Positions 1 to 64,000 of a stretch of DNA of 64,000 nt are shown piece by piece (within the stretch, counting starts at the first letter, position 1; every line of letters starts with the position of its first letter). The stretch covers positions 118,496 to 182,495 of the forward strand of contig CATXCY010000001.1 in the NCBI GenBank assembly GCA_958366945.1, in the 5' to 3' direction. The stretch is from an uncultured bacterium. GTDB lineage: Bacteria > Vulcanimicrobiota > Xenobia > Xenobiales > Xenobiaceae. The position numbers were made by a program, and so were the translations under genes. The notes beneath the pieces were generated by a model. The model made no database searches and was not told the origin of the DNA. It saw only the letters and a program-made list of their open reading frames with translations.

Positions 1-912
1 GTAAGAACGAGGACGGCTGCTGAATATCATGTGATGGAACGGGCAGTTCATGGGCTTGAGATAATAGTTCTGGCCATCGTCTATTTGCATAGGCGGGAAC
101 ATACTATCCTTATAGTAAGGAAGGTGACCAGAAGTATAGAAAAGCTGCTCGTTGGTGATGCAAGGAGTAGCTACACGCAAATAACCACCACGTTGCTCGG
201 TTTCTTTAGCAAACTTTTCTAATTCTTCACGCAAAACGGTACCGTTGGGCAACCAAAGAGGCAAACCTAAACCGACCATTTCGTTCATAGTATAGAACTC
301 TAACTCTTTGCTGAGCTTACGATGATCATATTTGCGAGCTTCTTCACGCAAGCGCAAGAACTCTTTGAGCTCTTTCTTGTTGTTAAAAGCTAAACCATAG
401 ATACGAGTCAGCATCTCACGAGACTGATCGCCGCGCCAATAAGCTCCAGCTACCGAATCGAGAGCGAAACAATCGCTGGGAATTTCAGAAGTGTTGCCTA
501 CGTGAGGGCCGGCGCACAGATCGGTAAACTCGCCGTTTTGATAAAAATGAATGTCTTTGCCTTCGCTGGCAAGATCACGCACATATTCAGCCTTGAGAAC
601 TTCACCCTTTTCTTCTAAGCGCTTTACGGCTTCTTCGAGAGGAAGATCGTAATGGGTGAAAGCTTGTTTCTCGGCGATAATGCGGCGCATTTCAGCTTCG
701 ATTTCAGGAAGTTTATCCGCATCAATGGGCGTTGAAAATTGGAAATCATAGTAAAAGCCATTATCTACGGGCGGGCCGAAACCTAACTTGGTATCGGGGT
801 AAAGACGCTGCACCGCTTCTGCCAAAATATGAGACAAAGAGTGACGTCTCTTATAAAGGGGATCGTTTTCCTTTTCCTGGGCATCCATACCCGCATAAAC
901 TTGTCTGGCCAT
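1..912 (-). CDS. thrS: Threonyl-tRNA synthetase, N-terminal ~304 aa. Start ATG at 910-912; the 3' end of the gene runs off the left edge of the window.
   Basis: Reverse-strand translation begins MARQVYAGMDAQEKENDPLYKRRHSLSHILAEAV and ends ...NYYLKPMNCPFHHMIFSSRPRSY. It contains the class II aaRS motif-1-like MNCPFHH and matches the ThrRS N2/editing and catalytic core. A GGAG Shine-Dalgarno precedes the ATG. The ORF tracker missed it because no stop codon falls inside the window. Confidence 0.85.
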   Translation of the reverse strand, partial: MARQVYAGMDAQEKENDPLYKRRHSLSHILAEAVQRLYPDTKLGFGPPVDNGFYYDFQFSTPIDADKLPEIEAEMRRIIAEKQAFTHYDLPLEEAVKRLEEKGEVLKAEYVRDLASEGKDIHFYQNGEFTDLCAGPHVGNTSEIPSDCFALDSVAGAYWRGDQSREMLTRIYGLAFNNKKELKEFLRLREEARKYDHRKLSKELEFYTMNEMVGLGLPLWLPNGTVLREELEKFAKETEQRGGYLRVATPCITNEQLFYTSGHLPYYKDSMFPPMQIDDGQNYYLKPMNCPFHHMIFSSRPRSY

Positions 913-1104
913 AAATAACTCCATATTACGGCAAAGCTTCAACAACAAGCCTTGCCTAGCTCGGCGCAATTTTCAAAAGGGCCTCTTGCCATAGCCTGTT
1001 AGTCCGGCAACAATCAAGCTCCCTATCTGGTCGGCGCCGCGACCATCTATAAATATACACAAATTCAGCAAAATAAACAAACAGGGAAACAAGTCGGCTC
1101 AATT

Positions 1105-2253
1105 TCATATTTTTAAGCCCAAGCGCAAACGAAGCCAGAGCATTAAACAAGTGCTGACAGCTAGAACAAGAGCCGCGATAAAACTGGCTGCACAACTTTT
1201 AAACAAATAAATTTCCGCTTCTCCACGTACCTGAGCATAAATTTGTTCTTGGCTTACCTGAGAAGCTCTGTTATAAAGGTGGAGCAACTGGCTCAAATAT
1301 GGAGATTCTTGATTGCCAACTAAATGTTCACGCAAAACAAAATAAGCGCTATCAGAAGCCAAATTGGCACTTTGTAAAGACTCCCTGTCAAGAGCATACA
1401 TGCCAGCTAAGCTCACGCGTATAGGATTAAAACAATCTTCAAGGGGAACGTTAGAGCGAATGATCGTAGGCACAAAAGAGAGGCTTACTAACAACAAGGC
1501 TAAAGCTACGGAAAATTCACTAAAGAATATACGTATCGTTCCATTCCAGAGTACAAGCAATAAACCGCTCAGCACCAAAACTGTTTCTATTTGACTAAAA
1601 TTCCAAAAGTTATGCAAGAAATAAGCCACCACAGCAGCTGTCAGCAACAATTTTCGCAATGAAGCAGCGCATTTGTCAGGAACATTCTGAAAAGATATGC
1701 CCCACCAAACACCCAAACAAGCAGCTAGCATTAAGGAAAGCAAACTATATACACAAGCAGCTAGTACAATTTCGGCGTTAAGATTGGAGAGCAGCAAACA
1801 AAAAGCTACACTGCTGAAAGAGAACAGAAACCATTCAATTAAGTAAGGGGCCGAAAAAGCTAAAAATTTCAGAATTAAACTCCGATAGCAGCCTCTAGGG
1901 GTAAGGAGAAGCATTTTGTATATACCGCAGCAACTATCGGAGCAAACGGAGGAAGCTAAACGAGGAGCCAGCCCCCAATATTGGCCAGCAATAAAAATAG
2001 CAGTCAGCCAACACAACATACGCGAACAAGAAATAATCGGAGTGCTGCTGCCTTCTAAAACCAAGTATAAGTTCCAAGTAAGGTAAAGTAGCCAAAAAAT
2101 AGGCAAGGCAGCTTCCCAAAAGCACATTTTGCTTTGAGCCAAAACAAGCCTAAGTTCGCGCAACAGCAAAGGGTTGGCTGCTTCTCGATATTTTACTATT
2201 AGCTTATTTAGCATTTCTAGGTTCCAAATTGTAGACGATAAGGCCGTCGCCAA
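1105..2253 (-). CDS. Polytopic integral membrane protein of unknown function. It overlaps the upstream 659-aa membrane protein gene by 50 nt in another frame.
   Basis: 382-aa ORF with many hydrophobic segments. No recognisable catalytic motif. Confidence 0.45.
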   Translation of the reverse strand: MATALSSTIWNLEMLNKLIVKYREAANPLLLRELRLVLAQSKMCFWEAALPIFWLLYLTWNLYLVLEGSSTPIISCSRMLCWLTAIFIAGQYWGLAPRLASSVCSDSCCGIYKMLLLTPRGCYRSLILKFLAFSAPYLIEWFLFSFSSVAFCLLLSNLNAEIVLAACVYSLLSLMLAACLGVWWGISFQNVPDKCAASLRKLLLTAAVVAYFLHNFWNFSQIETVLVLSGLLLVLWNGTIRIFFSEFSVALALLLVSLSFVPTIIRSNVPLEDCFNPIRVSLAGMYALDRESLQSANLASDSAYFVLREHLVGNQESPYLSQLLHLYNRASQVSQEQIYAQVRGEAEIYLFKSCAASFIAALVLAVSTCLMLWLRLRLGLKI

Positions 2254-4183
2254 AACGCATAGGCGCTCCTAGGATTGGTGTCAGACGACTTTCTATATCT
2301 TGAGCAGAAAATTCGGTCAATAAATTCTCATGTAAAACAAAAGCATAAAATCCCATGTCCAATAACGCCTGGGCCCCCTCACGCAAGCGTCTTTTGCTCT
2401 GTGAAGAAGGCTCGATGCCTCGTTGAGCCAGCAAAACTTCTTCCATGAAAGCATTGTGTACGACTTCAGGGCTCAATACTCCGCTAGTTCGGTAAGGTAT
2501 GCGCTTGTGATGCACAGTTTGATAATAGAAATATTCGCCAGGTACCAAAATAGTTCCGGGCCTTTCAAAGGGATAGTCAATTATGGCATACGAGCGCGGA
2601 TCCTCAGCTAACATCTGATAATAGGCTGGAGTTTGAGCTGGACTTATCGGCAATGGCCAAGGCAAAGGAGAAACAAAAGCTGTTTCTACAAAAATCATCA
2701 AAGAGGCTAGTACGCAAAAGAACCATTTACGAGCAACCGTTTCTTTGCCCCAAAGAACTTTGCTTCCGTAGGCAGCCACTATCGATAAGCCGATAAGAGC
2801 TAACATTAAAAAACGAAATGGAATAGCTAAATTGTAGAAGAACGGAAAGCCTAGGAACATCAAGAGGTAAAACGGGTTAATAAACCCAGCCTCGGAAAAA
2901 TCCGAAAAAATTACCCGCGGTCCTAAAGAGAGAGCGATAAAAAAGCCAAATACGACCACCCAGTACAGCAATTTTCGGCGACAAGTTTTACAACGCCAAG
3001 CTGTAAAAGCTAACAATAAAGCGATCCATCCCAAATAGTGAACTCGAACCAATCTATCCACAGTAGAGGTAACTGTGGCATTGCCCTTACCTGGTAAAAA
3101 CAGCCCCAACAAATTTGTATAGTTGTGGAAACCACGCACACCATGCTGATTTACGCTTTTCTCAGGAGCTTGGCCCAAATAATCTTGGAAGTTGAAAATA
3201 GAGCGTTTGGGAGCTTTGCGCGGCATAACAATATTGGCAGAATTGGAAACTGTCATCTTGAAAAGCCAAGCAAAAGGAGAAATAATTATCGCTCCTATAG
3301 CAATTGACGCCGCAACTTTTATAATTTGCTTTTTCCATATCGGAGCACAAATATTCCAACTTTCTAGCAAAGAACGTCGCCAAGACTTTCTCACTCTAGA
3401 TGAACGTATTAAAGCGGATACAGAGAAGCTTCGTCCTTTCCAGAAATTGCGCAAAAGCTCAACCAGAGACCACGCCAAAGCTAAACTAGTGTATACAGCC
3501 ATAAATTCGCCATAATACCAACATGAGAAAGTGGTGAGAGCAAAAAAAATAGCTGTGCCTAGTAGATCACCTATGCTATCGTTTTGCAAAAGGCGATGCA
3601 AAAAAAGAATATACAGCGGTGCCCAAGCGGTATTGAGCGTTTCAGTTACTCCGGAGGAAACAGGATAGCTAAGCACATAAGCAGACAGCCCATAAATGAC
3701 AGCTGCTACTAAAGCGCAAGCCCCATCCTTAACGAAATGGCGAGCTAAAAGCCAAGCGGCCAGTAAGCCAAGCCACAAATTGAAAATTACTGTTAAATTG
3801 TAAGCTCCGGCCAAGCTAACAAATCTAGAGAAAATATAGCCCCAAATAGCATTACAAGGATCGGCAATAAACAAATAGCCGCCTCTGGGGGCATTAAGCA
3901 AATCACAAAACAAAGGGATTTGTCCCTGAGCCAAGCAATCGCGCACCCACCAATGGCCCCACAAATGCTTCCAAAAATCACCTTGGTAATCGCCTATCAA
4001 GCTATCGCTTAAGTGAAATGGCGCAGGCCAAAGAGCAACTACTGTGAGCAAAGCAAAGAAAAGACAGACAGAGACTAATTCAAGTGGCCATATAAAACCG
4101 TTTTTCGCCTCTGTGCCCTGCTTATTTGTTCCTTCTACGTATTTTTTATCGTTTGTCGGCAACTCACTCTGCGTAATATACAT
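2204..4183 (-). CDS. Large polytopic membrane protein, GT-C-fold glycosyltransferase-like (YfhO/DUF2079/DUF2723-like).
   Basis: 659 aa with more than 12 predicted TM helices. An aromatic-rich first loop (GDFWKHLWGHWWVRD) resembles the first loop of the 5410-7494 product (WIYHSWEQYYYQ). Confidence 0.5.
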   Translation of the reverse strand: MYITQSELPTNDKKYVEGTNKQGTEAKNGFIWPLELVSVCLFFALLTVVALWPAPFHLSDSLIGDYQGDFWKHLWGHWWVRDCLAQGQIPLFCDLLNAPRGGYLFIADPCNAIWGYIFSRFVSLAGAYNLTVIFNLWLGLLAAWLLARHFVKDGACALVAAVIYGLSAYVLSYPVSSGVTETLNTAWAPLYILFLHRLLQNDSIGDLLGTAIFFALTTFSCWYYGEFMAVYTSLALAWSLVELLRNFWKGRSFSVSALIRSSRVRKSWRRSLLESWNICAPIWKKQIIKVAASIAIGAIIISPFAWLFKMTVSNSANIVMPRKAPKRSIFNFQDYLGQAPEKSVNQHGVRGFHNYTNLLGLFLPGKGNATVTSTVDRLVRVHYLGWIALLLAFTAWRCKTCRRKLLYWVVVFGFFIALSLGPRVIFSDFSEAGFINPFYLLMFLGFPFFYNLAIPFRFLMLALIGLSIVAAYGSKVLWGKETVARKWFFCVLASLMIFVETAFVSPLPWPLPISPAQTPAYYQMLAEDPRSYAIIDYPFERPGTILVPGEYFYYQTVHHKRIPYRTSGVLSPEVVHNAFMEEVLLAQRGIEPSSQSKRRLREGAQALLDMGFYAFVLHENLLTEFSAQDIESRLTPILGAPMRFGDGLIVYNLEPRNAK

Positions 4184-4293
4184 ACTGTCCCGCGCTCAAA
4201 AGATAGGCTTCAAACTAAATTCAATTCTAACCAAGAAGGCTGCTATTTCTAAGGCAGGGTTTCCTTTTCCCCTATACGAAGGGCTTTGCACTC

Positions 4294-5373
4294 ATGACAG
4301 CGAGCCAAACTTCCCCAAAACACCTTTTGATCTTTATTGTGGGCTTAACTTTTGTACTTATAGTGGAGCTGGCTTTGTTGGCTTGCAATTGCCATGAAAG
4401 TTTAAATGGATACGAGATGCGCCGTGAAGGTTATGTCTTTACCAAAGGTAGCGGCTTCAATCCACTGAAAAATATAGAAAATAGCCAAGTTTGTTTAGAC
4501 TGGCTCGGACTTAAGCGTTGTCAGAAATTGCTACAAGAAAAGAATCTCTGGCCTCTATCAATAGAAGACAGTAAGCATTTCGCCTTATTGGAGAACTTGG
4601 CCAGACAAGAAGCTGATAACAGCTTAAACTTATACGATCAACTATACGAACGCCTTTCTACCGAGCAATTGCAAGTGTTTTTGAGCATGGACGATTCGCT
4701 AACTCCTTACACTTGCGCAGGGGCAGAAGGTTCCGATATAAGAACCTACACTAAAGCCATCTCTATTTTGAGGAATAGTGCTAACTGGTCTAATTGCCGT
4801 CGCTTGCAAGATCTCGACTCGCTTTCGGAAATACTCCGGGGCAGTCGACAAGATATTGTTACCGAAGAAGAAAAATTAAGACAATATCGCAATCTCAATT
4901 TACCTCCCCTAAGCACAAAGCCTTTGCCACCAGCCCAAGGCCCCGGATTTGAGTTTTCAGCAAAGCGTCAGCAATTGCTAAAAAAAGCCTCTCAATTAAA
5001 TCTTCATCCTTTGAGAACACTCATCTCTTTGCAACATCTTTGCCAAATTGCTAACCCTAAGCTTCAGCCCCAACAAGCCCAAGAATGCTTAATTATCTTG
5101 GAAAGGCTCAGAATATCTTCATTGCGCTTGAGCATTTTGCACGATGAAGCTATCAAGCTTATTCCAGAAAGGCAATGGCAAGTTTTGCTCCTAGAGCCAG
5201 AACTAAAAGCACTCGATAAAAGATTTGTACAGGATTTACTGTATCCCAAAACTCTGCATTTGCTAAAAGAATCCCTTACTTCGGTAAAACAGGACGCGGC
5301 AATTGCCAAAGAGTTAAATCTAGCCATTCCCCCCATTGAGCGGGAAGGCCCTCCACCGCCGAAGATGAGATAA
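4294..5373 (+). CDS. Hypothetical protein with an N-terminal TM anchor.
   Basis: 359-aa ORF transcribed divergently from the 2204-4183 gene. An N-terminal hydrophobic helix (LLIFIVGLTFVLIVELALLA) is followed by a soluble Leu/Gln-rich domain. Confidence 0.4.
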   Translation: MTASQTSPKHLLIFIVGLTFVLIVELALLACNCHESLNGYEMRREGYVFTKGSGFNPLKNIENSQVCLDWLGLKRCQKLLQEKNLWPLSIEDSKHFALLENLARQEADNSLNLYDQLYERLSTEQLQVFLSMDDSLTPYTCAGAEGSDIRTYTKAISILRNSANWSNCRRLQDLDSLSEILRGSRQDIVTEEEKLRQYRNLNLPPLSTKPLPPAQGPGFEFSAKRQQLLKKASQLNLHPLRTLISLQHLCQIANPKLQPQQAQECLIILERLRISSLRLSILHDEAIKLIPERQWQVLLLEPELKALDKRFVQDLLYPKTLHLLKESLTSVKQDAAIAKELNLAIPPIEREGPPPPKMR

Positions 5374-5409
5374 TTCCATTTTGAAAAAGTATTCGCCTAT
5401 TGTAAAGCT

Positions 5410-7494
5410 ATGTCAGAAGAGAACAAAAGTACAGCAAACGGCACTGCTGCCGTAAAAGACTTATTCAAACGTGTAGATTTAGTTTGCGATTTTCGCTTTT
5501 CAGCCATAATTTACATATTATTGTCTGTCTTATGCGCAGGTTCACTCATTTGGCAAGCTAAGCAAGCCGTTATCGGCTATTTGGGCCATGAAAACACGGC
5601 ACAAACGCTTTGGATTTATCACTCTTGGGAGCAATATTACTACCAAACTTTTCATTTTTTTATTACTAATTACGGCTTGACTGGCTCTTTGGCCAAGTTG
5701 CCAGAATTGTATAACCACCTAGTCAGCTTCGGAGAGCGCAGCAGCGTAGCTAACGGCCTAGATTTTATCTGGACTTGGCCCCTAGTTAAGTTATTCGGCT
5801 TTCCTCTTTATTACAACGTAAAATGTATCCTTATCGTAGTAATTAACGCTCTAGCCATGCGTTGGCTCTGCGGCAAAATGGGCTGCCGTCCAAACTCGGC
5901 TTTTTTAGGAGGGCTCCTCTTCGCCTTTAATCCTTGGCAATGGTTCCTTTTAAGCACAGGGCGTATTATTGAAGCTCAAACTTTTTGGCCTGTTTTTTTC
6001 ATAGGTAGTTTTCTTTCAGCTTGGGGCCAAAGCGATCCTATGAAATGGGCCCGTTGCGGAGCCCTCCTAGCTTTGACAGCGTGCAATTATTGGTTCTATG
6101 GCCATTTTGCCGTTATCTTTGTGTTATTCTTTGTGCTGTATCGTGCGACAGCGGCAGCCCTTCGTTGCATAAGGGAAAAAAAGCTTCCTTCCTTCGGGCT
6201 TAAATTTAGCCTTGATATTTGGGGCAGCTTGCTTCTATTTTGTCTCACTTTCAGCGTCATAATTTTGCCAGCTGCTCATCCTTACTTGACGCGCCTTTTT
6301 TCTCACGACAATATCCCAGGATTAGTTCGTCCCGATCCTGGGCGCGTCCCTGATGTATCTACGCTTTACAGACAGAGCATTGCCTATTCGTGCGAAGCTT
6401 TTTACGCCTTCGTTCAGCCGACTAAAGGCTTAAGCACCCCTATCAACCCTCCACAAAGTATTTCCACAGAGGCGACATTTTCAGCCAACATAAGTTTAAT
6501 GGTGATGCTGTCCTTTTTATTGCTTGGCACTCAAGTTACGCTCAAAAACAGAAGTCGGCTGAAGTTTTGGTGTTGGGCCGCCGCTGCCTTTTATTTGTTG
6601 CCCTTGGGGCCATTCCTAAAGCACAAAGCTCAATTAGTCTATTGGCAAGGCCACTCCATTCCGTTGCCTTACAAATTTTTTTGCGATCATATGCCGCTAC
6701 TCGATAAACTGTTTTGGCCATGCCAAGCCATACTTTTATTTGCGATAGCTGCAGCAATTTGCATAGCAATGAGCCTAGAAGCGCTTCGAGACAACAAAAA
6801 ATTTTCTCCTCAGCTATTGGCCGTAATAACAATTGCAGCCGTCATTTTGCCTTTTAGCGAAGCATTGCAACGCAAGCAATTACCTTGGCCATCAACCAAA
6901 CTTGCTCCGGCAATATATGAGCACACTCAACAAAAACAAAACTTGTCAGAAAGCGTAATCTTTGTTCCTTTGGGACGGCGCCCTTGGCAAGCGACTAGCG
7001 ATTATAATCATAATTTTTACTACGATCCCGATCTTACTTTGGTAGATTTACGCTTAGTTATAGACAATAACAGAGGTTTATTTTCACGCCACCTTTATAA
7101 CAGCGGTAAAGACGTCTGGCTTTTCGACAAGCAAGCTTTAGTAGACCAAAGTTTTTTAGGCTTTATAAGCGATTTAGGTAGCCAATATGTGCCACGCCGC
7201 TTTAGTCACAACGATCTGGAGGCTGTGCAACATGAAGGATACAACCTAATTGGCGTAAGCGAACGACTTTGTAGCCATCGTCCCCGTAGCGGAGCCTATA
7301 CAGTAGCCCCGGATCAGGGACAAGCTATCTTCAAAGATATTTGTCAAAGGCTGGAAGTTATTTTCGGCCCTCCTGTAAAGATTGTCGAGGAAATTTCTTA
7401 TGAAAAAGACCTTATTCCAGGAGAAATCACCCCAAAATCATACCAAATAAAAATCTACGATACACGCCACTTTAAAGTTAAAGCTCAAAAATAG
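5410..7494 (+). CDS. Large polytopic membrane protein, putative GT-C-like glycosyltransferase. Likely a paralog of the 2204-4183 product.
   Basis: 694 aa, with many TM helices followed by a C-terminal soluble domain. Confidence 0.5.
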   Translation: MSEENKSTANGTAAVKDLFKRVDLVCDFRFSAIIYILLSVLCAGSLIWQAKQAVIGYLGHENTAQTLWIYHSWEQYYYQTFHFFITNYGLTGSLAKLPELYNHLVSFGERSSVANGLDFIWTWPLVKLFGFPLYYNVKCILIVVINALAMRWLCGKMGCRPNSAFLGGLLFAFNPWQWFLLSTGRIIEAQTFWPVFFIGSFLSAWGQSDPMKWARCGALLALTACNYWFYGHFAVIFVLFFVLYRATAAALRCIREKKLPSFGLKFSLDIWGSLLLFCLTFSVIILPAAHPYLTRLFSHDNIPGLVRPDPGRVPDVSTLYRQSIAYSCEAFYAFVQPTKGLSTPINPPQSISTEATFSANISLMVMLSFLLLGTQVTLKNRSRLKFWCWAAAAFYLLPLGPFLKHKAQLVYWQGHSIPLPYKFFCDHMPLLDKLFWPCQAILLFAIAAAICIAMSLEALRDNKKFSPQLLAVITIAAVILPFSEALQRKQLPWPSTKLAPAIYEHTQQKQNLSESVIFVPLGRRPWQATSDYNHNFYYDPDLTLVDLRLVIDNNRGLFSRHLYNSGKDVWLFDKQALVDQSFLGFISDLGSQYVPRRFSHNDLEAVQHEGYNLIGVSERLCSHRPRSGAYTVAPDQGQAIFKDICQRLEVIFGPPVKIVEEISYEKDLIPGEITPKSYQIKIYDTRHFKVKAQK

Positions 7495-7681
7495 GGTGAA
7501 GGTAAGTTCGCTTAATGGAAGAAAATGTCCGTTTATAGTCTACGTGGCGAAAGGTGCAAATAAGTTCACGTTTTTTTGCACTTTGCAACATAGCGTATGT
7601 CATGTCAACATATATTTTTTTATGTTTGGCATGATTTTACTCGCTTAGTCGGCGGCCACATTTAACAGGGAGGATCAAAGC

Positions 7682-7978
7682 ATGTCTACAACTATCAGCA
7701 CCGCGCTGCTGCTATGCGCCATTGCGCTGGTAATCATCGGTGTAACCGTTCCCGTCATCATTCTTATTCGTCTGCACGCCATAGAAGAGAATTTGGAGAA
7801 AACTGCCATCTTATTAACGGTTTTGGCAAATTTGCAAGGAGCGACCGAGGCTGACGTGGCCAGAGCAGCCGGCTTAGAGGAAGAAGTAATTTCTCTTCCT
7901 AAGCCCAGTCAGAAGAGCGGTCGCATTTCACTCGATAAGTCGGAAGATACCAAAGGCGATAAGAAAAAAGGCAAATAA
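7682..7978 (+). CDS. Small membrane protein with a Lys-rich C-terminal tail.
   Basis: 98 aa. GGGAGGA Shine-Dalgarno immediately upstream. One TM helix (ALLLCAIALVIIGVTVPVIILI). Confidence 0.4.
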   Translation: MSTTISTALLLCAIALVIIGVTVPVIILIRLHAIEENLEKTAILLTVLANLQGATEADVARAAGLEEEVISLPKPSQKSGRISLDKSEDTKGDKKKGK

Positions 7979-8079
7979 GCAATATCTTCTCGAAAAAGAG
8001 AAGATACACAAAACAATAGGCGCCTGTTAGGATTAAATACCAGCAGTGTGTCTGTTTTAGTTTGTCGAGGATTTTATTT

Positions 8080-10122
8080 ATGAAGTTTAATTTTAGGCCG
8101 CAGCTTTTAAGCAAAAAGCTCAAAAACTTTTTGTACGTAGCTGTGTTTGTGTTGGCTGCGCTTCCTTTGAGCGTACAAGCTGCCGATTCGCCTTCCAAGC
8201 CGGATGGTCGTTTCTTTAACTCTCCCGGATTAAAGGAATATCCTAATGCCTGCGCCATTATTTTGGAAGACGATCTTACCTACCGTCTCAATGAAGATTA
8301 TTCTGCTGAAGCCACAGAGTATAATGCCATCAAGCTTCTCAACGGAGAAGGCGTTAAGCTTTTCCGTCTTTATCCCAGAAATTTTGACGCTTCTTTTGAA
8401 ACTGTAGAATTTGAATACGCTCGTAGTATCAGTCCTCAAGGACAAGTAACCGAGGTACCAGCTGGCAATATTAAAACGATAGCTGCTATTAGCGGAGCTC
8501 CTATTTATGAGGATCGTCAAATTTATGTAGCAGAGTTTCCCAACCTTGAAGTCGGCTCGGTAATTGAATATTCTATCAAGACCAAATACGCTCCCAGAAA
8601 AGATAAGCAATGGTGGGCTTGTTCATATTTACAAAATGATTTGCCCATTTTGCACTCTACATACAAAGTAAGTGTACCTTCTCAAGAAAAAGCCTACACT
8701 TTTACCAATGTTCCTTATCTCCGTTCACCTAAAGTGACCGAGAGCAAGGGAGTACGCACTTACTCCTGGGAAACAAAAGAAGCTTTCGACGCCATTACCA
8801 GCAACGTCAGTATGCCTTCGTCCTTCAACTACTACAAATATGTAGCCGCCTCCAGTTTCTCCGATTGGAAAGATCTGAGTAAATGGGCTGCCGCTATTTG
8901 GGACGAAAATACTGCCGACAACGATGCCTCTTTGAGCATGCTTTGCACTCGCATTACTTCCGTGGGCAAACCGGCCGAAGAACGCATACAAGACGTGCTC
9001 GGCTATATGTCCAAGTTTTCTATTTTGGATAAAGATCAGAACATCTGGCGCTCAGTAGACTTCAAGCGAGCCACTTTATCTAAGTTGCTTACCTATCAAG
9101 ATGCAGCTTATCTAACTGGTGCTCTCTTGAGAAGAGCCGGTTTGAGAGTCGATGTGTATATGGCTTCCAGTTCCGATCTGAAAACTATGGCCCAATTGCC
9201 TCCCATACCAACCTACTTTAGTCAATTTTTACTCAAAGTCTCTGATCCAGGTGGTAAGACTTGGTGGATCGATCCTTCTTTGCCAGGTTCTGCTCTTAAC
9301 GCTCCCAACTTAGGTTGGCAAGGTTCAGCTATGCTTGAACTTCCCTCGCCTCACAGTTCTAAGCCTGGCCGTCTGGTAGCTGCTCCTATAGACACTCCGG
9401 AAGATAATATTTGCTCTTACAACATGGAAGGACGCATTGAAGCTAATGGCATAGGCCAGCTTAATGCTGACATCACTTACAATGGTCCCCGCGCCAATAT
9501 TCTGCGTACTGCCGAGGGGCAAGCTCAAGCTTTAACTGACGCCCAGCACAAAGAAATGGTCAACTGGATTATTGGTAAGTTTAATAACAACTTCTGTTTC
9601 CAAACTATTCCCTATGCCAATTTCTTCCCCGCCGAAATAGATGCTCAGTCGCCAGTAACTGTCGGTACTTCTGTACAGTTTGCCAACTATGCTCGCTATA
9701 GTCGCGAAAGGGATCGTTTTGAAACTCCTTTGCCTATAACCCAGGGACAGTCTTTGCAAGCCGGACTCAATAGTGCTTCCCGCCTCTATCCTGTCCGTTT
9801 TGATGCTCCTTTTATTGACGAAGTCAGCTACCATGTAATTCTCCCTCAAGATAGCAAGGTAGTGGCTCAGCCGAGAGATATGACTTTGAGCAACGATGTA
9901 GGCTCATATACTTGTAAAACCGTAGTCAAAGGTTCTGAAGTATGGTTTTATAGCCGTACACAAATAAATTTAACCTGGATCTACAAAGACAAGTTTGCCC
10001 AGCTTGAAGAACTGGCTAAAGCCCAATTATCCACTTTCAAATCTCCTTTAGCTTACAAGCTGACTCTCAAAGTCCCGACAGAAAAAATCCAAGAGACTGA
10101 GGACGAAGCTTCGCAAGAGTAA
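8080..10122 (+). CDS. Secreted DUF3857/transglutaminase-like domain protein. The catalytic Cys motif appears to be replaced.
   Basis: ATG at 8080 with GAGG 9 nt upstream; the tracker's TTG at 8062 is less likely. Signal peptide MKFNFRPQLLSKKLKNFLYVAVFVLAALPLSVQA. The segment LTYQDAAYLTGALLRRAGLRVDVYMASS aligns to the GDCKD..ALLRAxG core of transglutaminase-like proteins but lacks the Cys. Confidence 0.5.
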   Translation: MKFNFRPQLLSKKLKNFLYVAVFVLAALPLSVQAADSPSKPDGRFFNSPGLKEYPNACAIILEDDLTYRLNEDYSAEATEYNAIKLLNGEGVKLFRLYPRNFDASFETVEFEYARSISPQGQVTEVPAGNIKTIAAISGAPIYEDRQIYVAEFPNLEVGSVIEYSIKTKYAPRKDKQWWACSYLQNDLPILHSTYKVSVPSQEKAYTFTNVPYLRSPKVTESKGVRTYSWETKEAFDAITSNVSMPSSFNYYKYVAASSFSDWKDLSKWAAAIWDENTADNDASLSMLCTRITSVGKPAEERIQDVLGYMSKFSILDKDQNIWRSVDFKRATLSKLLTYQDAAYLTGALLRRAGLRVDVYMASSSDLKTMAQLPPIPTYFSQFLLKVSDPGGKTWWIDPSLPGSALNAPNLGWQGSAMLELPSPHSSKPGRLVAAPIDTPEDNICSYNMEGRIEANGIGQLNADITYNGPRANILRTAEGQAQALTDAQHKEMVNWIIGKFNNNFCFQTIPYANFFPAEIDAQSPVTVGTSVQFANYARYSRERDRFETPLPITQGQSLQAGLNSASRLYPVRFDAPFIDEVSYHVILPQDSKVVAQPRDMTLSNDVGSYTCKTVVKGSEVWFYSRTQINLTWIYKDKFAQLEELAKAQLSTFKSPLAYKLTLKVPTEKIQETEDEASQE

Positions 10123-10144
10123 GAAATAATAATCCTCGACATTG

Positions 10145-10190
10145 TCCCCCACTATTCAGAGAGATTCTGAAGGTGGGGGATTTTTTTTGT
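10145..10190 (+). terminator. Rho-independent terminator.
   Basis: Stem TCCCCCAC...GTGGGGGA followed by TTTTTTTT. Confidence 0.55.
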
Positions 10191-10249
10191 TTCTGTCGCA
10201 TTGAGCAAGGCTATTTTACGAGTTCTCAACGCGAATTAAGGTATTTTTT

Positions 10250-11185
10250 ATGGAAGACCAGGAAATTTTAAGTTATAAAGCTCTAGCCAAAATAAATTTA
10301 ACTTTAGAGCTATTGGACACTTTGCCTAACGGTTACCATCAGCTAGATACGATTTTTCAAAGCTTAGAGTTGGCCGACCAGCTTTTTTTAAGCAAAGCCC
10401 CAAAGACCAGTTTAAAAATAGTTGACAAAATAGGTTGCGGTTTTACTGTAAGTGCCGATCAAGACAATTTGGTATTAAAAGCTCATCGTGCCTTGCAAAC
10501 CCTTACCAGCCAAGAACTGCCATGCCGCTTTGTGTTACATAAAAATATACCAGCTGGCGGTGGTTTAGGAGGCGGTAGCGCTGATTGTGCGGCGGCTTTA
10601 AAAGGCTTAAACGCTCTTTACAATTTACAACTTTCCAATGAAATATTGCTGGAAGAAGCCGGCAAATTGGGCGCAGATGTAGCTTTTGGTCTGGTAGAAA
10701 ATACAGCCCGTGGCCTAGGCAAAGGAGAGCAACTTACTAAATTGCCCATTCCTGAACTTTTTAAAAATTGGGGAGTTCTTTTGCTTATTCCACCTTTTGG
10801 TTTAAGCACACCTGAAGTTTATAAAGCTTGGGATCAATTGCCTGAGGAGAAGCGCCGTCCAGCCAAAGGCAGTTCAGCCAATTTAACTGAACTTTTAAAA
10901 GTTCAACCTACCATTCATGCTCAAGATGCCAGCCTCTGGCAAGTAAAATTCCTTAACGAACTAAAAAACGATCTCTATCCCGCAGCTCAAGCTCTCAGAC
11001 CAGAGCTCACCTCTATAAGAGAAACTTTGCTCGCTTGGGGATGCCAAGCGGCCCAGCTCTGCGGCAGCGGCTCCACAGTATTTGCCATGCTCAACCCTAA
11101 AATTTATCAGCAAGTTCAGAATCAACCGGAACTGCTACACAATTTAGAGAAGTTGGGACGCATATATTTAACCCGCTTTATTTAG
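10250..11185 (+). CDS. ispE: 4-diphosphocytidyl-2-C-methyl-D-erythritol kinase.
   Basis: GHMP kinase motif PAGGGLGGGSADCAAAL. N-terminal KINLTLELL..GYHQLDTIFQSLELAD is typical of IspE. Confidence 0.85.
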   Translation: MEDQEILSYKALAKINLTLELLDTLPNGYHQLDTIFQSLELADQLFLSKAPKTSLKIVDKIGCGFTVSADQDNLVLKAHRALQTLTSQELPCRFVLHKNIPAGGGLGGGSADCAAALKGLNALYNLQLSNEILLEEAGKLGADVAFGLVENTARGLGKGEQLTKLPIPELFKNWGVLLLIPPFGLSTPEVYKAWDQLPEEKRRPAKGSSANLTELLKVQPTIHAQDASLWQVKFLNELKNDLYPAAQALRPELTSIRETLLAWGCQAAQLCGSGSTVFAMLNPKIYQQVQNQPELLHNLEKLGRIYLTRFI

Positions 11186-11197
11186 GATTTATACAAT

Positions 11198-12025
11198 ATG
11201 AGTAATAATTCGATAGTGCCCAGAAACTTGAACGAACCGGAAGACAAATTTGAGATGCCGGTTGACGCCGTCCTTTTGGCAGGAGGTCTTATCAAAGATC
11301 TGCCCGCTTCGGAGCCTAAAGTAGCAGGCAAAGGCCACATTATGATAGGCGATAAGCCTATGAGTGCCTACGCTTTAGCCGCCCTACGCCAATCAAAAAA
11401 AATTCGCCGCATAATCTTAGTTAGTCCCATGAAAAGAGAAGATTTAGGCCCCGAATGGGAAGGCGTTGACGAAGTAGTTCCGGCGGGTTCCAGCTTAACA
11501 GAATCTCTATTTTCCGGTCTCAAAACTTTGCCTTTAAGCAATGATCCAGTACTTTTAGTAGCCGGCGATTTACCTTTTCTAAGCGTGGAAGCCGTAGACG
11601 ATTTTCTAGACAGATGCGCTGCAGAACGGCACAACGTTTTATGGTACGGTTTTTTAGATAAAGCTGTCTCTCAAGCCAAATACCCTGAGGTACGCCATAC
11701 TTGGGTAAAAATGGTCGAAGGCACTTTCTGTGGCGGCGGCTTAACTTGCTTAAGAGGTAACATTGCCGAAGCTATCCGAGAAGCTATGGATACAGTCACC
11801 GCCGGACGCAAGAATCCCTTTAAACTGGCCGGAATTTTAGGTTTGAAAACGCTTTTTTATTTACTTATAGGCAGGCTGACCATTCCTATGGCTGAAAAAG
11901 CCGCCGCCAGACTATTAAAGCTCCCCTGTTGCGGTATAGTCAGCCCTTATGCCGAAACAGCTTACAATATCGACGATGCCGAGTCTTTGGAACAAGCTCG
12001 CCGTCGCCTGACTACTTCCCGTTAG
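11198..12025 (+). CDS. MobA-like NTP-transferase domain protein (putative nucleotidyltransferase).
   Basis: N-terminal AVLLAGGLIKDL...GKGHIMIGDKPM and LVAGDLPFLS resemble the MobA/IspD-type nucleotidyltransferase fold. The exact substrate is unknown. Confidence 0.5.
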   Translation: MSNNSIVPRNLNEPEDKFEMPVDAVLLAGGLIKDLPASEPKVAGKGHIMIGDKPMSAYALAALRQSKKIRRIILVSPMKREDLGPEWEGVDEVVPAGSSLTESLFSGLKTLPLSNDPVLLVAGDLPFLSVEAVDDFLDRCAAERHNVLWYGFLDKAVSQAKYPEVRHTWVKMVEGTFCGGGLTCLRGNIAEAIREAMDTVTAGRKNPFKLAGILGLKTLFYLLIGRLTIPMAEKAAARLLKLPCCGIVSPYAETAYNIDDAESLEQARRRLTTSR

Positions 12026-13883
12026 CCGCCTCGGTGCGCAAGCAAAACTCCTCAATTTTGCTAAACTTAGCCTTTTCGTCCAAAGCTTCTTGGGCACGTT
12101 TCCATTTATTAAGCATAAATTTATGCCAAAATGGACGTGCCTTTTTTTCTTGCCAATCTACATTATATTGTTCAGCCGCTTGCTCTAATTCATGCTGTGC
12201 TTGGTAACGATATTGCCAAAGATTGGCTTCGGAAGCATATATTTTTTCTTCGCTATTTGTATAGCGAAAGAGCAATCCTTGACGTACGACATAATGAAAA
12301 GGCACATGTTCTAATCCACACTGTCCAGCCGTTTGCTCATCGTCAAAATAAACTGGACGCCCTTCGCGCCAAGCTAAATCTAAAACAGCCGCTAGTCCTT
12401 TCTCTTTTAAAGTTTGCGCATAAACAAGCGGCAGCGAATCAATAAACCATTGCGAATGGCAAACTCCTACAGGAATAATTATAAAATCACGCTTCAATAT
12501 CGCTTTGGCATAAATTAAACCACCACAAATTGCGTCATTTTGAGCGGCAACAATAGCCTTATCGGGTATGGAAGCAGCCATATAAAGTATAGTATTATTG
12601 ACTAAGTATTGCCCACGTTCGGAAGCGCCATCCCAGTTAGAAGCTAAGGGCCAAATAAAAGTAGTTACTAAAACCGCAAAGACGAACCATTGCTTTAATT
12701 TGCTACTTTGCTCAGCCGCCAAATTGGCTAAAGTTGCCGCTCCGAAGCCAGCAAAAGCTCCAAAAGCTAAATATGAAGAGCAGAAGAAGCGCTCCATCAT
12801 TTCTTGATAGCCTTCAGCATCGGGCTGAGCAGCATATACAGCCCAAATCGGACCGGCTAAAACTAAAAGACAAATCCAAAGCCAAAATTCTGTTCGCTGC
12901 TTCCTCCAAGCCACAACTATTCCCCACAGGCCCAAACCAGCAGCTAAAAGCTTAAATTGTTTAAAAAACAAAGATAGCAACCAATATGCTAATGAGGCCG
13001 CCCCGGAAGCACCGTTCCCTTTGGTGCTCAGTTGCAAACTACCGTAGCCGCTGCGCATTACTACCCAGAAAAAATTCTTCCAGGTAGAGGGATTGCCCCA
13101 GTTGAAAGCCACAAAAGGCTCGGTATGAGCAGCTAAAAACTGAGCCCTAACTATAAGCCAAAGGTAAGGTAGCAATCCCAACGTAAAACACAAGCAAGCA
13201 ATGCCTATAACAGCGCAGCGGCTTGAGCCAACGCCTTTTTCGGCTTTCGGCTTAGGTGCCTTTCTTGCATAGGCCATCGAATTGCAGCTTTGACTGCTTA
13301 AATATAAAAATACAGCCAATCCCGGCAAAAAAAGCGCCGTCGTATGATGATGGCTGAAAGAAAGTCCCAAAACGAAACTCAATACCCACAACGTGTAGGG
13401 GCGCCAGACCGATATTTTTTTATAAACTACGGCCAAAGCTGCCAACAAGCCAATAAAGAATAAATGTAAAGAAAAAACTTCAGCTCCAACAGCCATGCGC
13501 CAAGGGCTTAAAGCGAAAGCGAAACAAAAAGCGCCGACCAAAGCTCCCCAAGCAGAATTAAGCGTTAAAGACAAGCCGAAAGCCAAACAAGCGCAAGCAG
13601 CAGCTGAGCACAAAGCCGAAAAAGCATTCATAGTAAGGGCCGGGGCGGCCAACTTCAACGAGCAAAGCAACCAACCCAACATAGTGTAAAGCGGATAGCC
13701 GGGCGGATGAGCGATACCGCCGACAGCACAAGCGCTTATTAATTCCGCACTGTCAAAGCCAGGCGGAATAGCTGGAGCCAAGGTCACACAATAAACAATT
13801 AAACTTATAATGAAGGCTAAGGCGGCAATTTTACAAGCAGATTTTAAGCAAAGCCAATTCGTCTCAGAAAGCAGACATTTCAT
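12012..13883 (-). CDS. DUF2723 (TMEM260-like, protein O-mannosyltransferase-like) polytopic membrane protein.
   Basis: 623 aa. Signature GGIAHPPGYPLYTMLGWL near the N-terminus, more than 10 TM helices, C-terminal soluble domain. Overlaps the convergent 11198-12025 gene by 14 nt. Confidence 0.65.
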   Translation of the reverse strand: MKCLLSETNWLCLKSACKIAALAFIISLIVYCVTLAPAIPPGFDSAELISACAVGGIAHPPGYPLYTMLGWLLCSLKLAAPALTMNAFSALCSAAACACLAFGLSLTLNSAWGALVGAFCFAFALSPWRMAVGAEVFSLHLFFIGLLAALAVVYKKISVWRPYTLWVLSFVLGLSFSHHHTTALFLPGLAVFLYLSSQSCNSMAYARKAPKPKAEKGVGSSRCAVIGIACLCFTLGLLPYLWLIVRAQFLAAHTEPFVAFNWGNPSTWKNFFWVVMRSGYGSLQLSTKGNGASGAASLAYWLLSLFFKQFKLLAAGLGLWGIVVAWRKQRTEFWLWICLLVLAGPIWAVYAAQPDAEGYQEMMERFFCSSYLAFGAFAGFGAATLANLAAEQSSKLKQWFVFAVLVTTFIWPLASNWDGASERGQYLVNNTILYMAASIPDKAIVAAQNDAICGGLIYAKAILKRDFIIIPVGVCHSQWFIDSLPLVYAQTLKEKGLAAVLDLAWREGRPVYFDDEQTAGQCGLEHVPFHYVVRQGLLFRYTNSEEKIYASEANLWQYRYQAQHELEQAAEQYNVDWQEKKARPFWHKFMLNKWKRAQEALDEKAKFSKIEEFCLRTEAANGK

Positions 13884-14060
13884 AGAAAGTTCTCAACATA
13901 GTGAAAAATTGCCGCCATTTTTCTACAATTTGGCTCCGGCTTCCCCCGAGCAGCACTTTTCTTCCCTCGGCTTCTAGCGACAACCTTAAAAGGTATACCT
14001 TGCCAATTATGGAAAATCAGCGACCAAGTATATACACTTAAGGAGAAAAACATTTAGCTA

Positions 14061-14456
14061 ATGAGCGCGATAAAACATGAAGTTATTGCTACCGAAAAAG
14101 CTCCTCAAGCTATCGGCCCCTATTCTCAAGCTGTGCGCTTAGGCTCTTTGATCTTTTGCTCAGGGCAGATTCCTTTGCATCCTGAAAATGGAAGCGTCGT
14201 GGGCCATACAACAGCCGAACAAACTGAACAAGTTCTTAAAAATTTACAAAAAGTTTTAGAAGCAGCTGGCAGCAACCTAAATTGTGTGCTGAAGACGACT
14301 TGCTTTTTAAGCGATATGGCTGATTTTGCAGAATTTAACCAAGTTTATGCAAGTTTCTTCACAGAGAATGCTCCAGCTCGTTCCGCTATTCAGGCTGCCG
14401 CTCTGCCCAAGGGAGTAAGAGTAGAAATCGAAGCCATAGCCTACTGCGCTGAATAG
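14061..14456 (+). CDS. ridA: RidA/YjgF family reactive-intermediate deaminase.
   Basis: 131 aa with the typical RidA motifs (GPYSQAV...FCSGQIP...ARSAIQAAALPKGVRVEIEAIA). Confidence 0.85.
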   Translation: MSAIKHEVIATEKAPQAIGPYSQAVRLGSLIFCSGQIPLHPENGSVVGHTTAEQTEQVLKNLQKVLEAAGSNLNCVLKTTCFLSDMADFAEFNQVYASFFTENAPARSAIQAAALPKGVRVEIEAIAYCAE

Positions 14457-14559
14457 CTCAGACCGTATGTCCCTTTAGCAACTCGACTTCTATTTGCAAT
14501 AAAATTAGTATTCTTTTAAGAAGGATAAAAGCCGAGCTAAAAGAAAAGCTTACGGAATT

Positions 14560-14588
14560 TTGAAAATTCACTGAATTTGTGTAATAAT
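14560..14588 (+). promoter_or_regulatory. Sigma70-like promoter: TTGAAA, 16-nt spacer, TAATAAT.
   Basis: Sits upstream of a ~85-nt leader containing an imperfect inverted repeat (GCGCCCACCG...CGGTGTTGGCGC) that precedes the 77-aa ORF and the EF-G paralog. Confidence 0.35.
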
Positions 14589-14677
14589 ATCGTCTCATTG
14601 TAAGTTTCTGCGCCCACCGACTTTCTAGGCATGAAGTTGCGGTGTTGGCGCCTATAATACGGAGGTATTAATTTAAA

Positions 14678-14911
14678 ATGTCTGTTGCTAAGCCGAAAAA
14701 GAACGCCCCAGCTAAATGCCGCAAATCCTGCGCTCCTATCGAAGGTCAGGATTGGGTCCGCATTGGCGGCGCCAGATGGCTCAGAGAAGTTGCCGTTAAA
14801 GAAGGCAAGTATATCCCCATTGAGTACCGTGAAGGTTATCAGCCCAAAAACAAACCCGCAGAAGCCGCTGTAGAGACTGCTGCCGAAGAAACCCCTGCTA
14901 CAGCAGAATAA
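14678..14911 (+). CDS. Small basic/acidic bipartite protein of unknown function, upstream of the EF-G paralog.
   Basis: 77 aa. Strong GGAGG Shine-Dalgarno 8 nt upstream of the ATG. Cys pair (CRKSC) and an acidic C-terminal tail. Confidence 0.4.
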   Translation: MSVAKPKKNAPAKCRKSCAPIEGQDWVRIGGARWLREVAVKEGKYIPIEYREGYQPKNKPAEAAVETAAEETPATAE

Positions 14912-14945
14912 TTATTAAAACCCGCCCGGTACGGAGGGACCGCTA

Positions 14946-17018
14946 GTGAACATTTATTCCACAGAAAAGATTCGCAATATTGGCTTGTTCGGCCACCAGG
15001 GAGCCGGCAAAACTTCTTTAGCCGAAGCTTTGCTTTATTGCTCCGGCGTTATTGACAGACTCGGCAAAGTCGAAAACGGCAACACCGTCGCCGACTTTGA
15101 TCCCGACGAAATCAAGCGCGCTATGAGTGTATTTTCCGCCGTAGTTCCTATCGAGTGGAAAGAAAATAAAGTAAACATCATCGATACCCCAGGATTCTTT
15201 GACTTTGTGTCCGAGAGCCTCGGCGCCCTCAGAGTTGTCGACTGCGCTATTTTGGTAGCTGCTGCCAACTCCGGCACCGAAGTAGGTATGGAAAAAATTT
15301 GGGATTCTTGCGAAGCTCGTTCCAAAGCCCGCATCATGTTCGTCAACAAGATGGACAAAGAGAATGCCAACTTCCATCACTTAATGGATGAAGCCAAAGA
15401 GAAGCTCAAAGGCGCTCGCGTAGTACCTATCCAGCTTCCTATCGGCGCTGCCGAGAGTTTCAGCGGTGTAGTAGACTTGATCGATCAGAAAGCCTACTCT
15501 TTTGACGCCAAAGGCGTACCCACCGAAATTGAAATTCCTGCCGACATGGCTGACGAAGTAGAAGAGCATCGTGAACAGCTCGTAGAGGCCGCTGCTGAAG
15601 CTACCGACGAGCTCACCGAAAAATTCTTCGAGGCCATGGAACTCTCTACCGAAGAGATTAAAGCCGGTCTCAAGATCTTAATTGCTAACGGTTCTGTAGT
15701 TCCCGCTCTGTGCGGTTCTTCCGTAACTCTCAAAGGCATTAGCTTATTGGCCGACGCCGTTGTCAATTACGCTCCCGCTCCCACTGCCGTTTCTGTGGCT
15801 AAAGATGCCGATGGTAACGAAGTAGAAATTGCTGCCGATTCCAAGGCTCCCGCCGTAGCTCTTATTTTCAAAACCAGCTCCGACCCCTACGTAGGCAAGA
15901 TTTCCTATATGCGCGTCTTCGCTGGAACTTTACGTCCCGATACCACTTTGCACAACTTAGCTCACGGTATCGACGAAAAGATCGGCAACTTGCTCTCCAT
16001 TCGTGGTAAGAGCCAAGAGAAGATTTCCGAAGCTCCCGCTGGTGACATCGTGGCCGTAGGTCGTTTAGGCGCTTCCGCTACCGGCGACACCCTTTGCGAT
16101 GCTTCTCGCAAAGTCACTCTCCCCGGATTAGATTTGCCTCGTCCTTTCTTCTCCAGAGCCATCAGAGCCAAGTCCAAGGCTGACGAAGATAAGCTTTCCG
16201 CCAACTTGCAGCGCTTGCTCCAAGAAGATCCTACCCTCGAACTCGAGCGCGTGGAAGAAACTCACCAGAGCATTCTCACCGGTATTGGTGACGTACAGCT
16301 CGACCTTTGTGTAGAGCGCCTCAAGAGAATGGGTGTGGACGTAGAACTTTACGCCCGCAAGATTCCTTATCGCGAGACCCTTAAAGGTAAGGTTTCCGAA
16401 GAATACCGCCACAAGAAGCAAGCTGGTGGTCGTGGTCAGTTCGGTCAGGTAGCCATCGAAATTAGCGGTCTTCCTTCCGGCAGCGGTTTCGTCTTTGAAG
16501 ACAACATCGTCGGCGGCGTAGTTTCCAAGAACTATATCCCCGCTGTTGAAAAAGGCGTACGCAAAGCTATGGAAAGCGGTATTTTGGCTGGCAACCCCGT
16601 GGTTGACGTAAAAGTTCGTCTCTACGATGGTAAGATGCACGAAGTAGACTCTTCTGATATGGCTTTCCAAATTGCCGGTATGCAAGCTTTCAAGAACGGC
16701 GCTCCCAAAGCTAAGCCCGTCATCTTAGAGCCTATCGTCAACGTTGAAGTTACTGTTCCCGACTCCTACATGGGCGACGTAATCGGCGATCTCAACTCCA
16801 AGCGCGGTCGTATCAGCGGTATGGATCCCATTGGTAACGGCTTGCAATGCATTAAGGCCCAGGTTCCTCTGGCCGAAATGCAGCGCTATGCTATCGACTT
16901 ACGCAGTATCACCCAGGGTCGTGGCTCCTTCATTATGGAATTTGACCACTACGAAGAGACCCCGCCTATGGTAGCCGAGCAAGTAATTGCCGAAGCTAAG
17001 GCTGCTGCCGAGAAGTAG
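14946..17018 (+). CDS. Elongation factor G family GTPase paralog (EF-G2-like) with a non-canonical G1 motif.
   Basis: 690 aa. GTG start with GGAGGGA Shine-Dalgarno. G1 reads GHQGAGKTSL instead of AHIDAGKTT. DTPG, NKMD and the EF-G domain II-V architecture are present (EFG_IV/EFG_C-like C-terminus). Confidence 0.8.
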   Translation: MNIYSTEKIRNIGLFGHQGAGKTSLAEALLYCSGVIDRLGKVENGNTVADFDPDEIKRAMSVFSAVVPIEWKENKVNIIDTPGFFDFVSESLGALRVVDCAILVAAANSGTEVGMEKIWDSCEARSKARIMFVNKMDKENANFHHLMDEAKEKLKGARVVPIQLPIGAAESFSGVVDLIDQKAYSFDAKGVPTEIEIPADMADEVEEHREQLVEAAAEATDELTEKFFEAMELSTEEIKAGLKILIANGSVVPALCGSSVTLKGISLLADAVVNYAPAPTAVSVAKDADGNEVEIAADSKAPAVALIFKTSSDPYVGKISYMRVFAGTLRPDTTLHNLAHGIDEKIGNLLSIRGKSQEKISEAPAGDIVAVGRLGASATGDTLCDASRKVTLPGLDLPRPFFSRAIRAKSKADEDKLSANLQRLLQEDPTLELERVEETHQSILTGIGDVQLDLCVERLKRMGVDVELYARKIPYRETLKGKVSEEYRHKKQAGGRGQFGQVAIEISGLPSGSGFVFEDNIVGGVVSKNYIPAVEKGVRKAMESGILAGNPVVDVKVRLYDGKMHEVDSSDMAFQIAGMQAFKNGAPKAKPVILEPIVNVEVTVPDSYMGDVIGDLNSKRGRISGMDPIGNGLQCIKAQVPLAEMQRYAIDLRSITQGRGSFIMEFDHYEETPPMVAEQVIAEAKAAAEK

Positions 17019-17120
17019 TTTTGCAATAAATAAAACAAATGAGGTTTTTCCTTTTCCTATAAGATTGGGAAGATCCTCATTTGTTGAGGTGAGACTATTT
17101 TTTGCTTTTCTAGCAAATAC

Positions 17121-17170
17121 AGCCCGACCGCTTAGGTATTTCTGAGCTCAGGTCGGGCTCGTTTTGTTTT
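17121..17170 (+). terminator. Rho-independent terminator.
   Basis: Stem AGCCCGACC...GGTCGGGCT followed by CGTTTTGTTTT. Confidence 0.5.
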
Positions 17171-17319
17171 AGTACTGTTTTTTCAGTTTATATTTATTTC
17201 TGTTTTTTACTCGAGACGCGGTAAGATCCGCCCTTTTTAACACGAAGGTTCCCTGGCAATTTAGCTTGCCAGAAAGCTTAAAATATAAAATTTTAGCAGT
17301 ATACATTGCCAGGAGGTAA

Positions 17320-18912
17320 ATGGTGAGGCACGGATTAGGCATTGCCATCTTTTCAGTTCTATCAGCGGTATCTCTCTCAGTAATCGGTTGCGGAGGCACG
17401 GGCAGCGGTATGGGCGTATTGGATCCCTTCCCTACCGGTACTCACTCAACTCCCACAGGAACTTCCACTCCAGTTCCTCCAACTCCCGACGATCCTAACG
17501 ATAAAGCCTACGATCTCGTCAATACCAGCGATCTTCGCAATCCAGTTTACCAATACGTAGACGATAGCAATTATGTTTACACTGTCCAGGGCTTCACTGT
17601 CGGCGGCGCCGGCATGAGCGATCAGCAGTGCAAATACAGGCTTTTGAAATATAGCACTACCGACAAAGAGGCCGAGCCTCAAGAAGTTACTATCGAAATT
17701 CGTAACGGTAATGGCTATAGCAAAGGCGACTTAGCTAACCCATACTATATCACTGGTATTATTGACAGCATGGGCACTGCAGATGACAAAGCAGACGACC
17801 ATCTCTATTTAGCCGTTACCGATTTGGGTACTACCAAAGCTGTCTATTTGATGGATCTTGGTGCTCGCAAAGGAGGCTGGAACAAGGCTAGAGCCGTCAA
17901 CATATTTGATTGCGGAACCAATTTAGCGGCGACTTGCCCTCTGACTTGCTCATTTGGCAGCAGCAGTTTCAATCGCGGAGAGGATGCCATTAACACTCTG
18001 TTCTATACCGATTATAAAGAGAATGGCTCAGTTAAATTTGTCGCTTTTGATGAAAAGATCTTCGATAATGGTAGACTAGCAGATCTGAGTGGCAACCTTA
18101 CCAATTGCGGTAATGTATTTGCCTTGCCCTTAAACTACCCAGCCGTAGTAAAAGCTAGCGAAGGACCTTGGGCAACCGTAACTTGCCAGGGAGACAGCAA
18201 AATTTACTTCTTCGCCAACAATAATAGCTTGACAGCTTTTAGAGGCGATAGTAAATACCCGTTGGCTGACACCGCCAAAAAATACGTAAACTACATTCAG
18301 CCTGAAGACAAAAACATTGATTTGCAAAATCCCTACGATTTTGCCTGGACTTCCGGCGTAACTGACAACGATGGAGAGGACAACCAGTACCTTACCATTG
18401 CTAGCGGTTTTGCTTTGGATAAATATGGCAAAGCCAGTTCCACTTACGACAAGGGCGCTCTCTGGATCTATAAATTTGATAGTAAGTATGCCGATAGTTT
18501 GCAAAACTTGCGTAATAACGACGGCGAATACACTCTTATCCTTAACAAATTGCAATATCCCATCAATGTAGCCTTTACTAATCCTTTGGATCAAAGCGAC
18601 AAACGTTACTTAGATATTGCCTATTTGACTACCGGAACCAGCACAAATTACAACGTCAAAGATTTGCAAGGTACGCTTAGCTTCTGCCGCTACGATGCTA
18701 AGAGCAAAAAGATCGTCAACAAGTCTGATGTTGATCTCTTAGAAAAGATCGTCGATCCTTTCGGCTTGGTAGCTCTTCCCGGCGCCTTAAAGGAAGGATC
18801 TTATCCCGTTCAGTTCCTGTTTACCACCCACTGGAACTGGGGCAGCGTCTTTACTGAAAAGAGTCACATCTACTCTTACAGCAAAGATATTGATTTAGAA
18901 GCAGGCAATTAA
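17320..18912 (+). CDS. Putative lipoprotein of unknown function.
   Basis: Signal peptide with lipobox-like Cys (LSVIGCGG), then a Thr/Pro-rich linker, then a 480-aa domain. AGGAGG Shine-Dalgarno. Confidence 0.5.
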   Translation: MVRHGLGIAIFSVLSAVSLSVIGCGGTGSGMGVLDPFPTGTHSTPTGTSTPVPPTPDDPNDKAYDLVNTSDLRNPVYQYVDDSNYVYTVQGFTVGGAGMSDQQCKYRLLKYSTTDKEAEPQEVTIEIRNGNGYSKGDLANPYYITGIIDSMGTADDKADDHLYLAVTDLGTTKAVYLMDLGARKGGWNKARAVNIFDCGTNLAATCPLTCSFGSSSFNRGEDAINTLFYTDYKENGSVKFVAFDEKIFDNGRLADLSGNLTNCGNVFALPLNYPAVVKASEGPWATVTCQGDSKIYFFANNNSLTAFRGDSKYPLADTAKKYVNYIQPEDKNIDLQNPYDFAWTSGVTDNDGEDNQYLTIASGFALDKYGKASSTYDKGALWIYKFDSKYADSLQNLRNNDGEYTLILNKLQYPINVAFTNPLDQSDKRYLDIAYLTTGTSTNYNVKDLQGTLSFCRYDAKSKKIVNKSDVDLLEKIVDPFGLVALPGALKEGSYPVQFLFTTHWNWGSVFTEKSHIYSYSKDIDLEAGN

Positions 18913-18946
18913 GCCATCTAAAGCTTCAGATCATTTCTGATGTTCG

Positions 18947-18992
18947 AGAGCGCTCGTCCTTCAGTAAGAAGAGATGAGCGCTCTTGCTTTGT
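18947..18992 (+). terminator. Possible terminator hairpin (9-bp stem AGAGCGCTC).
   Basis: Inverted repeat downstream of the 17320-18912 stop. The following T-run is weak. Confidence 0.3.
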
Positions 18993-19223
18993 ACCGATTT
19001 TAAGATTTAATTAAGCAAAAAGGGAGAATTGGCCCTTTGCAAAACTTAGTATTAGCCCTAGATTATTAAATTTTTAGTGGGATAATACGTAAATTAGTAT
19101 AATCTTATATTGTAGCGTTTTTGCCCTAGGCTAAAATAAAAATTTTTAGCTTGATGGTTCCCCTCGAAAACGCGATTCAGGTAGATGCAAGATGCGGCGT
19201 GATGCTGCCTAAGAGAGAGAGCT

Positions 19224-19919
19224 ATGGTAAAATTTGTTAAAATCATAATAGTTTTTGCAGTGTTGCTATGGATTGTCAACATGTTCTTCGGTTCAGATAC
19301 GAACACTATTTCTTTTGTTGGCAAAAGGGATGTAACGGCCCTCTTCTCTAAAGACTTAGCTCAAAAAGTAAAGCAAGGCCACCTCGTTATCGTAGATAAA
19401 GACGAAAGTGACAAATACATTCAAGAAGATTTGGCCACTCACGACTTGGTAAAAGCTATGACTTTCGCTCGCTATAAGAGCGAAGTTTTGGAGCAGCCCC
19501 TTTACATAGAGAATGAGAAGACCTTCGGCAACAGCGCGGTAGTAGCCAAAGTAGATCCTTCAGATCGCCAAGCTTGGCAGCATTTAGTGCTCTTGGAGAT
19601 CGATCTTAAAGCTGCCTACGAAAAGCGCAACCCCAAAGACTTAGACGGCTACATGAGCGAAAAAGCTCTCGACGTCAAACGCGTTCCCCAAACTATGCAA
19701 GAGTTTATTGCTAAATACCCCAACTCTTTCGTAGTGACTACAGCTTTGGCCCATATTGAGTACAGCCTTTGCAACGCTCAAAATAAGGCCGCACAAGCTA
19801 TTCAAATTTATGACAAACTGGCTGCTAAATATCCTAACAGCGAAGTTCTGAAAGAGTACTTGCCTCAGTACAAAGAGAGAGCTTCTGCCAAACTTTCCAG
19901 TAAAGTAGCTATGTTCTAA
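19224..19919 (+). CDS. Membrane-anchored hypothetical protein.
   Basis: 231 aa with an N-terminal TM (IIIVFAVLLWIVNMFF) followed by a soluble domain. Confidence 0.45.
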   Translation: MVKFVKIIIVFAVLLWIVNMFFGSDTNTISFVGKRDVTALFSKDLAQKVKQGHLVIVDKDESDKYIQEDLATHDLVKAMTFARYKSEVLEQPLYIENEKTFGNSAVVAKVDPSDRQAWQHLVLLEIDLKAAYEKRNPKDLDGYMSEKALDVKRVPQTMQEFIAKYPNSFVVTTALAHIEYSLCNAQNKAAQAIQIYDKLAAKYPNSEVLKEYLPQYKERASAKLSSKVAMF

Positions 19920-19940
19920 TCAGTACATAAAACTTATCAA

Positions 19941-19980
19941 TAAAAAAATGACCATCTGGAAGAGATGGTCATTTTTTTAT
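19941..19980. terminator. Bidirectional rho-independent terminator between convergent genes.
   Basis: AAAAAAATGACCATCT-loop-AGATGGTCATTTTTTT. Confidence 0.6.
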
Positions 19981-20038
19981 TGATAATTAGAAACGATTCC
20001 GATAATTCCAAAAGTTACCGAAAGCGATTTCTAAGAAG

Positions 20039-20416
20039 CTAAATATCGGCAAACCACAACCCATGCAAATTGCAATAAGCATAAACGCGCAAAGGCTTAT
20101 CGTCTACCAATTCGAACACAGCCTTAGGCTCTTCGCCGGGCTTAATAGCTTTACGCTGGCCACCTTTTTCTGTTTCCAAGTAAACCCAGGGAATGTAATG
20201 CGCAGGAATTGAAGGATGCAATACACTGCCAACCTGAACTTCTACGCGGTTACCTTTAACAGTAACAGCAGGAACGTGCTTTTCTTTAGAAGCATCCACG
20301 GAACCAGCTTCAAGGCGCTCCATAGGATGGCCATTACATACCAGCTCAGCCTTGATTGGCTCCATGGCTCCAACAATAGTTCCACACTCGCGACAAATAT
20401 AGAACTCTCTGCTCAT
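20039..20416 (-). CDS. dfx: Desulfoferrodoxin (2Fe superoxide reductase).
   Basis: N-terminal desulforedoxin-like CxxC...C (ICRECGTIV...CNGHPM) plus the SOR centre II region EKHVP...H...CNLHGLW. Confidence 0.85.
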   Translation of the reverse strand: MSREFYICRECGTIVGAMEPIKAELVCNGHPMERLEAGSVDASKEKHVPAVTVKGNRVEVQVGSVLHPSIPAHYIPWVYLETEKGGQRKAIKPGEEPKAVFELVDDKPLRVYAYCNLHGLWFADI

Positions 20417-20527
20417 ATTATTTACAATACCTCCCTAAAATATAAAAGCCAACGGCTCTACCTCCCCCACAGTATAACTATTTAAGCACTTGCGGATATA
20501 ACCTTTATTTTACTTTACAATTTATTA

Positions 20528-21343
20528 TCAAATAAAGATACGCTTCCACCAAGGCAAACTAGCTCTGCGCTCAGCATCTTCCAATCTGACAGCCAACTGA
20601 TTGGCTCTCATTTCAGCTTCCTTCTTGCTCTCGTTGGCCACTTCAATTTTGGCTCCCAGACGCAGAATTTCACGTTGAGCTTCATCCAAATCTTTGACCA
20701 TAGCCTGAAGCTTTTCGTCTTTTTCTTTATCTTTTTGAGTGCCATCAGTTAAAAGACGCTGTACTTGTTCCAACTGGCTTTGCATATAGCCAAGACGCAT
20801 AACAGCCGCTTCATGGCGCTCTAAAGGTACACTGGTAGGGAAATGAGGCTCGGGAGCAGGCTCGGCGTCTTGGGCTTCCTCTTCAGAAACATCATCTTCA
20901 GGTTCTTCAGAAGCTTCTATATACTCAAAAGAAGCCGCCTTAGGCTTATCTTCAGAGGCATTTTTAGTCTTATTTTCGTTTTCTTTGGCCAGCTCATCTT
21001 TACCTAAAGACATGCTTTCCAGATTATCTTCAAAATAATCTTCCCGACTGCGCCTAGCCCCGCGTACACGCGTCCAAGCTCCAGAAGTGCTATTGTTATT
21101 TCCGTCTAAAAATTTGGCAACTTCACTTTCGGGAATGCGCACTCCGCCTCTACCTACGCCCTCTTGGGAGGCCACTCGTCCCTGACTTACATAACGATAA
21201 ACCTGGCGCTCAGTTTTTCCTATAGCAGCAGCAAACTCTGTTACCGAAAGAAGTTGATTACTGTTTGATTCTGTTGTCGATACGCTATTCATAACCAGCG
21301 CAACATTGCACAAAAAGAACGGTCTTTCCTCCCCTAAGGCCAC
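20528..21343 (-). CDS. HTH (MerR/excisionase-like) DNA-binding protein with a C-terminal coiled coil and an acidic region.
   Basis: HTH-like segment LLSVTEFAAAIGKTERQVYRYVSQGRV. The tracker's start at 21343 is GTG; an alternative internal ATG lies at 21292. Confidence 0.5.
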   Translation of the reverse strand: MALGEERPFFLCNVALVMNSVSTTESNSNQLLSVTEFAAAIGKTERQVYRYVSQGRVASQEGVGRGGVRIPESEVAKFLDGNNNSTSGAWTRVRGARRSREDYFEDNLESMSLGKDELAKENENKTKNASEDKPKAASFEYIEASEEPEDDVSEEEAQDAEPAPEPHFPTSVPLERHEAAVMRLGYMQSQLEQVQRLLTDGTQKDKEKDEKLQAMVKDLDEAQREILRLGAKIEVANESKKEAEMRANQLAVRLEDAERRASLPWWKRIFI

Positions 21344-21616
21344 CTAGGCCAATCCAAAAAACTACAACCAAGCCAAACTTGTTTCAATGTCAATGTGAAG
21401 GCTTCACAGCGACTATTCCGCACATTTAATTAGGAAAAAGATGGAGATAAATGCAAATTGTAAGCACAATCATACTTTTGTTGACATAATGTTCACATTT
21501 TAAATAAGAATCGACGCCCATCTAATGATAATATGATTAAGAAGTTGTTTTGTAAAAAAGATTACTACTGAGAATCAATCTCATTAGTTCTCCCGCTACT
21601 GAAAGGAGTTTCACTA

Positions 21617-22918
21617 ATGGAAATTCGTCCAACTATGAGCGCTCCTACTTCGCAGATTTACACCAGTGCGAAGTCCGCTCCTACCCAGGCCCCCGTTGAG
21701 AAACAGCCTGAGGAAACCTTCGTTGCTTCCTCCAACAACGGCCCTGTCAACTTAATCATCACCAACAGCGACAAAGCTAAGTTGGAAGAGATGCGCGCTT
21801 CTATTCTCGCTCAGAATCCCGAGAACCAAGTAACCGCCGAGCTTCCTTTGGTAAACGGCTTTGCTGTAACCGTCAACCCTTCCGCCGACGGTACCCTTCT
21901 TCCCAACTTGGCTAAAGCCAACGAAGAAGGCAACAGAATCTTCATGGATGCCCAGATTGGCATTCCTAAGAACGAGATGGACGATCTCGAAAACACCTTC
22001 CGTCCCTTGATGGACACTGCCAACGTCACTTTAGGCGTAGACAAGCTCCACGATCAAGGCATCACCGGTAAGGGCGTAACCGTATGCGTTATCGACACCG
22101 GTATTGCTCAGCACCCCGACTTCGAAGGTCGTATCGTTGGCTTTAAAGATATGGTCAACGGCCGTACCGAGCCCTACGACGATCAGGGTCACGGCACTCA
22201 CTGCACCGGTATCTGCGCCGGTAGCGGCAAGACCTCCAAAGGCAAATACACCGGCGTGGCTCCTGAAGCCAGCATTGTCGGCGTAAAAGTTTTGGACCGC
22301 AACGGTTCCGGTTCTCTCTCCAACGTTATCAAAGGCGTACAATGGGCTGTTGAGAACAAAGATAAATTAAACATCGACGTCATCAGCATGTCTTTGGGCG
22401 GCTACGTTTCCCAGAGCTACAAAGATGACCCCGTGGTACAAGCTGTTGAAGCCGCTCACGCTGCTGGTATCAGCTGCGTAGTAGCCGCCGGTAACGAAGG
22501 CCCCGGCTCCGGCACCATCGGTTCTCCCGGTAACGCTCCTCACGCCATCACCGTAGGCGCTTTGGACGACAAGGGCACCGTAGATCGCTCCGACGACGAT
22601 TTGGCTTACTTCTCCAGCCGTGGTCCCAGCCGCATCGACAAGCTCGAGAAACCCGACATCTTGGCTCCTGGCGTAGACATCACCGCCGCTTCCCACAAGG
22701 GTAAAGGTTATGTAACTATGTCTGGTACCTCCATGGCCACTCCTTTCGCCGCTGGCGTAGACGTGCTCATGCACCAGGTCAAACCCAACATCAGCCCCGA
22801 TCAGGTCAAAGAGATCATGATGAAGAATGCTGATGCTCTCGAAGGCGTAAGCAAATTCGAGCAGGGTAAAGGCGTTATCGATCCTCAAGAGAACATCGAG
22901 TTCTTGCTTGGTAAGTAA
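21617..22918 (+). CDS. Subtilisin-like serine protease (peptidase S8).
   Basis: Catalytic triad motifs VCVIDTGI (Asp), HGTHCTGI (His) and GTSMATP (Ser). Confidence 0.85.
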   Translation: MEIRPTMSAPTSQIYTSAKSAPTQAPVEKQPEETFVASSNNGPVNLIITNSDKAKLEEMRASILAQNPENQVTAELPLVNGFAVTVNPSADGTLLPNLAKANEEGNRIFMDAQIGIPKNEMDDLENTFRPLMDTANVTLGVDKLHDQGITGKGVTVCVIDTGIAQHPDFEGRIVGFKDMVNGRTEPYDDQGHGTHCTGICAGSGKTSKGKYTGVAPEASIVGVKVLDRNGSGSLSNVIKGVQWAVENKDKLNIDVISMSLGGYVSQSYKDDPVVQAVEAAHAAGISCVVAAGNEGPGSGTIGSPGNAPHAITVGALDDKGTVDRSDDDLAYFSSRGPSRIDKLEKPDILAPGVDITAASHKGKGYVTMSGTSMATPFAAGVDVLMHQVKPNISPDQVKEIMMKNADALEGVSKFEQGKGVIDPQENIEFLLGK

Positions 22919-22933
22919 TAGCCTAACCGCTAA

Positions 22934-22996
22934 GGCAGCTTAGGCTGCCGTCTAAAAAAGAAGAGACAATCCGCGCCAGGGTTGTCTCTTTTTTTC
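22934..22996 (+). terminator. Tandem hairpins ending in a T-run.
   Basis: GGCAGCTTAGGCTGCC, then AGAGACAATC...GGTTGTCTCTTTTTTT. Confidence 0.5.
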
Positions 22997-23198
22997 TATT
23001 ATATTTATATATACTGAAGCGAATTGTCATTTTTACATTTTTTACTTTACTTATTTATTGTCCAAAATCATCTTCAGTTTAAAACACAAATAGCCCCGAC
23101 TCTAAAACGAGCCGAAGCTATCTCAATTCTGCAGCCTTTCAAAATACTAGCCCCCAAAGTAGACGCTAGTATGGAAAAAGTCTAGATTCAGACGTCTA

Positions 23199-23573
23199 TT
23201 AGTGCTGCTGCAAAACGTAAGAAACGAGAATGGAAAGAACGACAAAAGCGACAGCAAAATAATTGCCAGCAGTCTTTAAGTTCTCTTCAAAACTCTTTTT
23301 ACCCTGATATTTATGATCGACAGCAGAGCTTCCGCCACCTAACATACCTTGTAAGCCGCCCTGCTTCTGCTCTTGACTCATAACAATACCAGTTAAGCAA
23401 AGGCAAACCATCAAGTAGAGAAACATCAATATATACTGCACAACGTTCAGCTTCATGACAGCGGGAGCGGAAGCAGCAGCATCAGGAGCGGCGGCTGCTG
23501 TAGCGGCAGCGACTCCTCCAGGCACAGCTTGGCCCAAGAAAGACCAAATGCTCAAACAGACGTCTAAATACAT
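23199..23573 (-). CDS. secG: Preprotein translocase subunit SecG. The SecG-like part starts at the internal Met at 23457; the upstream Ala-rich 39 aa are probably not translated.
   Basis: MKLNVVQYILMFLYLMVCLCLTGIVMSQEQKQGGLQGMLGGGS...NYFAVAFVVLSILVSYVL matches SecG topology and its Gly-rich loop. Sits at the conserved position after tpiA. Confidence 0.7.
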   Translation of the reverse strand: MYLDVCLSIWSFLGQAVPGGVAAATAAAAPDAAASAPAVMKLNVVQYILMFLYLMVCLCLTGIVMSQEQKQGGLQGMLGGGSSAVDHKYQGKKSFEENLKTAGNYFAVAFVVLSILVSYVLQQH

Positions 23574-23602
23574 TATTCCAATTCCTAATCCAAAAGTGAA
23601 AA

Positions 23603-24355
23603 CTAATAGCGAACAATCTGGGCAAAGCTGTCAGCTTTGAGGCTGGCTCCACCAACTAAAGCTCCGTCGATATCACTGCAAGCCATAAAACCAGCTACGT
23701 TGTTAGGTTTTACGCTGCCGCCGTAAAGCAAGCGAACCTTGTCAGCAATTTCCTGTCCGAAAATTTCGGCCAAAGTTTTGCGTAACAAGATCATAATCTC
23801 GTTAGCTCCTTCGGGAGTATCAGTTTTGCCAGTGCCAATAGCCCAAATAGGCTCATAAGCGATAACTAACTGACTGCCGTCTTTTATTTCCAAACCTTTG
23901 AGAGCACCGCGCAATTGACCGGTGACAACTTCGGCAGTCTTATCTTCTTCACGCTGAGCTAAGCTTTCACCTACACAAAGAATAGGAACAAGATTGTGAG
24001 AAACTGCAGCAGCGACTTTAGCAGCACAAGTCTCGTCAGTTTCGCCAAACATAGCTCTGCGCTCTGAGTGGCCAACAATGACCATACGACAGCCGACATC
24101 CAAAAGCATAGGAGCAGAAACTTCACCAGTAAAAGCACCGGAATCTTTCCAATAAAGGTCCTGAGCTCCTAAATAGACGTTTCTGCGTCCTTCAACTAAT
24201 TTTTCAATATCGGCCAAAAGGTGAAAAGGAGGACAAATAGCGATATCGCGATCCTTGACATCACTTACCTGAGCCATAAGCTCATTAACTAAATCGTTGG
24301 CATCTTTACGAGCCATATTCATTTTCCAGTTAGCTGCTAAAAGCGGAACGCGCAT
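23603..24355 (-). CDS. tpiA: Triosephosphate isomerase.
   Basis: Start refined to ATG at 24355 (MRVPLLAANWKMN) with GGAGG 5 nt upstream. Motifs AYEPIWAIGTGK and GGS. Confidence 0.9.
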   Translation of the reverse strand: MRVPLLAANWKMNMARKDANDLVNELMAQVSDVKDRDIAICPPFHLLADIEKLVEGRRNVYLGAQDLYWKDSGAFTGEVSAPMLLDVGCRMVIVGHSERRAMFGETDETCAAKVAAAVSHNLVPILCVGESLAQREEDKTAEVVTGQLRGALKGLEIKDGSQLVIAYEPIWAIGTGKTDTPEGANEIMILLRKTLAEIFGQEIADKVRLLYGGSVKPNNVAGFMACSDIDGALVGGASLKADSFAQIVRY

Positions 24356-24433
24356 AAAACCTCCAAAATCTAAAAAATGATAGCAAGACCGAGGCAAACG
24401 GTCAAGCTATCAAAAAAAACTAAAGATATAATC

Positions 24434-25612
24434 TTACTTATAAAGGGCCACTACGCCGGGAAGCTGACGTCCCTCAACAAATTCCAAGGAAGCACCACCG
24501 CCAGTAGAAACGTGGGTAATCTTGGAGGCTAAACCGGCCTGAGTAAGAGCGGCTACGGAATCTCCACCGCCGACTACACTGCGAGCGCCAGAAGCGGCCA
24601 CAGCTTCGGCAATTTGACGGGTACCGAAGTCGAAAGGTTTCTTCTCAAATACGCCAACAGGGCCATTCCAGAAGATCGTCTTAGCTTTGCTGATGATCTC
24701 TTTGAAGTTTTCCACTGTCTTAGCACCGATATCTACACCCATCTTGTCAGCGGGAATAGCGGTCACATCAACGTTGGCATGAGGAGCATTTTCAGCAATT
24801 TCATCTACGACAACGACATCGACAGGAAGAACGATATTGGTCTTGGTGCCCTCAGCCTTGTCCAAAATAGATTTAGGAACAGATAAGTCACCATCGCAAA
24901 GAGAGCGACCGATTTCTATACCACGCACTTTGAGGAAAGGATAAGCCATACCGCCACCGACCAAAATAGCGTCAGCTTTGCCAATCAGGTTTTCCATAAC
25001 GCCGATCTTATCGGAGACTTTGGCGCCACCTAAAATAACAATGAAAGGAGACTCAGCAGCAGTTAAAAGCTTGCCCAACTCGTTAAGCTCTTTTTCCATA
25101 AGCAAACCAGCGGCAGAAGGAAGGAAGTGAGCTACACCAGTCGTGGAAGCGTGAGCACGGTGAGCGGAACCGAAAGCGTCATTGACATAAACATCGGCTA
25201 AAGAAGCCAACTCTTTGGCAAAAGCTTCGTCATTATCGGTTTCCTGGGCATAGAAGCGAACATTTTCAAGCAACATCACTTGGCCGGGCTTAAGCTCTTT
25301 GGCCATTTTGTGCACTTCTTCACCAATGCAATCAGGAGCCATGATAACTTCCTGACCTAAAAGCTCGGACAAACGAGCAGCGGCGGGCTTTAAGGAGAAT
25401 TTAGGATCTTTCTTCCCCTTAGGACGACCTAAGTGAGAAGCTAAGATAACGGCAGCACCGTTTTCCAAGAGAGCCTTAATGGTGGGCAAAGCAGCGCGGA
25501 TACGAGTATCGTCAGTAACTCTTTCGCCATCTAAGGGCACGTTAAAATCGACGCGAACCAAAACCTTTTTGCCTTTTACGTCGATATCACGAATAGTGTT
25601 AAATTTACTCAT
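24434..25612 (-). CDS. pgk: Phosphoglycerate kinase.
   Basis: MSKFNTIRDIDVKGKKVLVRVDFNVP..., with a full-length PGK fold. Confidence 0.9.
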   Translation of the reverse strand: MSKFNTIRDIDVKGKKVLVRVDFNVPLDGERVTDDTRIRAALPTIKALLENGAAVILASHLGRPKGKKDPKFSLKPAAARLSELLGQEVIMAPDCIGEEVHKMAKELKPGQVMLLENVRFYAQETDNDEAFAKELASLADVYVNDAFGSAHRAHASTTGVAHFLPSAAGLLMEKELNELGKLLTAAESPFIVILGGAKVSDKIGVMENLIGKADAILVGGGMAYPFLKVRGIEIGRSLCDGDLSVPKSILDKAEGTKTNIVLPVDVVVVDEIAENAPHANVDVTAIPADKMGVDIGAKTVENFKEIISKAKTIFWNGPVGVFEKKPFDFGTRQIAEAVAASGARSVVGGGDSVAALTQAGLASKITHVSTGGGASLEFVEGRQLPGVVALYK

Positions 25613-25781
25613 TTGCGAACGTCCTCTTTATTTAATATCTATTGGGGCCCCTGTCAAATATCCCGGGGCTGCGGACGAAGAGCGCCTAGCCTGGTATATA
25701 GTTCCAAACCGACGCTCATGAATAAGCTGAGAACAAAAGAAAAGCCCGGAAAAAGCTCCGGGCTGGGTTCATCTAATAAAA

Positions 25782-26939
<1,158 letters not shown>

Positions 26940-27213
26940 CTAGCTCTGAGCCTGCATTCCTTCAAAGAAATGTTAGAATTTTATTCACAATTAAATTTTT
27001 TGCGACCTGTCGTCCGGGAGCACTTAACAATCTGCACTATATGGACGTTTTTTCTTGCAGATAGTCGTTTTATGGTCGTTATTATAAAAGCAAATTATCC
27101 CTTGATAATCCGCCTGCCTTAATATTGGCACTGACACTGCATAAAGTCTAAGTTTGCTGCCTAAAAAAGCATTAGAAGGGGGAACTCTAACTCACAAAAC
27201 GAAGTCTACGCCT

Positions 27214-28437
27214 ATGCGTCGTTTGTGCTTCTTTTCAATTTTTGTTCTTTTAGCCAGCTTGCTATTCGCTGGCTGTATGCAAAAAGAAACAGGCCCCAAG
27301 CCTCTCTTAATCTGGTCAGGTATGGATGCCGAGTTTCCAACCCTCAAACGTCAGTGCCAGGCCTTTGAAAAAGAGACCGGCCTGAAGGTTGAGCTTTTAA
27401 AAGTACCCTACCGAGATCTTAAAAATAAGTTTCTCGTAGCGGCTCCAGCTGGTTTAGGCCCAGATATTTTAGTGGGTGCTCAAGACTGGATCGGTATGTT
27501 AGCTGTCGCCGGCTTGCTTTCTCCTGTTCCTGAAGGCGTCATTAACAAAAGCGATTATGTGCCGGTCTCTTTGGATTCCGTTCAGTTTAACCAAAAAACT
27601 TATATGGCTCCTCTGTGTATGGAATGCCTAGCCATGTTCCGCAACCCGGATTTAATGGCTGAGCAGCCTAAAACTCTCAGCGATTTAGTAGAGAAAGCCC
27701 AAAAAGTTCAAAAAGATTCACAAGGTAAAATCAACGGCTTCTATTTCGAAATAAAAGAGCCTTACTTTTCTTTGCCTTTCCTTATAGCTGATGGAGCCTA
27801 CCTCATAGGTAAAGATGCCAATGGTAATTACGTACCCACCGATGTAGGCATGAATACTCCAGGCGCTGCCAAAGGCGCGGAGTTTTTACGCGATCTCGGC
27901 CAAAAGTATAATCTTATCAAACAAGGTAGCACGGAAAATATCTCCAGAACTCTTTTCCTCGAGAATAAAGCAGCCGTAATTCTCAATGGTCCCTGGTTCC
28001 TCGAACAAGTAAGAGCTGCCGGCGTTCATTATTCCATTGATCCCTTCCCCACCACCGACTCTGGCAACTTAATTAAGCCCTTCCTCGGCGTCCAGGGATT
28101 TATGCTTAACAAATACTCTAAACGGCAGCAAGACGCCGCCAAACTTATGGCCTTCTTAAGCTCTCCGGAAAACATGGCCGAAATGAGCCAAACTTCCGGA
28201 CGTCCTCCGGTAAAGAGCAAAGCCCTCGAACTTTGCCAAGACAATAAAGATATTGTCGCTTTCGCCGAAATTTGTGCCAACAGTATGCCAATGCCTACCC
28301 ATCCAGCAGCCATGCAAGTCTGGGAGCCTATGAGACAGAGCATCGAACTCATTAGCAAAGGCCAAGTAGACATTCCTACCGAGCTCAAAACGGCTAACGA
28401 TCGCATAATACAAAAGATCAATCTTATGCTCGAATAA
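27214..28437 (+). CDS. Sugar ABC transporter substrate-binding lipoprotein (MalE-like, SBP family 1).
   Basis: Lipoprotein signal MRRLCFFSIFVLLASLLFAGC. An alternative upstream TTG at 27154 exists. Operon with two permeases. Confidence 0.7.
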   Translation: MRRLCFFSIFVLLASLLFAGCMQKETGPKPLLIWSGMDAEFPTLKRQCQAFEKETGLKVELLKVPYRDLKNKFLVAAPAGLGPDILVGAQDWIGMLAVAGLLSPVPEGVINKSDYVPVSLDSVQFNQKTYMAPLCMECLAMFRNPDLMAEQPKTLSDLVEKAQKVQKDSQGKINGFYFEIKEPYFSLPFLIADGAYLIGKDANGNYVPTDVGMNTPGAAKGAEFLRDLGQKYNLIKQGSTENISRTLFLENKAAVILNGPWFLEQVRAAGVHYSIDPFPTTDSGNLIKPFLGVQGFMLNKYSKRQQDAAKLMAFLSSPENMAEMSQTSGRPPVKSKALELCQDNKDIVAFAEICANSMPMPTHPAAMQVWEPMRQSIELISKGQVDIPTELKTANDRIIQKINLMLE

Positions 28438-28465
28438 GCATCAACTAAGCTGTAGGGGAATATTT

Positions 28466-29419
28466 ATGAAGAAGAATGATGGACTAATTCCATATGCATA
28501 CCTCACTCCAGCCCTGATCTTGCTGGGAGTGTTGAGTTTGCTGCCCAATCTCTACTCAGTATACTTGGCCTTTACCAATTACTCGCTTTATCACTACAAC
28601 GAGTTTGAATTCGTTGGCTTGCGCAATTTCATGAAGATTATCAGTGGTCCCGAAACAGCCACCTTCATGCGCGTATTCTTATGGACCTTAGTCTGGGCCG
28701 GTGGTTCAGTAATCTTCAGTCAGGCTATCGGCATTTTCTTGGCCATTTTGCTAAATAAGCCGGACTTAAAAGGCAGTTCTTTTTACAGAACCCTCTTTAT
28801 TGTGCCCTGGGCTATTCCGGCTTTCATCTCTGTATTGATGTGGCAAGGTTTGCTCAACACAGAATTTGGCGCTTTCAACGTCATCCTCAAAAATTTGGGC
28901 TTAGATCATGTCATTCAGTATGTTCTTGGTTTAATGGGTTGCGATTTGCAATTGCCCATTGCCTGGCTGGACAGAGTTGGCTGGGCCCATATTTCTGTGC
29001 TTATGGTCAACATTTGGCTGGCTTTCCCCTTCCAGCTGACCGTATGTTTGGGCGCTTTGCAATCTGTGCCTACCGACGTTTACGAAGCGGCCGACGTCGA
29101 TGGAGCCAGCCCTTGGCTTCAATTCAAAACCATAACTCTTCCCTTGCTCCGCTCTTCTTTGTTGCCGGTGCTCATTTCCAGCTTTGCTTTTAACTTTAAC
29201 CAGTTCACCGCCATCTATCTTTTAACAGCTGGCGGACCTCCCGTTCCTGGTAGCGATGCCGGAGCTACAGACATCTTGATTACCTATTCTTACAAGTTGG
29301 CCTTCAACTCATTCCAGTACGGTCTGGCTTGCGCCTACGCTATATTCATCTTTATCTTGGTAGCCACTCTCTCCGGCATCAACTTTAAGATGACCGGCGC
29401 CTTCGACGATATTAAGTAA
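28466..29419 (+). CDS. Sugar ABC transporter permease (MalF-like).
   Basis: Six TM helices and a BPD_transp_1-type loop. Confidence 0.8.
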   Translation: MKKNDGLIPYAYLTPALILLGVLSLLPNLYSVYLAFTNYSLYHYNEFEFVGLRNFMKIISGPETATFMRVFLWTLVWAGGSVIFSQAIGIFLAILLNKPDLKGSSFYRTLFIVPWAIPAFISVLMWQGLLNTEFGAFNVILKNLGLDHVIQYVLGLMGCDLQLPIAWLDRVGWAHISVLMVNIWLAFPFQLTVCLGALQSVPTDVYEAADVDGASPWLQFKTITLPLLRSSLLPVLISSFAFNFNQFTAIYLLTAGGPPVPGSDAGATDILITYSYKLAFNSFQYGLACAYAIFIFILVATLSGINFKMTGAFDDIK

Positions 29420-29431
29420 AGAGGAATTGCT

Positions 29432-30292
29432 ATGTCTAGAAAAATGACCACCTTCCAAAAGATATTGCTCCATTTACTGCTTATCATTTGTGTAGGCATG
29501 ACAATTATGCCGGTCGTATTGGTGTTCTTCTCTTCTTTAAAAGAGAGTTCAACGCTAATTTCTACCAGCTTAATTCCTAAATTCAGCGAACTTTCCTTAG
29601 TAAATTATAAGCGTTTGCTAACTGAGACCCCCTTCTTGCGCTGGGTGTGGAATACGGTAGTAGTTTCGGCTCTTTCCAGCGTTATTGCCATTATAGTCAC
29701 AGCTTTGGCTGGCTATGCCTTTTCACGCTTCAAATTCTTCGGACGTAAAAATGGCTTGATGGCTATGATCCTCTTGCAAATGTTCCCTGCCGCCATGGCT
29801 ATGGTAGCTATCTTCAGTATGTTGCAGCATTTGGGAGATTTGACCGGTGGTTTAATCGGCTTAGATTCGTTGCTCGGCTTGTCACTTGTTTATATTGGCG
29901 CTGGTATTCCCTTCAATACTTGGATGATCAAAGGCTACGTAGATTCATTACCTAAAGAATTGGAAGAATCAGCTCTTATCGATGGTGCCGGTACGACTAA
30001 AACTTTTACTCGCATCATCCTTCCCTTAATGGGCCCAATTTTGGCTGTAGTAGCTATCTTCAATTTCATTAGTCCTTACAGCGACTTCATTTTCCCCTCC
30101 GTAGTTATTTTTGACGAGAGTAAATACACTCTGGCCGTCGGTATGCAAAGCTTCATTTCAGGAAACTTCTCTACCAACTGGTCCCTTTTTACAGCCGGTT
30201 CCATTTTAGGCGCGATTCCTATTATGGTACTCTTCTTCGTGTTGCAAGGCTTCTTAGTTGAAGGTTTGACTAAAGGTGCCGTAAAGGGCTAA
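29432..30292 (+). CDS. Sugar ABC transporter permease (MalG-like).
   Basis: EAA-loop motif (EESALIDGAG) and six TM helices. Confidence 0.8.
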   Translation: MSRKMTTFQKILLHLLLIICVGMTIMPVVLVFFSSLKESSTLISTSLIPKFSELSLVNYKRLLTETPFLRWVWNTVVVSALSSVIAIIVTALAGYAFSRFKFFGRKNGLMAMILLQMFPAAMAMVAIFSMLQHLGDLTGGLIGLDSLLGLSLVYIGAGIPFNTWMIKGYVDSLPKELEESALIDGAGTTKTFTRIILPLMGPILAVVAIFNFISPYSDFIFPSVVIFDESKYTLAVGMQSFISGNFSTNWSLFTAGSILGAIPIMVLFFVLQGFLVEGLTKGAVKG

Positions 30293-30430
30293 TCAATATA
30301 ATAGCCAATAGTCGATATCCAAGGTTCAACTTTGTGAGCCTTGGATATTTTTTTAACAGATACTCCCCCAGCGCTATCAAAGTTTGGCTGGGACAGCGAC
30401 CAATCTAGAAAAAGAAAGAACCGATATTCA

Positions 30431-31048
30431 GTGTTCTGCGCCACTATAAAAAAAATCGCCTGTTTAGGCTTAGGTGTTGCTTGGCTATTACTGAATTTAA
30501 GCTATCCATTTCAAGCTATTGCTCAGGATCAGCTTTTGCAAGAGCCCTACAAATCAAAAGCCTACCTTAATTCTTATTATCAAGCCGTACGCTACTACAA
30601 TTCTGAACTCAGTGACCGCGATACCAGAACTATCGTTTTAGCCATTCTACACTATGCATATGAGTATTCTCTCGATCCGCGTTTTGTTATGGCCGTTATT
30701 GCCTGTGAGTCAGGTTTTAACCCTCAAGCTGTTTCTCCGGCCGGAGCTATAGGTTTAGGACAACTTATGCCCGATACGGCCAGATCAGTAAAAACTAACG
30801 ATCCTTACAATATCAATCTAAATATACGCGGAGCTTGTTACCTTCTTAAAAGTCACTTGTTAAGCTATGGTTGCCGCAATACTTTAAATTTATCATATCT
30901 TCCCAAAGCGATGTCTTTAACTTTAGCAGCTTACAATGCCGGTCCGGGAGCAGTTTCTAAATATAACGGAGTGCCGCCTTATCGAGAGACACAAAACTAC
31001 GTCCACAATGTAATAAAAGAATATCGACGCCTCTGTGGACGCGAATAA
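30431..31048 (+). CDS. Lytic transglycosylase (SLT domain) with a signal peptide.
   Basis: ESGFNPQAVSPAGAIGLGQLMP and AYNAGPGAV motifs. Start tentatively placed at GTG 30431, giving the signal peptide M/VFCATIKKIACLGLGVAWLLL. The tracker ORF extends to 30341. Confidence 0.65.
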   Translation: MFCATIKKIACLGLGVAWLLLNLSYPFQAIAQDQLLQEPYKSKAYLNSYYQAVRYYNSELSDRDTRTIVLAILHYAYEYSLDPRFVMAVIACESGFNPQAVSPAGAIGLGQLMPDTARSVKTNDPYNINLNIRGACYLLKSHLLSYGCRNTLNLSYLPKAMSLTLAAYNAGPGAVSKYNGVPPYRETQNYVHNVIKEYRRLCGRE

Positions 31049-31274
31049 AATAAAAAAGCCTTTATTTTATTTCTTTAAAGAAACGTATATAAGTTCATAG
31101 TATTAAAATAGCTATCAGCTTCATGGGGAAAGACACCGCGCAACAGCAACGAAAAGATGCTGCTTTCCCAGTACAAGGAAGGACAAACTTTTAAATTAGG
31201 CAATTTAAAGTCCCCAAAAGACACACGTTCATAACGATTGAAGACACAGATATACAAGAATAAGGGAGTTAAAC

Positions 31275-32183
31275 GTGAACTTTTATAAAGCTATTTTCAC
31301 TTTTGTAGTAGCCTGCGGTTTAGCTTGGAGTCTACAAACTGCAGCCTACGCCGACGAAAACGCCGGACAGGAAGAAATGACCCAAGCTCTGCAAACTTTT
31401 TACGCCGGACAATGGGACGATTCTATTAAGCAATTCGAAGAAATCTTAGCTAAAGATCCTAAAAATACTTTGGCTTTAGCTTATATTTTAGATGCCTATT
31501 ACCGTAAAAAAGATGTAGACGGTATCGTCAGCCAAATTGAAACCGAAACGGCTGCAACCGGCGAAAACGGCGAATCTTTAAGCAAACTCGGCATGGCCTA
31601 CTTTTTGAGAGGCAAGCTTGTTCCCAATGTTTTGGACGAAGCCCTTACCGAATTTAAGTCAGCCGTAGAAAATGATCCGGAAAATTCTATGGCTTATTCT
31701 GGTATGGGTTTGGTTTATTTCCAGAAACGCATGATGCCTAGAGCAAAAGGTTTCTTCGTCAGAGCCTTGCGTTTAAATCCCCATGATATTATGGCTATGG
31801 ATCGTTTGGGCAACATTCTTTTGGTAGATGAGAAGAAACCGTCTGAGGCCAAAGATATTTACCAGCGCATCGTAGAAGAGCTTCCAGCTTATCCCGACGG
31901 TCAATATTTTATGGGATCGGCACTTTACGATATGGGTAAATATGAAGAAGCCATTCCTTATTTAAAACGCAGCGCCGAGCTCGATCCTCAAGGTTTTACC
32001 CAGGGATTCGACGCTTTAACTCTCTGCGGTGACATCTACTTGAAAGAAGGACGCTTCGAAGAAGCTTTAGCTATTTACGAGACAGCCAAAAAAGTACGTC
32101 CGGAAAGTACTTATGTCGATTATAAAATGAAATTAGCTCGCGAAAAGAAAACAGCTCCGGCCACTAAAGTGAACGATCACTAA
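31275..32183 (+). CDS. Secreted TPR-repeat protein.
   Basis: GTG start, signal peptide (AIFTFVVACGLAWSLQTAAYA), several TPR-like repeats. Confidence 0.6.
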   Translation: MNFYKAIFTFVVACGLAWSLQTAAYADENAGQEEMTQALQTFYAGQWDDSIKQFEEILAKDPKNTLALAYILDAYYRKKDVDGIVSQIETETAATGENGESLSKLGMAYFLRGKLVPNVLDEALTEFKSAVENDPENSMAYSGMGLVYFQKRMMPRAKGFFVRALRLNPHDIMAMDRLGNILLVDEKKPSEAKDIYQRIVEELPAYPDGQYFMGSALYDMGKYEEAIPYLKRSAELDPQGFTQGFDALTLCGDIYLKEGRFEEALAIYETAKKVRPESTYVDYKMKLAREKKTAPATKVNDH

Positions 32184-32326
32184 TTATTTTTACCCAGATC
32201 AACAAAATTGCGGAGGGCCTTAACTCTAAGGGGAGAACTTCTGCCTGCAAAGGAAATAGAAGGGCCTCGTTGAAGCGTAGAGCTCTTCGCAGTTTTTTTT
32301 ATTATCTCGTGAAGGAGTCTGGCTCT

Positions 32327-33103
32327 GTGAAAAAACTCATACCCGCTTTGGCCCTAGGTGCTGCGCTTTTCTCAGCGCTTCCTGCGGCAGCCCAAACCGG
32401 TCCAGACCACGATATGCGCTTTGAGCTCACTTACAGCCCCCTGCGTATTTCTACGTCTAAACCTTCGGGTGTAGTCCATTCTAATTTAACTGCCATTACT
32501 TTTAGTGGCGAGGGCAGAATCTTTCAGGGCATTATGTTTGGTGGAAGCTTCACCAGAGGAGGCGGAAGCAACTTAGATGTAGTCGGCGTCAACGAGTTTG
32601 GCGATCCCATTACAATGAATTGCTCCGGTCCTGAGTTTAATGACCTTAAAGTCTATGCCAAAATTCCTTTCAATTTCGCTTCTCTGGCTGAGAGTGATCG
32701 CACCATGGACAAAGCTCCAGCTATGTCCCCCTTGTATGGCTATGTAGGCTACAAGAATACCAGTTTAACTTCAAAATGGCCTGACGGCTCCGGCTTTACC
32801 GGGAAAGCAAACATAGAAAACTCTTCCGGTTTCGGTTTTGGTTTAGGCGCTGAATTTAATTGGGATCCCGTAGGTCTCTATGGCCAAGCCGTGTACTATC
32901 CTTGCATGATCACTAAAAATGTAGGTTTGGACGGCAACCCCGACGGTAAGCTTAATGTTTGGGAATGGGACTTAGGTCTGAGAACAAACTTCAAGGACAG
33001 TCCTATCCAAGCTAAGATTGGCTATCACTTCGAACAGCATAGCGCCAGCAATTTGAAGCTTAAATATGACGGCATTCAAATTGGCGCCACCGCTGAATTC
33101 TAA
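32327..33103 (+). CDS. Putative outer-membrane beta-barrel protein.
   Basis: Start at GTG 32327 with AAGGAG upstream. Signal peptide KKLIPALALGAALFSALPAAAQ. Alternating-hydrophobicity strands and a C-terminal ...ATAEF (terminal Phe). Confidence 0.45.
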   Translation: MKKLIPALALGAALFSALPAAAQTGPDHDMRFELTYSPLRISTSKPSGVVHSNLTAITFSGEGRIFQGIMFGGSFTRGGGSNLDVVGVNEFGDPITMNCSGPEFNDLKVYAKIPFNFASLAESDRTMDKAPAMSPLYGYVGYKNTSLTSKWPDGSGFTGKANIENSSGFGFGLGAEFNWDPVGLYGQAVYYPCMITKNVGLDGNPDGKLNVWEWDLGLRTNFKDSPIQAKIGYHFEQHSASNLKLKYDGIQIGATAEF

Positions 33104-33122
33104 TCCTTACCGGAATTAGAGC

Positions 33123-33173
33123 AAAAAAAATCCCCTCCTTCGCTGTCAAAATAACGAAGAGGGGATTTTTTTT
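33123..33173. terminator. Bidirectional terminator between the convergent OMP and recR genes.
   Basis: AAAAAAAATCCCCTCCTTCG...CGAAGAGGGGATTTTTTTT. Confidence 0.55.
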
Positions 33174-33771
33174 AGGCAAGCTGCCTATTTCCCAAAGCTC
33201 TTGATAAGGTGAGGGGATCGGCATATTCCAAATCTGCTCCCATGGGAAGCCCCGAAGCCAACCTAGTGATCCTGACTTGGTCAGCCCTCAAAATATTCTT
33301 AAGATACAGGGCAGTGGCTTCTCCCGATACAGTAGGATTAGTAGCCAAAATAATTTCTCTAACAGGTTCTTTAGCTAAACGCTCTTGCAAGGAAGCTATA
33401 TTTAATTGTTCGGGGCCTATGCCATCAAGCGGCGAAATTAAGCCTCCCAACACATGATAAAGTCCGGCATACTCACCAGAATTTTCCATGGCCATAAGGT
33501 CACGAGTATTGGCTACCACACAAATAGTAGTTTCGTCGCGCCGCCCATCTTGACAAATCTCGCATAAATCGCCCTCAGCGATATTGCCACACTTGCTACA
33601 AGCTCTCAAACGCACCTTAACTTCCACCATGGCTTTAGCTAAAGCTTCTACACGCTCCTTAGAAGCATCCAACAAGTAAAAAGCCAAACGCGACGCCGTC
33701 TTCGGCCCTACTGTAGGCAATTGTTGTAATTGTTCCAAAAGATGCTCTAAAGACTGAGGATATTTAGACAT
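33172..33771 (-). CDS. recR: Recombination protein RecR.
   Basis: C4 zinc finger CSKCGNIAEGDLCEIC plus a Toprim domain. Confidence 0.9.
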   Translation of the reverse strand: MSKYPQSLEHLLEQLQQLPTVGPKTASRLAFYLLDASKERVEALAKAMVEVKVRLRACSKCGNIAEGDLCEICQDGRRDETTICVVANTRDLMAMENSGEYAGLYHVLGGLISPLDGIGPEQLNIASLQERLAKEPVREIILATNPTVSGEATALYLKNILRADQVRITRLASGLPMGADLEYADPLTLSRALGNRQLA

Positions 33772-33779
33772 TTCTTAAA

Positions 33780-34088
33780 CTAGAATAACCCTGGAGGTAA
33801 GTTCAAACCGGCAGCGACGCGCCCCATGCGATTAGAAGAAAGTTCGCGTGATTTTTCTAAGCCATCATTTATAGCTACCAAAACTAAATCTTCCAAAACT
33901 CCCATATCATCGGGATCTACCGCATCTTTAGAAATGCTGATGGATTTTACGATTTGGGCTCCGGTAACTACAACTTTAACGGCTCCACCACCAGCGACAC
34001 CCTCTACGGTAGCGCTTTCCAGCTCTTTTTGAGCGGAGGCTAAATCATTTTGCATTTTCTGCATTTGCTTCATAATTTGTCTCTGCAT
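33780..34088 (-). CDS. ybaB: Nucleoid-associated protein YbaB/EbfC.
   Basis: 102 aa with the typical YbaB sequence. Conserved dnaX-ybaB-recR synteny. Confidence 0.85.
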   Translation of the reverse strand: MQRQIMKQMQKMQNDLASAQKELESATVEGVAGGGAVKVVVTGAQIVKSISISKDAVDPDDMGVLEDLVLVAINDGLEKSRELSSNRMGRVAAGLNLPPGLF

Positions 34089-34264
34089 TTTTCTTTTTCT
34101 CCTTTTGAAATAGGCTTAAACCAAGACTTAAACCACGCCTGTGGTTCGCCTTCCAAACTTGCAAGCCTGCCAAAGCTAGGCCAAAGGCAATGCGTCTCAA
34201 GCCTTCACTAAATAGCAATTTTATCAAGATACATTAGCCCCATTGGACTATCGCCAAAGAAAAA

Positions 34265-34720
34265 CTAAATGTCTATATTTTTTGTATAAATTTTCTTGCC
34301 CTCAATTTCCAGCATGTACATATGAGGAAACTGTCCACCGCGAGGCTCAGAGACGCTGCCTGGATTTATATAGAGCACATCATTTTCATAATATTGCTTG
34401 TAGCGATGGGTATGACCGTAAACGACTACGTCTATTTTGTTAGGATCGGGAGTAAAAGACAAATTATCCAAATTATGAATAACGTAAATATTTATATCTT
34501 CTACATGGAGCGCAGCATCTTTAGGTAAATTATCCGCCCAAGGACGCCAATCACAATTGCCACGTACAGCCGTTACAGGAGCAATAGTAGCCAGTTCTTC
34601 CAAAATCAGCGGATCTTCAGTATCTCCAGCACAAACGATATAGTCGCAATCTTCCAAATAATCCATAACGTGAGGATCAAGACGACCATGAATATCAGAA
34701 ATTAAAGCCACATTTGTCAT
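34265..34720 (-). CDS. YfcE-like metallophosphoesterase.
   Basis: Motifs ISDIHG, GD, GHTH and the MPP fold. Confidence 0.75.
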   Translation of the reverse strand: MTNVALISDIHGRLDPHVMDYLEDCDYIVCAGDTEDPLILEELATIAPVTAVRGNCDWRPWADNLPKDAALHVEDINIYVIHNLDNLSFTPDPNKIDVVVYGHTHRYKQYYENDVLYINPGSVSEPRGGQFPHMYMLEIEGKKIYTKNIDI

Positions 34721-34722
34721 AA

Positions 34723-34953
34723 CTAAATTTGCTCTTTTTTTACAATATTGATTTCTTCTTCTACAGGATCAAACATTATAGCCAACTGGTGCTCGGCTAA
34801 TTTCTTTTTGAGAATATCTACCCTCTTTTGCAAAGGCATAGAGCACTCATAGCCTCCGCGAGTAGCGTATTCTTCCAAAACACCTTGCAAAGCTCCGTCG
34901 CTCAAACGTTCATAGGGAACTTCTATTAAGCGAGCATCAATTTCTTCATCCAT
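34723..34953 (-). CDS. YheU/UPF0270-like small protein.
   Basis: 76-aa acidic protein; start overlaps the upstream gene's stop region. Confidence 0.45.
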   Translation of the reverse strand: MDEEIDARLIEVPYERLSDGALQGVLEEYATRGGYECSMPLQKRVDILKKKLAEHQLAIMFDPVEEEINIVKKEQI

Positions 34954-34959
34954 AATGTC

Positions 34960-36930
34960 TTAAGCCTCCACTCGAGCAGTAGGATCGGACGCGCTGTCAT
35001 TGGCATACTTACTCAAAGTCTGTCCAGCGAAACTATTAAGTACCAAATTGACAGTATGCATATATTCATCTTGCGGATTGATAGTAACCACCTTGCCAAG
35101 ACGCAAATCTATCTGAATAGGACGTTGCATAGCTTCTGTCAGAACACTTTCAATATTTGCACGCTCTTTGGAGGCAGCTTCATAATCGTCTTGACGATCA
35201 CTTTCAAATTTTATAACAATCACGCCTTGACGGGCCGAAAGACACTTAGTACCGCGAACTAAAGCAAAAATAGACGGTTTCTTATCTTCCAAATAAGCTA
35301 ACAATTTTTGCCAGAACTTGCCGGCACTGCCTTGCTTATTTTTACTTTCGTTTTTTGCATATGAAGCCGAAGCTTTAGCAACAGTGGCACTTTCAGGCTC
35401 AGTTTGAGCAACTTTAGTTGATGATAGCGAAGACGATGCTTTTGTCGTTGTTGTCCCCCAACCCAAATCATCAATTTGCCCAGTTGATGAAGCCATTTCT
35501 GAGGAAGTAGTGAGCGCATTCGGAGCCAAGCTCTGAGTATTTTTTACAACTTTCCCTACCTTCAGCTTCGTAGCGGAAGTGGCCCCTACAACTGACGCAG
35601 AGTCTACAACCGACACCGAAGGATGTTCAAGGTTGCTGGCGTGTGCCTCAATAGCCGAAGCTTTAGGCATCATAAGACTATCTATAGGTTTTGTTGAAAC
35701 AATAGGCGACTGAGCCGAGTAACTGTTTTTGATTATTTTTAAAGCTGAAACTTCAGCTTCCAAAGTTTCGATTCTGGCCAAAAGGCTGCTTTGATCTGTT
35801 CCAGCTAACGGTGCGGTCAGCTGAACAAGCACTGTCTCCCAAGACAACCGAGCATTTTGACTGCCGGAAAGGCGACGTTGCAATTCGCTTATGCTGCCAA
35901 TCCAACTTAAAATTGTGCCCAATTTTACCAATTGACTGCGCTTAACTAACTCTTGAAAATAATTGTCCGTTACTCCTAAAACTTCTTGATCGGCCGCTTT
36001 CACACAAACCAACATCATCTGGCGCAAATATTCCAAAAGCTCAGCAGCTAATTTGTTTAAGTTGCGTCCCTTGTTAATCAGCTCATCCAAAAGGCCCAAA
36101 ACTCGACCAGTATCTTGAGCGATAAAACCAGACACAAGATCCTGAATGGCTTCGGCCCCGGCTAGCCCTAAAAGGCCACGCACATCCTCTCCGCTAATCT
36201 GTTGACTGCCTCCCTGCTGACAACAGAAAAACATAGCTTGCTCCAAAGTTACCAAAGCGTCGCGCATGGAGCCTTCAGAAGATCTAGCTATAAGCTCAGC
36301 GGCCAGATCGTCAATTTGCACATTTTCTTTAGCGGCAATACTTTTTATATGATTGACAGTTTGCTGTAAAGTAAAGCGTTGAAAATTGTAACGCTGACAA
36401 CGGGAAATAATCGTAGCCGGAATTTTTTCCGGATCGGTAGTAGCTAAAATAAAAACAACATGCTTAGGAGGCTCTTCTAGAGTTTTTAAAAGTGCGTTAA
36501 AAGAAGAGTCGGACAACTTATGGACTTCGTCAATAATATAAACTTTATAGCGCACCTGAGCCGGGGCAAATTGTACCTTGTCAACAATAAACTCTCGGAT
36601 TTTATCTACCTGAGTATTAGAAGCAGCGTCAATTTCCAGTACATCCAAACATGAGCCTTCAGCAATAGATCGACAAGCTGAACACTGGCAACAAGGCTCA
36701 GCTGTAGGTCCCGAATGTGGATTATCGGCAGTACCCTCGCAATTTAAGGCTTTAGCTAAAATTCTAGCTGTACTGGTTTTACCAGTGCCACGCGGGCCAC
36801 AAAAAAGATAAACATTGGCCATACGGCCGGAAGCCAAGCCATTTTTTAAAGTTCTTACTACTACTTCTTGACCTATTAAATCTTCAAATCTTTGGGAGCG
36901 ATATTTTTGAAAAAGCGAGACACTGGCCAT
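34960..36930 (-). CDS. dnaX: DNA polymerase III subunits gamma/tau.
   Basis: Walker A motif LFCGPRGTGKTSTARILAKALNCE, Cys zinc module and clamp-loader AAA+ domains. Confidence 0.9.
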   Translation of the reverse strand: MASVSLFQKYRSQRFEDLIGQEVVVRTLKNGLASGRMANVYLFCGPRGTGKTSTARILAKALNCEGTADNPHSGPTAEPCCQCSACRSIAEGSCLDVLEIDAASNTQVDKIREFIVDKVQFAPAQVRYKVYIIDEVHKLSDSSFNALLKTLEEPPKHVVFILATTDPEKIPATIISRCQRYNFQRFTLQQTVNHIKSIAAKENVQIDDLAAELIARSSEGSMRDALVTLEQAMFFCCQQGGSQQISGEDVRGLLGLAGAEAIQDLVSGFIAQDTGRVLGLLDELINKGRNLNKLAAELLEYLRQMMLVCVKAADQEVLGVTDNYFQELVKRSQLVKLGTILSWIGSISELQRRLSGSQNARLSWETVLVQLTAPLAGTDQSSLLARIETLEAEVSALKIIKNSYSAQSPIVSTKPIDSLMMPKASAIEAHASNLEHPSVSVVDSASVVGATSATKLKVGKVVKNTQSLAPNALTTSSEMASSTGQIDDLGWGTTTTKASSSLSSTKVAQTEPESATVAKASASYAKNESKNKQGSAGKFWQKLLAYLEDKKPSIFALVRGTKCLSARQGVIVIKFESDRQDDYEAASKERANIESVLTEAMQRPIQIDLRLGKVVTINPQDEYMHTVNLVLNSFAGQTLSKYANDSASDPTARVEA

Positions 36931-36954
36931 ATTAATTAAAAGAACTCCTAGAAT

Positions 36955-37305
36955 TTAGCTGCGGCTTCCGGTTTTAGCTGAAAAAAATTGAACAAAATCA
37001 GGAACTAACCGAATGCGGAGCTCCATATCTTTAAGTGATTGACTTTGCTTAGCGGGTTCCACTTGCTCTTCAGGCGGAGGCAAGGGGCAATTTTTTCCCC
37101 CAGAAATAGGGCCACTATTTAAATCTTGATAAAAAACCCACGCGGCAATAAGCACAATTATGAGCATAAGGGGCAACAAAAAACCAAAAAGGAAACAACC
37201 CAAAGCGGAAAAGAGAATTTTTAAGCCTATATTGCCAGGAGTAGAATAAAACTCTTTAATGCGTTCATATACTTTTAAAGCATAGTTGCCAATTCTCTCC
37301 CACAT
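36955..37305 (-). CDS. Small membrane protein.
   Basis: 116 aa containing one long hydrophobic segment. Confidence 0.4.
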   Translation of the reverse strand: MWERIGNYALKVYERIKEFYSTPGNIGLKILFSALGCFLFGFLLPLMLIIVLIAAWVFYQDLNSGPISGGKNCPLPPPEEQVEPAKQSQSLKDMELRIRLVPDFVQFFSAKTGSRS

Positions 37306-37526
37306 AAACGCTCAAGCCTCCACTTTTCTTTTATGGCCTCAAAGTGCTTTAATTTAAGAGCAAACTTGGTTTACCTTCTAGCCCATACTAAGCTCAACTC
37401 CAAAGCAAACTTGGTTAAACATAGCCTAAGCCAGTAAAAAATGCTAGAATTAAGGCCGGTCGTAAATTTCGACCTTATTCTAATGGACGCGATTTCTGAG
37501 ATCCGCCCTATAAGGAATTATCAACT

Positions 37527-39239
37527 ATGAGTAACGATACCAATACAGAGCGCGTGGAATCAACTTCTCCTCACGCTACCAATTTTATTCGCAACATTAT
37601 AGACGAGGATTTGGCCAGCGGCAAACACACTACCGTTGTCACCCGTTTTCCGCCCGAACCCAATGGATATTTACACGTTGGCCATGCTAAAGCTATTTGC
37701 TTAGACTTTGGCTTAGCCCGCGATTATCACGGTACTTGCCATTTGCGCATGGACGATACCAACCCCGGCAAAGAAGAGACCGAATACATCAACGCGATCA
37801 AAGAAGACGTAAAATGGCTCGGCTTCGAGTGGGGCGACAAAGTTTACAACGCTTCCGATTATTTCGATCAGCTTTACGAATATGCCGAACGCCTGATTAT
37901 GAAAGGCAAAGCTTACGTAGATGACTCCAGCGCCGAAGAGATTCGCCTGAGCCGCGGTACGCTTACTGAGCCCGGCAAAAATAGTCCTTGCCGCGATCGT
38001 TCCGTAGAAGAGAACTTAGATCTTTTCCGTCGCATGAAAAATGGAGAATTCCCTGACGGTGCCAAGGTTTTGCGCGCCAAAATTGACATGGCTCACCCCA
38101 ATATTGTCATGCGCGATCCTACTCTGTATCGTATTCGTCATCAGTCCCATCCTCATACTGGCGACAAGTGGTGCATCTATCCTATGTACGACTTCACCCA
38201 CTGCCTATCCGACTCTATTGAAGGCATTACCCATTCCCTGTGCACTTTAGAGTTTGAGAACAACCGTCCCCTTTATGATTGGGTCTTGGAAAATGTAGGC
38301 GTAGAATGCCGCCCTCGTCAGATCGAGTTTTCTCGCCTCAACTTAGAATCAGTAATCGTCAGCAAACGCAAGCTCCTCCAATTGGTGAAAGAGCACCGCG
38401 TCAACGGTTGGGACGATCCTCGTATGCCAACTATTGCTGGTATGCGCCGTCGCGGCTATACTCCCGAAGCTATTCGCTTATTCTGCGATCGTATCGGTAT
38501 TAGCAAAGCCGAAACTTGGACTAGCTATTCAGTCTTTGAGCAAGCCGTCCGTGACGATCTCAATCCCAAAGTGCCACGCATTATGGGCGTCCTTCGTCCC
38601 TTAAAGCTCGTTATTGACAACTATCCCGAAGGCCAAGTAGAAGAGTTTGAAGCTCCCTACTTCCCTGACGATCCGCCGAAGATGGGCTATCGCAACCTTA
38701 AGTTCACCAAAGAAATCTTTATTGAGCGCGATGACTTTATGGAAGAGCCGGTACCTAAGTTCTTCCGTTTGGCGCCCGGTCGCGAAGTTCGCTTGCGCCG
38801 CGCTTATATTATTAAGTGCGAATCCGTCGTCAAAGACGAAAATGGCAACATTATCGAAGTTCATTGCACTTACGATCCAGAGTCTAAGGGTGGCAACGCT
38901 GCCGATGGCCGTAAAATTAAAGGTACCTTGCACTGGGTCTCTGCCACTGAGTCTATTCCTTGCGAAGTTAGACTTTACGATCGCCTCTTTGCTGTCGATC
39001 ATCCCGCTACCCGCGAAGATGTCAACTTTATTGACGAGCTTAACCCCAACTCTTTGGAAATTATTACCGATGCCAGAGTAGAAAGCAGCGTAGCCGAAAC
39101 TCCCGCAGGAAAATGGTTCCAGTTTGAGCGCACCGGTTATTTCTATACCGATAAAGATACGACCAAAGATCACATGGTATTTAACCGCGTAGTCACCTTA
39201 AAAGATACTTGGGCCAAGATTATGCAAGGCAAAAAGTAA
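37527..39239 (+). CDS. glnS: Glutaminyl-tRNA synthetase.
   Basis: HIGH motif [26 protein letters not shown]; VSKRKL (KMSKS-like); GlnRS-type C-terminal beta-barrels. Confidence 0.9.
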
Positions 39240-39267
39240 ACTTTTAAGCTATAAACGCTAACATACA

Positions 39268-39302
39268 AAAAGACCGCTTCTTCTTTGGAGGCGGTCTTTT
39301 CT
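39268..39302 (+). terminator. Rho-independent terminator.
   Basis: AAAGACCGCTTC...GAGGCGGTCTTTTCT. Confidence 0.55.
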
Positions 39303-39363
39303 ATTACTATTTACTTAGGTACAAACAAGCTATACTAGCTCGACTAATTTCCTAACAAAATGA

Positions 39364-40167
39364 CTACATGGTATCGCCAGCTAAAGCGTGGTGGCAAGAG
39401 CAATCTTTACTTAAATCGATTTTTTCGATAATTTTGTAAATGAGCGCTTTTACTTTTTGGTTATTTTCGGCAAACACTCGGCTCACTTCGTCACCAGTTA
39501 CCGCTTCAGCAATACCTTCAATACCAGCATCATAATCGGTAATTAAGGATACGTTGACGTAACAAATTTCCATTTCGCGGGCTAAATAGCACTCAGGGTA
39601 GCCAGTCATGTTAACTACATGCCAGCCCATCTTTCTAAACCATTCGCTTTCGGCTCTGGTAGAAAAACGCGGCCCCTGTATTACAACCATAGTGCCTTTA
39701 GGATGAACTTCAATGCCAAGTTCTTTAGCACATTCTACAACTAAAGGACGTAAGCTAGGGCAATAGGGCTCGGCTCCAGTTAAATGGCGCACTTCAGGCC
39801 CTTCAAAAAAAGTATCTTTACGTCCCCAAGTTCTATCTACAAATTGATCACAAACGACAAAGCTGCCAGGTTTAATATCAACTTGCAAGCTACCTGCGGC
39901 ACAAGGGCCGATAATAGCTTTAACACCCAGTTGCTTCATAGCCCAAAGGTTAGCTCTATATGGAATATGCGTAGGCGACAAACGATGATCGGCGCCATGG
40001 CGAGGCAAAAAGGCTACACGCTTGCTGTGAATATTGATTAAAGAAATTTTGTCGCTAGTAGGGCCGTAAGGTGTGTTAAGCGCAATCATTTCCGCATTGG
40101 AATCTAAACTATAGAAACCGGAACCGCCGAAAACGCCAATATCTGCTTTAGCATTGCAAGTAAACAT
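39364..40167 (-). CDS. mtnP: S-methyl-5'-thioadenosine phosphorylase (PNP family 2).
   Basis: MTAP-like N-terminus (IGVFGGSGFY...) and PNP/MTAP fold. Confidence 0.8.
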   Translation of the reverse strand: MFTCNAKADIGVFGGSGFYSLDSNAEMIALNTPYGPTSDKISLINIHSKRVAFLPRHGADHRLSPTHIPYRANLWAMKQLGVKAIIGPCAAGSLQVDIKPGSFVVCDQFVDRTWGRKDTFFEGPEVRHLTGAEPYCPSLRPLVVECAKELGIEVHPKGTMVVIQGPRFSTRAESEWFRKMGWHVVNMTGYPECYLAREMEICYVNVSLITDYDAGIEGIAEAVTGDEVSRVFAENNQKVKALIYKIIEKIDLSKDCSCHHALAGDTM

Positions 40168-40414
40168 TAAATGGAACCTTTCTTAGCTAAGCGAACAAAT
40201 TTACTGCTAAGCTACTTTCGGCGCTATTCTAGCCAAATTAAAGTCGGCCTTTTTTAAGCCGCGAAATGTTTTCTAAACACTCCTTTATTTTAAGGCCTAT
40301 AGCTTTAGCTACTGGCGGGGAAAGGCATTACCTATCATGCGACAAGCGGCCGTTTTTTATGACCAAAAGGTATAAAAAAAAGACCCTAACCTTTTGAGTC
40401 AAGATCCTATCTTA

Positions 40415-40491
40415 TGGTGGACGAGAACGGACTCGAACCGCCGACCCCCTGCTTGTAAGGCAGGTGCTCTAACCAACTGAGCTACTCGTCC
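40415..40491 (-). tRNA. tRNA-Val (anticodon TAC).
   Basis: Cloverleaf reads GGACGAGTAGCTCAGTTGG..CTTACAA..GGTTCGAGTCC with encoded CCA. Confidence 0.85.
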
Positions 40492-40584
40492 AAAAAAAAG
40501 AGAAGCTTTTCAGTAAACGCTGTCTAACTAAATCAGCCTCTCATTCTATTTAACCGCCTTCCCTATGAAGGACAGTGTTTTAAG

Positions 40585-40661
40585 TGGTAGCCCGGACGGG
40601 AATCGAACCCGTGATCTCCGGCTTGAAAGGCCAGCGTCCTAAACCGCTAGACCACCGGGCC
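40585..40661 (-). tRNA. tRNA-Glu (anticodon TTC).
   Basis: GGCCCGGTGGTCTAGCGGTTAGGAC, anticodon loop CTTTCAA, GGTTCGATTCC, CCA. Confidence 0.85.
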
Positions 40662-40693
40662 ATGTACACTTTTCTTGAACACCAAGGGGGTCT

Positions 40694-40769
40694 TGGTGGG
40701 CCCACCTGGATTCGAACCAGGGACCAATTAGTTATGAGCCAACTGCTCTAACCGCTGAGCTATGGGCCC
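40694..40769 (-). tRNA. tRNA-Met (CAT). Elongator type; a lysidine tRNA-Ile2 cannot be excluded.
   Basis: GGGCCCATAGCTCAGCGGTTAGAGC, anticodon loop CTCATAA, GGTTCGAATCC, CCA. Confidence 0.8.
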
Positions 40770-40965
40770 GAGCTCCTCTGGCTCCGCTAATATACCACCC
40801 CGGCCACAATAATGCAATACCCTTTTAGAAAAAAACTTAACTTTTTTTGATTTTATGTCTCTAGCCCCTTGGCACGTAGTTTTTGCCCCTGTGAACTACC
40901 GCCATCTTGCCAGCAAAGACAATGCTAATGCAAATTTTCGCCAGTGCGAACTTTAACATCATCAA

Positions 40966-42261
40966 CTAAAAGTTGATGTAAAGCTGAGCGCTTTGCAAAG
41001 CTGCCAAGTGATTTTCCAAGCCAAAATAGTTTTCACAAGCGCGGGAAATTTGCTTAAGCTTATAGCGGCGCTTGGGAGCAACAAATACATAAAAGCGCCA
41101 TAAATTGCGATGCTTATCACGCAAGACATTTACTTCCGGCAATTGCAAAGAAGCTAATGAGCACGGTTCTTCTGGCCCTATTTTAACCAGAACTTCAGCT
41201 TCTTTTAATTGCATATTGGCTGAAGGGCAGTAAATAATTAGCTCTCCGGGATCTAGACCAAGATCGCTAATCAACCTCTCTTCGGCTTCTTTGCGATATT
41301 CAGCTTTATTGTGGAAACGCTCTACCAGCTGGGCTTCCTTTTCATAGCCAATGCGTCTAGTTAAAACGTAAGCACGCTTGTAAATTTTGCGCGAGCTAAA
41401 AGCTTTATAAATGCTAGCTATCAAAGGATCATCGCCAAAGTGCCACTCAATATAGGCTAAAAGACGCTCGTCGCCCAAAGGCAAAATATCTTTAAGTTTC
41501 AGCCCAAGTTCTAAAGCACGTTCTACAATTCTGGAGATCATAGCTCCGGAAGCGGTTTTGGTATGGTGGAAGAAAACGCGTTCAGTTAAAAAGTAACGTA
41601 AGCGCAATAAGTTAATAACTTCAGAAACTAAATCTTCTCTAACTACGCCATTTTTTTGGCAATCTAAATACAAGTGGCTGCCGTCAGTGCGCAAGCTGCG
41701 CATAATGCGCTTATCATATTTCTGAGAAAGACCACAAAAAAAAGCGTCGCGAGCTAAATAATCCAAAAGATCGGCACAAAACATACCGCCAATAAGCTCA
41801 CTTTGCCAAGCTTTTTCAGCCTGCCCGTGAAGAATAGCTTTTACAAGTTCGGCTATAGCCAATTTATGAAGTATTTTGCCTAGCTCAGTGCGCTTATTAA
41901 AAAAAAGCTCAAAACGCTCTGGTGAATCGTGGCGGCTAAAAATGCGCCGTTCATCTTCTACGGTATGACCAAAGGGAATATGACCTACATCATGCAAAAG
42001 AGCAGCCGCACTCACAGCTAACCTTTCGAAATTGCTTATCTTGGTACCAAATTCTTCCAAAATTTTTAGAAGAGTAAGAGCCAAGTGGCAAGTCCCCAGG
42101 CTATGCTCAAAACGAGTGTGAACTGCTCCAGGATAAACTAAAGAAGCCGTACCTAATTGCTTTATGCCTCGAAGCCTTTGCATTTGAACTGTATCTATAA
42201 GTTCAATTAACTCATCAGGCAAAAAAATATCTTCGTGTACAGGATCTCTGAATATTTTCAA
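40966..42261 (-). CDS. HD-domain dNTP triphosphohydrolase-like protein (SAMHD1/dGTPase family).
   Basis: N-terminal DPVHEDIFL...QRLRGIKQLG...YPGAVHTRFEHSLGTCHLA...LLHDVGHIPFGHTVED, the characteristic HD motif. 431 aa. Confidence 0.8.
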   Translation of the reverse strand: MKIFRDPVHEDIFLPDELIELIDTVQMQRLRGIKQLGTASLVYPGAVHTRFEHSLGTCHLALTLLKILEEFGTKISNFERLAVSAAALLHDVGHIPFGHTVEDERRIFSRHDSPERFELFFNKRTELGKILHKLAIAELVKAILHGQAEKAWQSELIGGMFCADLLDYLARDAFFCGLSQKYDKRIMRSLRTDGSHLYLDCQKNGVVREDLVSEVINLLRLRYFLTERVFFHHTKTASGAMISRIVERALELGLKLKDILPLGDERLLAYIEWHFGDDPLIASIYKAFSSRKIYKRAYVLTRRIGYEKEAQLVERFHNKAEYRKEAEERLISDLGLDPGELIIYCPSANMQLKEAEVLVKIGPEEPCSLASLQLPEVNVLRDKHRNLWRFYVFVAPKRRYKLKQISRACENYFGLENHLAALQSAQLYINF

Positions 42262-42264
42262 AGT

Positions 42265-42744
42265 TTATTCTTCGTCTTCTCCGTCATCTTCTTCGCTAAG
42301 CTCACCAGAGTAGATAGACACTTCACGGATCATACAATCTAACTGAGCCGCGCTAAGCTGACTAACTGGACATGCTGCTTGTAAGATAACATATTCGCAA
42401 TCGTCGCCCTTACTAATCATTAAGCGACTATAAATGAGGTTCTGGTCGCAGAAGCGCAATAATTCAGCCGGATCCAAATCTTCGCTGTATTCACCAATTT
42501 CAGCTTCTACTACTACAGCTTCGGCTTCATGGTACATGGCATCGTCGACATCGACCATGAAAACATCTACTTCAGGCTGATCATCCTGATAAACGCGGAA
42601 AACATTTTCTTCCGGAATCCATTCGGCTTCCATGTGCTCATCATGATATTTGGCGTAAACAATGAGCTCATCCATTAAATTGTTAAGATATTCCGGGGCC
42701 TCTAAAGACTCTTCTTCAGGATTTACAGCTTCAGGATCGGTCAT
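42265..42744 (-). CDS. Small highly acidic protein (YbjN-like?), translationally coupled upstream of the HD-domain gene.
   Basis: 159 aa with pI clearly acidic (many D/E; C-terminus EEDDGEDEE). Only a 3-nt gap to the HD-gene start, so likely an operon. Confidence 0.45.
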   Translation of the reverse strand: MTDPEAVNPEEESLEAPEYLNNLMDELIVYAKYHDEHMEAEWIPEENVFRVYQDDQPEVDVFMVDVDDAMYHEAEAVVVEAEIGEYSEDLDPAELLRFCDQNLIYSRLMISKGDDCEYVILQAACPVSQLSAAQLDCMIREVSIYSGELSEEDDGEDEE

Positions 42745-42861
42745 AAGAAAAAACTCCTAAATACAGGCGGAAGTTTGCCGGAAAAGGCTCCGCCTTTGAC
42801 AAAATTGTGCCGTTCCTAGTTCTATTAGGGTTACTCTTTCACCTTTTATAGCGCCCCAATA

Positions 42862-42906
42862 GAAAAAGGCTGCTGCCGAGAAAGAAGATAACTCGGCAAC
42901 AGCCTT
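42862..42906 (-). terminator. Terminator hairpin for nuclease paralog 1, on the minus strand.
   Basis: AAGGCTGCTGCCGAG...CTCGGCAACAGCCTT with a flanking A/T run. Confidence 0.4.
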
Positions 42907-42962
42907 CAATAAGCTATAAAGTTTCGATCTTCCGCAGCAGCAACAGACTGAAACCTTGTTGC

Positions 42963-44042
42963 TTACTTGTCGAGACCCTGAGGGGCAAAGTCATTTTCAG
43001 CAGTCAAACGCACTGGCTCTTTGGTAATATCGCCGATATTGCCAAAGTGCAAATCAGTCATTTGTTCAAGCTGCTTCTGAGGAACCTGATAAACGCTGAA
43101 TTTATCGGGATCGAAGCCAGAAATACCTAAAGTATGATCGCTCTCAATGATGTCTTTCTGAGAAAGTACAAAGGAAGCGCTCTTTAAGTTGCCAGTTTTC
43201 TCGTCAGCCCAAACTACAGTTTTGAAGAACTGCATAGGAATCTGAACGGGCTTCTTCATGGCTCCGTTGTTGGTGAACTTAGGATCGTCATCAGAGAAGA
43301 TGGGGCCGGTGATTACGGTCATCTTCTGATTACCGCTGGTAGCACTGTCGAGAACATGATTTTCCAAGTTTAACCATTCTTTTTGGTTTAAACCGGCATG
43401 CTGTAAGGTAGCGTTGCAATAGCTAAAAGTATCATTATTAGCTTGTTTGGCCTCTTTACCCCAGCAAGGATCTAAGCGGCGCACCATGTGGCCCTTATCG
43501 ATATCATTGTTCCTGTAAGCTTCGTTGCCCAACTGGCATTCGCGGGGAATACGACCATCGAGTTCCCATTTGCCGCTGCGGGGCAAGTCTTGGTGAGTAG
43601 CACCATCGATATTGGAAATGGTGTAGAAGCACTGTTTGCGCTCACCATTCATAACGATGGAGAAGTGAGTATAAGGTAAAACATACTCGCCAGGCTTGTC
43701 GGTACGCATAGCCACTTTGTCTTTAATGGAACTGCCCAACTCGGGAAGAGGAAGCTCTTTACCTAAGAAAGAGCTGTCATAACCGGCACGATTGCGATAC
43801 ATGTTGACGCCGTCGCCTTGGACAGTGATGGGGCCCTCAGCCTTTTGGGCTTGAGCACTGGCGTGGCTCTTGAAAAGTCTGCCGGCGCTGGCAAAGGCTT
43901 GCTCGTTAGCGAAGTCTCTGTTGTCGTCATGGACGAACACATCCTTGCTGCTTCCCTGGAAGCCTTCGGGACGGCTGACAGAATTTTCAATCATCTGAGG
44001 ATTGTTAAATAACGAGCTGCTAGAGATACTGTTAATTCCCAT
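42963..44042 (-). CDS. DNA/RNA non-specific endonuclease (EndoG/NucA family), paralog 1 of 6.
   Basis: Start refined to ATG 44042 (MGINSISSSS) with GGAG upstream; tracker ORF extends to 44159. Catalytic DKGHMVRRLDPCWG (DRGH-type His-Me finger) and NATLQHAGLNQKEWLNLENHV (Mg-binding Asn/Glu). Confidence 0.8.
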   Translation of the reverse strand: MGINSISSSSLFNNPQMIENSVSRPEGFQGSSKDVFVHDDNRDFANEQAFASAGRLFKSHASAQAQKAEGPITVQGDGVNMYRNRAGYDSSFLGKELPLPELGSSIKDKVAMRTDKPGEYVLPYTHFSIVMNGERKQCFYTISNIDGATHQDLPRSGKWELDGRIPRECQLGNEAYRNNDIDKGHMVRRLDPCWGKEAKQANNDTFSYCNATLQHAGLNQKEWLNLENHVLDSATSGNQKMTVITGPIFSDDDPKFTNNGAMKKPVQIPMQFFKTVVWADEKTGNLKSASFVLSQKDIIESDHTLGISGFDPDKFSVYQVPQKQLEQMTDLHFGNIGDITKEPVRLTAENDFAPQGLDK

Positions 44043-44496
44043 TTTTATCTGCTCCATTACCGAAGCCTGCTTCGCCTTAAAGCAGGCTAAATTCCTGATT
44101 TTAAATGCCTTACACAGACAAAATATCTTCAGGCGTGACATGCTCCTTAAGCTTAACAAAATTTGCTAAACTTAAGGCTTCTGAGATGTTGATGAACCGC
44201 ACCTCCAAAAAATTTGAAAGTACAAGCTCTATCTTAGTAGGTGATGTCCCACCTACATGCTGCTCAGCTTCAAAGTTCCCTTGTATGCAATGATACAAAG
44301 AAAAATATTGGAGCTAAGTAACGTTTTATATAATCTTTTCCTCCCCTTTCTCCTAAATATTAGCAGTCAATTAGGCAAAAATGTTCCTTTTTTATGAACT
44401 TTTAGTTAACGTATCAAAAAATGAGCCGTCTGCTGCAAAATATTTTTACAGCGCGGCCCATCTATATTTACCTAATATGTAGCTAAGTTAAATACT

Positions 44497-45603
44497 TTAG
44501 CTGAGTTTAGGAGCGTAATTGTTGTCAGCGCTTAAGCACATAGCTGTTTCGGTAATATCGCCGATATTGCCAAAGTGCAAATCAGTAAGACGCTCGACTT
44601 CTTTCTGCGGCACTTGATAAATTTTAAATTCACCGGGATCGAAGCCTTTGCCCTTATTCTTCTTAGCTTTAAAGAGAGAGCTATCATTATTGATAATATC
44701 TTTTTGAGAGAGAATAAAGGAAGCGCTCTTTAAGGTGCCTTTTTCATTCCAAACTACAGTTTTGAAAAACTGTAAAGGAATTTGGGTAGCTTCTTTCATG
44801 GCGCCTTTATTGTCGAACTTCGGATCGTCATCGGCAAAAATAGGGCCAGTAATTACAGTCATTTTTTGACCGGAACCGCGAGCTGAATTTAAAACGTGAT
44901 CTTCTAAACGCAACCACTCTTTTTTATTGAGACCAGCGTGTTGTAAAGCGGAGTTGCAATAGCTGAAAGTATCCTCACCAGCTAACTTGGCATTTTGGCC
45001 CCAACAAGGATCTAAGCGACGCACCATGTGACCGCGATCAATGCTATTTCCGCCGTAAGCTTCGTCACCAAGCTGATATTTGCGAGGAATGCGGCCATCT
45101 AAAGTCCAGGTACCTTCACGTTTTACGCTGCGAGAAGCTCTACCATCAATATTACAAATAGCGTAGAAGCATTGCTTGCGCTCTTTATTCATTACTACTG
45201 AATAGTTGGTGTAAGTAAGCTCACACTCACCAGGCTTATCGGTGCGCATAGCCACTTTATTCTGAATGGAAGAACCTAAGCCGGGCAAAGGAAGTTCTAC
45301 GCCCAAGAAAGATTTGTCGTAGCCGTTGCGCCCCTCAAACATGCTGACAGGCTCGCCTTGCACGGAGATCAAAGAAGAAGCGGAATTAGTTTGTTGAGCT
45401 TCGCGACCACAACTTTGGAAAAGACGACCAGCCTTGGCGAATTCTTGCTCTTTAGTAAATTGAGCGCTCTCGTCACGAACAAAAACATCTTTGCCCGTAC
45501 CCTGAAAGCCTTCAGGACGGCTGACACTATTCTCAGAGACCTGAGTGTTAATATATAAAGAATTGCTGGAAATGCTGCCTATTCCCACTGAAAATAGCTC
45601 CAT
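44497..45603 (-). CDS. EndoG/NucA-family nuclease, paralog 2.
   Basis: MELFSVGIGSISSNS...; DRGHMVRRLDPCWG; NSALQHAGLNKKEWLRLEDHVL. GGGGGGAG Shine-Dalgarno. Confidence 0.8.
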   Translation of the reverse strand: MELFSVGIGSISSNSLYINTQVSENSVSRPEGFQGTGKDVFVRDESAQFTKEQEFAKAGRLFQSCGREAQQTNSASSLISVQGEPVSMFEGRNGYDKSFLGVELPLPGLGSSIQNKVAMRTDKPGECELTYTNYSVVMNKERKQCFYAICNIDGRASRSVKREGTWTLDGRIPRKYQLGDEAYGGNSIDRGHMVRRLDPCWGQNAKLAGEDTFSYCNSALQHAGLNKKEWLRLEDHVLNSARGSGQKMTVITGPIFADDDPKFDNKGAMKEATQIPLQFFKTVVWNEKGTLKSASFILSQKDIINNDSSLFKAKKNKGKGFDPGEFKIYQVPQKEVERLTDLHFGNIGDITETAMCLSADNNYAPKLS

Positions 45604-45643
45604 TGTTCTCCCCCCACTGTAATATATGCAAAGTTCTCTATTT

Positions 45644-45683
45644 CAAAAAAAGCTGCTCGACTTATTAAAATCGAGCAGCTTTC
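45644..45683 (-). terminator. Rho-independent terminator downstream of paralog 3.
   Basis: AAAGCTGCTCGA...TCGAGCAGCTTT flanked by an A-run (U-run on the minus strand). Confidence 0.55.
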
Positions 45684-45703
45684 TACTCAGCTAAAACAAA
45701 ATG

Positions 45704-46822
45704 CTAGCTTAACTTAGGAGCGTAATCGTTCTCGGCAGTTAAGCGCATAGGCTTCTCGGTGATGTCACCGATATTGCCAAAGTGCAAATCGGTCATTTGC
45801 TCGAGTTGCTTCTGAGGCACCTGGTAAACGCTGAAGCGGCCGGGATCTACACCCTTGCTCTTAAAGAGAGAGTGATCTTTATTGATAATGTCTTCCTGAG
45901 AGAGCACGAAAGAGGCGCTCTTAAGCTTGCCACCATCGTTCCAGACCACGGTCTTGAAGAACTTCATGGGGATCTGGGTAGCTTCTTTCATTCTGCCCTT
46001 GTTGTCAAACTTAGGATCGTTTTCAGAGAAGATCGGGCCAGTGATAACGGTAAGTTTCTGCTTTTCTTTGCCAGTAGTGGCGCTGTCCAAAACGTGGTTT
46101 TCTAAGCAGAGCCATTCTTTTTGGTTCAAAGCACCATGCTGCAAGGTGGCATTGCAATAGCTGAAAGTATCACGGCTGGCGCGCAGAGGATCGTCGCCCC
46201 AGCAAGGATCTAAGCGGCGCACCATGTGGCCCTTATCGATATTGTTGCCGCCATAAGCTTCGTTGCCCAACTGGTATTCACGAGGAATACGACCGTCGAT
46301 AGTCCAGTTGCCATCGCGCTTTACTTCCTGGTGGCTGTTACCGTCGATATTGCAAATAGCATAGAAGCACTGTTTGCGCTCTTTGTTCATTACTACGGAG
46401 TAGTTGGTGTAAGTGAGCTCGCTCTTGCCAGGCTCATCGGTACGCATAGCGACCTTGTCTTTAATAGAATCGCCCAAACCAGGTAAAGGAAGATCTACGC
46501 CCAAGAAAGACTTGTCGTAGCCGTTGCGACCTTCAAACATGTTGACGCTCTCGATATCGACACCGGAAGCGGCAGACATAATATTGGTTTGCTGAGTCTC
46601 CTCAGGATTGGCTTGAGGCTGAGCCTCGCGCTGGCAGCTTTGGAAAAGGCGACCGGCCTTAGCAAAATCCTGCTCTTTGACAAACTGAGCGTTATCATCG
46701 TGTACAAATACGTCTTTGCCAGTACCCTGGAAACCTTCAGGACGACGAATAGAGCTCTCAGAGATTTGAGTGTTAGTATATAAAGAACTACCAGAAATAC
46801 TTCCGATACCCATTGTGAACAA
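45704..46822 (-). CDS. EndoG/NucA-family nuclease, paralog 3.
   Basis: TTG start at 46822, or ATG at 46813 (MGIGSISGSS). DKGHMVRRLDPCWG; NATLQHGALNQKEWLCLENHVL. Confidence 0.8.
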   Translation of the reverse strand: MFTMGIGSISGSSLYTNTQISESSIRRPEGFQGTGKDVFVHDDNAQFVKEQDFAKAGRLFQSCQREAQPQANPEETQQTNIMSAASGVDIESVNMFEGRNGYDKSFLGVDLPLPGLGDSIKDKVAMRTDEPGKSELTYTNYSVVMNKERKQCFYAICNIDGNSHQEVKRDGNWTIDGRIPREYQLGNEAYGGNNIDKGHMVRRLDPCWGDDPLRASRDTFSYCNATLQHGALNQKEWLCLENHVLDSATTGKEKQKLTVITGPIFSENDPKFDNKGRMKEATQIPMKFFKTVVWNDGGKLKSASFVLSQEDIINKDHSLFKSKGVDPGRFSVYQVPQKQLEQMTDLHFGNIGDITEKPMRLTAENDYAPKLS

Positions 46823-46972
46823 CCCCTAGTTTTCTCCCCACCCCAGACCTTGTTTACCAATAAATACTACAGAATTTAAAATACTATTTGTGCACAAAAT
46901 TGTAACAAGCTTGTCAAATTTTCATTTAAAGTCGCATTTTTTAGTTTGTAGCTTATGATTAAGCTCCAGAAC

Positions 46973-47020
46973 AAAAAAAAGCGCCTTGCTCTTTATTTTT
47001 TCAAGAGCAAAACGCTTCTC
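46973..47020 (-). terminator. Rho-independent terminator downstream of paralog 4.
   Basis: GCGCCTTGCTCTT...AAGAGCAAAACGC with an A8 run. Confidence 0.55.
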
Positions 47021-47038
47021 ATCTAAATGCTCAGTTCC

Positions 47039-48226
47039 TTACTTATCTAAACCTACGGGAGCATAGTTATTTTCTGCAGTCAAACGCACGGCTTTTTTGC
47101 AAGTATCGCCAATGTTGCCGAAATGCAAATCGGTAAGGCGCTCAACTTCTTTTTGAGGCACTTGATAGACATCGAAACGGCCAGGCTCAAAACCGCCTTT
47201 AAGCTTAATGGTGTCATCTTCTTTGATAATATCTTCCTGGGAAAGAATGAAAGAAGCGCTCTTTAAATTGCCAGTTTTTTCGTCGGCCCAAACGACTGTT
47301 TTGAAGAATTTCATAGGAATCTGGGCAGGCTCTTTCATCTTGCCATTATTGTCGAACCAAGGGTCGTTCTCGGAGAAAATAGGGCCAGTAATTACACTCA
47401 TCTTTTGACCGCTGGCAGAATTGAGCACATGGTCTTCTAAAGCGAGCCATTCATCTTGGTTTAAACCGGCATGTTGCAAAGAAGCGTTGCAATAGCTGAA
47501 AGTGTCACGGCTAGCTAATTCGGCATTGCTACCCCAGCAAGGATCTAAGCGACGTACCATGTGGCCCTTGTCGATATTGTTGCGTTTGTAAGCTTCATCG
47601 CCCAATTGGTATTCACGAGGAATGCGGCCATCTAAAGTCCAGTTGCCGGAACGCTTAACAGCGTGCTGGCTATTACCGTCGATATTGCAAATAGCGTAGA
47701 AGCACTGCTTGCGCTCTTTATTCATTACTACGGAGTAGTTGGTGTAAGTAAGCTCGCTCTCGCCGGGCTTGTCAGTACGCATAGCCACTTTATCTTGAAT
47801 GGAAGAGCCAAGTTGAGGCAAAGGAAGCTCGGTACCTAAGAAGTTTTTGTCGTAGCCATTGCGACCATTAAACATACTGACTTTGTCGCCTTGAATTGTA
47901 ACTACACCAGAAGCGGAATCAGCTTGCTGAGATTCGCGATTCCCACTTTGGAAGAGACGACCAGCTTTAGCAAAGTCCTGCTCTTTAACAAACTGAGCAT
48001 TATCATCATGAACAAAGACATCTTTGCCAGTACCCTGGAATCCTTCAGGACGGCTGATAGAGCTTTCAGGAACCTGATTATTTATATACAAAGAGCTGCC
48101 AGAAATACTTCCGATACCCACAGTAAACGACTCCGATTTTTTCCCCGCCCCAAAACTTTCTAACTCAGTAGATACTACAGAATTTAAACGACTGGTTAGG
48201 CACAAAAATGTAACAAAATTGACCAA
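47039..48226 (-). CDS. EndoG/NucA-family nuclease, paralog 4.
   Basis: Likely true start is GTG at 48121 (VGIGSISGSS) with GGAG 11 nt upstream; the tracker ORF begins at 48226. DKGHMVRRLDPCWG; NASLQHAGLNQDEWLALEDHVL. Confidence 0.8.
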   Translation of the reverse strand: MVNFVTFLCLTSRLNSVVSTELESFGAGKKSESFTVGIGSISGSSLYINNQVPESSISRPEGFQGTGKDVFVHDDNAQFVKEQDFAKAGRLFQSGNRESQQADSASGVVTIQGDKVSMFNGRNGYDKNFLGTELPLPQLGSSIQDKVAMRTDKPGESELTYTNYSVVMNKERKQCFYAICNIDGNSQHAVKRSGNWTLDGRIPREYQLGDEAYKRNNIDKGHMVRRLDPCWGSNAELASRDTFSYCNASLQHAGLNQDEWLALEDHVLNSASGQKMSVITGPIFSENDPWFDNNGKMKEPAQIPMKFFKTVVWADEKTGNLKSASFILSQEDIIKEDDTIKLKGGFEPGRFDVYQVPQKEVERLTDLHFGNIGDTCKKAVRLTAENNYAPVGLDK

Positions 48227-48235
48227 AAGAAAAAT
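48174..48235 (-). promoter_or_regulatory. Conserved promoter-like element upstream of the nuclease paralogs.
   Basis: Plus-strand motif TACTACAGAATTTAAA...TTAGGCACAAAAATGTAACAA...TTGACCAAAAG. Homologous copies occur at 46865-46925 and 49587-49650. Sits between each terminator and the next start codon. Confidence 0.4.
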
Positions 48236-48276
48236 AAAAGCGCTCTGGCTTCAATATGAAACCAAAGCGCTTATTT
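48231..48276 (-). terminator. Rho-independent terminator downstream of paralog 5.
   Basis: AGCGCTCTGG...CCAAAGCGCT with an A-run. Confidence 0.55.
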
Positions 48277-48318
48277 AAGCGTGCCGACTACAATGCGGCT
48301 TCCGCTTAGTGATATTTA

Positions 48319-49434
48319 CTAGGCTAACTTAGGAGCGTAGTCATTCTCAGCGGTCAAGCGCATAGGCTGCTCGGTGATGTCGCCAATATTGCCAAAGTGC
48401 AAATCGGTGAGGCGCTCAACTTCTTTCTGAGGCACCTGGTAAACTTCGAAGCGATCGGGATCGAAACCGCCCTTAGCACCTAAGGAACCGTCACCATTGA
48501 TAATGTCTTCCTGAGAAAGGATGAAGGAAGCGCTCTTGAGCTCTTTGCCTTCGGTCCAAACCACAGTCTTGAAGAACTTCATAGGAATCTGGGCCGGTTC
48601 TTTCATCTTGCCATGGTTGTTGAAGGAAGGATCGTCTTTGGAGAAGATAGGGCCGGTAATGACGGTCATCTTCTGGCCTTTAGCAGAATTGAGAACGTGG
48701 TCTTCGAGCTGGAGCCACTCTTTCTGGTTTAAACCAGCGTGCTGTAAGGAAGAGTTGCAATAGCTGAAAGTGTCATGGCTAGCCAAATCGGCGTTTTTGC
48801 CCCAGCAAGGATCTAAGCGGCGAACCATGTGGCCTCTGTCTATATTGTTGTCGGCATAGGCTTCGTTGCCGAGCTGGTATTCGCGAGGAATACGACCATC
48901 GAGGCTCCAGCTGCCGGAACGCTTAACATCGCGATGAGTAGTGCCATCAATGTTGCAAATGGCATAGAAGCACTGCTTGCGCTCTTTGTTCATTACTACG
49001 GAGTAGTTGGTGTAAGTAAGTTCGCACTCGCCGGGCTTGTCGGTGCGCATAGCCACTTTGTCTTTAATGGAATCGCCAAGGCCGGGCAAAGGAAGCTCTA
49101 CACCCAAGAAGGCTTTGTCGTAACCATTGCGGCCTTCGAACATGCTTACGCCGTCGGGCTTAACTTCGCGGGGACCTTTAGGACCGTTAGGGCCTTGAGC
49201 GCCATCATTCCTGCGGCGATTCTTTCTCTTGGCGATTTCGAAACTGTTGTCGTTTACGCTCTGGAAGAGGCGACCAGCTTTAGCAAACTGCTGCTCTTTG
49301 GTGAGCTGAGCGTCGTCGTCATGAACGAATACGTCTTTGCCAGTGCCCTGGAAACCTTCAGGACGTTTGATAGAGCTCTCAGAAACCTGAGTGTTAGTAT
49401 ATAAAGAATTACCAGAAATGCTTCCGATACCCAT
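48319..49434 (-). CDS. EndoG/NucA-family nuclease, paralog 5.
   Basis: MGIGSISGNS...; DRGHMVRRLDPCWG; NSSLQHAGLNQKEWLQLEDHVL. Unique basic linker (RKNRRRNDGAQGPNGPKGP). Confidence 0.8.
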   Translation of the reverse strand: MGIGSISGNSLYTNTQVSESSIKRPEGFQGTGKDVFVHDDDAQLTKEQQFAKAGRLFQSVNDNSFEIAKRKNRRRNDGAQGPNGPKGPREVKPDGVSMFEGRNGYDKAFLGVELPLPGLGDSIKDKVAMRTDKPGECELTYTNYSVVMNKERKQCFYAICNIDGTTHRDVKRSGSWSLDGRIPREYQLGNEAYADNNIDRGHMVRRLDPCWGKNADLASHDTFSYCNSSLQHAGLNQKEWLQLEDHVLNSAKGQKMTVITGPIFSKDDPSFNNHGKMKEPAQIPMKFFKTVVWTEGKELKSASFILSQEDIINGDGSLGAKGGFDPDRFEVYQVPQKEVERLTDLHFGNIGDITEQPMRLTAENDYAPKLA

Positions 49435-49649
49435 GTTTTACAATTCCTATCCCTTTAATTAGGCTTTGCAGAAAACTCTGGTAGTCACAAAAACTGTCAA
49501 AGCTTTCAACGAATCGAGACAAGCCAGCTACTATCTAAAACGCAGACAACAGATACGCTTGCTCAAAAAACATTAACTGAACAGATACTACAGAATTTAA
49601 AAGTCTAATTAGGCAAAAAAATGTTACAACTTGGCCAAAAAACTTTTTA

Positions 49650-49696
49650 AAAATAAAATGCGCTCCAAAGCCAAAGCTTTTGAAGCGCATTCAATT
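49650..49696 (-). terminator. Rho-independent terminator downstream of paralog 6.
   Basis: AATGCGCT...GAAGCGCATT with an A-run. Confidence 0.55.
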
Positions 49697-49716
49697 AGCT
49701 ATTTTATATATAAGAT

Positions 49717-50772
49717 TTAGTTTAACTTGGGAGCGTAGTCGTTCTCAGCGGTCAGGCGCATAGGCTGCTCGGTGATGTCGCCGATGTTGCCAAAGTGCAA
49801 GTCGGTGAGACGCTCAACTTCTTTCTGAGGCACCTGGTAAACTTCAAAGCGATCGGGATCGAAGCCACCTTTAATGCCCAAAGAGCTGTCGTTGTTGATG
49901 ATATCTTCCTGAGAGAGGATGAAGGAAGCGCTCTTGAGCTCTTTGCCATCATTCCAAACTACAGTTTTGAAGAATTTCATGGGGATCTGAGTAGGCTCAT
50001 CCATCATACCGTTGTTATCAAACTTTGGATCGTCTTTGGAGAAGATGGGGCCGGTAATAACGGTCATTTTTTGACCTTTAGCAGAACCGAGCACGTGATC
50101 TTCAAGTTTGAGCCATTCTCTCTGGTTCAAGCCACCATGTTGCAAAGCGGCGTTGCAATAAGTGAAGGTGTCACGGCTAGCCAATTCGGGATCCTTACCC
50201 CAGCAAGGATCTAAGCGGCGAACCATGTGGCCCTTGTCAATATTGTTATCTTTGTAGGCTTCGTTGCCCAACTGGTACTCGCGAGGAATACGACCATCGA
50301 TAGACCAGCTGCCGGAACGTCTGACATTGCGATGGCTGGTGCCGTCAATATTGCAAATAGCGTAGAAGCACTGCTTGCGCTCTTTGTTCATAACGACAGA
50401 GAAGTTAGTATAGGTGAGTTCGCTCTCACCAGGTTTGTCGGTGCGCATGGCAACTTTGTCTTTAATGGAAGAGCCGAGCTCAGGTAAAGGAAGTTCGGTG
50501 CCCAAGAAGTTTTTGTCGTAGCCATTGCGGCCTTCATACATACTGACGCCTTCGATTTCAATTTCGGAAGCGGCATTGACGTGTCCGGCCTGAGTGCTCT
50601 GGAAGAGACGACCAGCTTTAGCGAATTGCTGTTCTTTGGTGAACTGAGAGCTTTCGTCGCGAACGAAGACATCTTTGCTAGTGCCTTGGAAACCTTCGGG
50701 ACGCTTAACGTCGCTCTGCTGGATATTATTAAAGGCAGTAAAAGAACTGCTGGATATGCTACCTAAACCCAT
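49717..50772 (-). CDS. EndoG/NucA-family nuclease, paralog 6.
   Basis: MGLGSISSSS...; DKGHMVRRLDPCWG; NAALQHGGLNQREWLKLEDHVL. Confidence 0.8.
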   Translation of the reverse strand: MGLGSISSSSFTAFNNIQQSDVKRPEGFQGTSKDVFVRDESSQFTKEQQFAKAGRLFQSTQAGHVNAASEIEIEGVSMYEGRNGYDKNFLGTELPLPELGSSIKDKVAMRTDKPGESELTYTNFSVVMNKERKQCFYAICNIDGTSHRNVRRSGSWSIDGRIPREYQLGNEAYKDNNIDKGHMVRRLDPCWGKDPELASRDTFTYCNAALQHGGLNQREWLKLEDHVLGSAKGQKMTVITGPIFSKDDPKFDNNGMMDEPTQIPMKFFKTVVWNDGKELKSASFILSQEDIINNDSSLGIKGGFDPDRFEVYQVPQKEVERLTDLHFGNIGDITEQPMRLTAENDYAPKLN

Positions 50773-50907
50773 TTAGTTAAACCAACCTAGTTTTAGACAT
50801 ATTTCCCCCCTTGCAGCTATACTACACAATAAAAGATGTTTATTATACAGAAACTATTTACAAAAATATTAACATGAGCCCAGAATCCTTTAAAATTAAC
50901 TGTTCGT

Positions 50908-53559
50908 TCAATCGTTATGCCAGCTAGGTTTGTCCATTGCTGGAGACGTCTGAGCCGCTTTAACAGCGGTAGTTTCTTCCAAATTGTTTTTGCTTTCCGC
51001 AACCGAACTATCCATATTGCCTACGTTGGCAGCTCCACTTAGCCTATCGCTAAAAGGAGATTGTGAAGCCGCACTGTCAACTTTTTTGAAAGCATTTTGA
51101 TCAGTTAAGTCGGGAATTTCTATATCTTTTAACTCTTGAGTGTCTTTAGAAGAAACACCTTGCGAAGTTGTAGAAGAAGCGGTAGAACCAAGCTCAGGCT
51201 CGGTGCCATTAGTGCTAATGAACTTATCGGCTCCCTTATTACCAAGACGCTTTGAATAGTAGTAGGAAGTTACCAAAAGAGCCACGCCCAAAACGAAGAA
51301 AAGCAGCAACTTATAGACGATAGGCAAATTTATAATATCGTAAGTAATTACTCTAAGCAAAGTAACACAAACGATAAAAATACCACAGTTGGTGATATAA
51401 CGATTCTTAAAGCGAATACCACCCCAAAGGATTGCCGCTGCGTAGAGCATCCACAAAACAGAAGTAATAGAACTTAAATGGCAAACTGCGGCAATATTAT
51501 GTCCTTCTATATGAACTAAAGACCAGCCACTAAGCACAGCTCCAACCAGATAAATTTCAGATCCGTAAAGTACAAAAGCGGCAGCTAAAGCCAAAATAGT
51601 TAAAGCGTGAGCTAAAAAGCCGATATTAACTATAGGAATAAATTCGGCATAAGTACCTGTAATGCAACTAAGAATATTGATAGTCAAGCCAAATAAAGAC
51701 AGAGCCAAAGCCAAATTGAAACCAATGGCAAAAGCATTGCTCTTAGCCTTTTTGGCTTGAAGCATAGCTTGCAAAGCATAAATAGAACAAACGGCCACTA
51801 AGCTAAAGCAGCTAAAAGCCCACCACTGTTGACCATTTAAACTCAAAACGCGATCTAAAATATCGGCTAATTCTCGACCAAAATAAATATAAGCTAAGGT
51901 TATACCAGCCCAAAGGTTGAAATCTCTGTATTTTTCATCACCATTGTAGTGACGGAACATTAAATAGCCAAACAGCCAAGCAGCAATAGAAACTCCGAAA
52001 ATAATTATGGCCAGCTTATGAAGTTCTCGATCAGGACTTAAGAAAAAGTCAAATTTGCCATTAAAGTCGGCCACTAGCATAATGAAAAAGGCCAATACAT
52101 TATGCAAACCGCTCCAGAAGAAGAGGCGTCGTTGCACTTCCGGCTTGACAACTTTATTAAAAGCAATCCAAAGAATAACTAAACCAGCTATAGAGAGGAA
52201 AATAACTCTGGACAATGGCTCTTGGAAGTTGTACGCAGAAAGACCGACCACAAATAAGCCAGCATTGACAAAAGCTCTAGCTAAAGTGTTCATATTTTCT
52301 GCACGCAATTTGGCTAAGCCAAATAAAGCCACCGCAGCCATCATAAAAGCAGCAAAGGCTTGACCTTCACTGTAAATACAATTGGCTCCCAAAGCCATTA
52401 TTAAATGGTTAATCCAAACGGAAGGCTGCTTAGGATTATTTTCGTCTTGGCGGCGGAAGTAATCGTATATCAAGACGATAAGCCAGATGGCTCCCAAAGC
52501 ATAAGGGCTAAAAATTCGGTCAGCCTTTTCGAAAATGCCAGTTCGGGTAGCAATAAAAAGCCAGGTTATAGCTAAGTTGATACTAAAAAGTGAATTCCAC
52601 TTCTGGCAACGCACAGTACCTATTAAACAAAAAAGAGCCAGAATTACTAAATAGACATCAAAAACATAAGTACTGTCGATAGAAGTTTGAATAAAAATTA
52701 AGTTGGCATAACCAGCCAAAGCTCCCAGACAAATAATGGATTTGCGTTGAGCCCAATAAGCCAATACATAAGTGCCCAACAAAATAAGTGAAGCCAGAGC
52801 CAAGCTTACGTAATTATCCCAAAGATCAAAGTAAACGCTGCCAGCATAAGTTACCATGATAGCCGAAGCTAATCCCAACCCCAAAATGGTTTCGGAAAAG
52901 CCGCGCATATTGTCTTTAGGCAAAAGATAAAAACCTAAGCCCACAAGCACCGAGCTCAAAGCATAGACCGCGCCAACCTTCATAGCTGCAGTCAAAGCCA
53001 AAAATGGGGATAACCACTTTATGAAGAGGATGACAAAGACGATAATAGCCAGAGCGCCTAATTTATTGAAAAGGCTGCCCAAGAAGAATTGCTCTAAGTT
53101 GCTTTCAGTTTTGGGCTGAGAGGCAACCGTTTTTTGCGCATATAGCCTAGCTTCGTGCGTAGGCGCAGCCGTCGGCGCTGAATTTGTAACAACGTTAGGC
53201 TCAGCAAGTGATATTTTTTCTTTAGCTAACGACAATACTTTTCCAGTAGCCTCTTCAATAGAATCAGCTGCCGTTGGTGCACTAACTGTCCCGTCTAGTT
53301 TATTGTTATCAGCATAAGTAGAAGAAATTGACGATTCGTTTTCTTGTCGACACGCCTTTTGGGTTGAGTCCGGAAGACGTCCGGAAGTGCCGCTAAGGGA
53401 AATAGTCAAATTTTCCAGACCGACTTCAAGCCTCTCTACGCGTTTTTTTAAGCTTTGGCAAGAAGCCATAGCTATAATAGAAAAAATAAATGGCAGGAAA
53501 AATATTCCTAAAGCCGCGAGCACCAACACAATAAATTCCAATTTTGCACCCTTCCCCAA
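50908..53559 (-). CDS. Large polytopic membrane protein (DUF2339-like).
   Basis: 883 aa. N-terminal TM, a short coiled coil (KKRVERLEVGLENL), a Ser/Thr/Ala-rich linker, then ~20 TM helices. Confidence 0.5.
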   Translation of the reverse strand: MGKGAKLEFIVLVLAALGIFFLPFIFSIIAMASCQSLKKRVERLEVGLENLTISLSGTSGRLPDSTQKACRQENESSISSTYADNNKLDGTVSAPTAADSIEEATGKVLSLAKEKISLAEPNVVTNSAPTAAPTHEARLYAQKTVASQPKTESNLEQFFLGSLFNKLGALAIIVFVILFIKWLSPFLALTAAMKVGAVYALSSVLVGLGFYLLPKDNMRGFSETILGLGLASAIMVTYAGSVYFDLWDNYVSLALASLILLGTYVLAYWAQRKSIICLGALAGYANLIFIQTSIDSTYVFDVYLVILALFCLIGTVRCQKWNSLFSINLAITWLFIATRTGIFEKADRIFSPYALGAIWLIVLIYDYFRRQDENNPKQPSVWINHLIMALGANCIYSEGQAFAAFMMAAVALFGLAKLRAENMNTLARAFVNAGLFVVGLSAYNFQEPLSRVIFLSIAGLVILWIAFNKVVKPEVQRRLFFWSGLHNVLAFFIMLVADFNGKFDFFLSPDRELHKLAIIIFGVSIAAWLFGYLMFRHYNGDEKYRDFNLWAGITLAYIYFGRELADILDRVLSLNGQQWWAFSCFSLVAVCSIYALQAMLQAKKAKSNAFAIGFNLALALSLFGLTINILSCITGTYAEFIPIVNIGFLAHALTILALAAAFVLYGSEIYLVGAVLSGWSLVHIEGHNIAAVCHLSSITSVLWMLYAAAILWGGIRFKNRYITNCGIFIVCVTLLRVITYDIINLPIVYKLLLFFVLGVALLVTSYYYSKRLGNKGADKFISTNGTEPELGSTASSTTSQGVSSKDTQELKDIEIPDLTDQNAFKKVDSAASQSPFSDRLSGAANVGNMDSSVAESKNNLEETTAVKAAQTSPAMDKPSWHND

Positions 53560-53761
53560 TTTTTAGGCCAGACTTTACCGACCGACAATATAAAATGGTA
53601 TCGCAGATTGACTTGCTTAAAATAAAGCCGCTTCCTTCTAAAAAATGGCACAAAAAAGGCCGCTTTTCAGGAAGTGAACTACCAAACGGAGACTTTGTCC
53701 CACTTATGAGAGTCCACTTCTTTTTCGGAAAGCGACCTTAGGCTATTTTAACGTTATAAAA

Positions 53762-55012
53762 TTAGGCGTTAATTCCGTGGCACTTTTTGAACTTTTTGCC
53801 ACTGCCACAAGGACAAGGATCGTTGCGACCTACTTTAGCCTGAGCATAAGGATTGACTAAGCTCAAAGCTTTACGGAACTCTTCGTTGTTAGGCTCGAAG
53901 CCACAAGCACGATAGAAAGCGGCGGCAGCTTCTTGCTGCATGCCAGCAGTCAAATAAACCCAACCGGCGGAAAGGTAAGGATAACCGTAACCGCGATCGG
54001 ACTCTACGCCTTTAGCAACTTCTTCTTTAGCTTCGTCAATTTTGCCACCCCAAGCCAGAACAGCAGCCAAATTCAAGTGAGCTAAAGATTTCTTCTGGCC
54101 ATTTTCTACGATCAAGTATTTGCTGAAGCCTTTATCGCGATACTTATCGTTGGCCTGAAGCAAGAACTCAACAGCTCTGGCCTGAGGATAGGCTTCCAAA
54201 AGTTCGGCAGCGCGACGCAAGTACTTTTCAGCTTCTTCCAAGCTGTCTGTTAAAGCATAAGCTACACCGATATTCAAGCAAACTAAAGCCAAATCATCAT
54301 CATTGATGTGCTTGGCTTCAATTTCTTCCATGGATTGCTTCAAATACTTCATGCCGTCTTCAACTTGGCTGTTAAGCATGAGCATAAAGCCGTAGTTGTT
54401 AAGTACCAAATAATGATGGCACTTTTCTTCTTCGATGCCAGCTTTGTAAACTTCCAAAGCAGCGAGCAAACCTTTGCTACCATAAGCCATAGTAGCGCGG
54501 TGCATAATAGCCGGAGCCATTTCTTCGCTTAAACCGAGCTCACGGAAGAATTTGCAACTATCATCATATTCGGCCATAGCGGCACGGGATTGGTTGGCGT
54601 CTACATAAAGGTTGCCCATGTTGCGGTGGCCGCGTCCCTGACCAGCCTTGTCGCCAAGTTCAGTCCAAATGGATAAAGCTCTGGAATAATGGAAGCGAGC
54701 TTCGTCCAAACGGTTGCGCTGATGATAAGCGGAGCCCAAATATTCATCGGCTTGAGCCATAGCTTCTTGATCATTTACCTTTTCGGCTTCAGCGCGACTG
54801 CGGCGGAACTGAATAATAGCATCATCCATTTTGCCTAAGCGGGAGAAAGCAACTCCGCTAAGGTGGTAAAGGCGAACTAATTCTTCGGGCTGAGAAATTT
54901 CTTCTTTAGCCAAGCGAGACAGTTCTTCTGAAGCTTCAGCGTTTTTCTGAGCATTTAAAAGCTCTTCGACGTTGTCGAGAGCGGCACTGAGATTTACGGC
55001 GGTATCTGACAT
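53762..55012 (-). CDS. TPR-repeat protein with a C-terminal SEC-C zinc-binding motif.
   Basis: Start refined to ATG 55012 (MSDTAV) with AGGAG 6 nt upstream; tracker ORF extends to 55078. C-terminus [17 protein letters not shown] is a SEC-C motif. Confidence 0.65.
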
Positions 55013-55254
55013 TGAGACTCCTATTGTAAGTTGCGGACTTTTTCTGCGATATTTATAAGCCATGCCCGCATTTTTCAAACTTCGAAGCCCGATTTTTCCC
55101 CTCTATTTTCTTTTATCCTGCTTGAATACTACTACTGAGAGTATGGCACCTAAGCAATGCTCTTTACTGCCACAAAAAGTGAATTTATATCGAATAATTT
55201 GCTAAGATGCTGGCCCTAAAAAAAATTTGCCACCAAGCATAAAAAGGGACTATA

Positions 55255-56568
55255 ATGAGCGGAAAAATCAAAATGATAAGGTCACTTAATACAGTGCTCA
55301 GTTCTCATCGTTATAGTTTCTGGATTGAGGTTAATTTAGACGCTATCCGTCACAATTTCAGAAATTTATCTAAAAACGCTCCCCATTCCCAAATTTTAGC
55401 TATAGTTAAAAGTGAAGCCTACGGCCATGGCCTGGAAACCGTAGCTCTTACCTTAGAGGAAGAAGGGGCTTGGGGCTTCGGAATTGCCAACGTCAACGAA
55501 GGGCGCAGACTGCGTCAGGCCGGTATCACCAAGCCAATTGTCTTGGTAGCTCCTATTTTGGCTACCCAAATTGAAGAAGCAGTCAAGCTTGATTTGCGTC
55601 CCCCAATCATGGACTTAGAATTTGCTCAAGCTATTTCAGATGCTGCCGTCAGACTGGGCAAAAATGCCAAAGTCCATCTTAAAGTAGATACCGGTATGGG
55701 ACGTTTGTCCGTGCCTCCAGAAGAGTTGCTCTCTTTCTGCGAGCAAGCTGCCAAATTGCCGAATATAGAAATTGAAGGCATATATTCTCACTTCGCTGCC
55801 GCTGATCAGCTCGATCAAACCTATACCCAAACTCAATTTGCCAAATTTACCGATTGCATTAAGAAACTTAAGGATCTGGGCATAAACATCCCTTATCATC
55901 ATATAGCTGCTTCAGCCGGCACTTTGCTTCTGCCCAAAACTTGTTTGGAATTGGTACGTCCCGGCATAGCTATTTACGGCTTGTGGCCTTCACAGGAAAC
56001 AGCTTTGGTAATGGCTGGACGAGGAAAAGATCTTTACAAGTTGGCTGAAGAACAAGTTAATGGCGATAAACACTTAGACAAATTTGGCTCCGATCAATAC
56101 AGAGACAATTGCGCGGTTGGCTTCTTGCAACCTGCTCTCACTTATAAGGCAGTAGTTTCCCAAGTAAAAACCGCCCAAGCTGGTACTTGTATAGGTTACG
56201 GTTGTACCTTTACCTGTCATCGCACTACCAATATTGCTATCTTGCCTATAGGCTACGCCGATGGTTTGAGCCGTTCATTGAGCAATAAAGGTGAAGTTTT
56301 GATTCGCGGCTATCGTGCTCCTATTATCGGACGTGTATGTATGAATTTATGTATGGTTGACGTTACCGATATTCCCGGCGTACGTCCCGATGATGAAGCT
56401 GTTATCATAGGCAAACAAGGAAATGATTATATTTCTGCCGACGAAGTAGCCCAAAAACGCGGCACTATATGTTATGAAGTTTTAACAAATTTGCCTATGC
56501 ATATTCCTCGCTTTTACTTAGGGCGACGTCCCTTAACTTTAGAAGAGCAAACTCAAAACGCGAATTAA
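55255..56568 (+). CDS. alr: Alanine racemase.
   Basis: PLP-lysine motif AIVKSEAYGHG and C-terminal beta domain. Carries a ~50-aa insertion relative to typical Alr. Confidence 0.85.
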   Translation: MSGKIKMIRSLNTVLSSHRYSFWIEVNLDAIRHNFRNLSKNAPHSQILAIVKSEAYGHGLETVALTLEEEGAWGFGIANVNEGRRLRQAGITKPIVLVAPILATQIEEAVKLDLRPPIMDLEFAQAISDAAVRLGKNAKVHLKVDTGMGRLSVPPEELLSFCEQAAKLPNIEIEGIYSHFAAADQLDQTYTQTQFAKFTDCIKKLKDLGINIPYHHIAASAGTLLLPKTCLELVRPGIAIYGLWPSQETALVMAGRGKDLYKLAEEQVNGDKHLDKFGSDQYRDNCAVGFLQPALTYKAVVSQVKTAQAGTCIGYGCTFTCHRTTNIAILPIGYADGLSRSLSNKGEVLIRGYRAPIIGRVCMNLCMVDVTDIPGVRPDDEAVIIGKQGNDYISADEVAQKRGTICYEVLTNLPMHIPRFYLGRRPLTLEEQTQNAN

Positions 56569-56569
56569 C

Positions 56570-57463
56570 ATGGCACAAGAATTAGATCCTAAAAAAGTTT
56601 GTTTTTTCGAACGTCTCATCCGTTTAGTTGGCTTGGAAGGCTTTCATAAGCTGGAAAATGTCCATGTTGCCATTGTTGGTATTGGCGGCGTCGGATCTTG
56701 GGCCAGTGAAGCTTTAGCCCGCAGTGCGGTAGATAGGCTTACTTTAGTTGACTTCGATACTGTCAATCCCAGCAATATTAACCGTCAACTTCCTTGCTTG
56801 CATAGCACTATAGGCCAAAGTAAAGCTGAAGTTATGGCTACTCGCTTGCGACAAATAAACCCTTGGGCCAAAATAGAAGCACTAAAGCTGGTCTATTCTC
56901 CAACTACTGCGGAAAAATTCTGGCAAATAAAACCAGACTTGGTTTTGGATTGCATAGACAATATCACTTATAAATGCCATTTGCTGAACTACGCTCGCGA
57001 GCATAAAATTGCCATTGTAACTTCTACCGGCGCCGGCGGGAAAATGGATCCTACACGCATTAAAGTTTGTGACTTAAGCAACACCAAAGTTGATCCTATG
57101 GCTTTACGTATTCGCAAAAAATTGCGCCGCGACTACGCTTTCCCTTCCAATAAGTCATTCCATATACCAGCTGTCTATTCTGAAGAAGATCCCATAAAGC
57201 CGTTTGAAGTAGATTGGAGCTCTCTTTTGGATAAAATTTGCAGCGAAGAAGAAGTCGTCAAAAGTGCCTCTGCTTCCGTAGCCGAATATGAAGATGACGA
57301 TATTTACGAAGATGTGGAGAATTTTATTTCCGGACAAGGTAGACATGCTCCACCTTGCGGAACTTCCAGCTTTGTAACTGGAGCTTTTGGCTTAGCTGCC
57401 GCTCAACAAATAGTAAAACTTGTTTTGCAAGCTCCTTTAGGGGCCGAATCGTTTTTGCCTTAG
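56570..57463 (+). CDS. tcdA: tRNA threonylcarbamoyladenosine dehydratase (ThiF/MoeB-like E1).
   Basis: VAIVGIGGVGSWASEALARSAVDRLTLVDFDTVNPSNINRQ. Start overlaps the alr stop. Confidence 0.75.
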   Translation: MAQELDPKKVCFFERLIRLVGLEGFHKLENVHVAIVGIGGVGSWASEALARSAVDRLTLVDFDTVNPSNINRQLPCLHSTIGQSKAEVMATRLRQINPWAKIEALKLVYSPTTAEKFWQIKPDLVLDCIDNITYKCHLLNYAREHKIAIVTSTGAGGKMDPTRIKVCDLSNTKVDPMALRIRKKLRRDYAFPSNKSFHIPAVYSEEDPIKPFEVDWSSLLDKICSEEEVVKSASASVAEYEDDDIYEDVENFISGQGRHAPPCGTSSFVTGAFGLAAAQQIVKLVLQAPLGAESFLP

Positions 57464-57489
57464 TTTAAAAAGCGAAAAATATCCAACAC

Positions 57490-57533
57490 AAAAAAAGCAG
57501 AACACTATAACTATATAGTGTTCTGCATTTTTA
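57490..57533. terminator. Bidirectional terminator.
   Basis: AAAAAAGCAGAACACTATA...TATAGTGTTCTGCATTTTT. Confidence 0.55.
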
Positions 57534-57555
57534 TAAATAGCTTTTGGCGAACAAG

Positions 57556-59304
57556 CTAGAACGAAATAAATATGGGCAAAGAGATCGCTTTCTTTTCGCG
57601 TCTAGCTTTATTAAGTTCTTGCGAGCACAACAAAGGATAAGTTAACCTTACAGCTTGGAAAAGATCGTTTTCAGCTTGGTTTAGACTATCTAAAAACAGA
57701 CCCGTCAAACTGCTATCCGAATTGCCTTTACTCGAATCAGCCGTGCCATAAATTAAAGCAGTACAAGAGCTACTATCTAATTGGCTGGCAATTAAAACAT
57801 TGTTTTTATCTAATTGGCTGGGTAAATTCTTCACTTGCGAAGATTTTACGTCCCAAATAATCATAAAGCGAGCACCGGGCAAAGATTGCCGATATTGACG
57901 TAAATAGTCGGAAGTTATGCTAAAATTCTCTTTTTCATCACTACTGACGAAAGCTAATTTTTTACCGTCAAAGTTAAAATTGCCAATTAAATAGAGCACT
58001 ACTAAATCGGAAGAATTACAAGAAGCTCTTATATTTTCCAAAGATTTCTTAATATTTTCGGCTTTGGCCTCTGCTCCAGGCAAAGTTTTAACGCTGAAAC
58101 CGCGCTCCATAAAAGCTTGACGCACTTGCATAGATTTCTGACTGTTAGAAACATCACTTAAATTGTAGTTGGGACCGACTATTAAAGTTCTGGTCTTCAT
58201 TCCTTGGTCAGAAGTAACAGCGTATAGTTCAAAGGATTTTTTAAGTTTGCGCCCTTCCAAATCGGCTACATCTATTTCAATTTTGTTAGTTCCCGGCTTA
58301 AGATCTACACAAAGATCTATTTCTAAATCGGCAATTTGCAAACCTAAAGGAGTATTCCAAAGATTTTCTCCGTTAATAGTTAAGGATGCACTGAGAATAC
58401 CGGCCGGAGCATCTATAGTACCACGCAAAGGAACTTGCTTAACGCTAGATATTTTATTTCCTATGGGATCAACAATATTGACAAAAGGAGAGCGATCGTC
58501 TTTAGCTATTTGCAAATCGTACGTTTTATTAACTAAGCGACGAAAACCAGCTAAGCCATAGATCGATTCACGCATATCTAAAACAACTTCCAAAGAGAGA
58601 ATATCACCCTTGAGAGTAGCATTCTTTATGGAACTTATGGAGTTGTAACAAATAAAATTAGGCGAAGGTAGATCCAAGGCCGCACTCGTCTGTTCATCTA
58701 GGCTAAAAGCTTGGAAAGAGCTCAAAGGATAAAGTGCTCCTATTAAACGCTGGCCACGCTTAATTTCCAAACCGGAATTGCCATCTAAATAGATGCGCTC
58801 CTCTACTCTATCGCCATCTATATCTTTTCTATAAAGCAAGCGCTTCGTTTTATAAGCTTGCGATTTGTAGCTAAGCCACGATTCATCAGTAACTTTTACG
58901 CTGACATTGCCATTTTCAGGAAGCTGACGGTTGAATTTTGCTCTGGCTAACCAGTTAAGATACTGGCATCCTCCGGAACGCAAGTCCCAGCTTATGTACT
59001 TTTTATCCTTGTCTTTAGAATTTAAAGAGCTTTGGGCTATTTTGTACAGTCCTTCCAATTCGGCAATTTCATAAGCTTGTTTCTTGGCCTCTTCGTTATT
59101 CAAGCCACTAGGCAAACCTACTTTAGAAATAAAACTTATTCTGCTCTTTTTTAAGTCTACAGCTGCAGTAGGAGCCGGATTGGGATCTTGGCCGTCTTCT
59201 TGAGCTGAAGTAGGCTGGACATTAGCCAATATAAATAAAAGAACTACTGACAGAGAAAGCAACAGACACAAACGACTGCGCTCAGATAAACAATTTAATA
59301 ACAT
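57556..59304 (-). CDS. Secreted protein of unknown function.
   Basis: Signal peptide LLLSLSVVLLFILANVQPTSAQ. 582 aa. C-terminal third has weak, probably degenerate caspase-like (C14) resemblance. Confidence 0.4.
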   Translation of the reverse strand: MLLNCLSERSRLCLLLSLSVVLLFILANVQPTSAQEDGQDPNPAPTAAVDLKKSRISFISKVGLPSGLNNEEAKKQAYEIAELEGLYKIAQSSLNSKDKDKKYISWDLRSGGCQYLNWLARAKFNRQLPENGNVSVKVTDESWLSYKSQAYKTKRLLYRKDIDGDRVEERIYLDGNSGLEIKRGQRLIGALYPLSSFQAFSLDEQTSAALDLPSPNFICYNSISSIKNATLKGDILSLEVVLDMRESIYGLAGFRRLVNKTYDLQIAKDDRSPFVNIVDPIGNKISSVKQVPLRGTIDAPAGILSASLTINGENLWNTPLGLQIADLEIDLCVDLKPGTNKIEIDVADLEGRKLKKSFELYAVTSDQGMKTRTLIVGPNYNLSDVSNSQKSMQVRQAFMERGFSVKTLPGAEAKAENIKKSLENIRASCNSSDLVVLYLIGNFNFDGKKLAFVSSDEKENFSITSDYLRQYRQSLPGARFMIIWDVKSSQVKNLPSQLDKNNVLIASQLDSSSCTALIYGTADSSKGNSDSSLTGLFLDSLNQAENDLFQAVRLTYPLLCSQELNKARREKKAISLPIFISF

Positions 59305-59319
59305 TTTGTATAATCGGCC

Positions 59320-60312
59320 TTAATCTTTAATTTTGTCCATATTTTTAAGTACGGCACGAATAAGTTTGCCTAAATCTGTTTGGGCATTTTCGGCGGCTTT
59401 CAAAACATCTTCATGATTGGTTATCGCATTAGAAGTGGACTTTTCGCCTTTCAGGGCAGGAATATCAGCAGGCACATCAGTTACACAAGAAAAGCCTAGC
59501 ACTTGCATACCGCTATAAACAGCCGCAATCACTTCAGGCACGGTAGACATGCCAACAACATCGGCTCCCATTAAACGGAGCATCTTACGTTCGGCTGGAG
59601 TCTCGTAAGAAGGGCCGAGCATAGATGCATAGACCCCTTCTTTTAAATTTATTTTTAACTTGCGAGCTTCATTTAAAGTAAGCTGACGCAAACTCGGAGT
59701 ATAAGCCGAGTTCATATCAAAAAAGCGCGGGCCTAATTTTTCGCTATTGGGGCCAACCATAGGATTAGAGCCCAAAAAATTAATGTGGTCTTTCAAAAGA
59801 ATAAGCTCACCTAAATAATGGCCCTGACTTATAGCACCAGAAGAGTTGCTAACTATCAAAGTTTTGGCTCCCAGAGCTTTGGCTACCAAAACCGGAAAGG
59901 CTACTTGGTTAATCTTATAGCCTTCATAGCAATGAACTCGTCCGCGCATCATTACTACCTTTTTGCCTTCCAAACGGCCAAAAACTAAAGAGCCAACGTG
60001 ACCTTCAACTGTAGAAACTGCAAATCCGGGAATGTCCCGATAAGAAATTTCAGTCTTATCCTCAGCCATATCAGCCAAAGAGCCCAAGCCGGAACCCAAA
60101 ATGATCATAATTTCAGGTTTAAAGTTAATTTTTTTGCTAAGGAAATCAGCCGCTTCACGCACTCTCTCTTCAGTTGTTTGTTGCTTGTCAGCCTGACATG
60201 CACGCAAGCAACAGTTAGAGCAAGAGGTCGACACTTCAGCTAAGCTGGGCAAAGCTGATGCCATTAGGCCTATTCCCAAAGTTAAAGATATAGCAATATT
60301 CCTAAAATTCAT
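59320..60312 (-). CDS. Purine nucleoside phosphorylase (PunA-type, PNP family 2) with an N-terminal signal-peptide-like extension.
   Basis: IILGSGLG...GHVGSLVFGRLEGKKVVMMRGRVHCYEGY is typical of trimeric PNP. The first 45 aa are MNFRNIAISLTLGIGLMASALPSLAEVSTSCSNCCLRAC. Confidence 0.8.
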   Translation of the reverse strand: MNFRNIAISLTLGIGLMASALPSLAEVSTSCSNCCLRACQADKQQTTEERVREAADFLSKKINFKPEIMIILGSGLGSLADMAEDKTEISYRDIPGFAVSTVEGHVGSLVFGRLEGKKVVMMRGRVHCYEGYKINQVAFPVLVAKALGAKTLIVSNSSGAISQGHYLGELILLKDHINFLGSNPMVGPNSEKLGPRFFDMNSAYTPSLRQLTLNEARKLKINLKEGVYASMLGPSYETPAERKMLRLMGADVVGMSTVPEVIAAVYSGMQVLGFSCVTDVPADIPALKGEKSTSNAITNHEDVLKAAENAQTDLGKLIRAVLKNMDKIKD

Positions 60313-60491
60313 AACTACAATTTCCCAGCCCTTATCTTTAATAATTTCGTTACCAAAACTTTAAATTTTCGCTTTATAAACGCAAAAATCCATACAATTT
60401 TCGTTTATTGTCTCTTCAATTCAGCCTTCCTGTTTGCCTTGTCAAGACCTTGAGTGAAGGAAAAAGCTTGCTAAAATCTATTTAAGAAAAA

Positions 60492-61100
60492 ATGTTCATT
60501 AAATTTCTCAATTGTTTAGGAAGATATATAGAATTTTTGCTTACCGGTCAGAGTGATTTTAAAATTACCACTTCTGAATTTGAAAAAGCAGAAATTATCG
60601 ATAATGAAGTGCAAGCTAAAATTGCTTTACAAGAAGTGCGCCTGTATTTAAAAAAAGCCTTTTCTATAAATTTAACTAATCCGATAGTCATAAAACTTGG
60701 CCGCCCCCAAACTTGGGATTGGAAGTTGCGCCTAACTTCCGGATTCACTCATATTGGCAACTATTGCTGTGAGCGAATGGGAGAAAATTCAGCCCATATG
60801 ATAACTATTGTTCCTGGGCTAGAACGCATAAAATTTAAATCAGTACTTTGTCATGAACTAACTCACGCTTTTCAAGCTGAGCATGAAATGCTACGCAATT
60901 TCAAAGGCTACAAAGAAGGCATGGCCCGCTGGGTAGAATATCATTTTTTATTGGACAACCAACAAGGAGCAGAAGCTAAGAAAATTAGCGGCTTTGGCCT
61001 GGTATTGTTGGGCAACATGCTCAATAAAATTTTACTATATGAGAAAGAGCATGGACGAGCCGCTACCTGTCGTTGGCTAGCTTCCATGGATAATAATTAA
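60492..61100 (+). CDS. Putative zinc metallopeptidase (HExxH motif).
   Basis: LCHELTHAFQAEH in a 202-aa protein. Family not assignable by eye. Confidence 0.4.
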   Translation: MFIKFLNCLGRYIEFLLTGQSDFKITTSEFEKAEIIDNEVQAKIALQEVRLYLKKAFSINLTNPIVIKLGRPQTWDWKLRLTSGFTHIGNYCCERMGENSAHMITIVPGLERIKFKSVLCHELTHAFQAEHEMLRNFKGYKEGMARWVEYHFLLDNQQGAEAKKISGFGLVLLGNMLNKILLYEKEHGRAATCRWLASMDNN

Positions 61101-61179
61101 AAAAAATACCCTCCTAACCATTTTATTAAGTTAGGAGGGTATATATTATCTAGCTATTCTGCGTCGACTTTATACCTAT

Positions 61180-64000
61180 TTAACGAACGTTGCGACGAGA
61201 ACGACGCACCACTCCTGAGGAACGAGTGCCAGAGCGACGCCCGGAACGAGCAACACCAACATTACCGCTTCCTCTGTAAGAATCGACTGAAGAAGCAGAG
61301 ATACGGCGGCGAGAGCGACTTCCAGAAGAAGTGCGACGGCCATATCCTCTGGAAGATCCATTACCAGACGTGCTGTAATTACCGTCTGCATAAAGATCGT
61401 CAGCAGCATAATCTCCAGAAGCCGATTGATCGTAAGTTCCTAACTCAGCATAGTTGCTTTCGTTATAAGATCCATAAACAGGATACTCAAACTTCTCATC
61501 TTCGAGCTCAGGAGCATGGCCATAATACCTAACATAATCATCATAAGTATCGGCATCATCATAATGGCTCATATAGTCACTTCTGACATGCTCATTGTAA
61601 GCCGAAGAATCGTAGGCACTGCTCAGACGATAATCGTAGTTGGTGACAGCCATACTCTTAGCGGCACCTCTAGAGCGACGGCGGGAAGTAGTTTTTGCAT
61701 TTTCTTCAACCGCTTTGCTAGAAGAAGGAGAAGAAGTTGACTCGAACTTTTCAGCAGTAGAAGTTTCTTCTTTAGCTTGTGTATTCTTATTCACTTCACG
61801 GCGACGAGACTTACGCGGACTATAATCGTCACGGCGGTTTCTCGGAGAGCTAAAAGCTCGATCATAACTGCGACGAGCAGCTTCTATATCAGCTTCTTCC
61901 AAATCGGAGGCATGACTACCGTTATTGAAGCGACGGCGATAAATAGAGCTTACAACTGGCTCATCAACCTCTACAGAAGACTGTCCCTCTACTTTAGGAA
62001 GAGCCAAAGCTTGTTCTATTTGCTCTTCGCTCATGCCATTAGCTGAAGCGGAAATTTCGGCAATAGCGTCAACTTCAGCGGAAGGATCCGCCTTAGGAGC
62101 AGCAGTCTCAGTTTCGTGAGCAGCTTCTACTTTAGTTGTAGTATCAGCCTCAGGCTCGATCACAGATTCCGCTTGAGCAACAACTTCTTTCACTCCGGAA
62201 TTATCTACAATGTTGGAAGATGTATTTTCAAATTTATCATCCTCAACAGTAGACACACTCTGTTCGGCAGCTTCTGTTTCTTCTGCAGGCTCAGGTGCAA
62301 CTTCTGCACGACGAGCACGGCGGCGACGGCGCGTAGGAGAAGTTTCGGATTTTACTTTAGCTTCAACTTCTTTGGCAAAATCACGTTCTGTATCAGGAGC
62401 GTTTGTAGACTCCGGCTCACCCAAGACATCTTCTACAGCAGAAGTAATAGCTCTAATTTGAGCGCATACCTTCTCTTGAGCTGATACAGAAGGGGCTTCC
62501 TCTTCACGAGTAGATACAGACTTATTGCGAGTGCGACGGGAACGTACACTGTGATGAGCAGAAGTACCACGCAAAGGAGTCATTTCAAACTCGGCACGTT
62601 CCTGCGGAGTCATATTCTGATAATAAGCTTGCATCTCAGCACTGATATTGCGCCGATTGTCTCTAGCAGTAGCGGTTGCAAGTTGCTCTTTCTTTTCAGG
62701 TGCAGAAATAGCGCTACGTTTTTCTACAGTTTTGCTATTTTCAATAGAAGCGCTTTCTTCCTGACGACGATTGCGGCGATTACTCTCATTGCTAGAGCGT
62801 CTGGTACTCTCTTCAGCCTTTTCCTTATTTTCTCTGGAAGACTGCTTTTCCGGCTGGTGAGTAGGCTCAAAAATTTCATAAGTTTGACGCATACTGGCCG
62901 GTTGGCGGCGTGAAATGGAGAATTTGCGAACTTCAACAGGACGTAATTCATCAGCCAAACCATCTATTCCGAAGTAACGACCGATGCGACGCACCGCTTC
63001 ATCTAAACGAGAATCACGGAAAGAATTGGTAAGTTCACGGAAACGAACTACACGTTGACGCAAAGAAGAATCATCTAAGTAAATAACAAACTGAGCGTCG
63101 GAGTGGCTGGCAGCTTCCCAAGCATTGCCCTCTCCAGAATTAGGATAAGCCAATTCGGCATAAATGCCAGCTCTACGTAAGGCATACAACACAGGCAAAA
63201 GCAAAGACACAGCTGCTTGGCTACTGCCAGCTAAACATACATCCGATTGCTTCTCAATATTGGGAACCAAGTTGGCTTCTCGCACAGCTCTTAAAGTCAT
63301 ATCCAAATCGACGGCACAATCGACCGCAGGAATATCGCGACCTCCTAAGAGGCGAGAAAGTTCGTCACAACGGCCGCCGAAACTGAGCACGTTGCGACCG
63401 CAGCTAATCTGGAAAACCGTGCGATTATAACACTCTACATCTGGTACCAAGAGAGGAGATAAGCGATAAGAAACCTTAAGTTCGTCTAAATAAGCACGTA
63501 CAGCTTCAAAATGTTCGCGGCATTCAGGGCAAAGGTAGCCGAAAATAGAAGGAGCAACTTGAGACAACTCGCGGCAGCACTTTTCTTCACAACCCATAGT
63601 CCAAAGAGGATGAGTGCGATAACGATGGTGGCATTTAGGACAAAGCTCACCACTGCGGCGAGAGAAATAATCATAAAGGCCTTGCTGATATTCAGCACGA
63701 CATTTTTTACATCCCAAAGAGTTCAACTGTACTTTTAAGTCGCTCAATCCCAAAGCATTAAAGAAATCATAAGCGATCATCAGAGCTTCAACATCGAGAC
63801 TGGGCAAAATAGAGCCTACAGCTCCCACTCCAAAGCGATGGCTCTGTACAGCCGATTGCTCACGCCCTTTAGGAGCGGCAAATACAGGAGCTAAATAATA
63901 AAGTTTGGCCGGCTCACCATTTCTAGAAATGGGCAAATTTTCATCATTTATAGCTCTAATCATGGGCACAAGCATATTGGCGCGCATGGCAAAACGATGA
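61180..64000 (-). CDS. HisRS/HisZ-like class II aaRS-like core with Cys-rich insertions, fused to a long Arg/Ser/Glu-rich low-complexity C-terminal region. 5' end truncated by the window edge.
   Basis: The N-terminal part aligns to HisRS: AKLYYLAPVF.., LNSLG..Y, FGGRCDEL (~GGGRYDGL). Motif 2 is degenerate. The reading frame stays open upstream of the tracker Met at 63987 (..HRFAMRANMLV), so the gene continues beyond 64000. Downstream are ~580 aa of R/S/E/A-rich sequence (RRRRARRAE..., SRSRRRISASS...). Confidence 0.6.
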   Translation of the reverse strand, partial: HRFAMRANMLVPMIRAINDENLPISRNGEPAKLYYLAPVFAAPKGREQSAVQSHRFGVGAVGSILPSLDVEALMIAYDFFNALGLSDLKVQLNSLGCKKCRAEYQQGLYDYFSRRSGELCPKCHHRYRTHPLWTMGCEEKCCRELSQVAPSIFGYLCPECREHFEAVRAYLDELKVSYRLSPLLVPDVECYNRTVFQISCGRNVLSFGGRCDELSRLLGGRDIPAVDCAVDLDMTLRAVREANLVPNIEKQSDVCLAGSSQAAVSLLLPVLYALRRAGIYAELAYPNSGEGNAWEAASHSDAQFVIYLDDSSLRQRVVRFRELTNSFRDSRLDEAVRRIGRYFGIDGLADELRPVEVRKFSISRRQPASMRQTYEIFEPTHQPEKQSSRENKEKAEESTRRSSNESNRRNRRQEESASIENSKTVEKRSAISAPEKKEQLATATARDNRRNISAEMQAYYQNMTPQERAEFEMTPLRGTSAHHSVRSRRTRNKSVSTREEEAPSVSAQEKVCAQIRAITSAVEDVLGEPESTNAPDTERDFAKEVEAKVKSETSPTRRRRRARRAEVAPEPAEETEAAEQSVSTVEDDKFENTSSNIVDNSGVKEVVAQAESVIEPEADTTTKVEAAHETETAAPKADPSAEVDAIAEISASANGMSEEQIEQALALPKVEGQSSVEVDEPVVSSIYRRRFNNGSHASDLEEADIEAARRSYDRAFSSPRNRRDDYSPRKSRRREVNKNTQAKEETSTAEKFESTSSPSSSKAVEENAKTTSRRRSRGAAKSMAVTNYDYRLSSAYDSSAYNEHVRSDYMSHYDDADTYDDYVRYYGHAPELEDEKFEYPVYGSYNESNYAELGTYDQSASGDYAADDLYADGNYSTSGNGSSRGYGRRTSSGSRSRRRISASSVDSYRGSGNVGVARSGRRSGTRSSGVVRRSRRNVR

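Follow-up and report, generated by a model that had tools for sequence, protein, structure and literature searches.

What does a very acidic 159-aa protein do when its gene lies directly upstream of that for a putative dNTP triphosphohydrolase (dNTPase) and next to six tandem nuclease genes? The question is raised by a core-chromosome region in a Xenobia bacterium that is associated with the gut and near Candidatus Bruticola, which we analyzed within a stretch of 64,000 nucleotides (hereafter, the window). A first-pass annotation of this DNA had described the two genes as an operon wedged between a tRNA cluster and the nuclease genes, and had proposed that the acidic protein is a DNA-mimic nuclease inhibitor analogous to NuiA of Anabaena or, alternatively, that the dNTPase is part of a nucleotide-depletion anti-phage module. 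Our analysis confirmed the observation itself; the interpretation was partly supported and for the most part failed. The phylum to which Xenobia belongs, Vulcanimicrobiota, was formerly UBP9/Eremiobacterota, and a literature search on Xenobia, UBP9, and Bruticola returned nothing relevant.

Organization and chromosomal setting of the locus

The features of the region are listed in Table 1. Both genes of the pair were found on the minus strand where the first-pass annotation had located them, and both are real; the low dN/dS of the acidic gene against close relatives (0.008-0.031) was counted as support for its reality.

Table 1. Features of the acidic/HD locus, in window coordinates
Feature	Position	Strand	Remarks
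tRNA-Met(CAT), tRNA-Glu(TTC), tRNA-Val(TAC)	40415-40769	-	downstream of the HD gene
HD + HD_assoc_2 phosphohydrolase, putative SAMHD1/EF1143 dNTP triphosphohydrolase type	40966-42261	-	TTG start, 431 aa
Spacer ACT, presumed translational coupling site	42262-42264	-	between acidic TAA stop and HD TTG start
Acidic protein gene	42265-42744	-	ATG start, 159 aa, C-terminus EEDDGEDEE
Intrinsic-terminator hairpin	42860-42907	-	16-bp stem, 11-nt loop, then UUUUUCU; ends the last nuclease transcript
Six tandem Endonuclease_NS paralogs	42963-50772	-	Pfam E 1e-36 to 4e-43
Endonuclease_NS paralogs nearest the pair	42963-44042, 44497-45603, 45704-46813	-	conserved MG/VG-IGSIS starts
Endonuclease_NS paralogs farther from the pair	47039-48121, 48319-49434, 49717-50772	-	conserved MG/VG-IGSIS starts
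DUF2339 membrane protein	50908-53559	-	Pfam; backbone marker
TPR + SEC-C protein	53762-55078	-	Pfam; backbone marker

The junction of the two genes reads GAA TAA ACT TTG, that is, a 3-nt gap with both genes in the same frame, which bears out the tight operon described earlier; to judge from this arrangement, the two genes are apparently translationally coupled. A gap of 2-4 nt followed by a TTG start of the HD gene is the rule in most lineages and was also found in loci L005, L007, L017-L023, and L086-L087. In L028, L029, and L084, the same arrangement comes after a third small ORF, which separates the acidic and HD genes in one nuclease-free lineage. Direct coupling of the acidic gene to the HD gene is therefore not universal, although the lineages with this intervening ORF still keep coupling to the HD start. 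ATG starts of the HD gene occur where the gap is longer (42 nt in L012 and 116 nt in L004).

The neighbors in the window are housekeeping genes: DnaX, RecR, GlnRS, MTAP, alanine racemase, EF-G, and GAPDH-PGK-TPI. The tRNA-Val, tRNA-Glu, and tRNA-Met genes do lie beside the pair, as had been noticed, but downstream of the HD gene rather than before the pair. The suggestion that they mark an island integration site was not upheld. Genomic islands normally sit at the 3′ end of a tRNA gene, and the pair and the array are on the 5′ side of these minus-strand tRNA genes. Neither an integrase in the flanks of the region nor a GC step was detected (0.38-0.48 across the region against a window range of 0.38-0.54), and the backbone order TPR/SEC-C, pair, GlnRS is common to relatives. 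In nuclease-free relatives, the TPR/SEC-C gene is on the strand opposite to the pair and 0.2-2.3 kb upstream of it, and in L007, which has only two nucleases, a Met-Glu-Val-Glu tRNA cluster is located between the HD and GlnRS genes. A tRNA-integrated genomic island was thus rejected for want of an integrase and a compositional shift, because of the wrong tRNA side, and because all relatives share both the pair and the backbone. The tRNA cluster is ordinary backbone context and not an attachment site.

The HD protein

The first-pass annotation had called the larger protein SAMHD1-like, and this identity held. Pfam assigned an HD domain (E = 1.1e-8) and HD_assoc_2 (PF19276; E = 2.4e-14, 53.7 bits against a cut-off of 23.1), and the PDB matches were 2hek (4e-30), EF1143 (2o6i; 1.3e-29, spanning residues 2-252), 2q14 (4e-28), and SAMHD1 (about 1e-21). 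The motifs RFEH53SLG, LLH90D91VGH94IPFGH99, and D164LLD167YLARD172 align with those of EF1143, 2hek, 2q14, and SAMHD1, and these positions, which include the H...HD...D metal ligands, are invariant in seven orthologues. By homology, the protein is a putative dNTP triphosphohydrolase of the SAMHD1/EF1143 type with intact catalytic motifs. Although it lacks a SAM domain, it shares with the SAMHD1/EF1143/COG1078 enzymes the HD + HD_assoc_2 architecture, the H...HD...D metal-binding motifs, and the DYLARD motif. We know of no member of this group with a dedicated chaperone-fold operon partner. Because homologues at 40-52% identity are spread across many phyla, the protein looks like an inherited, housekeeping-type enzyme of the nucleotide pool rather than a mobile defense gene. 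Electrostatic complementarity with the acidic protein was rejected, since HD enzymes that occur with the partner show no higher basicity than the others; the mean net charges in clades with and without the acidic partner were +1.8 and +1.6, respectively, with no electrostatic signature of a complex.

The acidic protein

The small protein is very acidic, as had been noticed: it contains 46 Asp and Glu residues against 6 Lys and Arg residues (net charge -40), and of the 44 window ORFs that are 150 aa or longer, it has the lowest pI. Disorder was predicted for residues 1-12 and for the D/E tail at residues 153-159. Searches of Pfam, NCBIfam, PADLOC, and the PDB (phmmer) with the protein gave nothing significant, with no Pfam match at E ≤ 0.1, and a 20-sequence family profile gave nothing significant against the PDB. 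The protein, which is extremely acidic and lineage-restricted, founds a new family; this is tiny, as a set of 1.84 billion proteins contains only 24 representatives of it. In L007, an ORF of 159 aa next to a nuclease was compared with the acidic protein and is unrelated.

The model structure of the acidic protein suggests where it belongs. In a Foldseek search, the top 44 matches were all from one superfamily, the type III secretion class I chaperone/YbjN-like proteins, and the protein is predicted to adopt this fold, having both the compact alpha-beta-beta-beta-alpha-beta-beta-alpha arrangement and the small size (159 aa in a range of about 120-160 aa) of the superfamily. Sub-threshold Pfam matches in three family members point the same way: the best E values among 20 members were 0.002 for CesT, 0.016 for YbjN, and 0.023 for CesT_Tir_1, each in one member. 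The CesT match belongs to a distant member, and none of the 20 reached the gathering threshold of YbjN (PF10722) or CesT (PF05932). Proteins with this fold are known as binders of other proteins and usually act as dimers.

Class I type III chaperones (CesT, SycH, SycT, SpcU, ExsC, SicP, Spa15/InvB, ShcA, and VecA were compared) resemble the acidic protein in fold, size (about 15 kDa), acidic pI, and a gene beside potential clients, but the conserved neighbor here is a cytoplasmic-type enzyme and not an effector. No type III secretion gene was seen among about 40 window genes scanned; an FlhA-like fragment was identified by eye from the translated sequence of the relative L024. The YbjN-like proteins outside secretion (E. 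coli YbjN, Erwinia AmyR, Deinococcus DR1245, Synechococcus Tll0839, and Pseudomonas DUF2170/BacA PA14_16140) are likewise small and acidic and occur in organisms or contexts without an injectisome. The window protein differs from them in having no significant match to PF10722 or any PDB chain, in its much higher acidity (a net charge of -40 over 159 aa) and its D/E tail, and in its fixed operon partnership with an HD dNTPase; the literature searched contained no paper linking YbjN with dNTP triphosphohydrolases. Precedents in which the fold serves non-secreted partners exist in DR1245 of Deinococcus, which binds the SSB-like protein DdrB (PMC3575483), in AmyR/YbjN, where AmyR of Erwinia acts via protein-protein interactions (PMC5398634), and in CesT bound to the non-secreted regulator CsrA (PDB 5z38), a structure among the Foldseek matches.

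Conservation of the pair

Among the 17 GTDB species representatives of the Xenobia (Vulcanimicrobiota) clade whose HD protein is at least 57% identical to that of the window, 15 have the acidic gene immediately before the HD gene on the same strand. Of the two exceptions, one is a contig that begins at the HD gene and the other lacks the acidic gene. None of 50 representatives with an HD protein at 52% identity or less had an acidic gene within 10 kb of it. The pairing was also present in the metagenome loci L004, L009, L012, and L084-L087, and a metagenome scan with a narrower alignment of the acidic family gave four loci, all of them pairs.

The nuclease genes do not follow this pattern. At least nine loci (five species representatives and four further loci) have the pair without a nuclease in flanking DNA of up to 10 kb. 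According to the first-pass annotation, persistence of the pair at this backbone position without the array would be one half of the case for an ordinary housekeeping context, and that half was observed in these loci. Both outer neighbors change across lineages while the adjacency persists: on one side, nuclease, DUF2339, TPR/SEC-C, or transketolase genes, and on the other, tRNA, nuclease, DUF4013, pilin, or lactamase genes. In local context, the acidic gene tracks the HD gene and not the nucleases.

The nuclease array

The array has six nuclease genes with no interleaved immunity ORFs, as described earlier: the ORFs between the paralogs are all short (62 aa or less), and the three of at least 50 aa that were tested as hidden immunity genes were rejected, being broken by stops in close relatives. 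The six nucleases all lack a signal peptide and have in common a conserved stretch of about 60 aa at the N-terminus, starting at residue 1. A promoter-like element is common to four of the six upstream regions, and terminator-like hairpins are present inside the array. The number of copies beside the pair in relatives is 0, 1, 2, 4, or 6, and nucleases of the same family with the same N-terminus occur at other loci without the pair (L034 and L088-L091).

While the array does adjoin the pair, the nuclease genes lie upstream of it in the direction of transcription, not after it as the first-pass annotation implied, and a strong terminator separates the two. The RNA fold of this hairpin has an energy of -31 kcal/mol (z = -4.5), and 0 of 200 shuffled sequences folded as well. 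The pair is therefore a transcription unit separate from the array. Taking these results together, the array is a later, separately transcribed addition beside an older pair, which it adjoins without belonging to it as an original partner; a dispersed nuclease family without signal peptides has expanded here recently, in a dosage-like manner.

Selection on the pair

Because recombination has made mosaics of the closest genomes, raw identities between them are confounded, and dN/dS was relied on instead. The HD gene falls in one divergent recombination block between near-identical genomes; other such blocks cover ordinary genes such as DnaX. In the nuclease-bearing clade, dN/dS was 0.008-0.031 (about 0.016) for the acidic gene and 0.042-0.056 for the HD gene, whereas in the nuclease-free clade it was 0.078-0.285 and 0.092-0.169, respectively. 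The acidic gene thus has an about six-fold lower dN/dS where nucleases are present, and its product is much more constrained than the HD protein only there; the ratio of amino-acid distances (acidic/HD) was 0.06-0.72 in the nuclease-bearing clade and 0.85-2.14 in the nuclease-free clade. A role toward the HD enzyme alone does not explain why the acidic protein is so much the more constrained of the two, and the tighter constraint leaves room for some functional tie to the nucleases in that clade.

Function of the acidic protein

We favor, with about as much confidence as doubt, the reading that the pair is a conserved two-gene operon in which the dNTPase has the acidic protein as a protein-binding partner that regulates or holds it and is made first by virtue of translational coupling. 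What we infer beyond the observed genes, fold, family size, synteny, transcription-unit boundary, and purifying selection is physical binding of the acidic protein to the HD enzyme and an effect on its activity. In this mechanism, the acidic protein would be translated ahead of the HD enzyme, and the weak TTG start 3 nt past the acidic stop would make HD synthesis slave to, and probably lower than, that of the acidic protein, in a gene order much like that of antitoxin and toxin. Binding would then restrain or tune dNTP hydrolysis; the acidic protein may occupy a basic nucleic-acid- or nucleotide-binding surface of the HD enzyme or control its oligomerization. The six-nuclease array is a multi-copy family, transcribed separately, that expanded beside the older pair.

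A rather unlikely alternative is that the acidic protein serves the nucleases, binding their conserved, signal-less, and probably disordered N-termini either to hold them inactive in the producer, as immunity proteins do, or to pilot them to non-Sec export, with the HD adjacency being historical. Effector chaperones have this fold and are, as a rule, encoded beside their clients, and class IB type III chaperones pilot several effectors each. The absence of signal peptides and immunity ORFs, the conserved nuclease N-terminus, and an acidic protein whose constraint tightens sharply in the nuclease-bearing clade alone all suit such a role, as does a distant family member whose gene is flanked by those for a toxin-like deaminase and for a protein with weak resemblance to NolX. 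Residues 1-97 of the nuclease were modeled below pLDDT 50, but the whole model is poor (pLDDT 60), too low to tell a disordered N-terminus from one docked on the catalytic domain, which makes the low N-terminal confidence weak evidence. The pairs with no nuclease in up to 10 kb of DNA, the pair-free nucleases, the intervening terminator, and the lack of type III secretion genes in the window argue against a nuclease client, and the change in rate amounts to a single evolutionary event, confined to one clade.

The more specific proposal of a NuiA-like or DNA-mimic inhibitor was not supported. As in the NucA-NuiA system of Anabaena, the gene for a small acidic protein lies near that of an Endonuclease_NS nuclease, but NuiA (PF07924) has a PR-1-like fold, while the acidic protein has no NuiA Pfam match and is predicted to have the chaperone/YbjN fold. 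Membership of the NuiA family was rejected on these grounds, and NuiA-like co-occurrence with a nuclease, in local context, because the two dissociate in both directions.

That the genes have no specific link, the acidic protein being a general YbjN-like stress or regulatory protein that shares a promoter with a housekeeping dNTPase by chance, seems improbable to us. The YbjN family is indeed pleiotropic and poorly defined (PMC5398634), distant members of the acidic family occur in unrelated contexts, and L024, with an HD protein of 72% identity, has no acidic gene upstream. In three distant members (P0020, P0022, and P0026), the HD gene is not adjacent, and the HD enzyme is therefore not a universal client of the family. 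Against chance association, however, adjacency, strand, and near-zero spacing survive a fall in identity to about 60% for the HD protein and about 35-40% for the acidic protein while the outer neighbors change, and coupling to the HD start is kept even where a third ORF intervenes.

Least of all do we expect an anti-phage module, in which the acidic protein would be a labile, antitoxin-like inhibitor of the dNTPase, lost on infection to release dNTP hydrolysis that would starve phage replication. SAMHD1 and bacterial dGTPases restrict viruses via dNTP depletion, the gene order and the weak coupled start are like those of antitoxin-toxin operons, and the HD gene lies in a divergent recombination block. 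However, a known defense type could not be recognized: the HD protein scored 19.6 bits against a cut-off of 400 with the antiphage dGTPase model NF041026 and 32.5 against 152 with TIGR01353, its PADLOC dGTPase match was a local one to the HD motif (57 residues, 47-103), and the acidic protein had no PADLOC match. Like the Dgt-type anti-phage dGTPases, it is an HD-superfamily enzyme that probably hydrolyzes dNTPs, but it belongs to another HD subfamily and occupies a fixed core-genome position on a housekeeping backbone in all species rather than a variable defense island. Its dN/dS of about 0.05 in the nuclease-bearing clade gives no sign of an arms race, and the divergent blocks also cover ordinary genes.

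Implications

In the Bruticola-like clade, it is conceivable, if improbable, that the acidic protein is a multi-client 'safety catch' for both the dNTPase and the nuclease N-termini, keeping the nucleases harmless or export-competent. This would account for the about six-fold drop in dN/dS exactly where nucleases accumulate. If true, a phylum in which we know of no injectisome, Vulcanimicrobiota, would have an immunity or secretion adaptor resembling a type III chaperone.

In the current view, nucleotides alone control bacterial SAMHD1-like dNTPases. If the acidic protein does turn out to be a dedicated, co-translated regulatory partner of the dNTPase, it would represent a novel level of control over the dNTP pool and offer a way into the study of such enzymes. 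Among the type III chaperone/YbjN proteins, the non-secretion branch is poorly understood, and the acidic protein would also add to it a clear case with a defined enzyme neighbor. The pair is a concrete lead for work on Xenobia, a gut lineage that is uncultured and has next to no functional annotation.

Setting of the gene pair

The first-pass annotation had placed an acidic protein gene and an HD-domain gene between three tRNA genes and six nuclease genes, and this description proved accurate when the ORFs, charge, and Pfam matches were checked. The acidic protein contains 46 Asp plus Glu and six Lys plus Arg residues (net charge -40); of the 44 window ORFs that reach 150 aa, it has the lowest pI. 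The suggested tRNA-site island was not borne out: the remaining window genes are housekeeping genes, no GC step was found at the pair/array region, and the tRNA genes have the pair on their 5' side. The array of nucleases is a later, variable neighbour of the pair.

Features of the window and of homologous loci from other genomes and metagenomes (L numbers)
Feature	Location	Strand	Remarks
HD gene	40966-42261	-	TTG start, 431 aa; directly after TAA-ACT of the acidic ORF
Acidic protein gene	42265-42744	-	ATG start, 159 aa
tRNA-Met, tRNA-Glu, tRNA-Val			downstream of the pair
Six Endonuclease_NS paralogs	42963-50772	-	upstream of the pair; Pfam E 1e-36 to 4e-43
Promoter-like block of nucleases 3-6 (nuc3-nuc6)	46850-47038, 48230-48318, 49440-49716, 50780-50900	-	TTGACA/TTGGTC ... 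TTTTGTGC.TAA..AG....TTTAAATTCTGTAGTAT
16-bp terminator-like hairpin in array	48272-48238
DUF2339 membrane protein			further upstream, beyond the nucleases
TPR/SEC-C protein	53762-55078	-	follows the DUF2339 gene
Third ORF (~112 aa)	L028:9658-9996	+	between acidic gene and HD; also L027:3425-3763, L029, L031, L084
FlhA/SctV-like fragment	L024:3105-3767	-	just downstream of an acidic-less HD gene
Locus of P0026, distant acidic-family protein (137 aa)	L014:2637-6648		between 840-aa protein and 356-aa deaminase
Five large ORFs	1105-7494, 17320-18912		382, 659, 359, 694, 530 aa; no Pfam match at E <= 1e-5
935-aa ORF	61180-63987	-	partial tRNA-synt_His-like match, residues 23-229 only

Elsewhere in the window, AT skew was unusually high (0.2-0.3) at 1-4 kb and likewise in the DUF2339 gene (51-53 kb). 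The 935-aa ORF far exceeds HisRS or HisZ in length and carries no annotation outside the matched residues. The TPR/SEC-C protein matched several PADLOC 'E2' and PDC-S12 models; these matches were confined to its 20-35 residue C-terminal SEC-C motif and are probably a motif-level artefact rather than the mark of a defence gene.

Identity of the two proteins

The HD protein carries Pfam HD and HD_assoc_2 domains and matched solved structures of the dNTPase family (2hek, 4e-30; Enterococcus EF1143, 1e-29; 2q14, 4e-28; SAMHD1, ~1e-21). The motifs RFEHSLG, LLHDVGHxPFxH, and DxxDYLARD align residue for residue with solved dNTPases and are invariant across orthologues. It fell below the cut-offs of Dgt-type and antiphage dGTPase models, and its PADLOC match covered just 57 residues around the HD motif. 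Homology thus identifies it as a SAMHD1/EF1143-type enzyme with predicted dNTPase activity.

The acidic protein had no match in Pfam, NCBIfam, PADLOC, or PDB sequences. Only 16 clusters of a 5.8-billion-protein index matched it, the best named Candidatus Bruticola sp. (Vulcanimicrobiota, class Xenobia), and a profile search of 1.84 billion representatives returned 24 proteins (E < 1e-3). When the protein was modelled with AlphaFold2 from 12 sequences (pLDDT 79, pTM 0.72), the model showed the order helix, four strands, helix, two strands, helix; independently, the top 44 Foldseek matches all belonged to one superfamily, the type III secretion class I chaperone/YbjN fold. Three family members also gave sub-threshold Pfam matches to CesT, YbjN, and CesT_Tir_1. 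Thus, the acidic protein is a new sequence family inside a known protein-binding fold, and not the NuiA-like protein first suggested.

Distant family members have neighbours other than HD. The 840-aa neighbour of P0026 weakly matches NolX (type III translocon-associated), and the deaminase, whose gene overlaps that of P0026 by 4 nt, weakly matches toxin-type deaminases (MafB19, Bd3614); the gene order resembles that of a chaperone and an effector.

Pairing across relatives

An HD-alignment scan of one genome per GTDB species gave 67 loci, and each of these was then searched with acidic-protein, HD, and nuclease HMMs. The acidic gene lay directly upstream on the same strand in 15 of the 17 species whose HD is at least 57% identical to that of the window; as for the exceptions, the L033 contig begins at the HD gene and in L024 (HD 72% identity) another gene takes the upstream position. 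Where HD is 52% identical or less (50 loci, among them other Xenobia and Vulcanimicrobiota MAGs, Planctomycetota, WOR-3, and Acidobacteriota), the acidic gene was in no case found within 10 kb. Exact-protein look-ups and a metagenome scan added L004, L009, L012, and L084-L087, each of which is a pair. The likeness of the L024 fragment to the C-terminal domain of FlhA/SctV, an export-apparatus protein, was judged by eye from the translation; if right, the clade would have at least a flagellar-type export system.

The third ORF occurs in the nuclease-free UBA6111-like lineage and is absent from the window. Its five copies are 74-95% conserved, lack a significant Pfam match, and end 4 nt ahead of the TTG start of HD. 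The ORF contains HSC...CNECGGH, which may be a Cys/His zinc ribbon, and its tail, EPEDDDETDEE, is acidic; in these genomes the chaperone-fold protein has no D/E tail of its own.

Across lineages, the ORF directly before HD ends 2-4 nt (sometimes 18-44 nt) ahead of HD, whose start codon is TTG in tightly spaced cases and ATG at gaps of 42 nt (L012) and 116 nt (L004). This pattern is consistent with translational coupling in which the acidic protein would be made first. A hairpin of 16 bp with a U-tract after it (-31 kcal/mol, z = -4.5) separates the last nuclease gene from the acidic gene, terminator-like hairpins also occur inside the array, and four of the six paralogs have a promoter-like element in common upstream. 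A regulatory region was therefore part of what was duplicated, and the pair is its own transcription unit.

Nuclease copies and selection

The number of nuclease genes beside the pair is six in the window and in the relatives closest to it, four in L022 and L023, two in L001/L025 (one on each side) and L007/L026 (other genes interleaved), one in L005/L030, and none, within the available sequence of up to 10 kb, in L004, L009, L012, L027-L029, L031, L032, and L084. Lineages free of nucleases have the TPR/SEC-C gene on the opposite strand, upstream of the pair; in those resembling Bruticola, this gene and the pair are separated by DUF2339 and the nucleases. The family (window; L088-L091) has no signal peptide, is conserved from residue 1 (M-[GI]-x-x-IS ... 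RPEGFQG..KD.FV.D ... AGRLF), and shares a C-terminal LTAENDYAP motif; the structure model was too poor for reading the N-terminus. Nucleases with the same signal-less N-terminus also occur apart from the pair, as a tandem between GroEL and AlaRS, singly beside YqeC, and 4 kb from a partnerless HD.

Between the window and L021, a Hadza gut MAG, positions 33000-53600 form a recombination mosaic. Nucleotide identity is 98-100% in blocks that hold most nucleases, MTAP, GlnRS, and the acidic gene's 5' part; these alternate with blocks at 77-88% that hold nuclease 6 with the DUF2339 end, HD with the acidic gene's 3' part, and the DnaX region. Because such mosaics distort raw identities of the closest genomes, we relied on dN/dS, comparing the window genes with L017-L023 and L027-L031. 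Both genes are under purifying selection, with values of 0.008-0.031 (acidic) and 0.042-0.056 (HD) in nuclease-bearing genomes and 0.078-0.285 and 0.092-0.169 in nuclease-free UBA6111-like genomes. The acidic/HD amino-acid distance ratio was 0.06-0.72 in the former versus 0.85-2.14 in the latter, and with the TPR/SEC-C gene as yardstick, the nuclease-bearing clade shows a slower acidic protein and a somewhat faster HD. This clade-specific shift is real, yet it represents one clade, in effect one event.

Role of the acidic protein

The fixed, co-oriented, near-zero-spaced pairing was kept despite changes of both outer neighbours and where acidic protein identity falls to ~35-40%, which speaks for the HD enzyme as the ancestral partner or client of the chaperone-fold protein. 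Other proteins of this fold act on partners that are not secreted, examples being DR1245 with DdrB (PMC3575483), AmyR/YbjN (PMC5398634), and, among the Foldseek matches, CesT with CsrA (PDB 5z38). We therefore favour, at about even confidence, an acidic protein that would bind the dNTPase as a regulatory or holding partner. HD charge, compared for an electrostatic signature, did not differ between clades with and without the acidic partner, and a literature search found no link of the chaperone/YbjN fold to dNTPases.

A minority reading, which we consider unlikely, is that in the Bruticola-like clade the acidic protein also, or instead, serves the nucleases. Its chaperone-type fold, its tightened constraint, and nucleases lacking signal peptides and immunity genes would suit such a role; however, nuclease-free pairs exist, nucleases are dispersed to other loci, and a terminator separates array and acidic gene. 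That the acidic protein is a mere neighbour of HD is a weaker and rather improbable reading, against which stands the retained pairing. A defence module is weaker again and very doubtful, the HD enzyme resembling antiphage models only around its HD motif; the nuclease inhibitor and anti-phage roles first proposed are unsupported as stated. The dNTPase and its putative chaperone-fold partner form a real gene pair, apparently undescribed, within known kinds.

Follow-up and report, generated by a model that had tools for sequence, protein, structure and literature searches.

A tandem array of six leaderless nucleases with a conserved N-terminal module, possibly a targeting or export handle, in Candidatus Bruticola

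Why would a bacterium keep six neighbouring nucleases that lack a signal peptide and yet share a strongly conserved N-terminal segment? The question arises in Candidatus Bruticola, an uncultured bacterium of the gut that belongs to the phylum Eremiobacterota, where the ORF list of a 64-kb window (the whole stretch of DNA analyzed here, examined together with ~20-kb loci of related genomes) contains six tandem ORFs, p1-p6, on the minus strand at 42963-50772. Each of them matches PF01223 (Endonuclease_NS; E-values of 2e-36 to 3e-43), and together they form a lineage-specific and vertically inherited set of EndoG/Serratia-type sugar-non-specific nucleases. Possible roles of the shared segment include those of an export tag, an autoinhibitor and a docking domain.

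The proteins have the three-part anatomy described in the initial annotation: a 59-aa module, an unalignable spacer of 16-36 aa and the PF01223 nuclease. In p1 (42963..44042, 359 aa, E=2.9e-43), codons 1-59 form the module (43866-44042), followed by a 19-aa spacer (43809-43865). The corresponding segments are 45412-45588 and 45349-45411 (21 aa) in p2 (44497..45588, 363 aa, E=6.7e-39), 46637-46813 and 46547-46636 (30 aa) in p3 (45704..46813, 369 aa, E=2.8e-37), 47945-48121 and 47882-47944 (21 aa) in p4 (47039..48121, 360 aa, E=9e-39), 49258-49434 and 49150-49257 (36 aa, basic and Gly/Pro-rich) in p5 (48319..49434, 371 aa, E=5.6e-37), and 50596-50772 and 50548-50595 (16 aa) in p6 (49717..50772, 351 aa, E=2.4e-36). 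The conserved start is preceded at 9-10 nt by a GGAG/AGGGG/AGGA-like ribosome-binding site in every paralog except p6; p2 and p4 start with GTG, each with GGAG 9 nt upstream, and p2 also has an in-frame ATG at 45603. For p5 and p6 no start further upstream is possible, since the listed start is the first after a stop. Upstream of p3, p4 and p5, the alignment of upstream regions revealed a conserved 68-nt minus-strand element (repeat family D11, 72-100% identity; 46853..46920, 48161-48228 and 49574-49641) that probably serves them as a common promoter or operator. A consensus scan found a terminator-like hairpin with a 16-bp stem and T-run downstream of p5 (48238..48272, minus strand) and a weaker one downstream of p3 (45672-45689), suggesting separate transcription units.

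Judged by their active-site motifs, all six paralogs are predicted to be catalytically intact: DRGH...N...LNQxxW...E is invariant in the array and in 86 relatives, and aligns to EndoG. The nuclease domains are 65-87% identical in pairwise comparison (median 74%), with dN/dS of 0.07-0.18 at saturated synonymous sites, and their pI ranges from 5.5 to 8.8 (5.8 in p1; p2 is basic, at 8.8). Foldseek matched the AF2 model of p5 (m8870dfc8d169, 371 residues) to EndoG/EXOG/CPS-6/Serratia nuclease at probability 1.0, at about 20% identity to the solved structures. The confident part of the model spans residues 95-371 (pLDDT >90 for most of 100-371) and thus begins about 40 residues ahead of the Pfam match, indicating that the Pfam model underestimates the domain. 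This early onset is the one point in favor of the N-terminal region simply extending the nuclease fold or forming a functionless tail, which we regard as very unlikely. Residues 1-94 have low pLDDT, those at 1-39 and 65-94 being predicted as disordered (pLDDT 40-53 in residues 1-40; 42-53 per 10-residue block in residues 61-90) and those at 40-64 as a single helix of moderate confidence (pLDDT about 70), and the indel-rich spacer intervenes. The module is therefore predicted to lie outside the nuclease fold, as initially supposed. A functionless tail is further contradicted by the module being selected as strongly as the enzyme and conserved across genera.

The six-paralog alignment gives a module consensus essentially as first described, MGIGSISSSSLYxNTQVSESSVSRPEGFQGTGKDVFVHDDNAQFTKEQxFAKAGRLFQS, from which p1 (MGINSIS...) and p6 deviate within residues 4-22; pairwise identity is 58-92% (median 69%). 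An uncharged start rich in S/T/N/Q/G (12-14 of the first 22 residues) is followed by a strand-like DVFV motif and one helix (EQxFAKAGRLF), and the whole module is close to neutral. No Sec or Tat signal peptide was found in any paralog, in agreement with the initial annotation: there is no h-region, the first 18 residues carry no charge, and the Kyte-Doolittle maximum (10-residue window, first 40 aa) is only 0.53-0.84. These features, together with conservation from Met1, give the N-terminus the look of a leaderless signal. Purifying selection acts on both module and nuclease at dN/dS of about 0.1 (0.03-0.23 for the module, synonymous sites being saturated). The spacer evolves neutrally, with dN/dS about 1 (0.25-5, mostly 0.5-1.7, again at saturated synonymous sites) and a pairwise identity of 6-43% (median 16%). 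The module is still present in relatives down to about 50% identity, and its sub-motifs (an M-h-x-x-h-S/N start, DxF and an F-[KR]-x-A-G/A-x-x-F helix) are recognizable in many, not all, of the more distant Eremiobacterota homologs.

The initial annotation called this architecture polymorphic-toxin-like. In such a system, an N-terminal trafficking module would carry diversifying toxins whose cassettes are exchanged by gene conversion. Tandem paralogs that share their N-terminus and end in a nuclease would fit this reading, as would a 72-aa metagenomic fragment (P0121) in which a p5-like module is followed by a p6-like spacer. However, in a profile search of 1.84 billion representative proteins the module had true matches only in these nucleases and in frameshifted fragments derived from them. 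As the module is confined to this nuclease family and carried by no other C-terminal domain, we reject the polymorphic toxin system, which we consider highly improbable, the least credible reading of all. The C-terminal domain is moreover the conserved part, domain and profile searches (including Pfam) detected no known trafficking domain in the proteins, and the ORF list of the array shows no immunity ORFs interleaved among the copies; the largest intergenic gap holds no ORF kept in the ortholog array of a Hadza gut MAG.

The claim of ongoing gene conversion found little support. The 36-nt identity between p1 and p2 (43023-43058 = 44551-44586) is exact and falls in the 3'-terminal part of the genes, where it codes for the invariant motif TDLHFGNIGDIT; other paralog pairs, too, share identical tracts of 35-46 nt. 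Against a null in which codons were reshuffled among columns sharing the same amino acid, three of the 15 pairs were in excess (p = 0.003, 0.0003 and 0.003), so the stretch is above chance, though very short. Such tracts are also what a polymorphic toxin system would leave, but the paralogs have reached saturation at synonymous sites (pS 0.41-0.96), and in the tree each groups with its orthologs from other genomes rather than with the other copies in its own genome, which argues mostly against conversion being ongoing; if there is any, it appears confined to tracts of ≤46 nt. The six paralogs are old. Each has a 1:1 ortholog in the Hadza MAG (p1 and its counterpart share 94% nucleotide identity), and two further Bruticola MAGs have four copies each. 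Two ancient nuclease clades are present; p1 comes from an older clade than p2-p6, and p6, the sister of p5, is the youngest duplicate.

We tentatively propose, at somewhat less than an even chance, that the module binds a partner and so acts as the handle by which a battery of scavenging or attack nucleases is targeted or exported independently of Sec. It would be disordered alone and fold only upon binding its partner; its likeliest role would be in targeting or export, and it might also keep the nucleases harmless while in the cytoplasm. Once released, the enzymes could degrade foreign DNA or RNA in the gut, either to salvage nucleosides or to attack, with the spacer a mere flexible tether. 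The anatomy, the selection regime, the confinement of the module to this family and the intact active sites are observed; partner binding, export and physiological role are what we infer. Housekeeping genes surround the array, which has two PNP_UDP_1 phosphorylases and an HD phosphohydrolase on its flanks, and the window also contains a gene for an outer-membrane beta-barrel. These surroundings, the 1:1 orthologs, the ancient clades and the differing pI fit a core digestive or attack function better than a mobile defence gene. Against export, the cultivated member of the phylum is without flagella (PMC9758169). The wider nuclease clade is also leaderless, and two examined members lie in TIR/nSTAND/TPR-S loci, making an intracellular ancestry plausible.

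The main rival to an export handle starts from the same absence of a signal peptide: the proteins would be cytoplasmic and the module a latency or autoinhibition segment that folds back on the nuclease, or silences it otherwise, until spacer cleavage or another trigger frees activity for programmed DNA degradation or abortive infection. We consider this possible, if rather doubtful. It would make the array a minimal counterpart of protease-nuclease fusions from other phyla, its relatives at about 40% identity being leaderless Trypsin_2-Endonuclease_NS fusions, and the predicted disorder of the spacer would leave it accessible to a protease. There is neither a per-copy immunity gene nor, where module-bearing nucleases occur in other contexts, a small downstream ORF, so self-protection must come from elsewhere. 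On the other hand, defence genes turn over fast, whereas these are six ancient paralogs under purifying selection at a syntenic housekeeping site, and PADLOC gives no match. Judged by pLDDT, the p5 model contains no confident docking of the module onto the nuclease. Some orthologs retain DRGH despite a degenerate central RPEGFQG motif, and some distant homologs have an N-terminal extension of just 22-40 aa without the helix.

A protective partner could be encoded next door. Directly downstream of the array, on the same strand, an acidic ORF (42265..42744, minus strand; 159 aa, pI 4.05) lies 3 nt upstream of a dGTPase-like HD-domain phosphohydrolase gene (40966..42261, minus strand; PF01966 and PF19276, with weak dGTPase matches in NCBIfam and PADLOC). 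Its product, a candidate nuclease inhibitor or chaperone, has no match in Pfam, NCBIfam, PADLOC, PHROG or PDB and forms just 16 clusters among 5.8 billion proteins, all from the same lineage. The module might dock this product as a single conserved inhibitor or chaperone for all paralogs, after the fashion of NuiA/NucA, EndoGI/EndoG or a secretion chaperone, which we think unlikely. The nuclease-acidic-HD order is kept in six contexts (the window and loci L001, L002, L003, L091 and L095, the last with different flanks), and the acidic ORF is 75-81% conserved, above the nucleases of the same genomes. Yet it is paired with the HD gene in every case, including locus L094, which has both but no adjacent nuclease; nuclease pairs elsewhere do without such a neighbor, and the module itself is close to neutral in charge. 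Upstream, the array adjoins a gene for an 883-aa DUF2339 polytopic membrane protein (50908..53559, minus strand; PF10101, E=4.7e-26), which also borders nucleases in L001, L002 and L091, and in L003 as a 26% identical homolog. Another conserved member of the neighborhood, found in L003, L091 and L094, encodes a TPR protein that has a SEC-C metal-binding motif at its C-terminus (53762..55078, minus strand; TPR_12 and PF02810). Since these four neighbors all stem from one family-level lineage, their adjacency may reflect inherited synteny and not a functional connection.

Among known systems, nuclease-inhibitor pairs such as NucA/NuiA, EndoG/EndoGI and colicin DNase/Im likewise place a non-specific nuclease beside a gene for a small, very acidic protein. 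Here, there is a single acidic gene downstream of four to six nucleases; it is tightly coupled to HD, and its product has no detectable sequence similarity to known inhibitors. LXG/T7SS nuclease toxins, CdiA and Rhs resemble the array in their nuclease C-terminus, lack of a Sec signal and tandem paralogs; the hallmarks of these polymorphic toxins that were examined, namely one N-terminus common to varied toxins, variability at the C-terminus and immunity genes next to the toxins, are all missing from the array. Type III secretion effectors and contractile-injection-system cargo carry disordered N-terminal signals, and the polar, uncharged, disordered N-terminus, the strand-plus-helix segment and the nearby small acidic ORF offer a lead in that direction. 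The acidic ORF does not resemble known chaperones, and no secretion or injection machinery was seen in the window or the related loci. In catalytic terms the array resembles the Serratia marcescens nuclease, Anabaena NucA and mitochondrial EndoG/EXOG, beta-beta-alpha-Me nucleases of the same Pfam family with the DRGH/Asn/NQxxW motif and predicted fold in common. Those enzymes carry a Sec signal or mitochondrial presequence; in its place the array has the conserved, non-hydrophobic module and a disordered spacer, and the gene has been amplified to six ancient tandem copies. A further comparison is with the mostly Trypsin_2-nuclease fusions of the same subclade (36-41% identity), which are also leaderless and share the GYDxxFLG N-terminal subdomain. 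Where the array has its 59-aa module, they carry ~300 N-terminal residues that include a serine protease domain, and the two examined are located in variable defence-type neighborhoods, among TIR, nSTAND and TPR-S genes, whereas the array occupies a syntenic locus among housekeeping genes.

The minus strand of the window between 42963 and 50772 is filled by six open reading frames, p1-p6, all of which matched the Pfam family PF01223 (Endonuclease_NS; 126-149 bits against a curated cut-off of 23) and which aligned over their full length with a mean column identity of 77%. The motif DRGH...N...LNQxxW..E, with its catalytic DRGH histidine, magnesium-binding asparagine and NQxxW...E element, does not vary among the six paralogs or 86 relatives, and aligns to EndoG. 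By their active-site residues the enzymes are catalytically intact and are predicted to cleave DNA/RNA. Prediction from a single sequence was unusable (mean pLDDT 30), and the AF2 model of p5 was built instead from the 86-sequence alignment, giving a mean pLDDT of 81, with a confident part from residue ~95 to 371 and most of residues 100-371 above 90. Foldseek searches with this part retrieved EndoG, EXOG, CPS-6 and the Serratia nuclease (probability 1.0, ~20% identity), and the domain is thus predicted to adopt a beta-beta-alpha-Me fold. The paralogs differ in charge, with pI values of 5.5-8.8. The enzyme family represented in the array is a known one; its architecture here is new, and its amplification is specific to the lineage.

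The proteins have a three-part build in which a constrained, disordered module of 59 residues is followed by a neutral spacer and then by the nuclease. The pattern MG(I/L)(G/N)SIS...RPEGFQG..KDVFV....EQxFAxAGRLF(Q/K)S was found at the N-terminus of 6/6 copies; starts further upstream are impossible for p5 and p6, p2 and p4 begin the module with GTG, and a GGAG/AGGGG/AGGA-like ribosome-binding site lies 9-10 nt 5' of the conserved start in all copies except p6. Pairwise identity between paralogs is 58-92% in the module, 6-43% in the spacer (16-36 aa) and 65-87% in the nuclease, with dN/dS of 0.03-0.23, 0.25-5 (mostly 0.5-1.7) and 0.07-0.18, respectively. Collagen-like GPxGPx triplets and stretches of basic residues (KRKNRRRN, HKHKHK) are found in the spacers of p5 (49150-49257) and its orthologs P0001, P0002 and P0033, where close orthologs differ by whole-repeat indels.

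The initial annotation had held that the module is not a Sec or Tat signal, and this was borne out: no hydrophobic h-region was found within the first 40 residues of p1-p6 (maximal hydropathy <=0.84 over 10 residues), and no RR motif at their N-termini. The first 18 residues are uncharged, and 12-14 of the first 22 are S, T, N, Q or G. In the p5 model, pLDDT is low at residues 1-39 (~40 at the N-terminal start) and 65-94, and residues 40-64 form a helix with a pLDDT of ~70; the module therefore lies outside the nuclease fold, of which it might have proved to be simply a part. From the model, it resembles a segment that would fold upon binding something. An N-myristoylation motif (MGxxxS/T) was rejected because residue 6 is an isoleucine and the N-terminus of related proteins reads MINGISS; an amphipathic membrane-binding helix was rejected on a hydrophobic moment of only 0.26-0.33.

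The reach of the module was explored with an HMMER profile of 38 sequences, run on 1.84 billion representative proteins. Only 4 matches were true, namely one full-length nuclease of the family and three nuclease fragments, two of the latter visibly frameshifted or chimeric. The other 80 were short-motif artefacts rather than homologs: multi-repeat proteins that have only DVFV(R/H)D in common with the module, namely PD40/TolB-like beta-propellers in which 'DVFVRD' recurs and proteins with several cold-shock domains carrying 'GKDVFVH'. Residues 26-40 of the module (EGFQGTGKDVFVH at 49315-49359, for instance) resemble the cold-shock-domain motif GFGFI..G.KDVFVH, a likeness that we judge to be a short-motif coincidence. 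A single fragment, P0121, came out of a word-indexed search with the module alignment; it is 72 aa long and comes from an 890-nt ENA contig. In P0121 a p5-type module (98% identical) is followed by the p6-type spacer STQAGHVNAAS, either through natural p5/p6 recombination in a different strain or because two paralogs were fused in the assembly. When MGIGSIS/MINGISS starts were sought in the window and 232 kb of related loci, only nucleases were found. The module is thus specific to this nuclease family. In its full form it is kept down to ~50% identity (MINGISS...ERPEGFQG..KD.FVRD....E.SFR.MGELF), and many more distant homologs in Eremiobacterota retain parts of it, comprising the M-hydrophobic-x-x-hydrophobic-S/N start, DxF and the helix F-[KR]-x-A-[GA]-x-x-F. 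In some Bruticola orthologs from related loci (L001 13987-15087; L002 10001-11077 and 12678-13772), RPEGFQG..KDVFV is replaced by Cys/Ser-rich sequence such as CCSEKSEVASQDTF; these still have the start and helix as well as the DRGH active site, and have long branches.

These results do not agree with the polymorphic-toxin-like architecture first proposed for the locus. The HMMER search never found the module joined to another C-terminal domain, and it is the C-terminal domain that is conserved (65-87% identical, dN/dS ~0.1). Pfam searches with residues 1-120 gave nothing even at E up to 10, and no LXG, PAAR, Rhs, VENN or MIX-like trafficking domain was found. The intercopy gaps are 115-454 nt, and there is no immunity gene for each copy: the orthologous array lacks the only ORFs that the largest gap contains, and identity to that array is 77% between genes versus 94% in coding sequence. 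The locus is not a polymorphic toxin system, and a false lead is thereby removed.

The copies are old and constrained. Synonymous differences between paralogs are saturated in module and nuclease alike (proportions 0.41-0.96), and in a distance tree each of p1-p6 pairs with a 1:1 ortholog in L008, a Hadza gut MAG, with the order kept. Two further Bruticola MAGs hold four copies, of the p2, p3, p4 and p5 types; p1 belongs to an older clade common to more distant genomes, and p6 is the younger sister of p5. The paralogs are old duplicates under birth-and-death rather than concerted evolution. The suggestion of ongoing gene conversion survives only in part. The 36-nt identity of 43023-43058 with 44551-44586 is exact, and several pairs share stretches of 35-46 nt without mismatch, always within invariant protein motifs. 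Because the runs in three pairs are longer than expected when codons are reshuffled between columns of the same amino acid (p = 0.0003-0.003), conversion tracts of a few dozen bases are possible, but the saturated synonymous sites and 1:1 orthology show that homogenisation is absent.

The best protein matches come from 'Candidatus Bruticola sp.' and bacterium UBP9_UBA11836, and the Hadza gut MAG has the most similar ortholog (93% identity). The genus name Candidatus Bruticola reportedly goes back to Ji and colleagues in 2021, and the source presumably belongs to UBP9, class Xenobia, phylum Eremiobacterota. An outer-membrane beta-barrel gene is present in the window. UBP9 and Candidatus Xenobia have each been tied to Eremiobacterota in the literature, and the sole cultivated member of the phylum is a diderm without flagella (PMC9758169). 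A search of the literature found nothing on secretion systems or nucleases of Xenobia.

The array is part of a gene order that runs, on the minus strand, from a TPR/SEC-C gene (53762-55078) and a DUF2339 membrane protein gene (50908-53559) through the nucleases to an acidic ORF (42265-42744), an HD phosphohydrolase gene (40966-42261), three tRNA genes and a PNP-family phosphorylase gene. The neighbourhood recurs with variations in the related loci L001, L002, L003 and L091; in L095 the nuclease-acidic-HD trio is kept and the flanks differ. The tRNA genes (Val-TAC, Glu-TTC and Met-CAT; 40415-40769, minus strand) lie directly 3' of the HD gene, between it and the phosphorylase gene, which is MTAP-like. 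The TPR protein ends in a SecA-type SEC-C metal-binding motif and is kept lineage-wide in the same neighbourhood (L003 8391-9635, L091 4287-5531, L094 6-1268). Each paralog appears to be preceded by an upstream region of its own; p3, p4 and p5 have a 68-nt upstream element in common, and terminator-like hairpins lie 3' of p5 and p3. Rfam identified no riboswitch in the intergenic regions, its sole matches being the three tRNA genes, and a search for inverted repeats or an invertible promoter was negative. Elsewhere in the window, six large ORFs (359-694 aa) at 1105-7494, 17320-18912 and 57556-59304 have no Pfam match, and the 530-aa ORF at 17320-18912 opens with a lipoprotein-like signal (…SLSVIGCGG). 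A 935-aa ORF (61180-63987, minus strand), unusually long for a relative of HisRS or HisZ, matched only an N-terminal HisRS-like segment of ~200 residues (tRNA-synt_His).

The product of the acidic ORF (159 aa, pI 4.05) could be a shared inhibitor or chaperone onto which the module docks, a reading that we consider quite improbable. The HD gene always adjoins this ORF, also in L094 where there is no adjacent nuclease, and module-bearing nucleases elsewhere are single genes or tandem pairs in unrelated housekeeping contexts with no small downstream ORF. No relatives of the acidic ORF were detected beyond the lineage; a search of 5.8 billion proteins gave 16 clusters. It had no Pfam match, its profile had none among PDB sequences, and hhalign against an approximate E. 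coli YbjN sequence gave a probability of 0.1, which is uninformative. Neither the nuclease module nor the acidic ORF had an informative match in PADLOC, PHROGs or NCBIfam.

Safekeeping and delivery of non-specific nucleases matter because such enzymes endanger the producing cell. In this uncultured lineage, which lives in the guts of primates, humans and other animals, four to six old copies have been maintained with no signal peptide or per-copy inhibitor; each instead has a strongly constrained, disordered module found nowhere else. We tentatively favour the possibility that the module acts as a targeting or export handle, because it is conserved from Met1 with the composition of a leaderless signal, because the genes behave as a stable core battery of charge-diverse paralogs beside nucleoside-salvage genes, and because six constitutively cytoplasmic non-specific nucleases would be hard to rationalise. 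PNP_UDP_1 phosphorylases (39364-40167 and 59320-60312), the HD phosphohydrolase and a Metallophos_2 phosphoesterase (34265-34720), all on the minus strand, would be consistent with conversion of nucleic acid to nucleoside and then to base, but their adjacency to the array may be plain synteny. The more specific proposal, that the module tags the nucleases for release or injection by a previously undescribed Sec-independent route in Eremiobacterota (class Xenobia), seems unlikely as it stands; the TPR/SEC-C, DUF2339 and acidic ORF products might participate in such a route. An export tag would imply a novel secretion route in a diderm phylum of barely known cell biology.

The main rival to an export handle, which we regard as somewhat unlikely, is an intracellular latent nuclease silenced by its own module, which would amount to compact caging of an EndoG-type enzyme. 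It draws on the lack of per-copy inhibitors and on the wider nuclease clade, where relatives are leaderless, protease-fused and conflict-associated. Relatives at 36-41% identity, from many phyla, have no signal peptide, and most are ~600 aa long with an N-terminal trypsin-like protease; the two examined, P0116 and P0118, are fused to Trypsin_2 in a conflict-system neighbourhood of TIR, nSTAND1, SLATT and TPR-S genes. The P0116 locus (JGI 3300050046) and the locus L097 each encode a Trypsin_2-Endonuclease_NS fusion followed by a TPR-S-Trypsin_2 protein, surrounded by TIR, ThsB_TIR, nSTAND1/WD40, SLATT and MAP3K_TRAF_bd genes. PADLOC has no model matching the nuclease domain of p1-p6 or of the P0116 and L097 fusions. 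Export, latency and docking of the acidic ORF product are not mutually exclusive, and the locus offers a testable question in an unstudied phylum rather than a demonstrated new mechanism.

Two known systems invite comparison. Unlike the protease-nuclease conflict effectors, p1-p6 lack a protease domain and have housekeeping genes as neighbours. Similar to type III-secreted effectors, they start with a disordered, polar, Ser/Thr-rich segment (pLDDT ~40), a likeness of composition only and of low specificity. Type III effectors have a small acidic chaperone of the CesT/SycE type, and here the array is adjoined by an acidic 159-aa ORF with no similarity to Pfam or PDB entries.

Follow-up and report, generated by a model that had tools for sequence, protein, structure and literature searches.

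The window analysed here, a stretch of 64,000 nucleotides from an uncultured Xenobiaceae bacterium, contains a gene for a purine nucleoside phosphorylase (PNP) with an N-terminal extension, hereafter the long PNP. The genes and features of the locus are collected in Table 1. The open reading frame starts with an ATG at position 60312 and encodes 330 amino acids, of which residues ~48–330 constitute the PNP core; a signal-like segment and a Cys-rich linker are located N-terminal to it. Translation yields MNFRNIAISLTLGIGLMASALPSLA followed by EV, then STSCSNCCLRACQ, which includes four Cys, and then EERVREAADFL. This is exactly the product quoted in the initial annotation, which had described a PunA-type PNP carrying a signal-peptide-like segment and a four-Cys spacer; the family models agree with that description.

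Table 1. Features of the long PNP locus, in window coordinates
Feature	Position	Strand	Basis or remark
Long PNP gene, PunA-type purine nucleoside phosphorylase paralog	59320..60312	minus	ORF, NCBIfam, Pfam, PDB matches, AF2
Predicted Sec/SPase I signal peptide MNFRNIAISLTLGIGLMASALPSLA, codons 1-25, cleavage SLA/E	60238..60312	minus	n/h/c pattern, hydropathy
Flexible Cys-rich linker EVSTSCSNCCLRACQADKQQTT, codons 26-47, 4 Cys including CxxC	60172..60237	minus	Cys content, AF2 disorder
In-frame GTG (Val51), candidate alternative start, rejected	60160-60162	minus	codon replaced in closest relatives
Asp279 codon, aligned to base-specificity Asn243 of human PNP	59476..59478	minus	alignment to human PNP
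Lengthened loop Asp279-His300, codons 280-299	59416..59475	minus	alignments
Conserved 5′ leader AGATAAGGGCTGGGAAATTGTAGTT, directly 5′ of the long-form start codon	60313..60337	minus	locus alignment
Partner gene, 582-aa secreted protein, co-transcribed with PNP	57556..59304	minus	
Bidirectional intrinsic-terminator-like hairpin, 13-bp stem	57497..57526	.	end of PNP-partner operon and of convergent ThiF gene
202-aa protein with HExxH motif (CHELTHAF), divergent from PNP	60492..61100	plus	conserved neighbour
Six tandem Endonuclease_NS genes	42963..50772		

In the family-model search the long PNP was best matched by PunA-type PNP models: NCBIfam NF006054 (350.2 bits against a cutoff of 218, residues 46–324), TIGR01697 (315.1 bits, cutoff 197.1) and TIGR01700 (312.8 bits, cutoff 293.35). 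Pfam PF01048 (PNP_UDP_1) covers residues 68–323 with 161.8 bits; MTAP-type models scored 35–75 bits only, and no MTAN model was among the matches. PNPs of the PDB were hit with an E-value of 3e-76, and the AF2 monomer model is of high confidence for the PNP core. As the family models begin at residue ~46, the extension reaches about 45 amino acids past the canonical N-terminus. At the positions of S33, H64, R84, H86, Y88, E201, M219, S220 and H257 of human PNP, every long form, the window protein included, has the human residue, and the dN/dS of the core is 0.05–0.09 in close pairs. Since all catalytic residues are present and purifying selection on the core is strong, catalysis has probably been retained. 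Judging from sequence, the long PNP is a PunA-type PNP of the trimeric type with a bona fide core, which is complete and predicted to be catalytically competent. Public annotation of the long forms is plain “purine-nucleoside phosphorylase.”

A short PNP paralog of 276 amino acids, which has no extension, is found about 6 kb from the long PNP in six related loci. It adjoins nrdR and a pyrimidine nucleoside phosphorylase gene, forming an nrdR-punA-pdp cluster (e.g., L006:3157-3987, P0015/P0016). By synteny, the short paralog of the source genome would be located just beyond the end of the window. The two Xenobia forms share the catalytic residues and 51–55% identity, and in a neighbour-joining tree, which carries no support values, they are sister clades. 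When the same genomes are compared, the long forms are 58–76% identical and the short ones 86–95%, that is, the long paralog evolves faster.

The paralogs also differ at the position of Asn243 of human PNP, which we take to be the residue specifying 6-oxopurines. The window protein has Asp279 here and lacks the Asn of 6-oxopurine PNPs; its motif, SCVTD, is common to all signal-bearing forms, and the signal-less sister paralogs have SCVTN. The human PNP variant E201Q:N243D gains activity toward adenosine-type substrates (PMC2799393). Extrapolated from such mammalian mutants, the Asn-to-Asp change is expected to shift or broaden the base preference so as to include adenosine-type substrates. Many PNPs of other phyla that have no signal likewise carry Asp at this position, so that the residue is not by itself a mark of export. 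We considered whether the long form had been acquired by transfer from “TD-type” PNPs, which are widespread (in Gemmatimonadota and other groups), and rejected this, as the neighbour-joining tree places it beside the Xenobia short paralog. Among the best 80 species-level loci, a hydrophobic extension is limited to the four Xenobia-type genomes. The loop between Asp279 and His300 is also lengthened; it comprises 20 residues, compared with 10 in the short paralog and 13 in human PNP, with a pLDDT of 54–67.

The gene order shows that the long Xenobia PNP is always followed by a gene for a lineage-restricted secreted partner of 560–582 amino acids. The partner consists of a signal peptide, an alpha/beta N-domain, Ig-like sandwiches and a C-terminal domain with the caspase/hemoglobinase fold, and it matches no Pfam or NCBIfam model. 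The caspase-like domain has no catalytic dyad. As read from alignment A2, the position of the catalytic His (after the strand ending at G441) is occupied by N, D or P, and that of the catalytic Cys (after D485) has no conserved Cys but Lys, Gln or other residues. We predict a non-catalytic, scaffolding role for the partner. It also carries a PNPAPTAAVD motif, which is invariant but disordered. No terminator-like site was found in the gap between the PNP and partner genes. Promoter-like sites were no commoner than in shuffled sequences, and among the terminators only the hairpin after the partner gene was convincing.

On its other side the long PNP adjoins the gene of the HExxH protein in eight loci (L001, L002, L003, L006–L010). 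The only Pfam match of this neighbour is a sub-threshold one to a BSP peptidase; neither it nor the acidic ORF located after the nucleases has an above-threshold Pfam match or any NCBIfam match. A Sec signal peptide was found in none of the six Endonuclease_NS nucleases, so that their being Sec-secreted enzymes is not supported. Among the window ORFs screened, no exported nucleotidase and no nucleobase transporter came to light, which, like the nucleases without Sec signals, weighs against an exported PNP. The salvage scheme proposed earlier, in which secreted nucleases feed an exported PNP, is consequently upheld for the PNP, with its conserved signal-like extension and predicted export, but not for the nucleases. 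A complete extracellular chain leading from DNA to nucleosides and bases is a conjecture.

The N-terminal extension was assessed by hydropathy and by rule-based checks, using a set of 14 long forms, i.e., the window protein and 13 others, 11 of which are orthologs at 54–94% identity. The orthologs come from Ca. Bruticola/UBP9, class Xenobia, from gut and rumen MAGs. In the window protein, a single Arg (R4, in MNFRN) precedes 21 uncharged residues and the sequence P-S-L-A, with Ser at −3, Ala at −1 and Glu at +1. Basic n-region, h-region and small residues at −3 and −1 are as expected for a Sec/SPase I signal. Twenty-one uncharged residues is long for an h-region, a point against a cleaved signal peptide. 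The n/h/c pattern is common to all 14 long forms despite their diverging sequence: the n-region is basic in 13 of them, the uncharged stretch spans 12–22 residues and E, Q, D or T is found at +1. Most orthologs have Pro at −4 together with small residues at −3 and −1. The Kyte–Doolittle maximum of the extension, 2.22, lies near the values of the window's remaining signal peptides, and the cytoplasmic enzymes of the window do not reach it. Two other types of signal were discarded. There is no lipobox for SPase II (the first Cys is at position 31, in a T-S-C context, six residues after the predicted cleavage; true lipoboxes elsewhere in the window read LFAGC and VIGC). A Tat signal does not fit the single Arg of the window protein, and the orthologs have a single K/R or KK, and none of them RR.

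In the AF2 model the extension is detached from the PNP fold; the signal-peptide segment has a pLDDT below 50 and the linker is disordered. In close pairs, dN/dS is 0.12–0.43 for the former and 0.23–0.59 for the latter. Cys accounts for 8.1% of the linker residues (29 of 358 in the 14 long forms, which are not independent sequences) compared with 0.7% of those in the window protein's core, and the Cys positions vary among long forms. Orthologs that start at the internal GTG and have no extension had been named as evidence that would speak against export. All orthologs found, from 94 down to 54% identity, keep the extension and its open frame. The extension has the marks of a genuine Sec-type signal peptide that is translated and continues into a linker, and export of the enzyme is predicted.

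We propose, with a probability of roughly two in three (0.68), that the long PNP is a second, Sec-exported PNP that scavenges purines in the periplasm, beside a cytoplasmic housekeeping paralog. The conserved export signal and the fixed secreted partner indicate that nucleoside cleavage probably occurs outside the cytoplasm. Upon translation from the first ATG, residues 1–25 would act as a Sec signal peptide, probably cut by signal peptidase I after Ala25. The mature enzyme, consisting of a flexible, disulfide-capable Cys-rich linker of ~20 amino acids and the PNP core, would be released into the periplasm. The phylum is diderm, i.e., it has an outer membrane (PMC9758169), so export would bring the enzyme at least to that compartment. 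There, with phosphate of the periplasm as cosubstrate, it would cleave purine (deoxy)nucleosides to free base and (deoxy)ribose-1-phosphate, supplying importable purine bases. Asp at the 243 position would shift or broaden its substrate range to adenosine-type nucleosides. The exported PNP may work with, or be held by, the co-transcribed secreted pseudo-caspase/Ig-like protein, while the paralog of the nrdR-punA-pdp cluster would take the housekeeping role in the cytoplasm.

The start codon bears directly on this reading, as translation from the internal GTG (Val51) or nearby would make no extension and leave an ordinary cytoplasmic PNP. The canonical PNP N-terminus indeed aligns at Val51, an ATG occupies the aligned position in the more distant orthologs L002, L003 and L005, and the database entry P0011 is called from that internal ATG. 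A purine-rich run, GAAGAGAGA, is located 5′ of the GTG, but it abuts the codon and leaves no spacer. The GTG start (VREAADFL...), which the initial annotation had put forward as an alternative, is absent from the closest relatives: the aligned codon is GTA in L009 (94% identity), L006 and L007, and GTT in L008 and L001. In every ortholog, 45–80 upstream codons are open, with the signal-like pattern, start codon and leader conserved; every locus has ATG or GTG as the long-form start, and the leader AGATAAGGGCTGGGAAATTGTAGTT hardly varies in six loci, one of them that of Ca. Bruticola, in which the remaining intergenic region has diverged. Close pairs show a dN/dS below 1 across the extension, and a separate cytoplasmic paralog is already present. 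An internal start is, on these grounds, highly improbable. Ribosome-site evidence is not decisive, since the Shine-Dalgarno match at the ATG of the window PNP is weak or distant (TAAGG ~17 nt and GGGAA 8 nt upstream); many window genes have AAGG or AGGA 7–11 nt upstream of the start, and L002 has a canonical GAGGAGG 7 nt 5′ of its long-form ATG. A search for riboswitches or known RNAs in the 5′ leader gave a sole match, to 2dG-II, with 16.7 bits vs. 60, at chance level and inside the coding region.

Two further explanations accept export. The hydrophobic segment might be an uncleaved signal anchor, the exported PNP being held at the outer surface of the inner membrane via residues ~5–25, with the Cys-rich region as a stalk. 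The 21-residue uncharged stretch could span the membrane, AF2 predicts a short helix at residues 4–14, and the basic residue before and acidic residue after the stretch fit an N-in/C-out topology. We consider an anchor unlikely, as the peak hydrophobicity is below the ~3.0 of the window's true membrane helices and near that of cleaved-type signals, and as the Pro at −4 and the small residues at −3 and −1 would be needless for an anchor. The exported enzyme might also have a main role other than nutrient salvage. In the gut it could clear or convert extracellular signals of the adenosine/inosine type or nucleoside toxins, or it could form a complex with the pseudo-caspase partner as its binding or adhesion subunit. 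Its strict pairing with a lineage-specific, scaffold-like secreted protein is consistent with this, as is the faster evolution of the long paralog; the nearby nucleases resemble non-classically secreted effectors more than digestive enzymes, and Borrelia Bgp, which doubles as an adhesin, is a precedent (PMC7557402). The intact catalytic residues and the strong purifying selection on the core argue against it, and nothing in the locus indicates a particular signal or toxin substrate; we regard such a role as quite improbable.

Periplasmic purine scavenging, our preferred reading, can be extended. The long PNP and the pseudo-caspase/Ig-like protein might form an undescribed extracytoplasmic nucleoside-processing module, built on a phosphorylase rather than a hydrolase, retuned to adenosine-type substrates by the Asn-to-Asp change and tethered or regulated by the partner through linker disulfides or the PNPAPTAAVD motif. 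As PNPs with signal peptides or lipoboxes have arisen independently in other lineages, extracellular purine phosphorolysis could be a recurrent and overlooked salvage strategy of gut bacteria. We offer this broader proposal tentatively and hold it to be doubtful as a whole.

Purine nucleoside phosphorylases are generally regarded as cytoplasmic, and in the full-text literature searched we found no report of an exported, periplasmic, secreted or signal-peptide-bearing bacterial PNP. The bacterial extracytoplasmic nucleic-acid salvage steps known to us are hydrolytic (nucleases, 5′-nucleotidases and the Borrelia nucleosidases). An exported PNP, if real, would shift a step that depends on phosphate out of the cytoplasm, and raises the question of what becomes of ribose-1-phosphate; formed there, this product has no obvious fate, which counts against export. 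The locus also offers a natural Asn-to-Asp specificity variant, links an enzyme of known chemistry to an uncharacterised secreted protein family and gives a clue to the physiology of Xenobia (Vulcanimicrobiota), an uncultured and little-studied gut-associated class.

Compared with PunA/mammalian-type trimeric PNPs (EC 2.4.2.1; NF006054, TIGR01697/TIGR01700; PDB 8swu, 1vmk and human 1ula), the window protein is 48–52% identical over the whole core and retains all phosphate-, ribose- and base-contacting residues but one. It differs from them by the added 25-aa signal-like peptide and ~22-aa Cys-rich linker, by Asp for Asn at human position 243 and Ser-Ser for Ala-Ala at 116/117, and by the 20-residue loop before the His257 equivalent (10–13 in the others). 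Canonical PunA-type PNPs have, to our knowledge, no targeting sequence. The partner resembles caspases, metacaspases and paracaspases (Peptidase C14) in fold, but the His/Cys dyad is missing. Other, uncharacterised metagenomic PNPs offer precedents, in that they bear a Sec-type signal (P0143, P0023/L004) or a lipoprotein signal (P0214, LTGC; P0196, LAAC). Unlike the window protein, P0143 has no Cys-rich linker, the linker of P0023 is Thr/Gln/Pro-rich instead of Cys-rich, with the partner gene absent from its locus (L004), and P0196 carries a fused Y_phosphatase3 domain. In the neighbour-joining tree (without support values), the two lipobox-bearing proteins, P0214 and P0196, cluster with a PNP of Oscillospiraceae (Firmicutes), which points to an independent origin. 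A functional parallel is offered by Borrelia burgdorferi, whose exported MTA/SAH nucleosidases Bgp (BB0588) and MtnN (BBI06) belong to the PNP_UDP_1 superfamily, have a cytoplasmic paralog, Pfs, and have been proposed to provide an extracellular source of a transportable purine base (PMC7557402). By analogy, the long PNP may supply purine bases in the same way. The two systems are alike in the PF01048 superfamily and in having a cytoplasmic paralog beside signal-bearing ones. Borrelia belongs to a different phylum and has no partner gene of the pseudo-caspase kind, and Bgp and MtnN are MTAN-subfamily hydrolases acting on MTA/SAH, whereas the long PNP is a PunA-type phosphorylase, whose reaction would depend on phosphate and yield ribose-1-phosphate.

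Beyond its N-terminal extension, the product of the ORF studied here is clearly, by its family matches, a PunA-type purine nucleoside phosphorylase (PNP). It scores 350 bits against NCBIfam NF006054 (cutoff 218; residues 46-324) and 313 bits against TIGR01700 (cutoff 293), Pfam PF01048 matches residues 68-323, and solved PNPs align from residue ~48 on with E values of about 1e-76. As the family and solved-PNP matches begin at about residues 46-48, the protein (hereafter the long PNP) has approximately 45 residues beyond the canonical N-terminus. The translation begins with MNFRNIAISLTLGIGLMASALPSLA-EV; next come STSCSNCCLRACQ, with four Cys, and ...TTEERVREAADFL. The N-terminal sequence quoted in the initial annotation matches it exactly.

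Long PNP gene and other features of the window
Feature	Position	Strand	Remarks
MTAP equivalog	39364..40167	-	335 bits, cutoff 306; cytoplasmic-type
Three tRNA genes	40418..40769	-	adjoin the HD-domain gene
HD-domain (dGTPase-like) gene	40966..42261		cytoplasmic-type
Very acidic 159-aa ORF	42265..42744	-	directly downstream of the last nuclease; no Pfam/NCBIfam match
Six tandem Endonuclease_NS (PF01223) paralogs	42963..50772	-	69-80% identical; D[KR]GH motif intact
Strong hairpin terminator	57497-57526		after the partner gene
Partner gene	57556..59304	-	582 aa; caspase-like fold without His/Cys dyad
Long PNP ORF	59320..60312	-	ATG start; 330 aa
HExxH protein (CHELTHAF)	60492..61100	+	202 aa; only a sub-threshold BSP-peptidase match
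HisS/HisZ-like protein	61180..63987	-	hisS model 159 bits, cutoff 287

It had been proposed that the extension is a signal peptide followed by a Cys-rich spacer or, alternatively, that translation starts at the in-frame GTG of Val51 (60160-60162) and the extension is not made. The extension is kept in every homolog from 100% down to ~54-55% identity, at lengths of 314-356 aa (the database calls of P0002 and P0011 are shorter); canonical PNPs of other phyla (~274 aa) are devoid of it. We then compared the DNA of ten orthologous loci with the window. The start codon of the long form is ATG in the window and in loci L001, L002, L003 and L005, and GTG in L006 and L007. Upstream of it, the leader AGATAAGGGCTGG(G)AA(A)TTGT is nearly invariant in the window clade and Ca. 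Bruticola, even though the remaining intergenic sequence has diverged, and L002 carries a canonical GAGGAGG 7 nt upstream of the ATG. At the position of Val51, GTG occurs in the window only, the aligned codon being GTA in L009, L006 and L007 and GTT in L008 and L001. The window GTG is therefore not the conserved start, and we rejected the internal start. The more distant orthologs L002, L003 and L005 have an ATG at this position, probably a relic of the ancestral start, which would explain the short database call of P0011.

dN/dS values were calculated by the Nei-Gojobori method on close pairs, distant pairs being saturated. From small counts, they were 0.05-0.09 for the PNP core, 0.12-0.43 for the signal segment and 0.23-0.59 for the linker. 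Judging from these ratios, the extension is under protein-level constraint, weaker than that of the core. In the AlphaFold2 model, residues 1-42 are detached (pLDDT <50) and the core is folded confidently (mean 81, pTM 0.80).

The signal-peptide character of the extension was assessed by sequence rules, hydropathy and comparison of 14 long forms. All of them combine 12-22 consecutive uncharged residues with small ones at -3/-1 (SxA, AxA, VxA or GxS) and with E, Q, D or T at +1; in 13, the first eight residues include one to three basic ones, the exception (P0013) being probably 5'-truncated. The N-terminal sequence varies while these n-, h- and c-region features stay, and divergence with a kept pattern is typical of signal-peptide evolution. 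Peak Kyte-Doolittle hydropathy of the window long PNP is 2.22 over 11 residues, and 2.26-2.81 (one at 3.01) in the other evident signal peptides of the window; the hydropathy comparison revealed no comparable N-terminal stretch in evidently cytoplasmic window enzymes. Its SALPSLA-E (hyphen, predicted cleavage) resembles AALPLSVQA-A and SALPAAAQ-T of other exported window proteins, and a motif check found neither a lipobox nor twin arginines. A basic residue before the hydrophobic stretch and an acidic one after it predict an N-in/C-out topology. An uncleaved membrane anchor in place of a cleaved signal peptide is a live alternative, favored by the 21-residue uncharged stretch of the window protein. 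Taken with the conserved extension, the signal pattern in the long forms supports well the exported PNP of the initial annotation, export itself being a prediction. The one member of the phylum in culture is bounded by an inner membrane, thin peptidoglycan and an LPS-bearing outer membrane (PMC9758169), so Sec export would bring the protein to a periplasm; one signal-peptide protein of the window gives a match below threshold to an OMP beta-barrel.

Cys accounts for 29 of the 358 linker residues (8.1%) of the 14 long forms, and for 0.7% of the core of the window protein; relatedness among the sequences inflates the nominal binomial P (1.7e-15). Twelve linkers contain at least one Cys and two contain none, positions vary, and several show a CxxC (CSNC, CSGC, CHNC, CERC). 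Such unpaired-looking Cys clusters in a disordered linker would fit an extracytoplasmic, disulfide-forming context, candidate roles being intra-linker disulfides, cross-links inside the trimer or links to the partner protein.

This partner (559-582 aa) is encoded on the same strand directly 3' of the long PNP in 10/10 orthologous loci, with a gap of 15 nt in the window; it is absent at L004, the locus of a more distant signal-bearing PNP. It has a predicted signal peptide (...NVQPTSAQ-ED), and no Pfam or NCBIfam match; a search of 5.8 billion clustered proteins gave only 16 homologs, none of them outside this lineage. In its alignment, the expected catalytic His is replaced by Asn, Asp or Pro and the Cys by Lys, Gln or other residues, which points to a probable non-catalytic scaffold. 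Residues 41-50 (PNPAPTAAVD), right behind the signal peptide, are invariant yet disordered in the AlphaFold2 model, suggesting a docking motif; Cys113 and Cys560 are also invariant. In eight loci (L001, L002, L003, L006-L010) the HExxH gene and the long PNP are transcribed divergently. The hisS model matches only the first ~320 residues of the HisS/HisZ-like protein, which continues as a ~600-aa highly charged Ser/Arg/Glu-rich tail; synteny of its gene is kept across related loci, with lengths of 859-1069 aa.

Candidatus Bruticola sp. MAGs, of class Xenobia in the Vulcanimicrobiota (formerly Eremiobacterota), are the nearest named relatives. When one genome per GTDB species was scanned, full-length matches to the long PNP were found in only four genomes: UBP9_UBA4705 (L009, 94% identity), a Hadza gut MAG (L008, 91%), Ca. 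Bruticola (L010, 75%) and the rumen MAG RUG807 (L011, 54%). Where the sequence reaches far enough, in six related loci (L001, L003, L006, L008, L009, L010), a 276-aa PNP without the extension is encoded as well, ~6 kb from the long PNP and just past the HisS-like gene, in the arrangement nrdR-punA-pdp, adjoining a pyrimidine nucleoside phosphorylase. By synteny, the window's own short PNP is expected just past coordinate 64000; counting it, the MTAP equivalog is a third PNP_UDP_1-family gene nearby. Long and short forms are 51-55% identical. Between the same genomes, short forms share 86-95% and long forms 58-76% identity, which means faster evolution of the long copy. In a neighbour-joining tree built from 266 columns, with no support values, the two Xenobia forms come out as sister groups, separate from Gemmatimonadota-type PNPs.

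On alignment with human PNP, S33, H64, R84, H86, Y88, E201, M219, S220 and H257 are present in all long forms, but Ala116 and Ala117 are replaced by Ser-Ser and Asn243, the 6-oxopurine-specifying residue, by Asp (Asp279 in the window, SCVTD). The loop from residue 243 to the His257 equivalent spans 20 residues; human PNP has 13 here, and the short paralog 10. N243D by itself moves PNP specificity towards adenosine. The human E201Q:N243D double mutant is able to cleave adenosine-type prodrugs (PMC2799393). In the Xenobia-related group, position 243 is Asp in all forms with a signal, the more distant P0143 and P0023/L004 among them, and Asn in all signal-less sisters. Signal-less PNPs of Gemmatimonadota, Zixibacteria, Planctomycetota and others, too, have Asp here as a rule; the residue marks a substrate-preference class, not export. 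Many such signal-less PunA-type PNPs, with SIITD or SIVTD, were found in loci L012-L087 (these phyla, Hydrogenedentota and others); from their sequences, they are a widespread PNP subclass.

The initial annotation had placed the exported PNP in a salvage scheme fed by secreted nucleases. Its PNP part finds support, its upstream steps none: none of the six Endonuclease_NS proteins has a Sec signal peptide, and a family search on part of the window ORFs revealed no exported nucleotidase or nucleobase transporter. The nucleases share the N-terminus MGIGSISxSSLY...RPEGFQGTGKDVFV (consensus MGIGSISxSSLYxNTQVSESSxxRPEGFQGTGKDVFV), which could serve as a non-classical signal for secretion or as a domain for effector delivery, and continue with a variable linker. 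The acidic ORF could encode a nuclease inhibitor or immunity protein.

Further signal-bearing PNPs, all uncharacterised, came from a set of 1.84 billion cluster representatives. P0143 (linker without Cys) and P0023/L004 (Thr/Gln/Pro-rich linker) have Sec-type signals. P0214 has a lipobox (LTGC) and Asn at 243; P0196 (L088:7307-9319), on about 14 metagenome contigs, is a 670-aa predicted lipoprotein (lipobox LAAC) with Cys at 243 (SCVTC) and its PNP fused to a Y_phosphatase3 domain, an independent case of a PNP that is apparently exported. In the neighbour-joining tree both lipoproteins cluster with a PNP of Oscillospiraceae (Firmicutes), by which PNP export appears to have arisen more than once.

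A full-text literature search gave no description of an exported, periplasmic or secreted PNP in bacteria, and NCBI names these 328-330-aa proteins plainly purine-nucleoside phosphorylase. The long PNP would place a variant of a known enzyme family in a compartment unexpected for it. It is confined to an uncultured, gut-associated lineage, is coupled to an uncharacterised secreted partner and makes a clearly testable hypothesis with one precedent within the superfamily. By analogy, the closest documented case is that of Borrelia burgdorferi, which has, besides cytoplasmic Pfs, two paralogous MTA/SAH nucleosidases with signal peptides, Bgp and MtnN, the former located on the cell surface; its authors suggest that both may provide cells with readily transportable adenine (PMC7557402). 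Bgp and MtnN belong to the same PNP_UDP_1 superfamily as the long PNP but are hydrolases.

Follow-up and report, generated by a model that had tools for sequence, protein, structure and literature searches.

A HisRS-like protein with a replaced active site and a long charged tail: a candidate pseudo-synthetase of gut-dwelling Xenobia

Locus and reading frame

The analyzed window, a 64,000-nt stretch of DNA from an uncultured member of the Xenobiaceae, carries at its end a single long minus-strand ORF, which closes with a TAA stop at 61180-61182 and is open as far as the window edge at 63999/64000 (Table 1). Judging by a 99%-identical full-length homolog (P0001, 1012 aa), the ATG at 63987 is internal, and 73 N-terminal codons, among them those of motif 1, lie outside the window. 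Uninterrupted ORFs of ~970-1012 aa have been assembled independently from material of several sources and hosts, among them the Hadza human gut and the NCBI MAG Candidatus Bruticola sp.; the goat-rumen homolog is shorter (about 870 aa). The same architecture is common to 16 Xenobia cluster representatives drawn from NCBI, ENA, JGI, and Logan, and a single homolog (P0002) has 33 contigs on record and 53 blocks in the contig index. In a comparison with L001, the core of the window protein has a dN/dS of 0.006 and the tail one of 0.24; two islands within the tail, residues 734-793 and 854-913, stand at 0.02 and 0.03, respectively. Purifying selection acts on the tail, which is protein-coding, and the gene is real and strongly conserved in gut-dwelling Xenobia (phylum Eremiobacterota).

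Arg-codon-rich low-complexity DNA could in principle upset assembly, and the ORF might then be a hisS remnant joined to non-coding low-complexity sequence by a frameshift, a chimeric assembly, or the decay of a pseudogene. The probability of such an artifact is negligible, given that the unbroken ORF is seen repeatedly across independent assemblies, that the tail is under purifying selection in the frame of the ORF, and that TRF detects no tandem arrays in the tail DNA. The frameshift or assembly error against which the initial annotation had cautioned is excluded by the same observations. That annotation had also described the underlying DNA as repetitive and rich in CGACG/GCGACG. The enrichment is genuine, with 5.9 GCGACG per kb on the plus strand of the tail versus 0.16 per kb elsewhere in the window, and it simply reflects Arg-Arg pairs encoded by CGT-CGC, which read GCGACG on the opposite strand; the repetitiveness is contradicted by the TRF result.

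Table 1. Features of the HisRS-like gene (window coordinates; residue numbers refer to the full-length protein)
Feature	Coordinates	Strand	Basis and remarks
HisRS-like ORF (candidate pseudo-synthetase)	61180..64000	-	residues 74-1012 of about 1012; 5' end beyond window edge; no in-frame stop
Class II catalytic-domain remnant, residues 74-326	63241..63999	-	HisRS structure alignment; pLDDT about 90; TM 0.77 to 4e51/4rdx
Eroded motif 2, KLYYLAPVFAAPKGREQSAVQSHRFGVGAVG	63814..63906	-	R113>A, E115>P, R121>S, F125>S, Q127>R, E131>G; site table and alignments
Insertion domain with eight Cys (CKKC, CPKC, C-x4-C, CPEC)	63469..63717	-	site table; putative metal site
HisA motif remnant, LVPDVECYNRT	63418..63450	-	canonical LVRGLDYYxxT; Arg259>Pro, Tyr263>Cys
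Motif 3 remnant, FGGRCDEL	63358..63381	-	canonical GGGRYDGL; Gly, Arg, Asp kept; Tyr>Cys
Anticodon-binding-domain fold, residues 327-425	62944..63240	-	1qe0 alignment to residue 401; AF2 alpha/beta fold, pLDDT 74-94; Foldseek
587-aa tail, blocky charge, predicted disordered	61183..62943	-	pLDDT below 50 for most; dN/dS 0.24
Conserved basic linker immediately C-terminal to the fold, ELRPVEVRKFSISRRQPASMRQTYEIFEP	62863..62949	-	near-invariant in 16 Xenobia sequences
Two predicted conserved helices, residues 522-546 and 580-598, flanking HHSVRSRRTR motif	62425..62655	-	AF2 pLDDT up to 84; conserved columns
Most conserved tail island, AEVDAIAEISASANGMSEEQIEQALALPKVEG...YRRRF...ARRSYDRAF	61849..62079	-	conserved across Xenobia subclades; AF2 helices 718-738, 775-790
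Tyr/Asp-rich acidic block, residues 874-953	61369..61647	-	16 aromatics, net charge -16; Tyr columns conserved
C-terminal basic Arg/Ser/Gly-rich block, residues 954-1012	61183..61368	-	net charge +16

HisRS fold and domain layout

Similarity of the N-terminal part to HisRS, proposed in the initial annotation, is far above chance. The 939-aa fragment encoded in the window matches the NCBIfam hisS model with E=1.8e-47 (162 bits, profile search), and Staphylococcus aureus HisRS (1qe0) aligns to residues 4-401 with E=6.9e-58. AF2 confidence is high across residues 10-425 (pLDDT about 90), and Foldseek returns TM scores of 0.70-0.77 to the full-length HisRS chains 4e51, 1qe0, and 4rdx over about 415-430 aligned columns. 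Residues 10-425 are thus modeled as a complete bacterial HisRS fold, with the class II core, the insertion domain, and the anticodon-binding-domain fold in the order typical of HisRS. The tail had first been described as standing in place of an anticodon-binding domain; the predicted fold at residues 327-425, reached by the 1qe0 alignment as far as residue 401 and modeled with pLDDT of about 90 and TM of 0.77, contradicts this. The Pfam HGTP_anticodon match is weak (E=0.023), and no Pfam domain besides the HisRS-type ones was found in the fragment. Identity in the anticodon-binding-domain fold is 78% within Xenobia and 19-20% to canonical domains, as against 41% between canonical domains, and specific recognition of tRNA-His is doubtful because of this divergence.

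The closest canonical relatives are HisRSs with a Cys-rich insertion (Firmicutes/Negativicutes-like; 1qe0 and Thermus thermophilus 4rdx), with which the window protein shares domain order, fold, eight cysteines, and the Gly, Arg, and Asp of motif 3. It differs from them in the motif-2 Arg, Glu, and Phe, the HisA Arg, and the histidine-pocket residues, all of which are replaced, in an HMM score that is half the canonical value, in an anticodon-binding-domain fold that is about 19% identical, and in the 587-aa predicted-disordered tail, which is absent from all 191 canonical relatives recovered (each under 470 aa).

Active-site residues

Active-site positions were read against these nearest 191 canonical HisRSs in E. 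coli numbering. Eleven positions (E83, T85, R113, R121, Q127, E131, R259, Y263, Y264, R311, and Y312) are invariant in the canonical set; the window protein has, in the same order, N, L, A, S, R, G, P, C, Y, R, and C, so that 9-10 of the 11 are replaced and the motif-3 Arg is kept. Motif 2 reads FAAPKGREQSAVQSHRF versus canonical FRYERPQ.GR.R.FHQF; the invariant Arg (R113, Arg in 191/191 canonical sequences), the Glu, and the adenine-stacking Phe are all missing, and the erosion of this motif reported earlier survives careful alignment. Where E. coli HisRS has its catalytic HisA Arg and its histidine pocket (R259, E83, T85, Q127, E131, Y263/Y264, and Y312), the window protein carries P, N, L, R, G, C/Y, and C, and the position of HisA Arg259 is Pro in 16/16 Xenobia long forms. 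The Gly, Arg, and Asp of motif 3 (GGRxD) are kept in 16/16 Xenobia and in 53-54 of the 54 other long forms. These 54 non-Xenobia members also keep the histidine pocket, and their motif 2 carries R113>L/M, E115>G, and F125>S/A. Since nearly all canonical-invariant active-site positions are replaced, aminoacylation by the window protein is very unlikely, as far as can be read from the sequence.

The other option raised initially, a bona fide HisRS whose active site departs from the canonical one and whose C-terminus bears an unusual extension, draws on the kept Gly-Arg-Asp of motif 3 and on the database standing of the relatives: several non-Xenobia members score above the trusted cutoff of the hisS model TIGR00442 (297-323 bits, cutoff 286.75), and NCBI names the non-Xenobia members histidine--tRNA ligase. 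Full-length P0001 scores 233 bits, below that cutoff, and a canonical control (P0074) 525. Moreover, active-site positions differ between Xenobia and non-Xenobia members, which is incompatible with conserved essential chemistry, and the replacements include both the motif-2 Arg and the HisA Arg. The number of replaced residues and the hisS score favor a pseudo-synthetase, and we regard a genuine HisRS as very improbable.

The supply of canonical HisRS in these genomes also bears on a genuine synthetase, in its favor. No second HisRS gene was found in the 64-kb window, and the sole canonical HisRS labeled "Eremiobacteraeota" that was recovered (P0106) is probably misbinned, because it lies on a contig of 4 kb and is most similar to a protein from Chloroflexi (64% identity). 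Among the sequences searched here, a canonical hisS was confirmed for no genome of the phylum, an observation that counts against a pseudo-synthetase.

Cysteines of the insertion domain and of the Xenobia clade

The Cys clusters of the insertion domain had been taken as a sign of acquired Zn-binding. The clusters exist, but each of the eight positions is occupied by Cys in all Xenobia long forms (100%) and in 86-100% of the 191 canonical sequences; by sequence they are ancestral to this HisRS subtype, and they likely form a metal site. The insertion domain is also the best-conserved segment between family subclades (47% identity).

Four further cysteines are specific to the Xenobia clade and essentially absent from the other long forms and from the 191 canonical HisRSs. 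Three occupy former active-site positions, those of Tyr263 (Cys in 69% of Xenobia members), Tyr312 (100%), and the GFA motif (88%), and the fourth (residue 328, 100%) lies where the anticodon-binding-domain fold begins. Their restriction to one clade, together with a core dN/dS of 0.006 despite the loss of catalysis, which implies strong constraint on the altered pocket region, would fit a pocket rebuilt as a putative ligand, metal, or redox-sensing site, in which the fold would do the sensing and the tail would provide the output. Gene context points to no ligand, however, and protein-protein or RNA interfaces would account equally well for the strong conservation; this explanation is therefore a tentative and rather unlikely one.

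The C-terminal tail

A tail of ~580 aa rich in Arg, Ser, Glu, and Ala had been noted from the start, and the analysis agrees: the 587 residues (S 14.7%, E 12%, R 11.5%, A 11%) are mostly modeled with pLDDT below 50, as expected for disorder, so that the overall picture, in which a degenerate core resembling HisRS runs on into a long R/S/E-rich tail predicted to be disordered, is borne out. Basic, acidic, Tyr/Asp-rich, and Arg/Ser-rich blocks alternate along the tail, and within the predicted disorder AF2 places helices at residues 522-546, 580-598, 718-738, 775-790, and 892-899. A basic R/K cluster occupies the linker position throughout the whole family, and the R/S-rich C-terminus is kept in all Xenobia members. 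The tail has no match in PDB or Pfam, and a search of 1.84 billion protein representatives confined its relatives to the family described below.

Charged disordered tails with scaffolding or RNA-binding functions are known from the C-terminal region of RNase E, from DEAD-box helicases with basic tails, and, in eukaryotes, from low-complexity domains of the RS/RGG and Tyr-rich types. The tail described here resembles them as a blocky polyampholyte with an Arg/Ser/Gly-rich basic end, a Tyr-rich acidic block, and short conserved helical islands; unlike them, it is attached to an aminoacyl-tRNA synthetase fold, and its sequence is not homologous to theirs.

Family, phylogeny, and gene neighborhood

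The recovered family members range from 558 to 1135 aa and are separated from canonical HisRS by a gap in score (long forms at least 350 bits, canonical HisRSs at most 308 bits). In a tree of hisS-type sequences, in which HisZ sequences were not included, the family was monophyletic in 20/20 neighbor-joining bootstraps, with a stem length of 0.31. All 57 aligned members (57/57) have tails, 143-711 aa long, with a median charged fraction of about 40% and a median Arg content of 15.6%. Almost all were recovered from MAGs that are labeled Eremiobacterota or unclassified. The protein is a member of a so far undescribed monophyletic family, mislabeled as HisRS or HisZ in databases.

A wider set of loci was probed with ftsA, nrdR, PNP, PyNP, and HisRS queries. 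Wherever the upstream sequence extends far enough (24 GTDB species representatives and 7 others), the gene is preceded by ftsA-nrdR-(PNP)-PyNP, with nrdR undetected at L011 and PNP undetected at four loci. In none of the annotated or probed loci did a canonical HisRS gene turn up beside it. No T-box or other known RNA element was found upstream of the gene. The synteny partners, namely nucleoside phosphorylases, NrdR, and an FtsA-like protein, do not suggest RNA biology, which counts against an RNA-linked mechanism.

HisZ, the histidine-binding regulator of ATP phosphoribosyltransferase (ATPPRT) (PMC10998830), is likewise a HisRS paralog that has lost adenylation chemistry, and the non-Xenobia members, like HisZ, combine a kept histidine site with lost catalysis (PMC10998830; PMC9437257). 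NCBI names the Ca. Bruticola orthologs accordingly (P0008, P0009, and P0013, "ATP phosphoribosyltransferase regulatory subunit"), and the initial annotation likewise called the core HisZ-like. The hisZ model TIGR00443 (cutoff 271.65) does not support such a regulatory subunit of short-form ATPPRT: P0001 scores 76 bits and the other tested members 143-170, all below the cutoff and below the canonical HisRS P0074 (186) on the same model. No HisG-family Pfam domain occurs among the called genes of the five annotated loci, and the family forms one clade among hisS-type sequences in the tree built without HisZ. The HisRS-type pocket residues, which we take to mark the histidine site of HisZ as well, are replaced in Xenobia. 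Classical HisZ has, to our knowledge, neither an anticodon-binding domain nor a long tail, whereas the present family has a complete anticodon-binding-domain fold, as predicted, and a long charged tail. An assignment to HisZ is accordingly improbable, and on sequence grounds the family appears to be a derivation from hisS independent of HisZ.

Proposed function and significance

With these alternatives weighed, we interpret the gene as a non-catalytic HisRS paralog, that is, a pseudo-synthetase in which the core is kept, the active site is replaced, and a predicted-disordered tail is present, and which would serve as a non-enzymatic scaffold or regulator; we give this reading a probability of about 0.5. 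Charging of tRNA-His is assumed to fall to a canonical HisRS encoded by another gene of the same genome. The ancestor of the family would have lost the motif-2 ATP site and gained a charged tail while keeping the histidine pocket; in Xenobia, the pocket would then have been lost, four new cysteines acquired, and the tail expanded to 294-587 aa. By composition and analogy, the protein is probably dimeric, its Arg-rich tail segments may bind RNA or another polyanion, and multivalent self-association could be driven by the Tyr-rich acidic block acting with the Arg-rich C-terminus. Partners could be recruited through the conserved helical islands.

If a pseudo-HisRS is to work as a sensor that binds RNA, its nearest precedent is the catalytically dead HisRS-like module of the GCN2 regulatory domain, which binds uncharged tRNA and adjoins a C-terminal region (PMC4335047). 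Unlike GCN2, the present protein is bacterial and has no kinase or other effector domain: an eIF2-alpha kinase fusion is lacking, no other Pfam domain being found in the 939-aa fragment and no PDB match for the tail. The resemblance is one of functional analogy, not family membership. By the same analogy, a more specific, speculative version of the pseudo-synthetase can be imagined, in which Eremiobacterota possess a regulatory counterpart of GCN2 and HisZ that ancestrally reads histidine or uncharged tRNA and whose Xenobia form nucleates RNA-protein assemblies. We hold it to be possible, though not probable. If it were true, the ancestral form would do its reading through a non-adenylating HisRS fold, and the form of gut Xenobia would have been rewired with a Cys-lined pocket and with a Tyr-rich acidic block paired with the Arg/Ser-rich C-terminus; amino-acid or redox status would thereby be linked to the adjoining nucleotide salvage or cell-cycle genes.

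A review lists HisZ as the sole HisRS-derived paralog (PMC9437257). The family would, if our interpretation is true, constitute a second, apparently independent bacterial pseudo-HisRS lineage, which has kept the anticodon-binding-domain fold and added a long predicted-disordered tail. Its stepwise decay, in which loss of the ATP site would have preceded that of the histidine pocket in Xenobia, offers a natural series for the evolution of a synthetase into a pseudoenzyme. The blocky Arg/Ser and Tyr/Asp tail is unusual for bacteria and may mediate RNA binding or condensate formation.

The current database names are "histidine--tRNA ligase," "ATP phosphoribosyltransferase regulatory subunit," or "hypothetical"; sequence evidence speaks against the first, and the HisZ tests applied here failed for the second. 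As several non-Xenobia members pass TIGR00442, they can be mistaken for a real hisS in metabolic reconstructions, and since this model is used in single-copy marker sets, they could be miscounted there as well.

Architecture and coding status of the long gene

The product of the long HisRS-like ORF combines a HisRS fold, conserved and in all likelihood non-catalytic, with a tail that is conserved as well and predicted to be disordered. It is a single ORF, and its first listed ATG (63987) is internal, with no stop codon upstream. Since the 99% identical homologue P0001 from public assemblies is 1012 aa long, the window contains residues 74–1012, and the 73 N-terminal codons, with motif 1 among them, fall outside it, past base 64000. 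The relatives bearing names, "bacterium UBP9_UBA11836" and "Candidatus Bruticola sp.", both belong to the class Xenobia of the Vulcanimicrobiota (= Eremiobacterota), and near homologues also occur in MAGs from the Hadza human gut and the goat rumen. More than one-half of the Xenobia cluster representatives drawn from NCBI, ENA, JGI, and Logan (9/16) share the architecture of approximately 970–1012 aa, the remaining seven being 725–1003 aa long. One representative, P0002, is by itself found on 33 contigs and listed in 53 contig-index blocks.

Comparison of the window gene with that of the homologous locus L001 (products 90% identical in amino acids, dS ~0.5) gave a dN/dS of 0.006 for the HisRS-like core and 0.24 for the whole tail, with values of 0.02 and 0.03 in tail residues 734–793 and 854–913, respectively. 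The tail DNA is indeed GCGACG-rich, as the initial annotation stated (5.9 per kb vs. 0.16 per kb in the remaining window), because the hexamer is the antisense of CGT-CGC Arg-Arg codons, but it is not repetitive, since Tandem Repeats Finder detected no tandem array in it. A frameshift or assembly error, envisaged initially as a possible source of the fusion, is therefore excluded, as is a pseudogene, by the recurring architecture, the dN/dS values, and the absence of tandem arrays.

Features of the long HisRS-like protein and its neighborhood (nucleotide positions in the window)
Feature	Residues	Window position	Strand	Remarks
Long HisRS-like ORF	74–1012	TAA stop 61180–61182, open to window edge	minus	single ORF, no upstream stop
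Predicted anticodon-binding-domain fold	327–425	62944–63240	minus	1qe0 alignment, AlphaFold2, structure superposition
Tail	426–1012	61183–62943	minus	predicted disordered
Acidic tail stretch	634–753			net charge -22
Tyr/Asp-rich tail block	874–953			16 aromatic residues, net charge -16
Arg/Ser/Gly-rich C-terminus	954–1012			net charge +16
202-aa protein with HExxH motif (HELTHAFQ)		60492–61100	plus	convergent, right after the long HisRS-like gene
Second PNP_UDP_1 phosphorylase paralogue		59320–60312	minus	signal-peptide-like N-terminus, then Cys-rich stretch SCSNCCLRAC
582-aa protein		57556–59304	minus	signal-like N-terminus; beside the PNP paralogue; conserved in L001 and L008
tRNA cluster Val(TAC), Glu(TTC), Met(CAT)		40415–40769	minus	three tRNA genes

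HisRS-like core

The window fragment matches the NCBIfam hisS model over positions 72–398 of 406 (E = 1.8e-47), and the full-length core aligns with the S. aureus HisRS 1qe0 over residues 4–401 (E = 6.9e-58). An AlphaFold2 model of P0001, built from a 57-sequence family alignment, has a pLDDT of about 90 across residues 10–425 and superposes on the full-length bacterial HisRSs 4e51, 1qe0, 1adj, and 4rdx with target-normalised TM scores of 0.70–0.77 (approximately 415–430 columns). On the basis of this full-length superposition and the alignment, an anticodon-binding-domain fold is present in the modelled protein, although the initial annotation had taken it to be missing. Judged by sequence, this domain has drifted: it shows 19% identity to canonical domains vs. 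41% among the canonical domains themselves, and its match to Pfam HGTP_anticodon is weak (E = 0.023).

Active-site positions were tabulated from an alignment of 70 long forms (family members with a HisRS-like core and a charged tail) and 191 canonical HisRSs collected in the searches; we take the residues, given in E. coli numbering, to have the roles seen in HisRS structures. Eleven of them are invariant in the canonical set, and nine of these are replaced in the window protein (E83N, T85L, R113A in motif 2, R121S, Q127R, E131G, R259P in HisA, Y263C, and Y312C). Two further positions, E115 and F125, carry P and S; the canonical proteins themselves show some variation there. The erosion of motif 2 noticed initially is thus borne out, extending over R113, E115, R121, F125, Q127, and E131. 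Only Y264 and the motif-3 Gly-Arg-Asp, which includes the invariant R311, are kept. The full-length protein scores 233 bits against the hisS HMM, below the trusted cutoff of 286.75 and less than one-half of what a canonical control reaches (525 bits). On sequence grounds, formation of aminoacyl adenylates by the window protein is very unlikely.

The Cys clusters, previously regarded as acquired, occupy ancestral positions: the columns of all eight insertion-domain cysteines (CKKC, CPKC, C-x4-C, and CPEC) hold Cys in 86–100% of the 191 canonical HisRSs, and the alignment indicates that they are a legacy of this HisRS subtype. The first two CxxC pairs have a weak, sub-cutoff match to DUF7836 (E = 0.0012). 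Four other cysteines are new in the Xenobia clade and essentially absent from the other long forms and canonical HisRSs; they occupy the Tyr263 (69% of Xenobia members), Tyr312 (100%), and GFA-motif (88%) positions and residue 328 (100%). A rival view of the protein would see in this Cys-relined Xenobia pocket a new sensor site.

Family and apparent two-step decay

When the core of a distant member served as query, about 50 long proteins were recovered (558–714 aa, 350–946 bits), separated by a clean score gap from canonical HisRSs of ~420 aa (308 bits or less). In an outgroup-rooted neighbor-joining tree the long forms group as a single clade (20/20 bootstraps, stem length 0.31), and the Xenobia members constitute a long-stemmed subclade within them (20/20, stem length 0.34). 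In each of the 57 aligned members the fold is followed by a tail 143–711 aa long, with a median charged fraction of ~40%, a median Arg content of 15.6%, and few hydrophobic residues.

The 54 non-Xenobia members have also lost motif-2 residues (R113 to L/M, E115 to G, F125 to S/A), yet their histidine pocket is near-perfect (D or E, T, Q, E, R, Y, Y, R, Y). With motif-2 loss family-wide and pocket loss confined to Xenobia, the decay looks two-step: the family ancestor would have lost the ATP site, and Xenobia later the histidine pocket. Such subclade-specific active-site positions are hard to reconcile with essential, conserved chemistry, which is the chief reason to expect that another, functional HisRS must be encoded separately.

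Search for a canonical HisRS

A canonical HisRS query (phmmer) matched the long ORF alone within the 64-kb window, revealing no second hisS there; nor was a canonical HisRS found near the long gene in any locus searched. Among the recovered sequences, the sole candidate for the canonical hisS of the phylum is P0106, encoded on a 4-kb alaS-hisS contig (L007, JAGHEA010000185.1, 4188 bp) of a "Candidatus Eremiobacteraeota" MAG. This contig is probably misbinned, because the nearest relative of P0106 is a Chloroflexi HisRS (64% identity) and no other Eremiobacterota protein appears among its top 120 matches. Two further canonical candidates in NCBI come from unrelated assemblies.

Among canonical HisRSs, those closest to the family form a cluster 71–94% identical to "Schwartzia sp." sequences and lie in hisS-aspS operons, an arrangement typical of Firmicutes; they look like Negativicutes operons. 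In tetranucleotide composition, one of these contigs correlates with the window at 0.80, vs. 0.92–0.98 for same-genus loci, which however overlap homologous genes. The supplements of the paper on Vulcanimicrobium alpinus, the only member of the phylum known in culture, have no hisS, hisZ, or hisG entries.

Tail

The proposal of a disordered tail agrees with the AlphaFold2 model, in which pLDDT is below 50 for most of its length; the tail is predicted to be disordered apart from short helices (residues 522–546, 580–598, 718–738, 775–790, and 892–899) that coincide with conserved islands of the Xenobia alignment. Its charge is blocky, with a basic start and an RRRRRARR run in addition to the stretches listed in the table. 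No relatives of the tail were found in Pfam or PDB, and when 1.84 billion representatives were searched exhaustively with HMMER, it matched only four proteins, all of them Xenobia long forms.

Relation to HisZ and proposed role

Bruticola orthologues are named "ATP phosphoribosyltransferase regulatory subunit" in NCBI, and the window protein had likewise been called HisZ-like. Against the hisZ model (cutoff 271.65), P0001 scores 76 bits and the other tested members 143–170 bits, less than a canonical HisRS (186 bits), and no HisG-family domain was found among the called genes of five Pfam-annotated loci. Given these scores, the gene context without hisG in the annotated loci, and the loss of the histidine pocket in Xenobia, the family is therefore not filed as HisZ. 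The non-Xenobia members nonetheless share the logic of HisZ, whose function has been described (PMC10998830, PMC9437257), namely, a histidine site kept and catalysis lost.

The window protein would be a scaffold or regulator, and, with motif 1 conserved in the family, probably a dimeric one. The Arg-rich tail segments may bind RNA or another polyanion, the Tyr-rich acidic block together with the Arg-rich end could give multivalent self-association, and the helical islands could recruit partners. The closest functional precedents are HisZ and GCN2 with its HisRS-like tRNA-binding domain (PMC4335047). A review of aaRS duplications names HisZ as the sole HisRS-derived paralogue (PMC9437257), a large aaRS survey discusses no other (PMC5388404), and our full-text literature searches found no published description of a comparable bacterial HisRS-like family. 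We rate the window family among the aaRS-derived pseudoenzymes, with a practical consequence for annotation.

Genomic context

Upstream of the long HisRS-like gene, every locus with enough sequence (counted over 24 GTDB species-representative and 7 other loci) has a block of ftsA-like, nrdR, PNP/UDP-family phosphorylase, and pyrimidine-nucleoside phosphorylase genes, except that no PNP/UDP-family gene was detected in four loci and no nrdR in L011. The block is tightly packed in L001 (5531–9391, outside the window and upstream of the long gene), recurs in L004–L006 and L008–L032, and holds family-wide even where the proteins are only ~27% identical; no ftsZ follows its ftsA-like gene. The intergenic gap before the long gene ranges from ~190 to 820 nt. 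No T-box or riboswitch passed the Rfam gathering thresholds upstream of the gene in seven loci, and the Xenobia intergenic region has no Rfam element at E<=1. A non-coding block, CACCGTAGAGCTTGCC ... GGTTGTGTGCTCCGGYTTGA, is conserved upstream of the gene start in L001 (~9700–9900) and its L008 and L009 equivalents (alignment A3, columns ~740–800); it is kept between loci with saturated synonymous sites, has no Rfam match, and could be a promoter or leader element.

The convergent HExxH gene is placed identically in L001 and L008, and its product has only a sub-threshold Pfam match, to the BSP peptidase family. In Xenobia it stands in place of the arrangement of some non-Xenobia genomes (L005, 11866–12339; L006, 11831–12304), where a 157-aa biotin/lipoyl-domain gene begins a few bases from the stop codon of the long gene, a proximity that suggests co-transcription. 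The second PNP_UDP_1 paralogue is limited to Xenobia loci (L001, L008–L011), and its Cys-rich N-terminal region is unusual for a nucleoside phosphorylase. The adjacent 582-aa protein has no Pfam match, and the window contains no tRNA-His gene.

Eremiobacterota-type loci with identical synteny are also found in GTDB species-representative MAGs titled "uncultured Burkholderiales bacterium" (L012, L015, L016, L018, L030, and L031) and in one titled "Selenomonadaceae bacterium" (L023), titles that are probably wrong taxonomic labels. The family member P0012 has an extra N-terminal segment (residues 1–48) with a hydrophobic stretch, LLSGLCILFLCFGLFFAG; either the start was miscalled or the segment serves as a membrane anchor.
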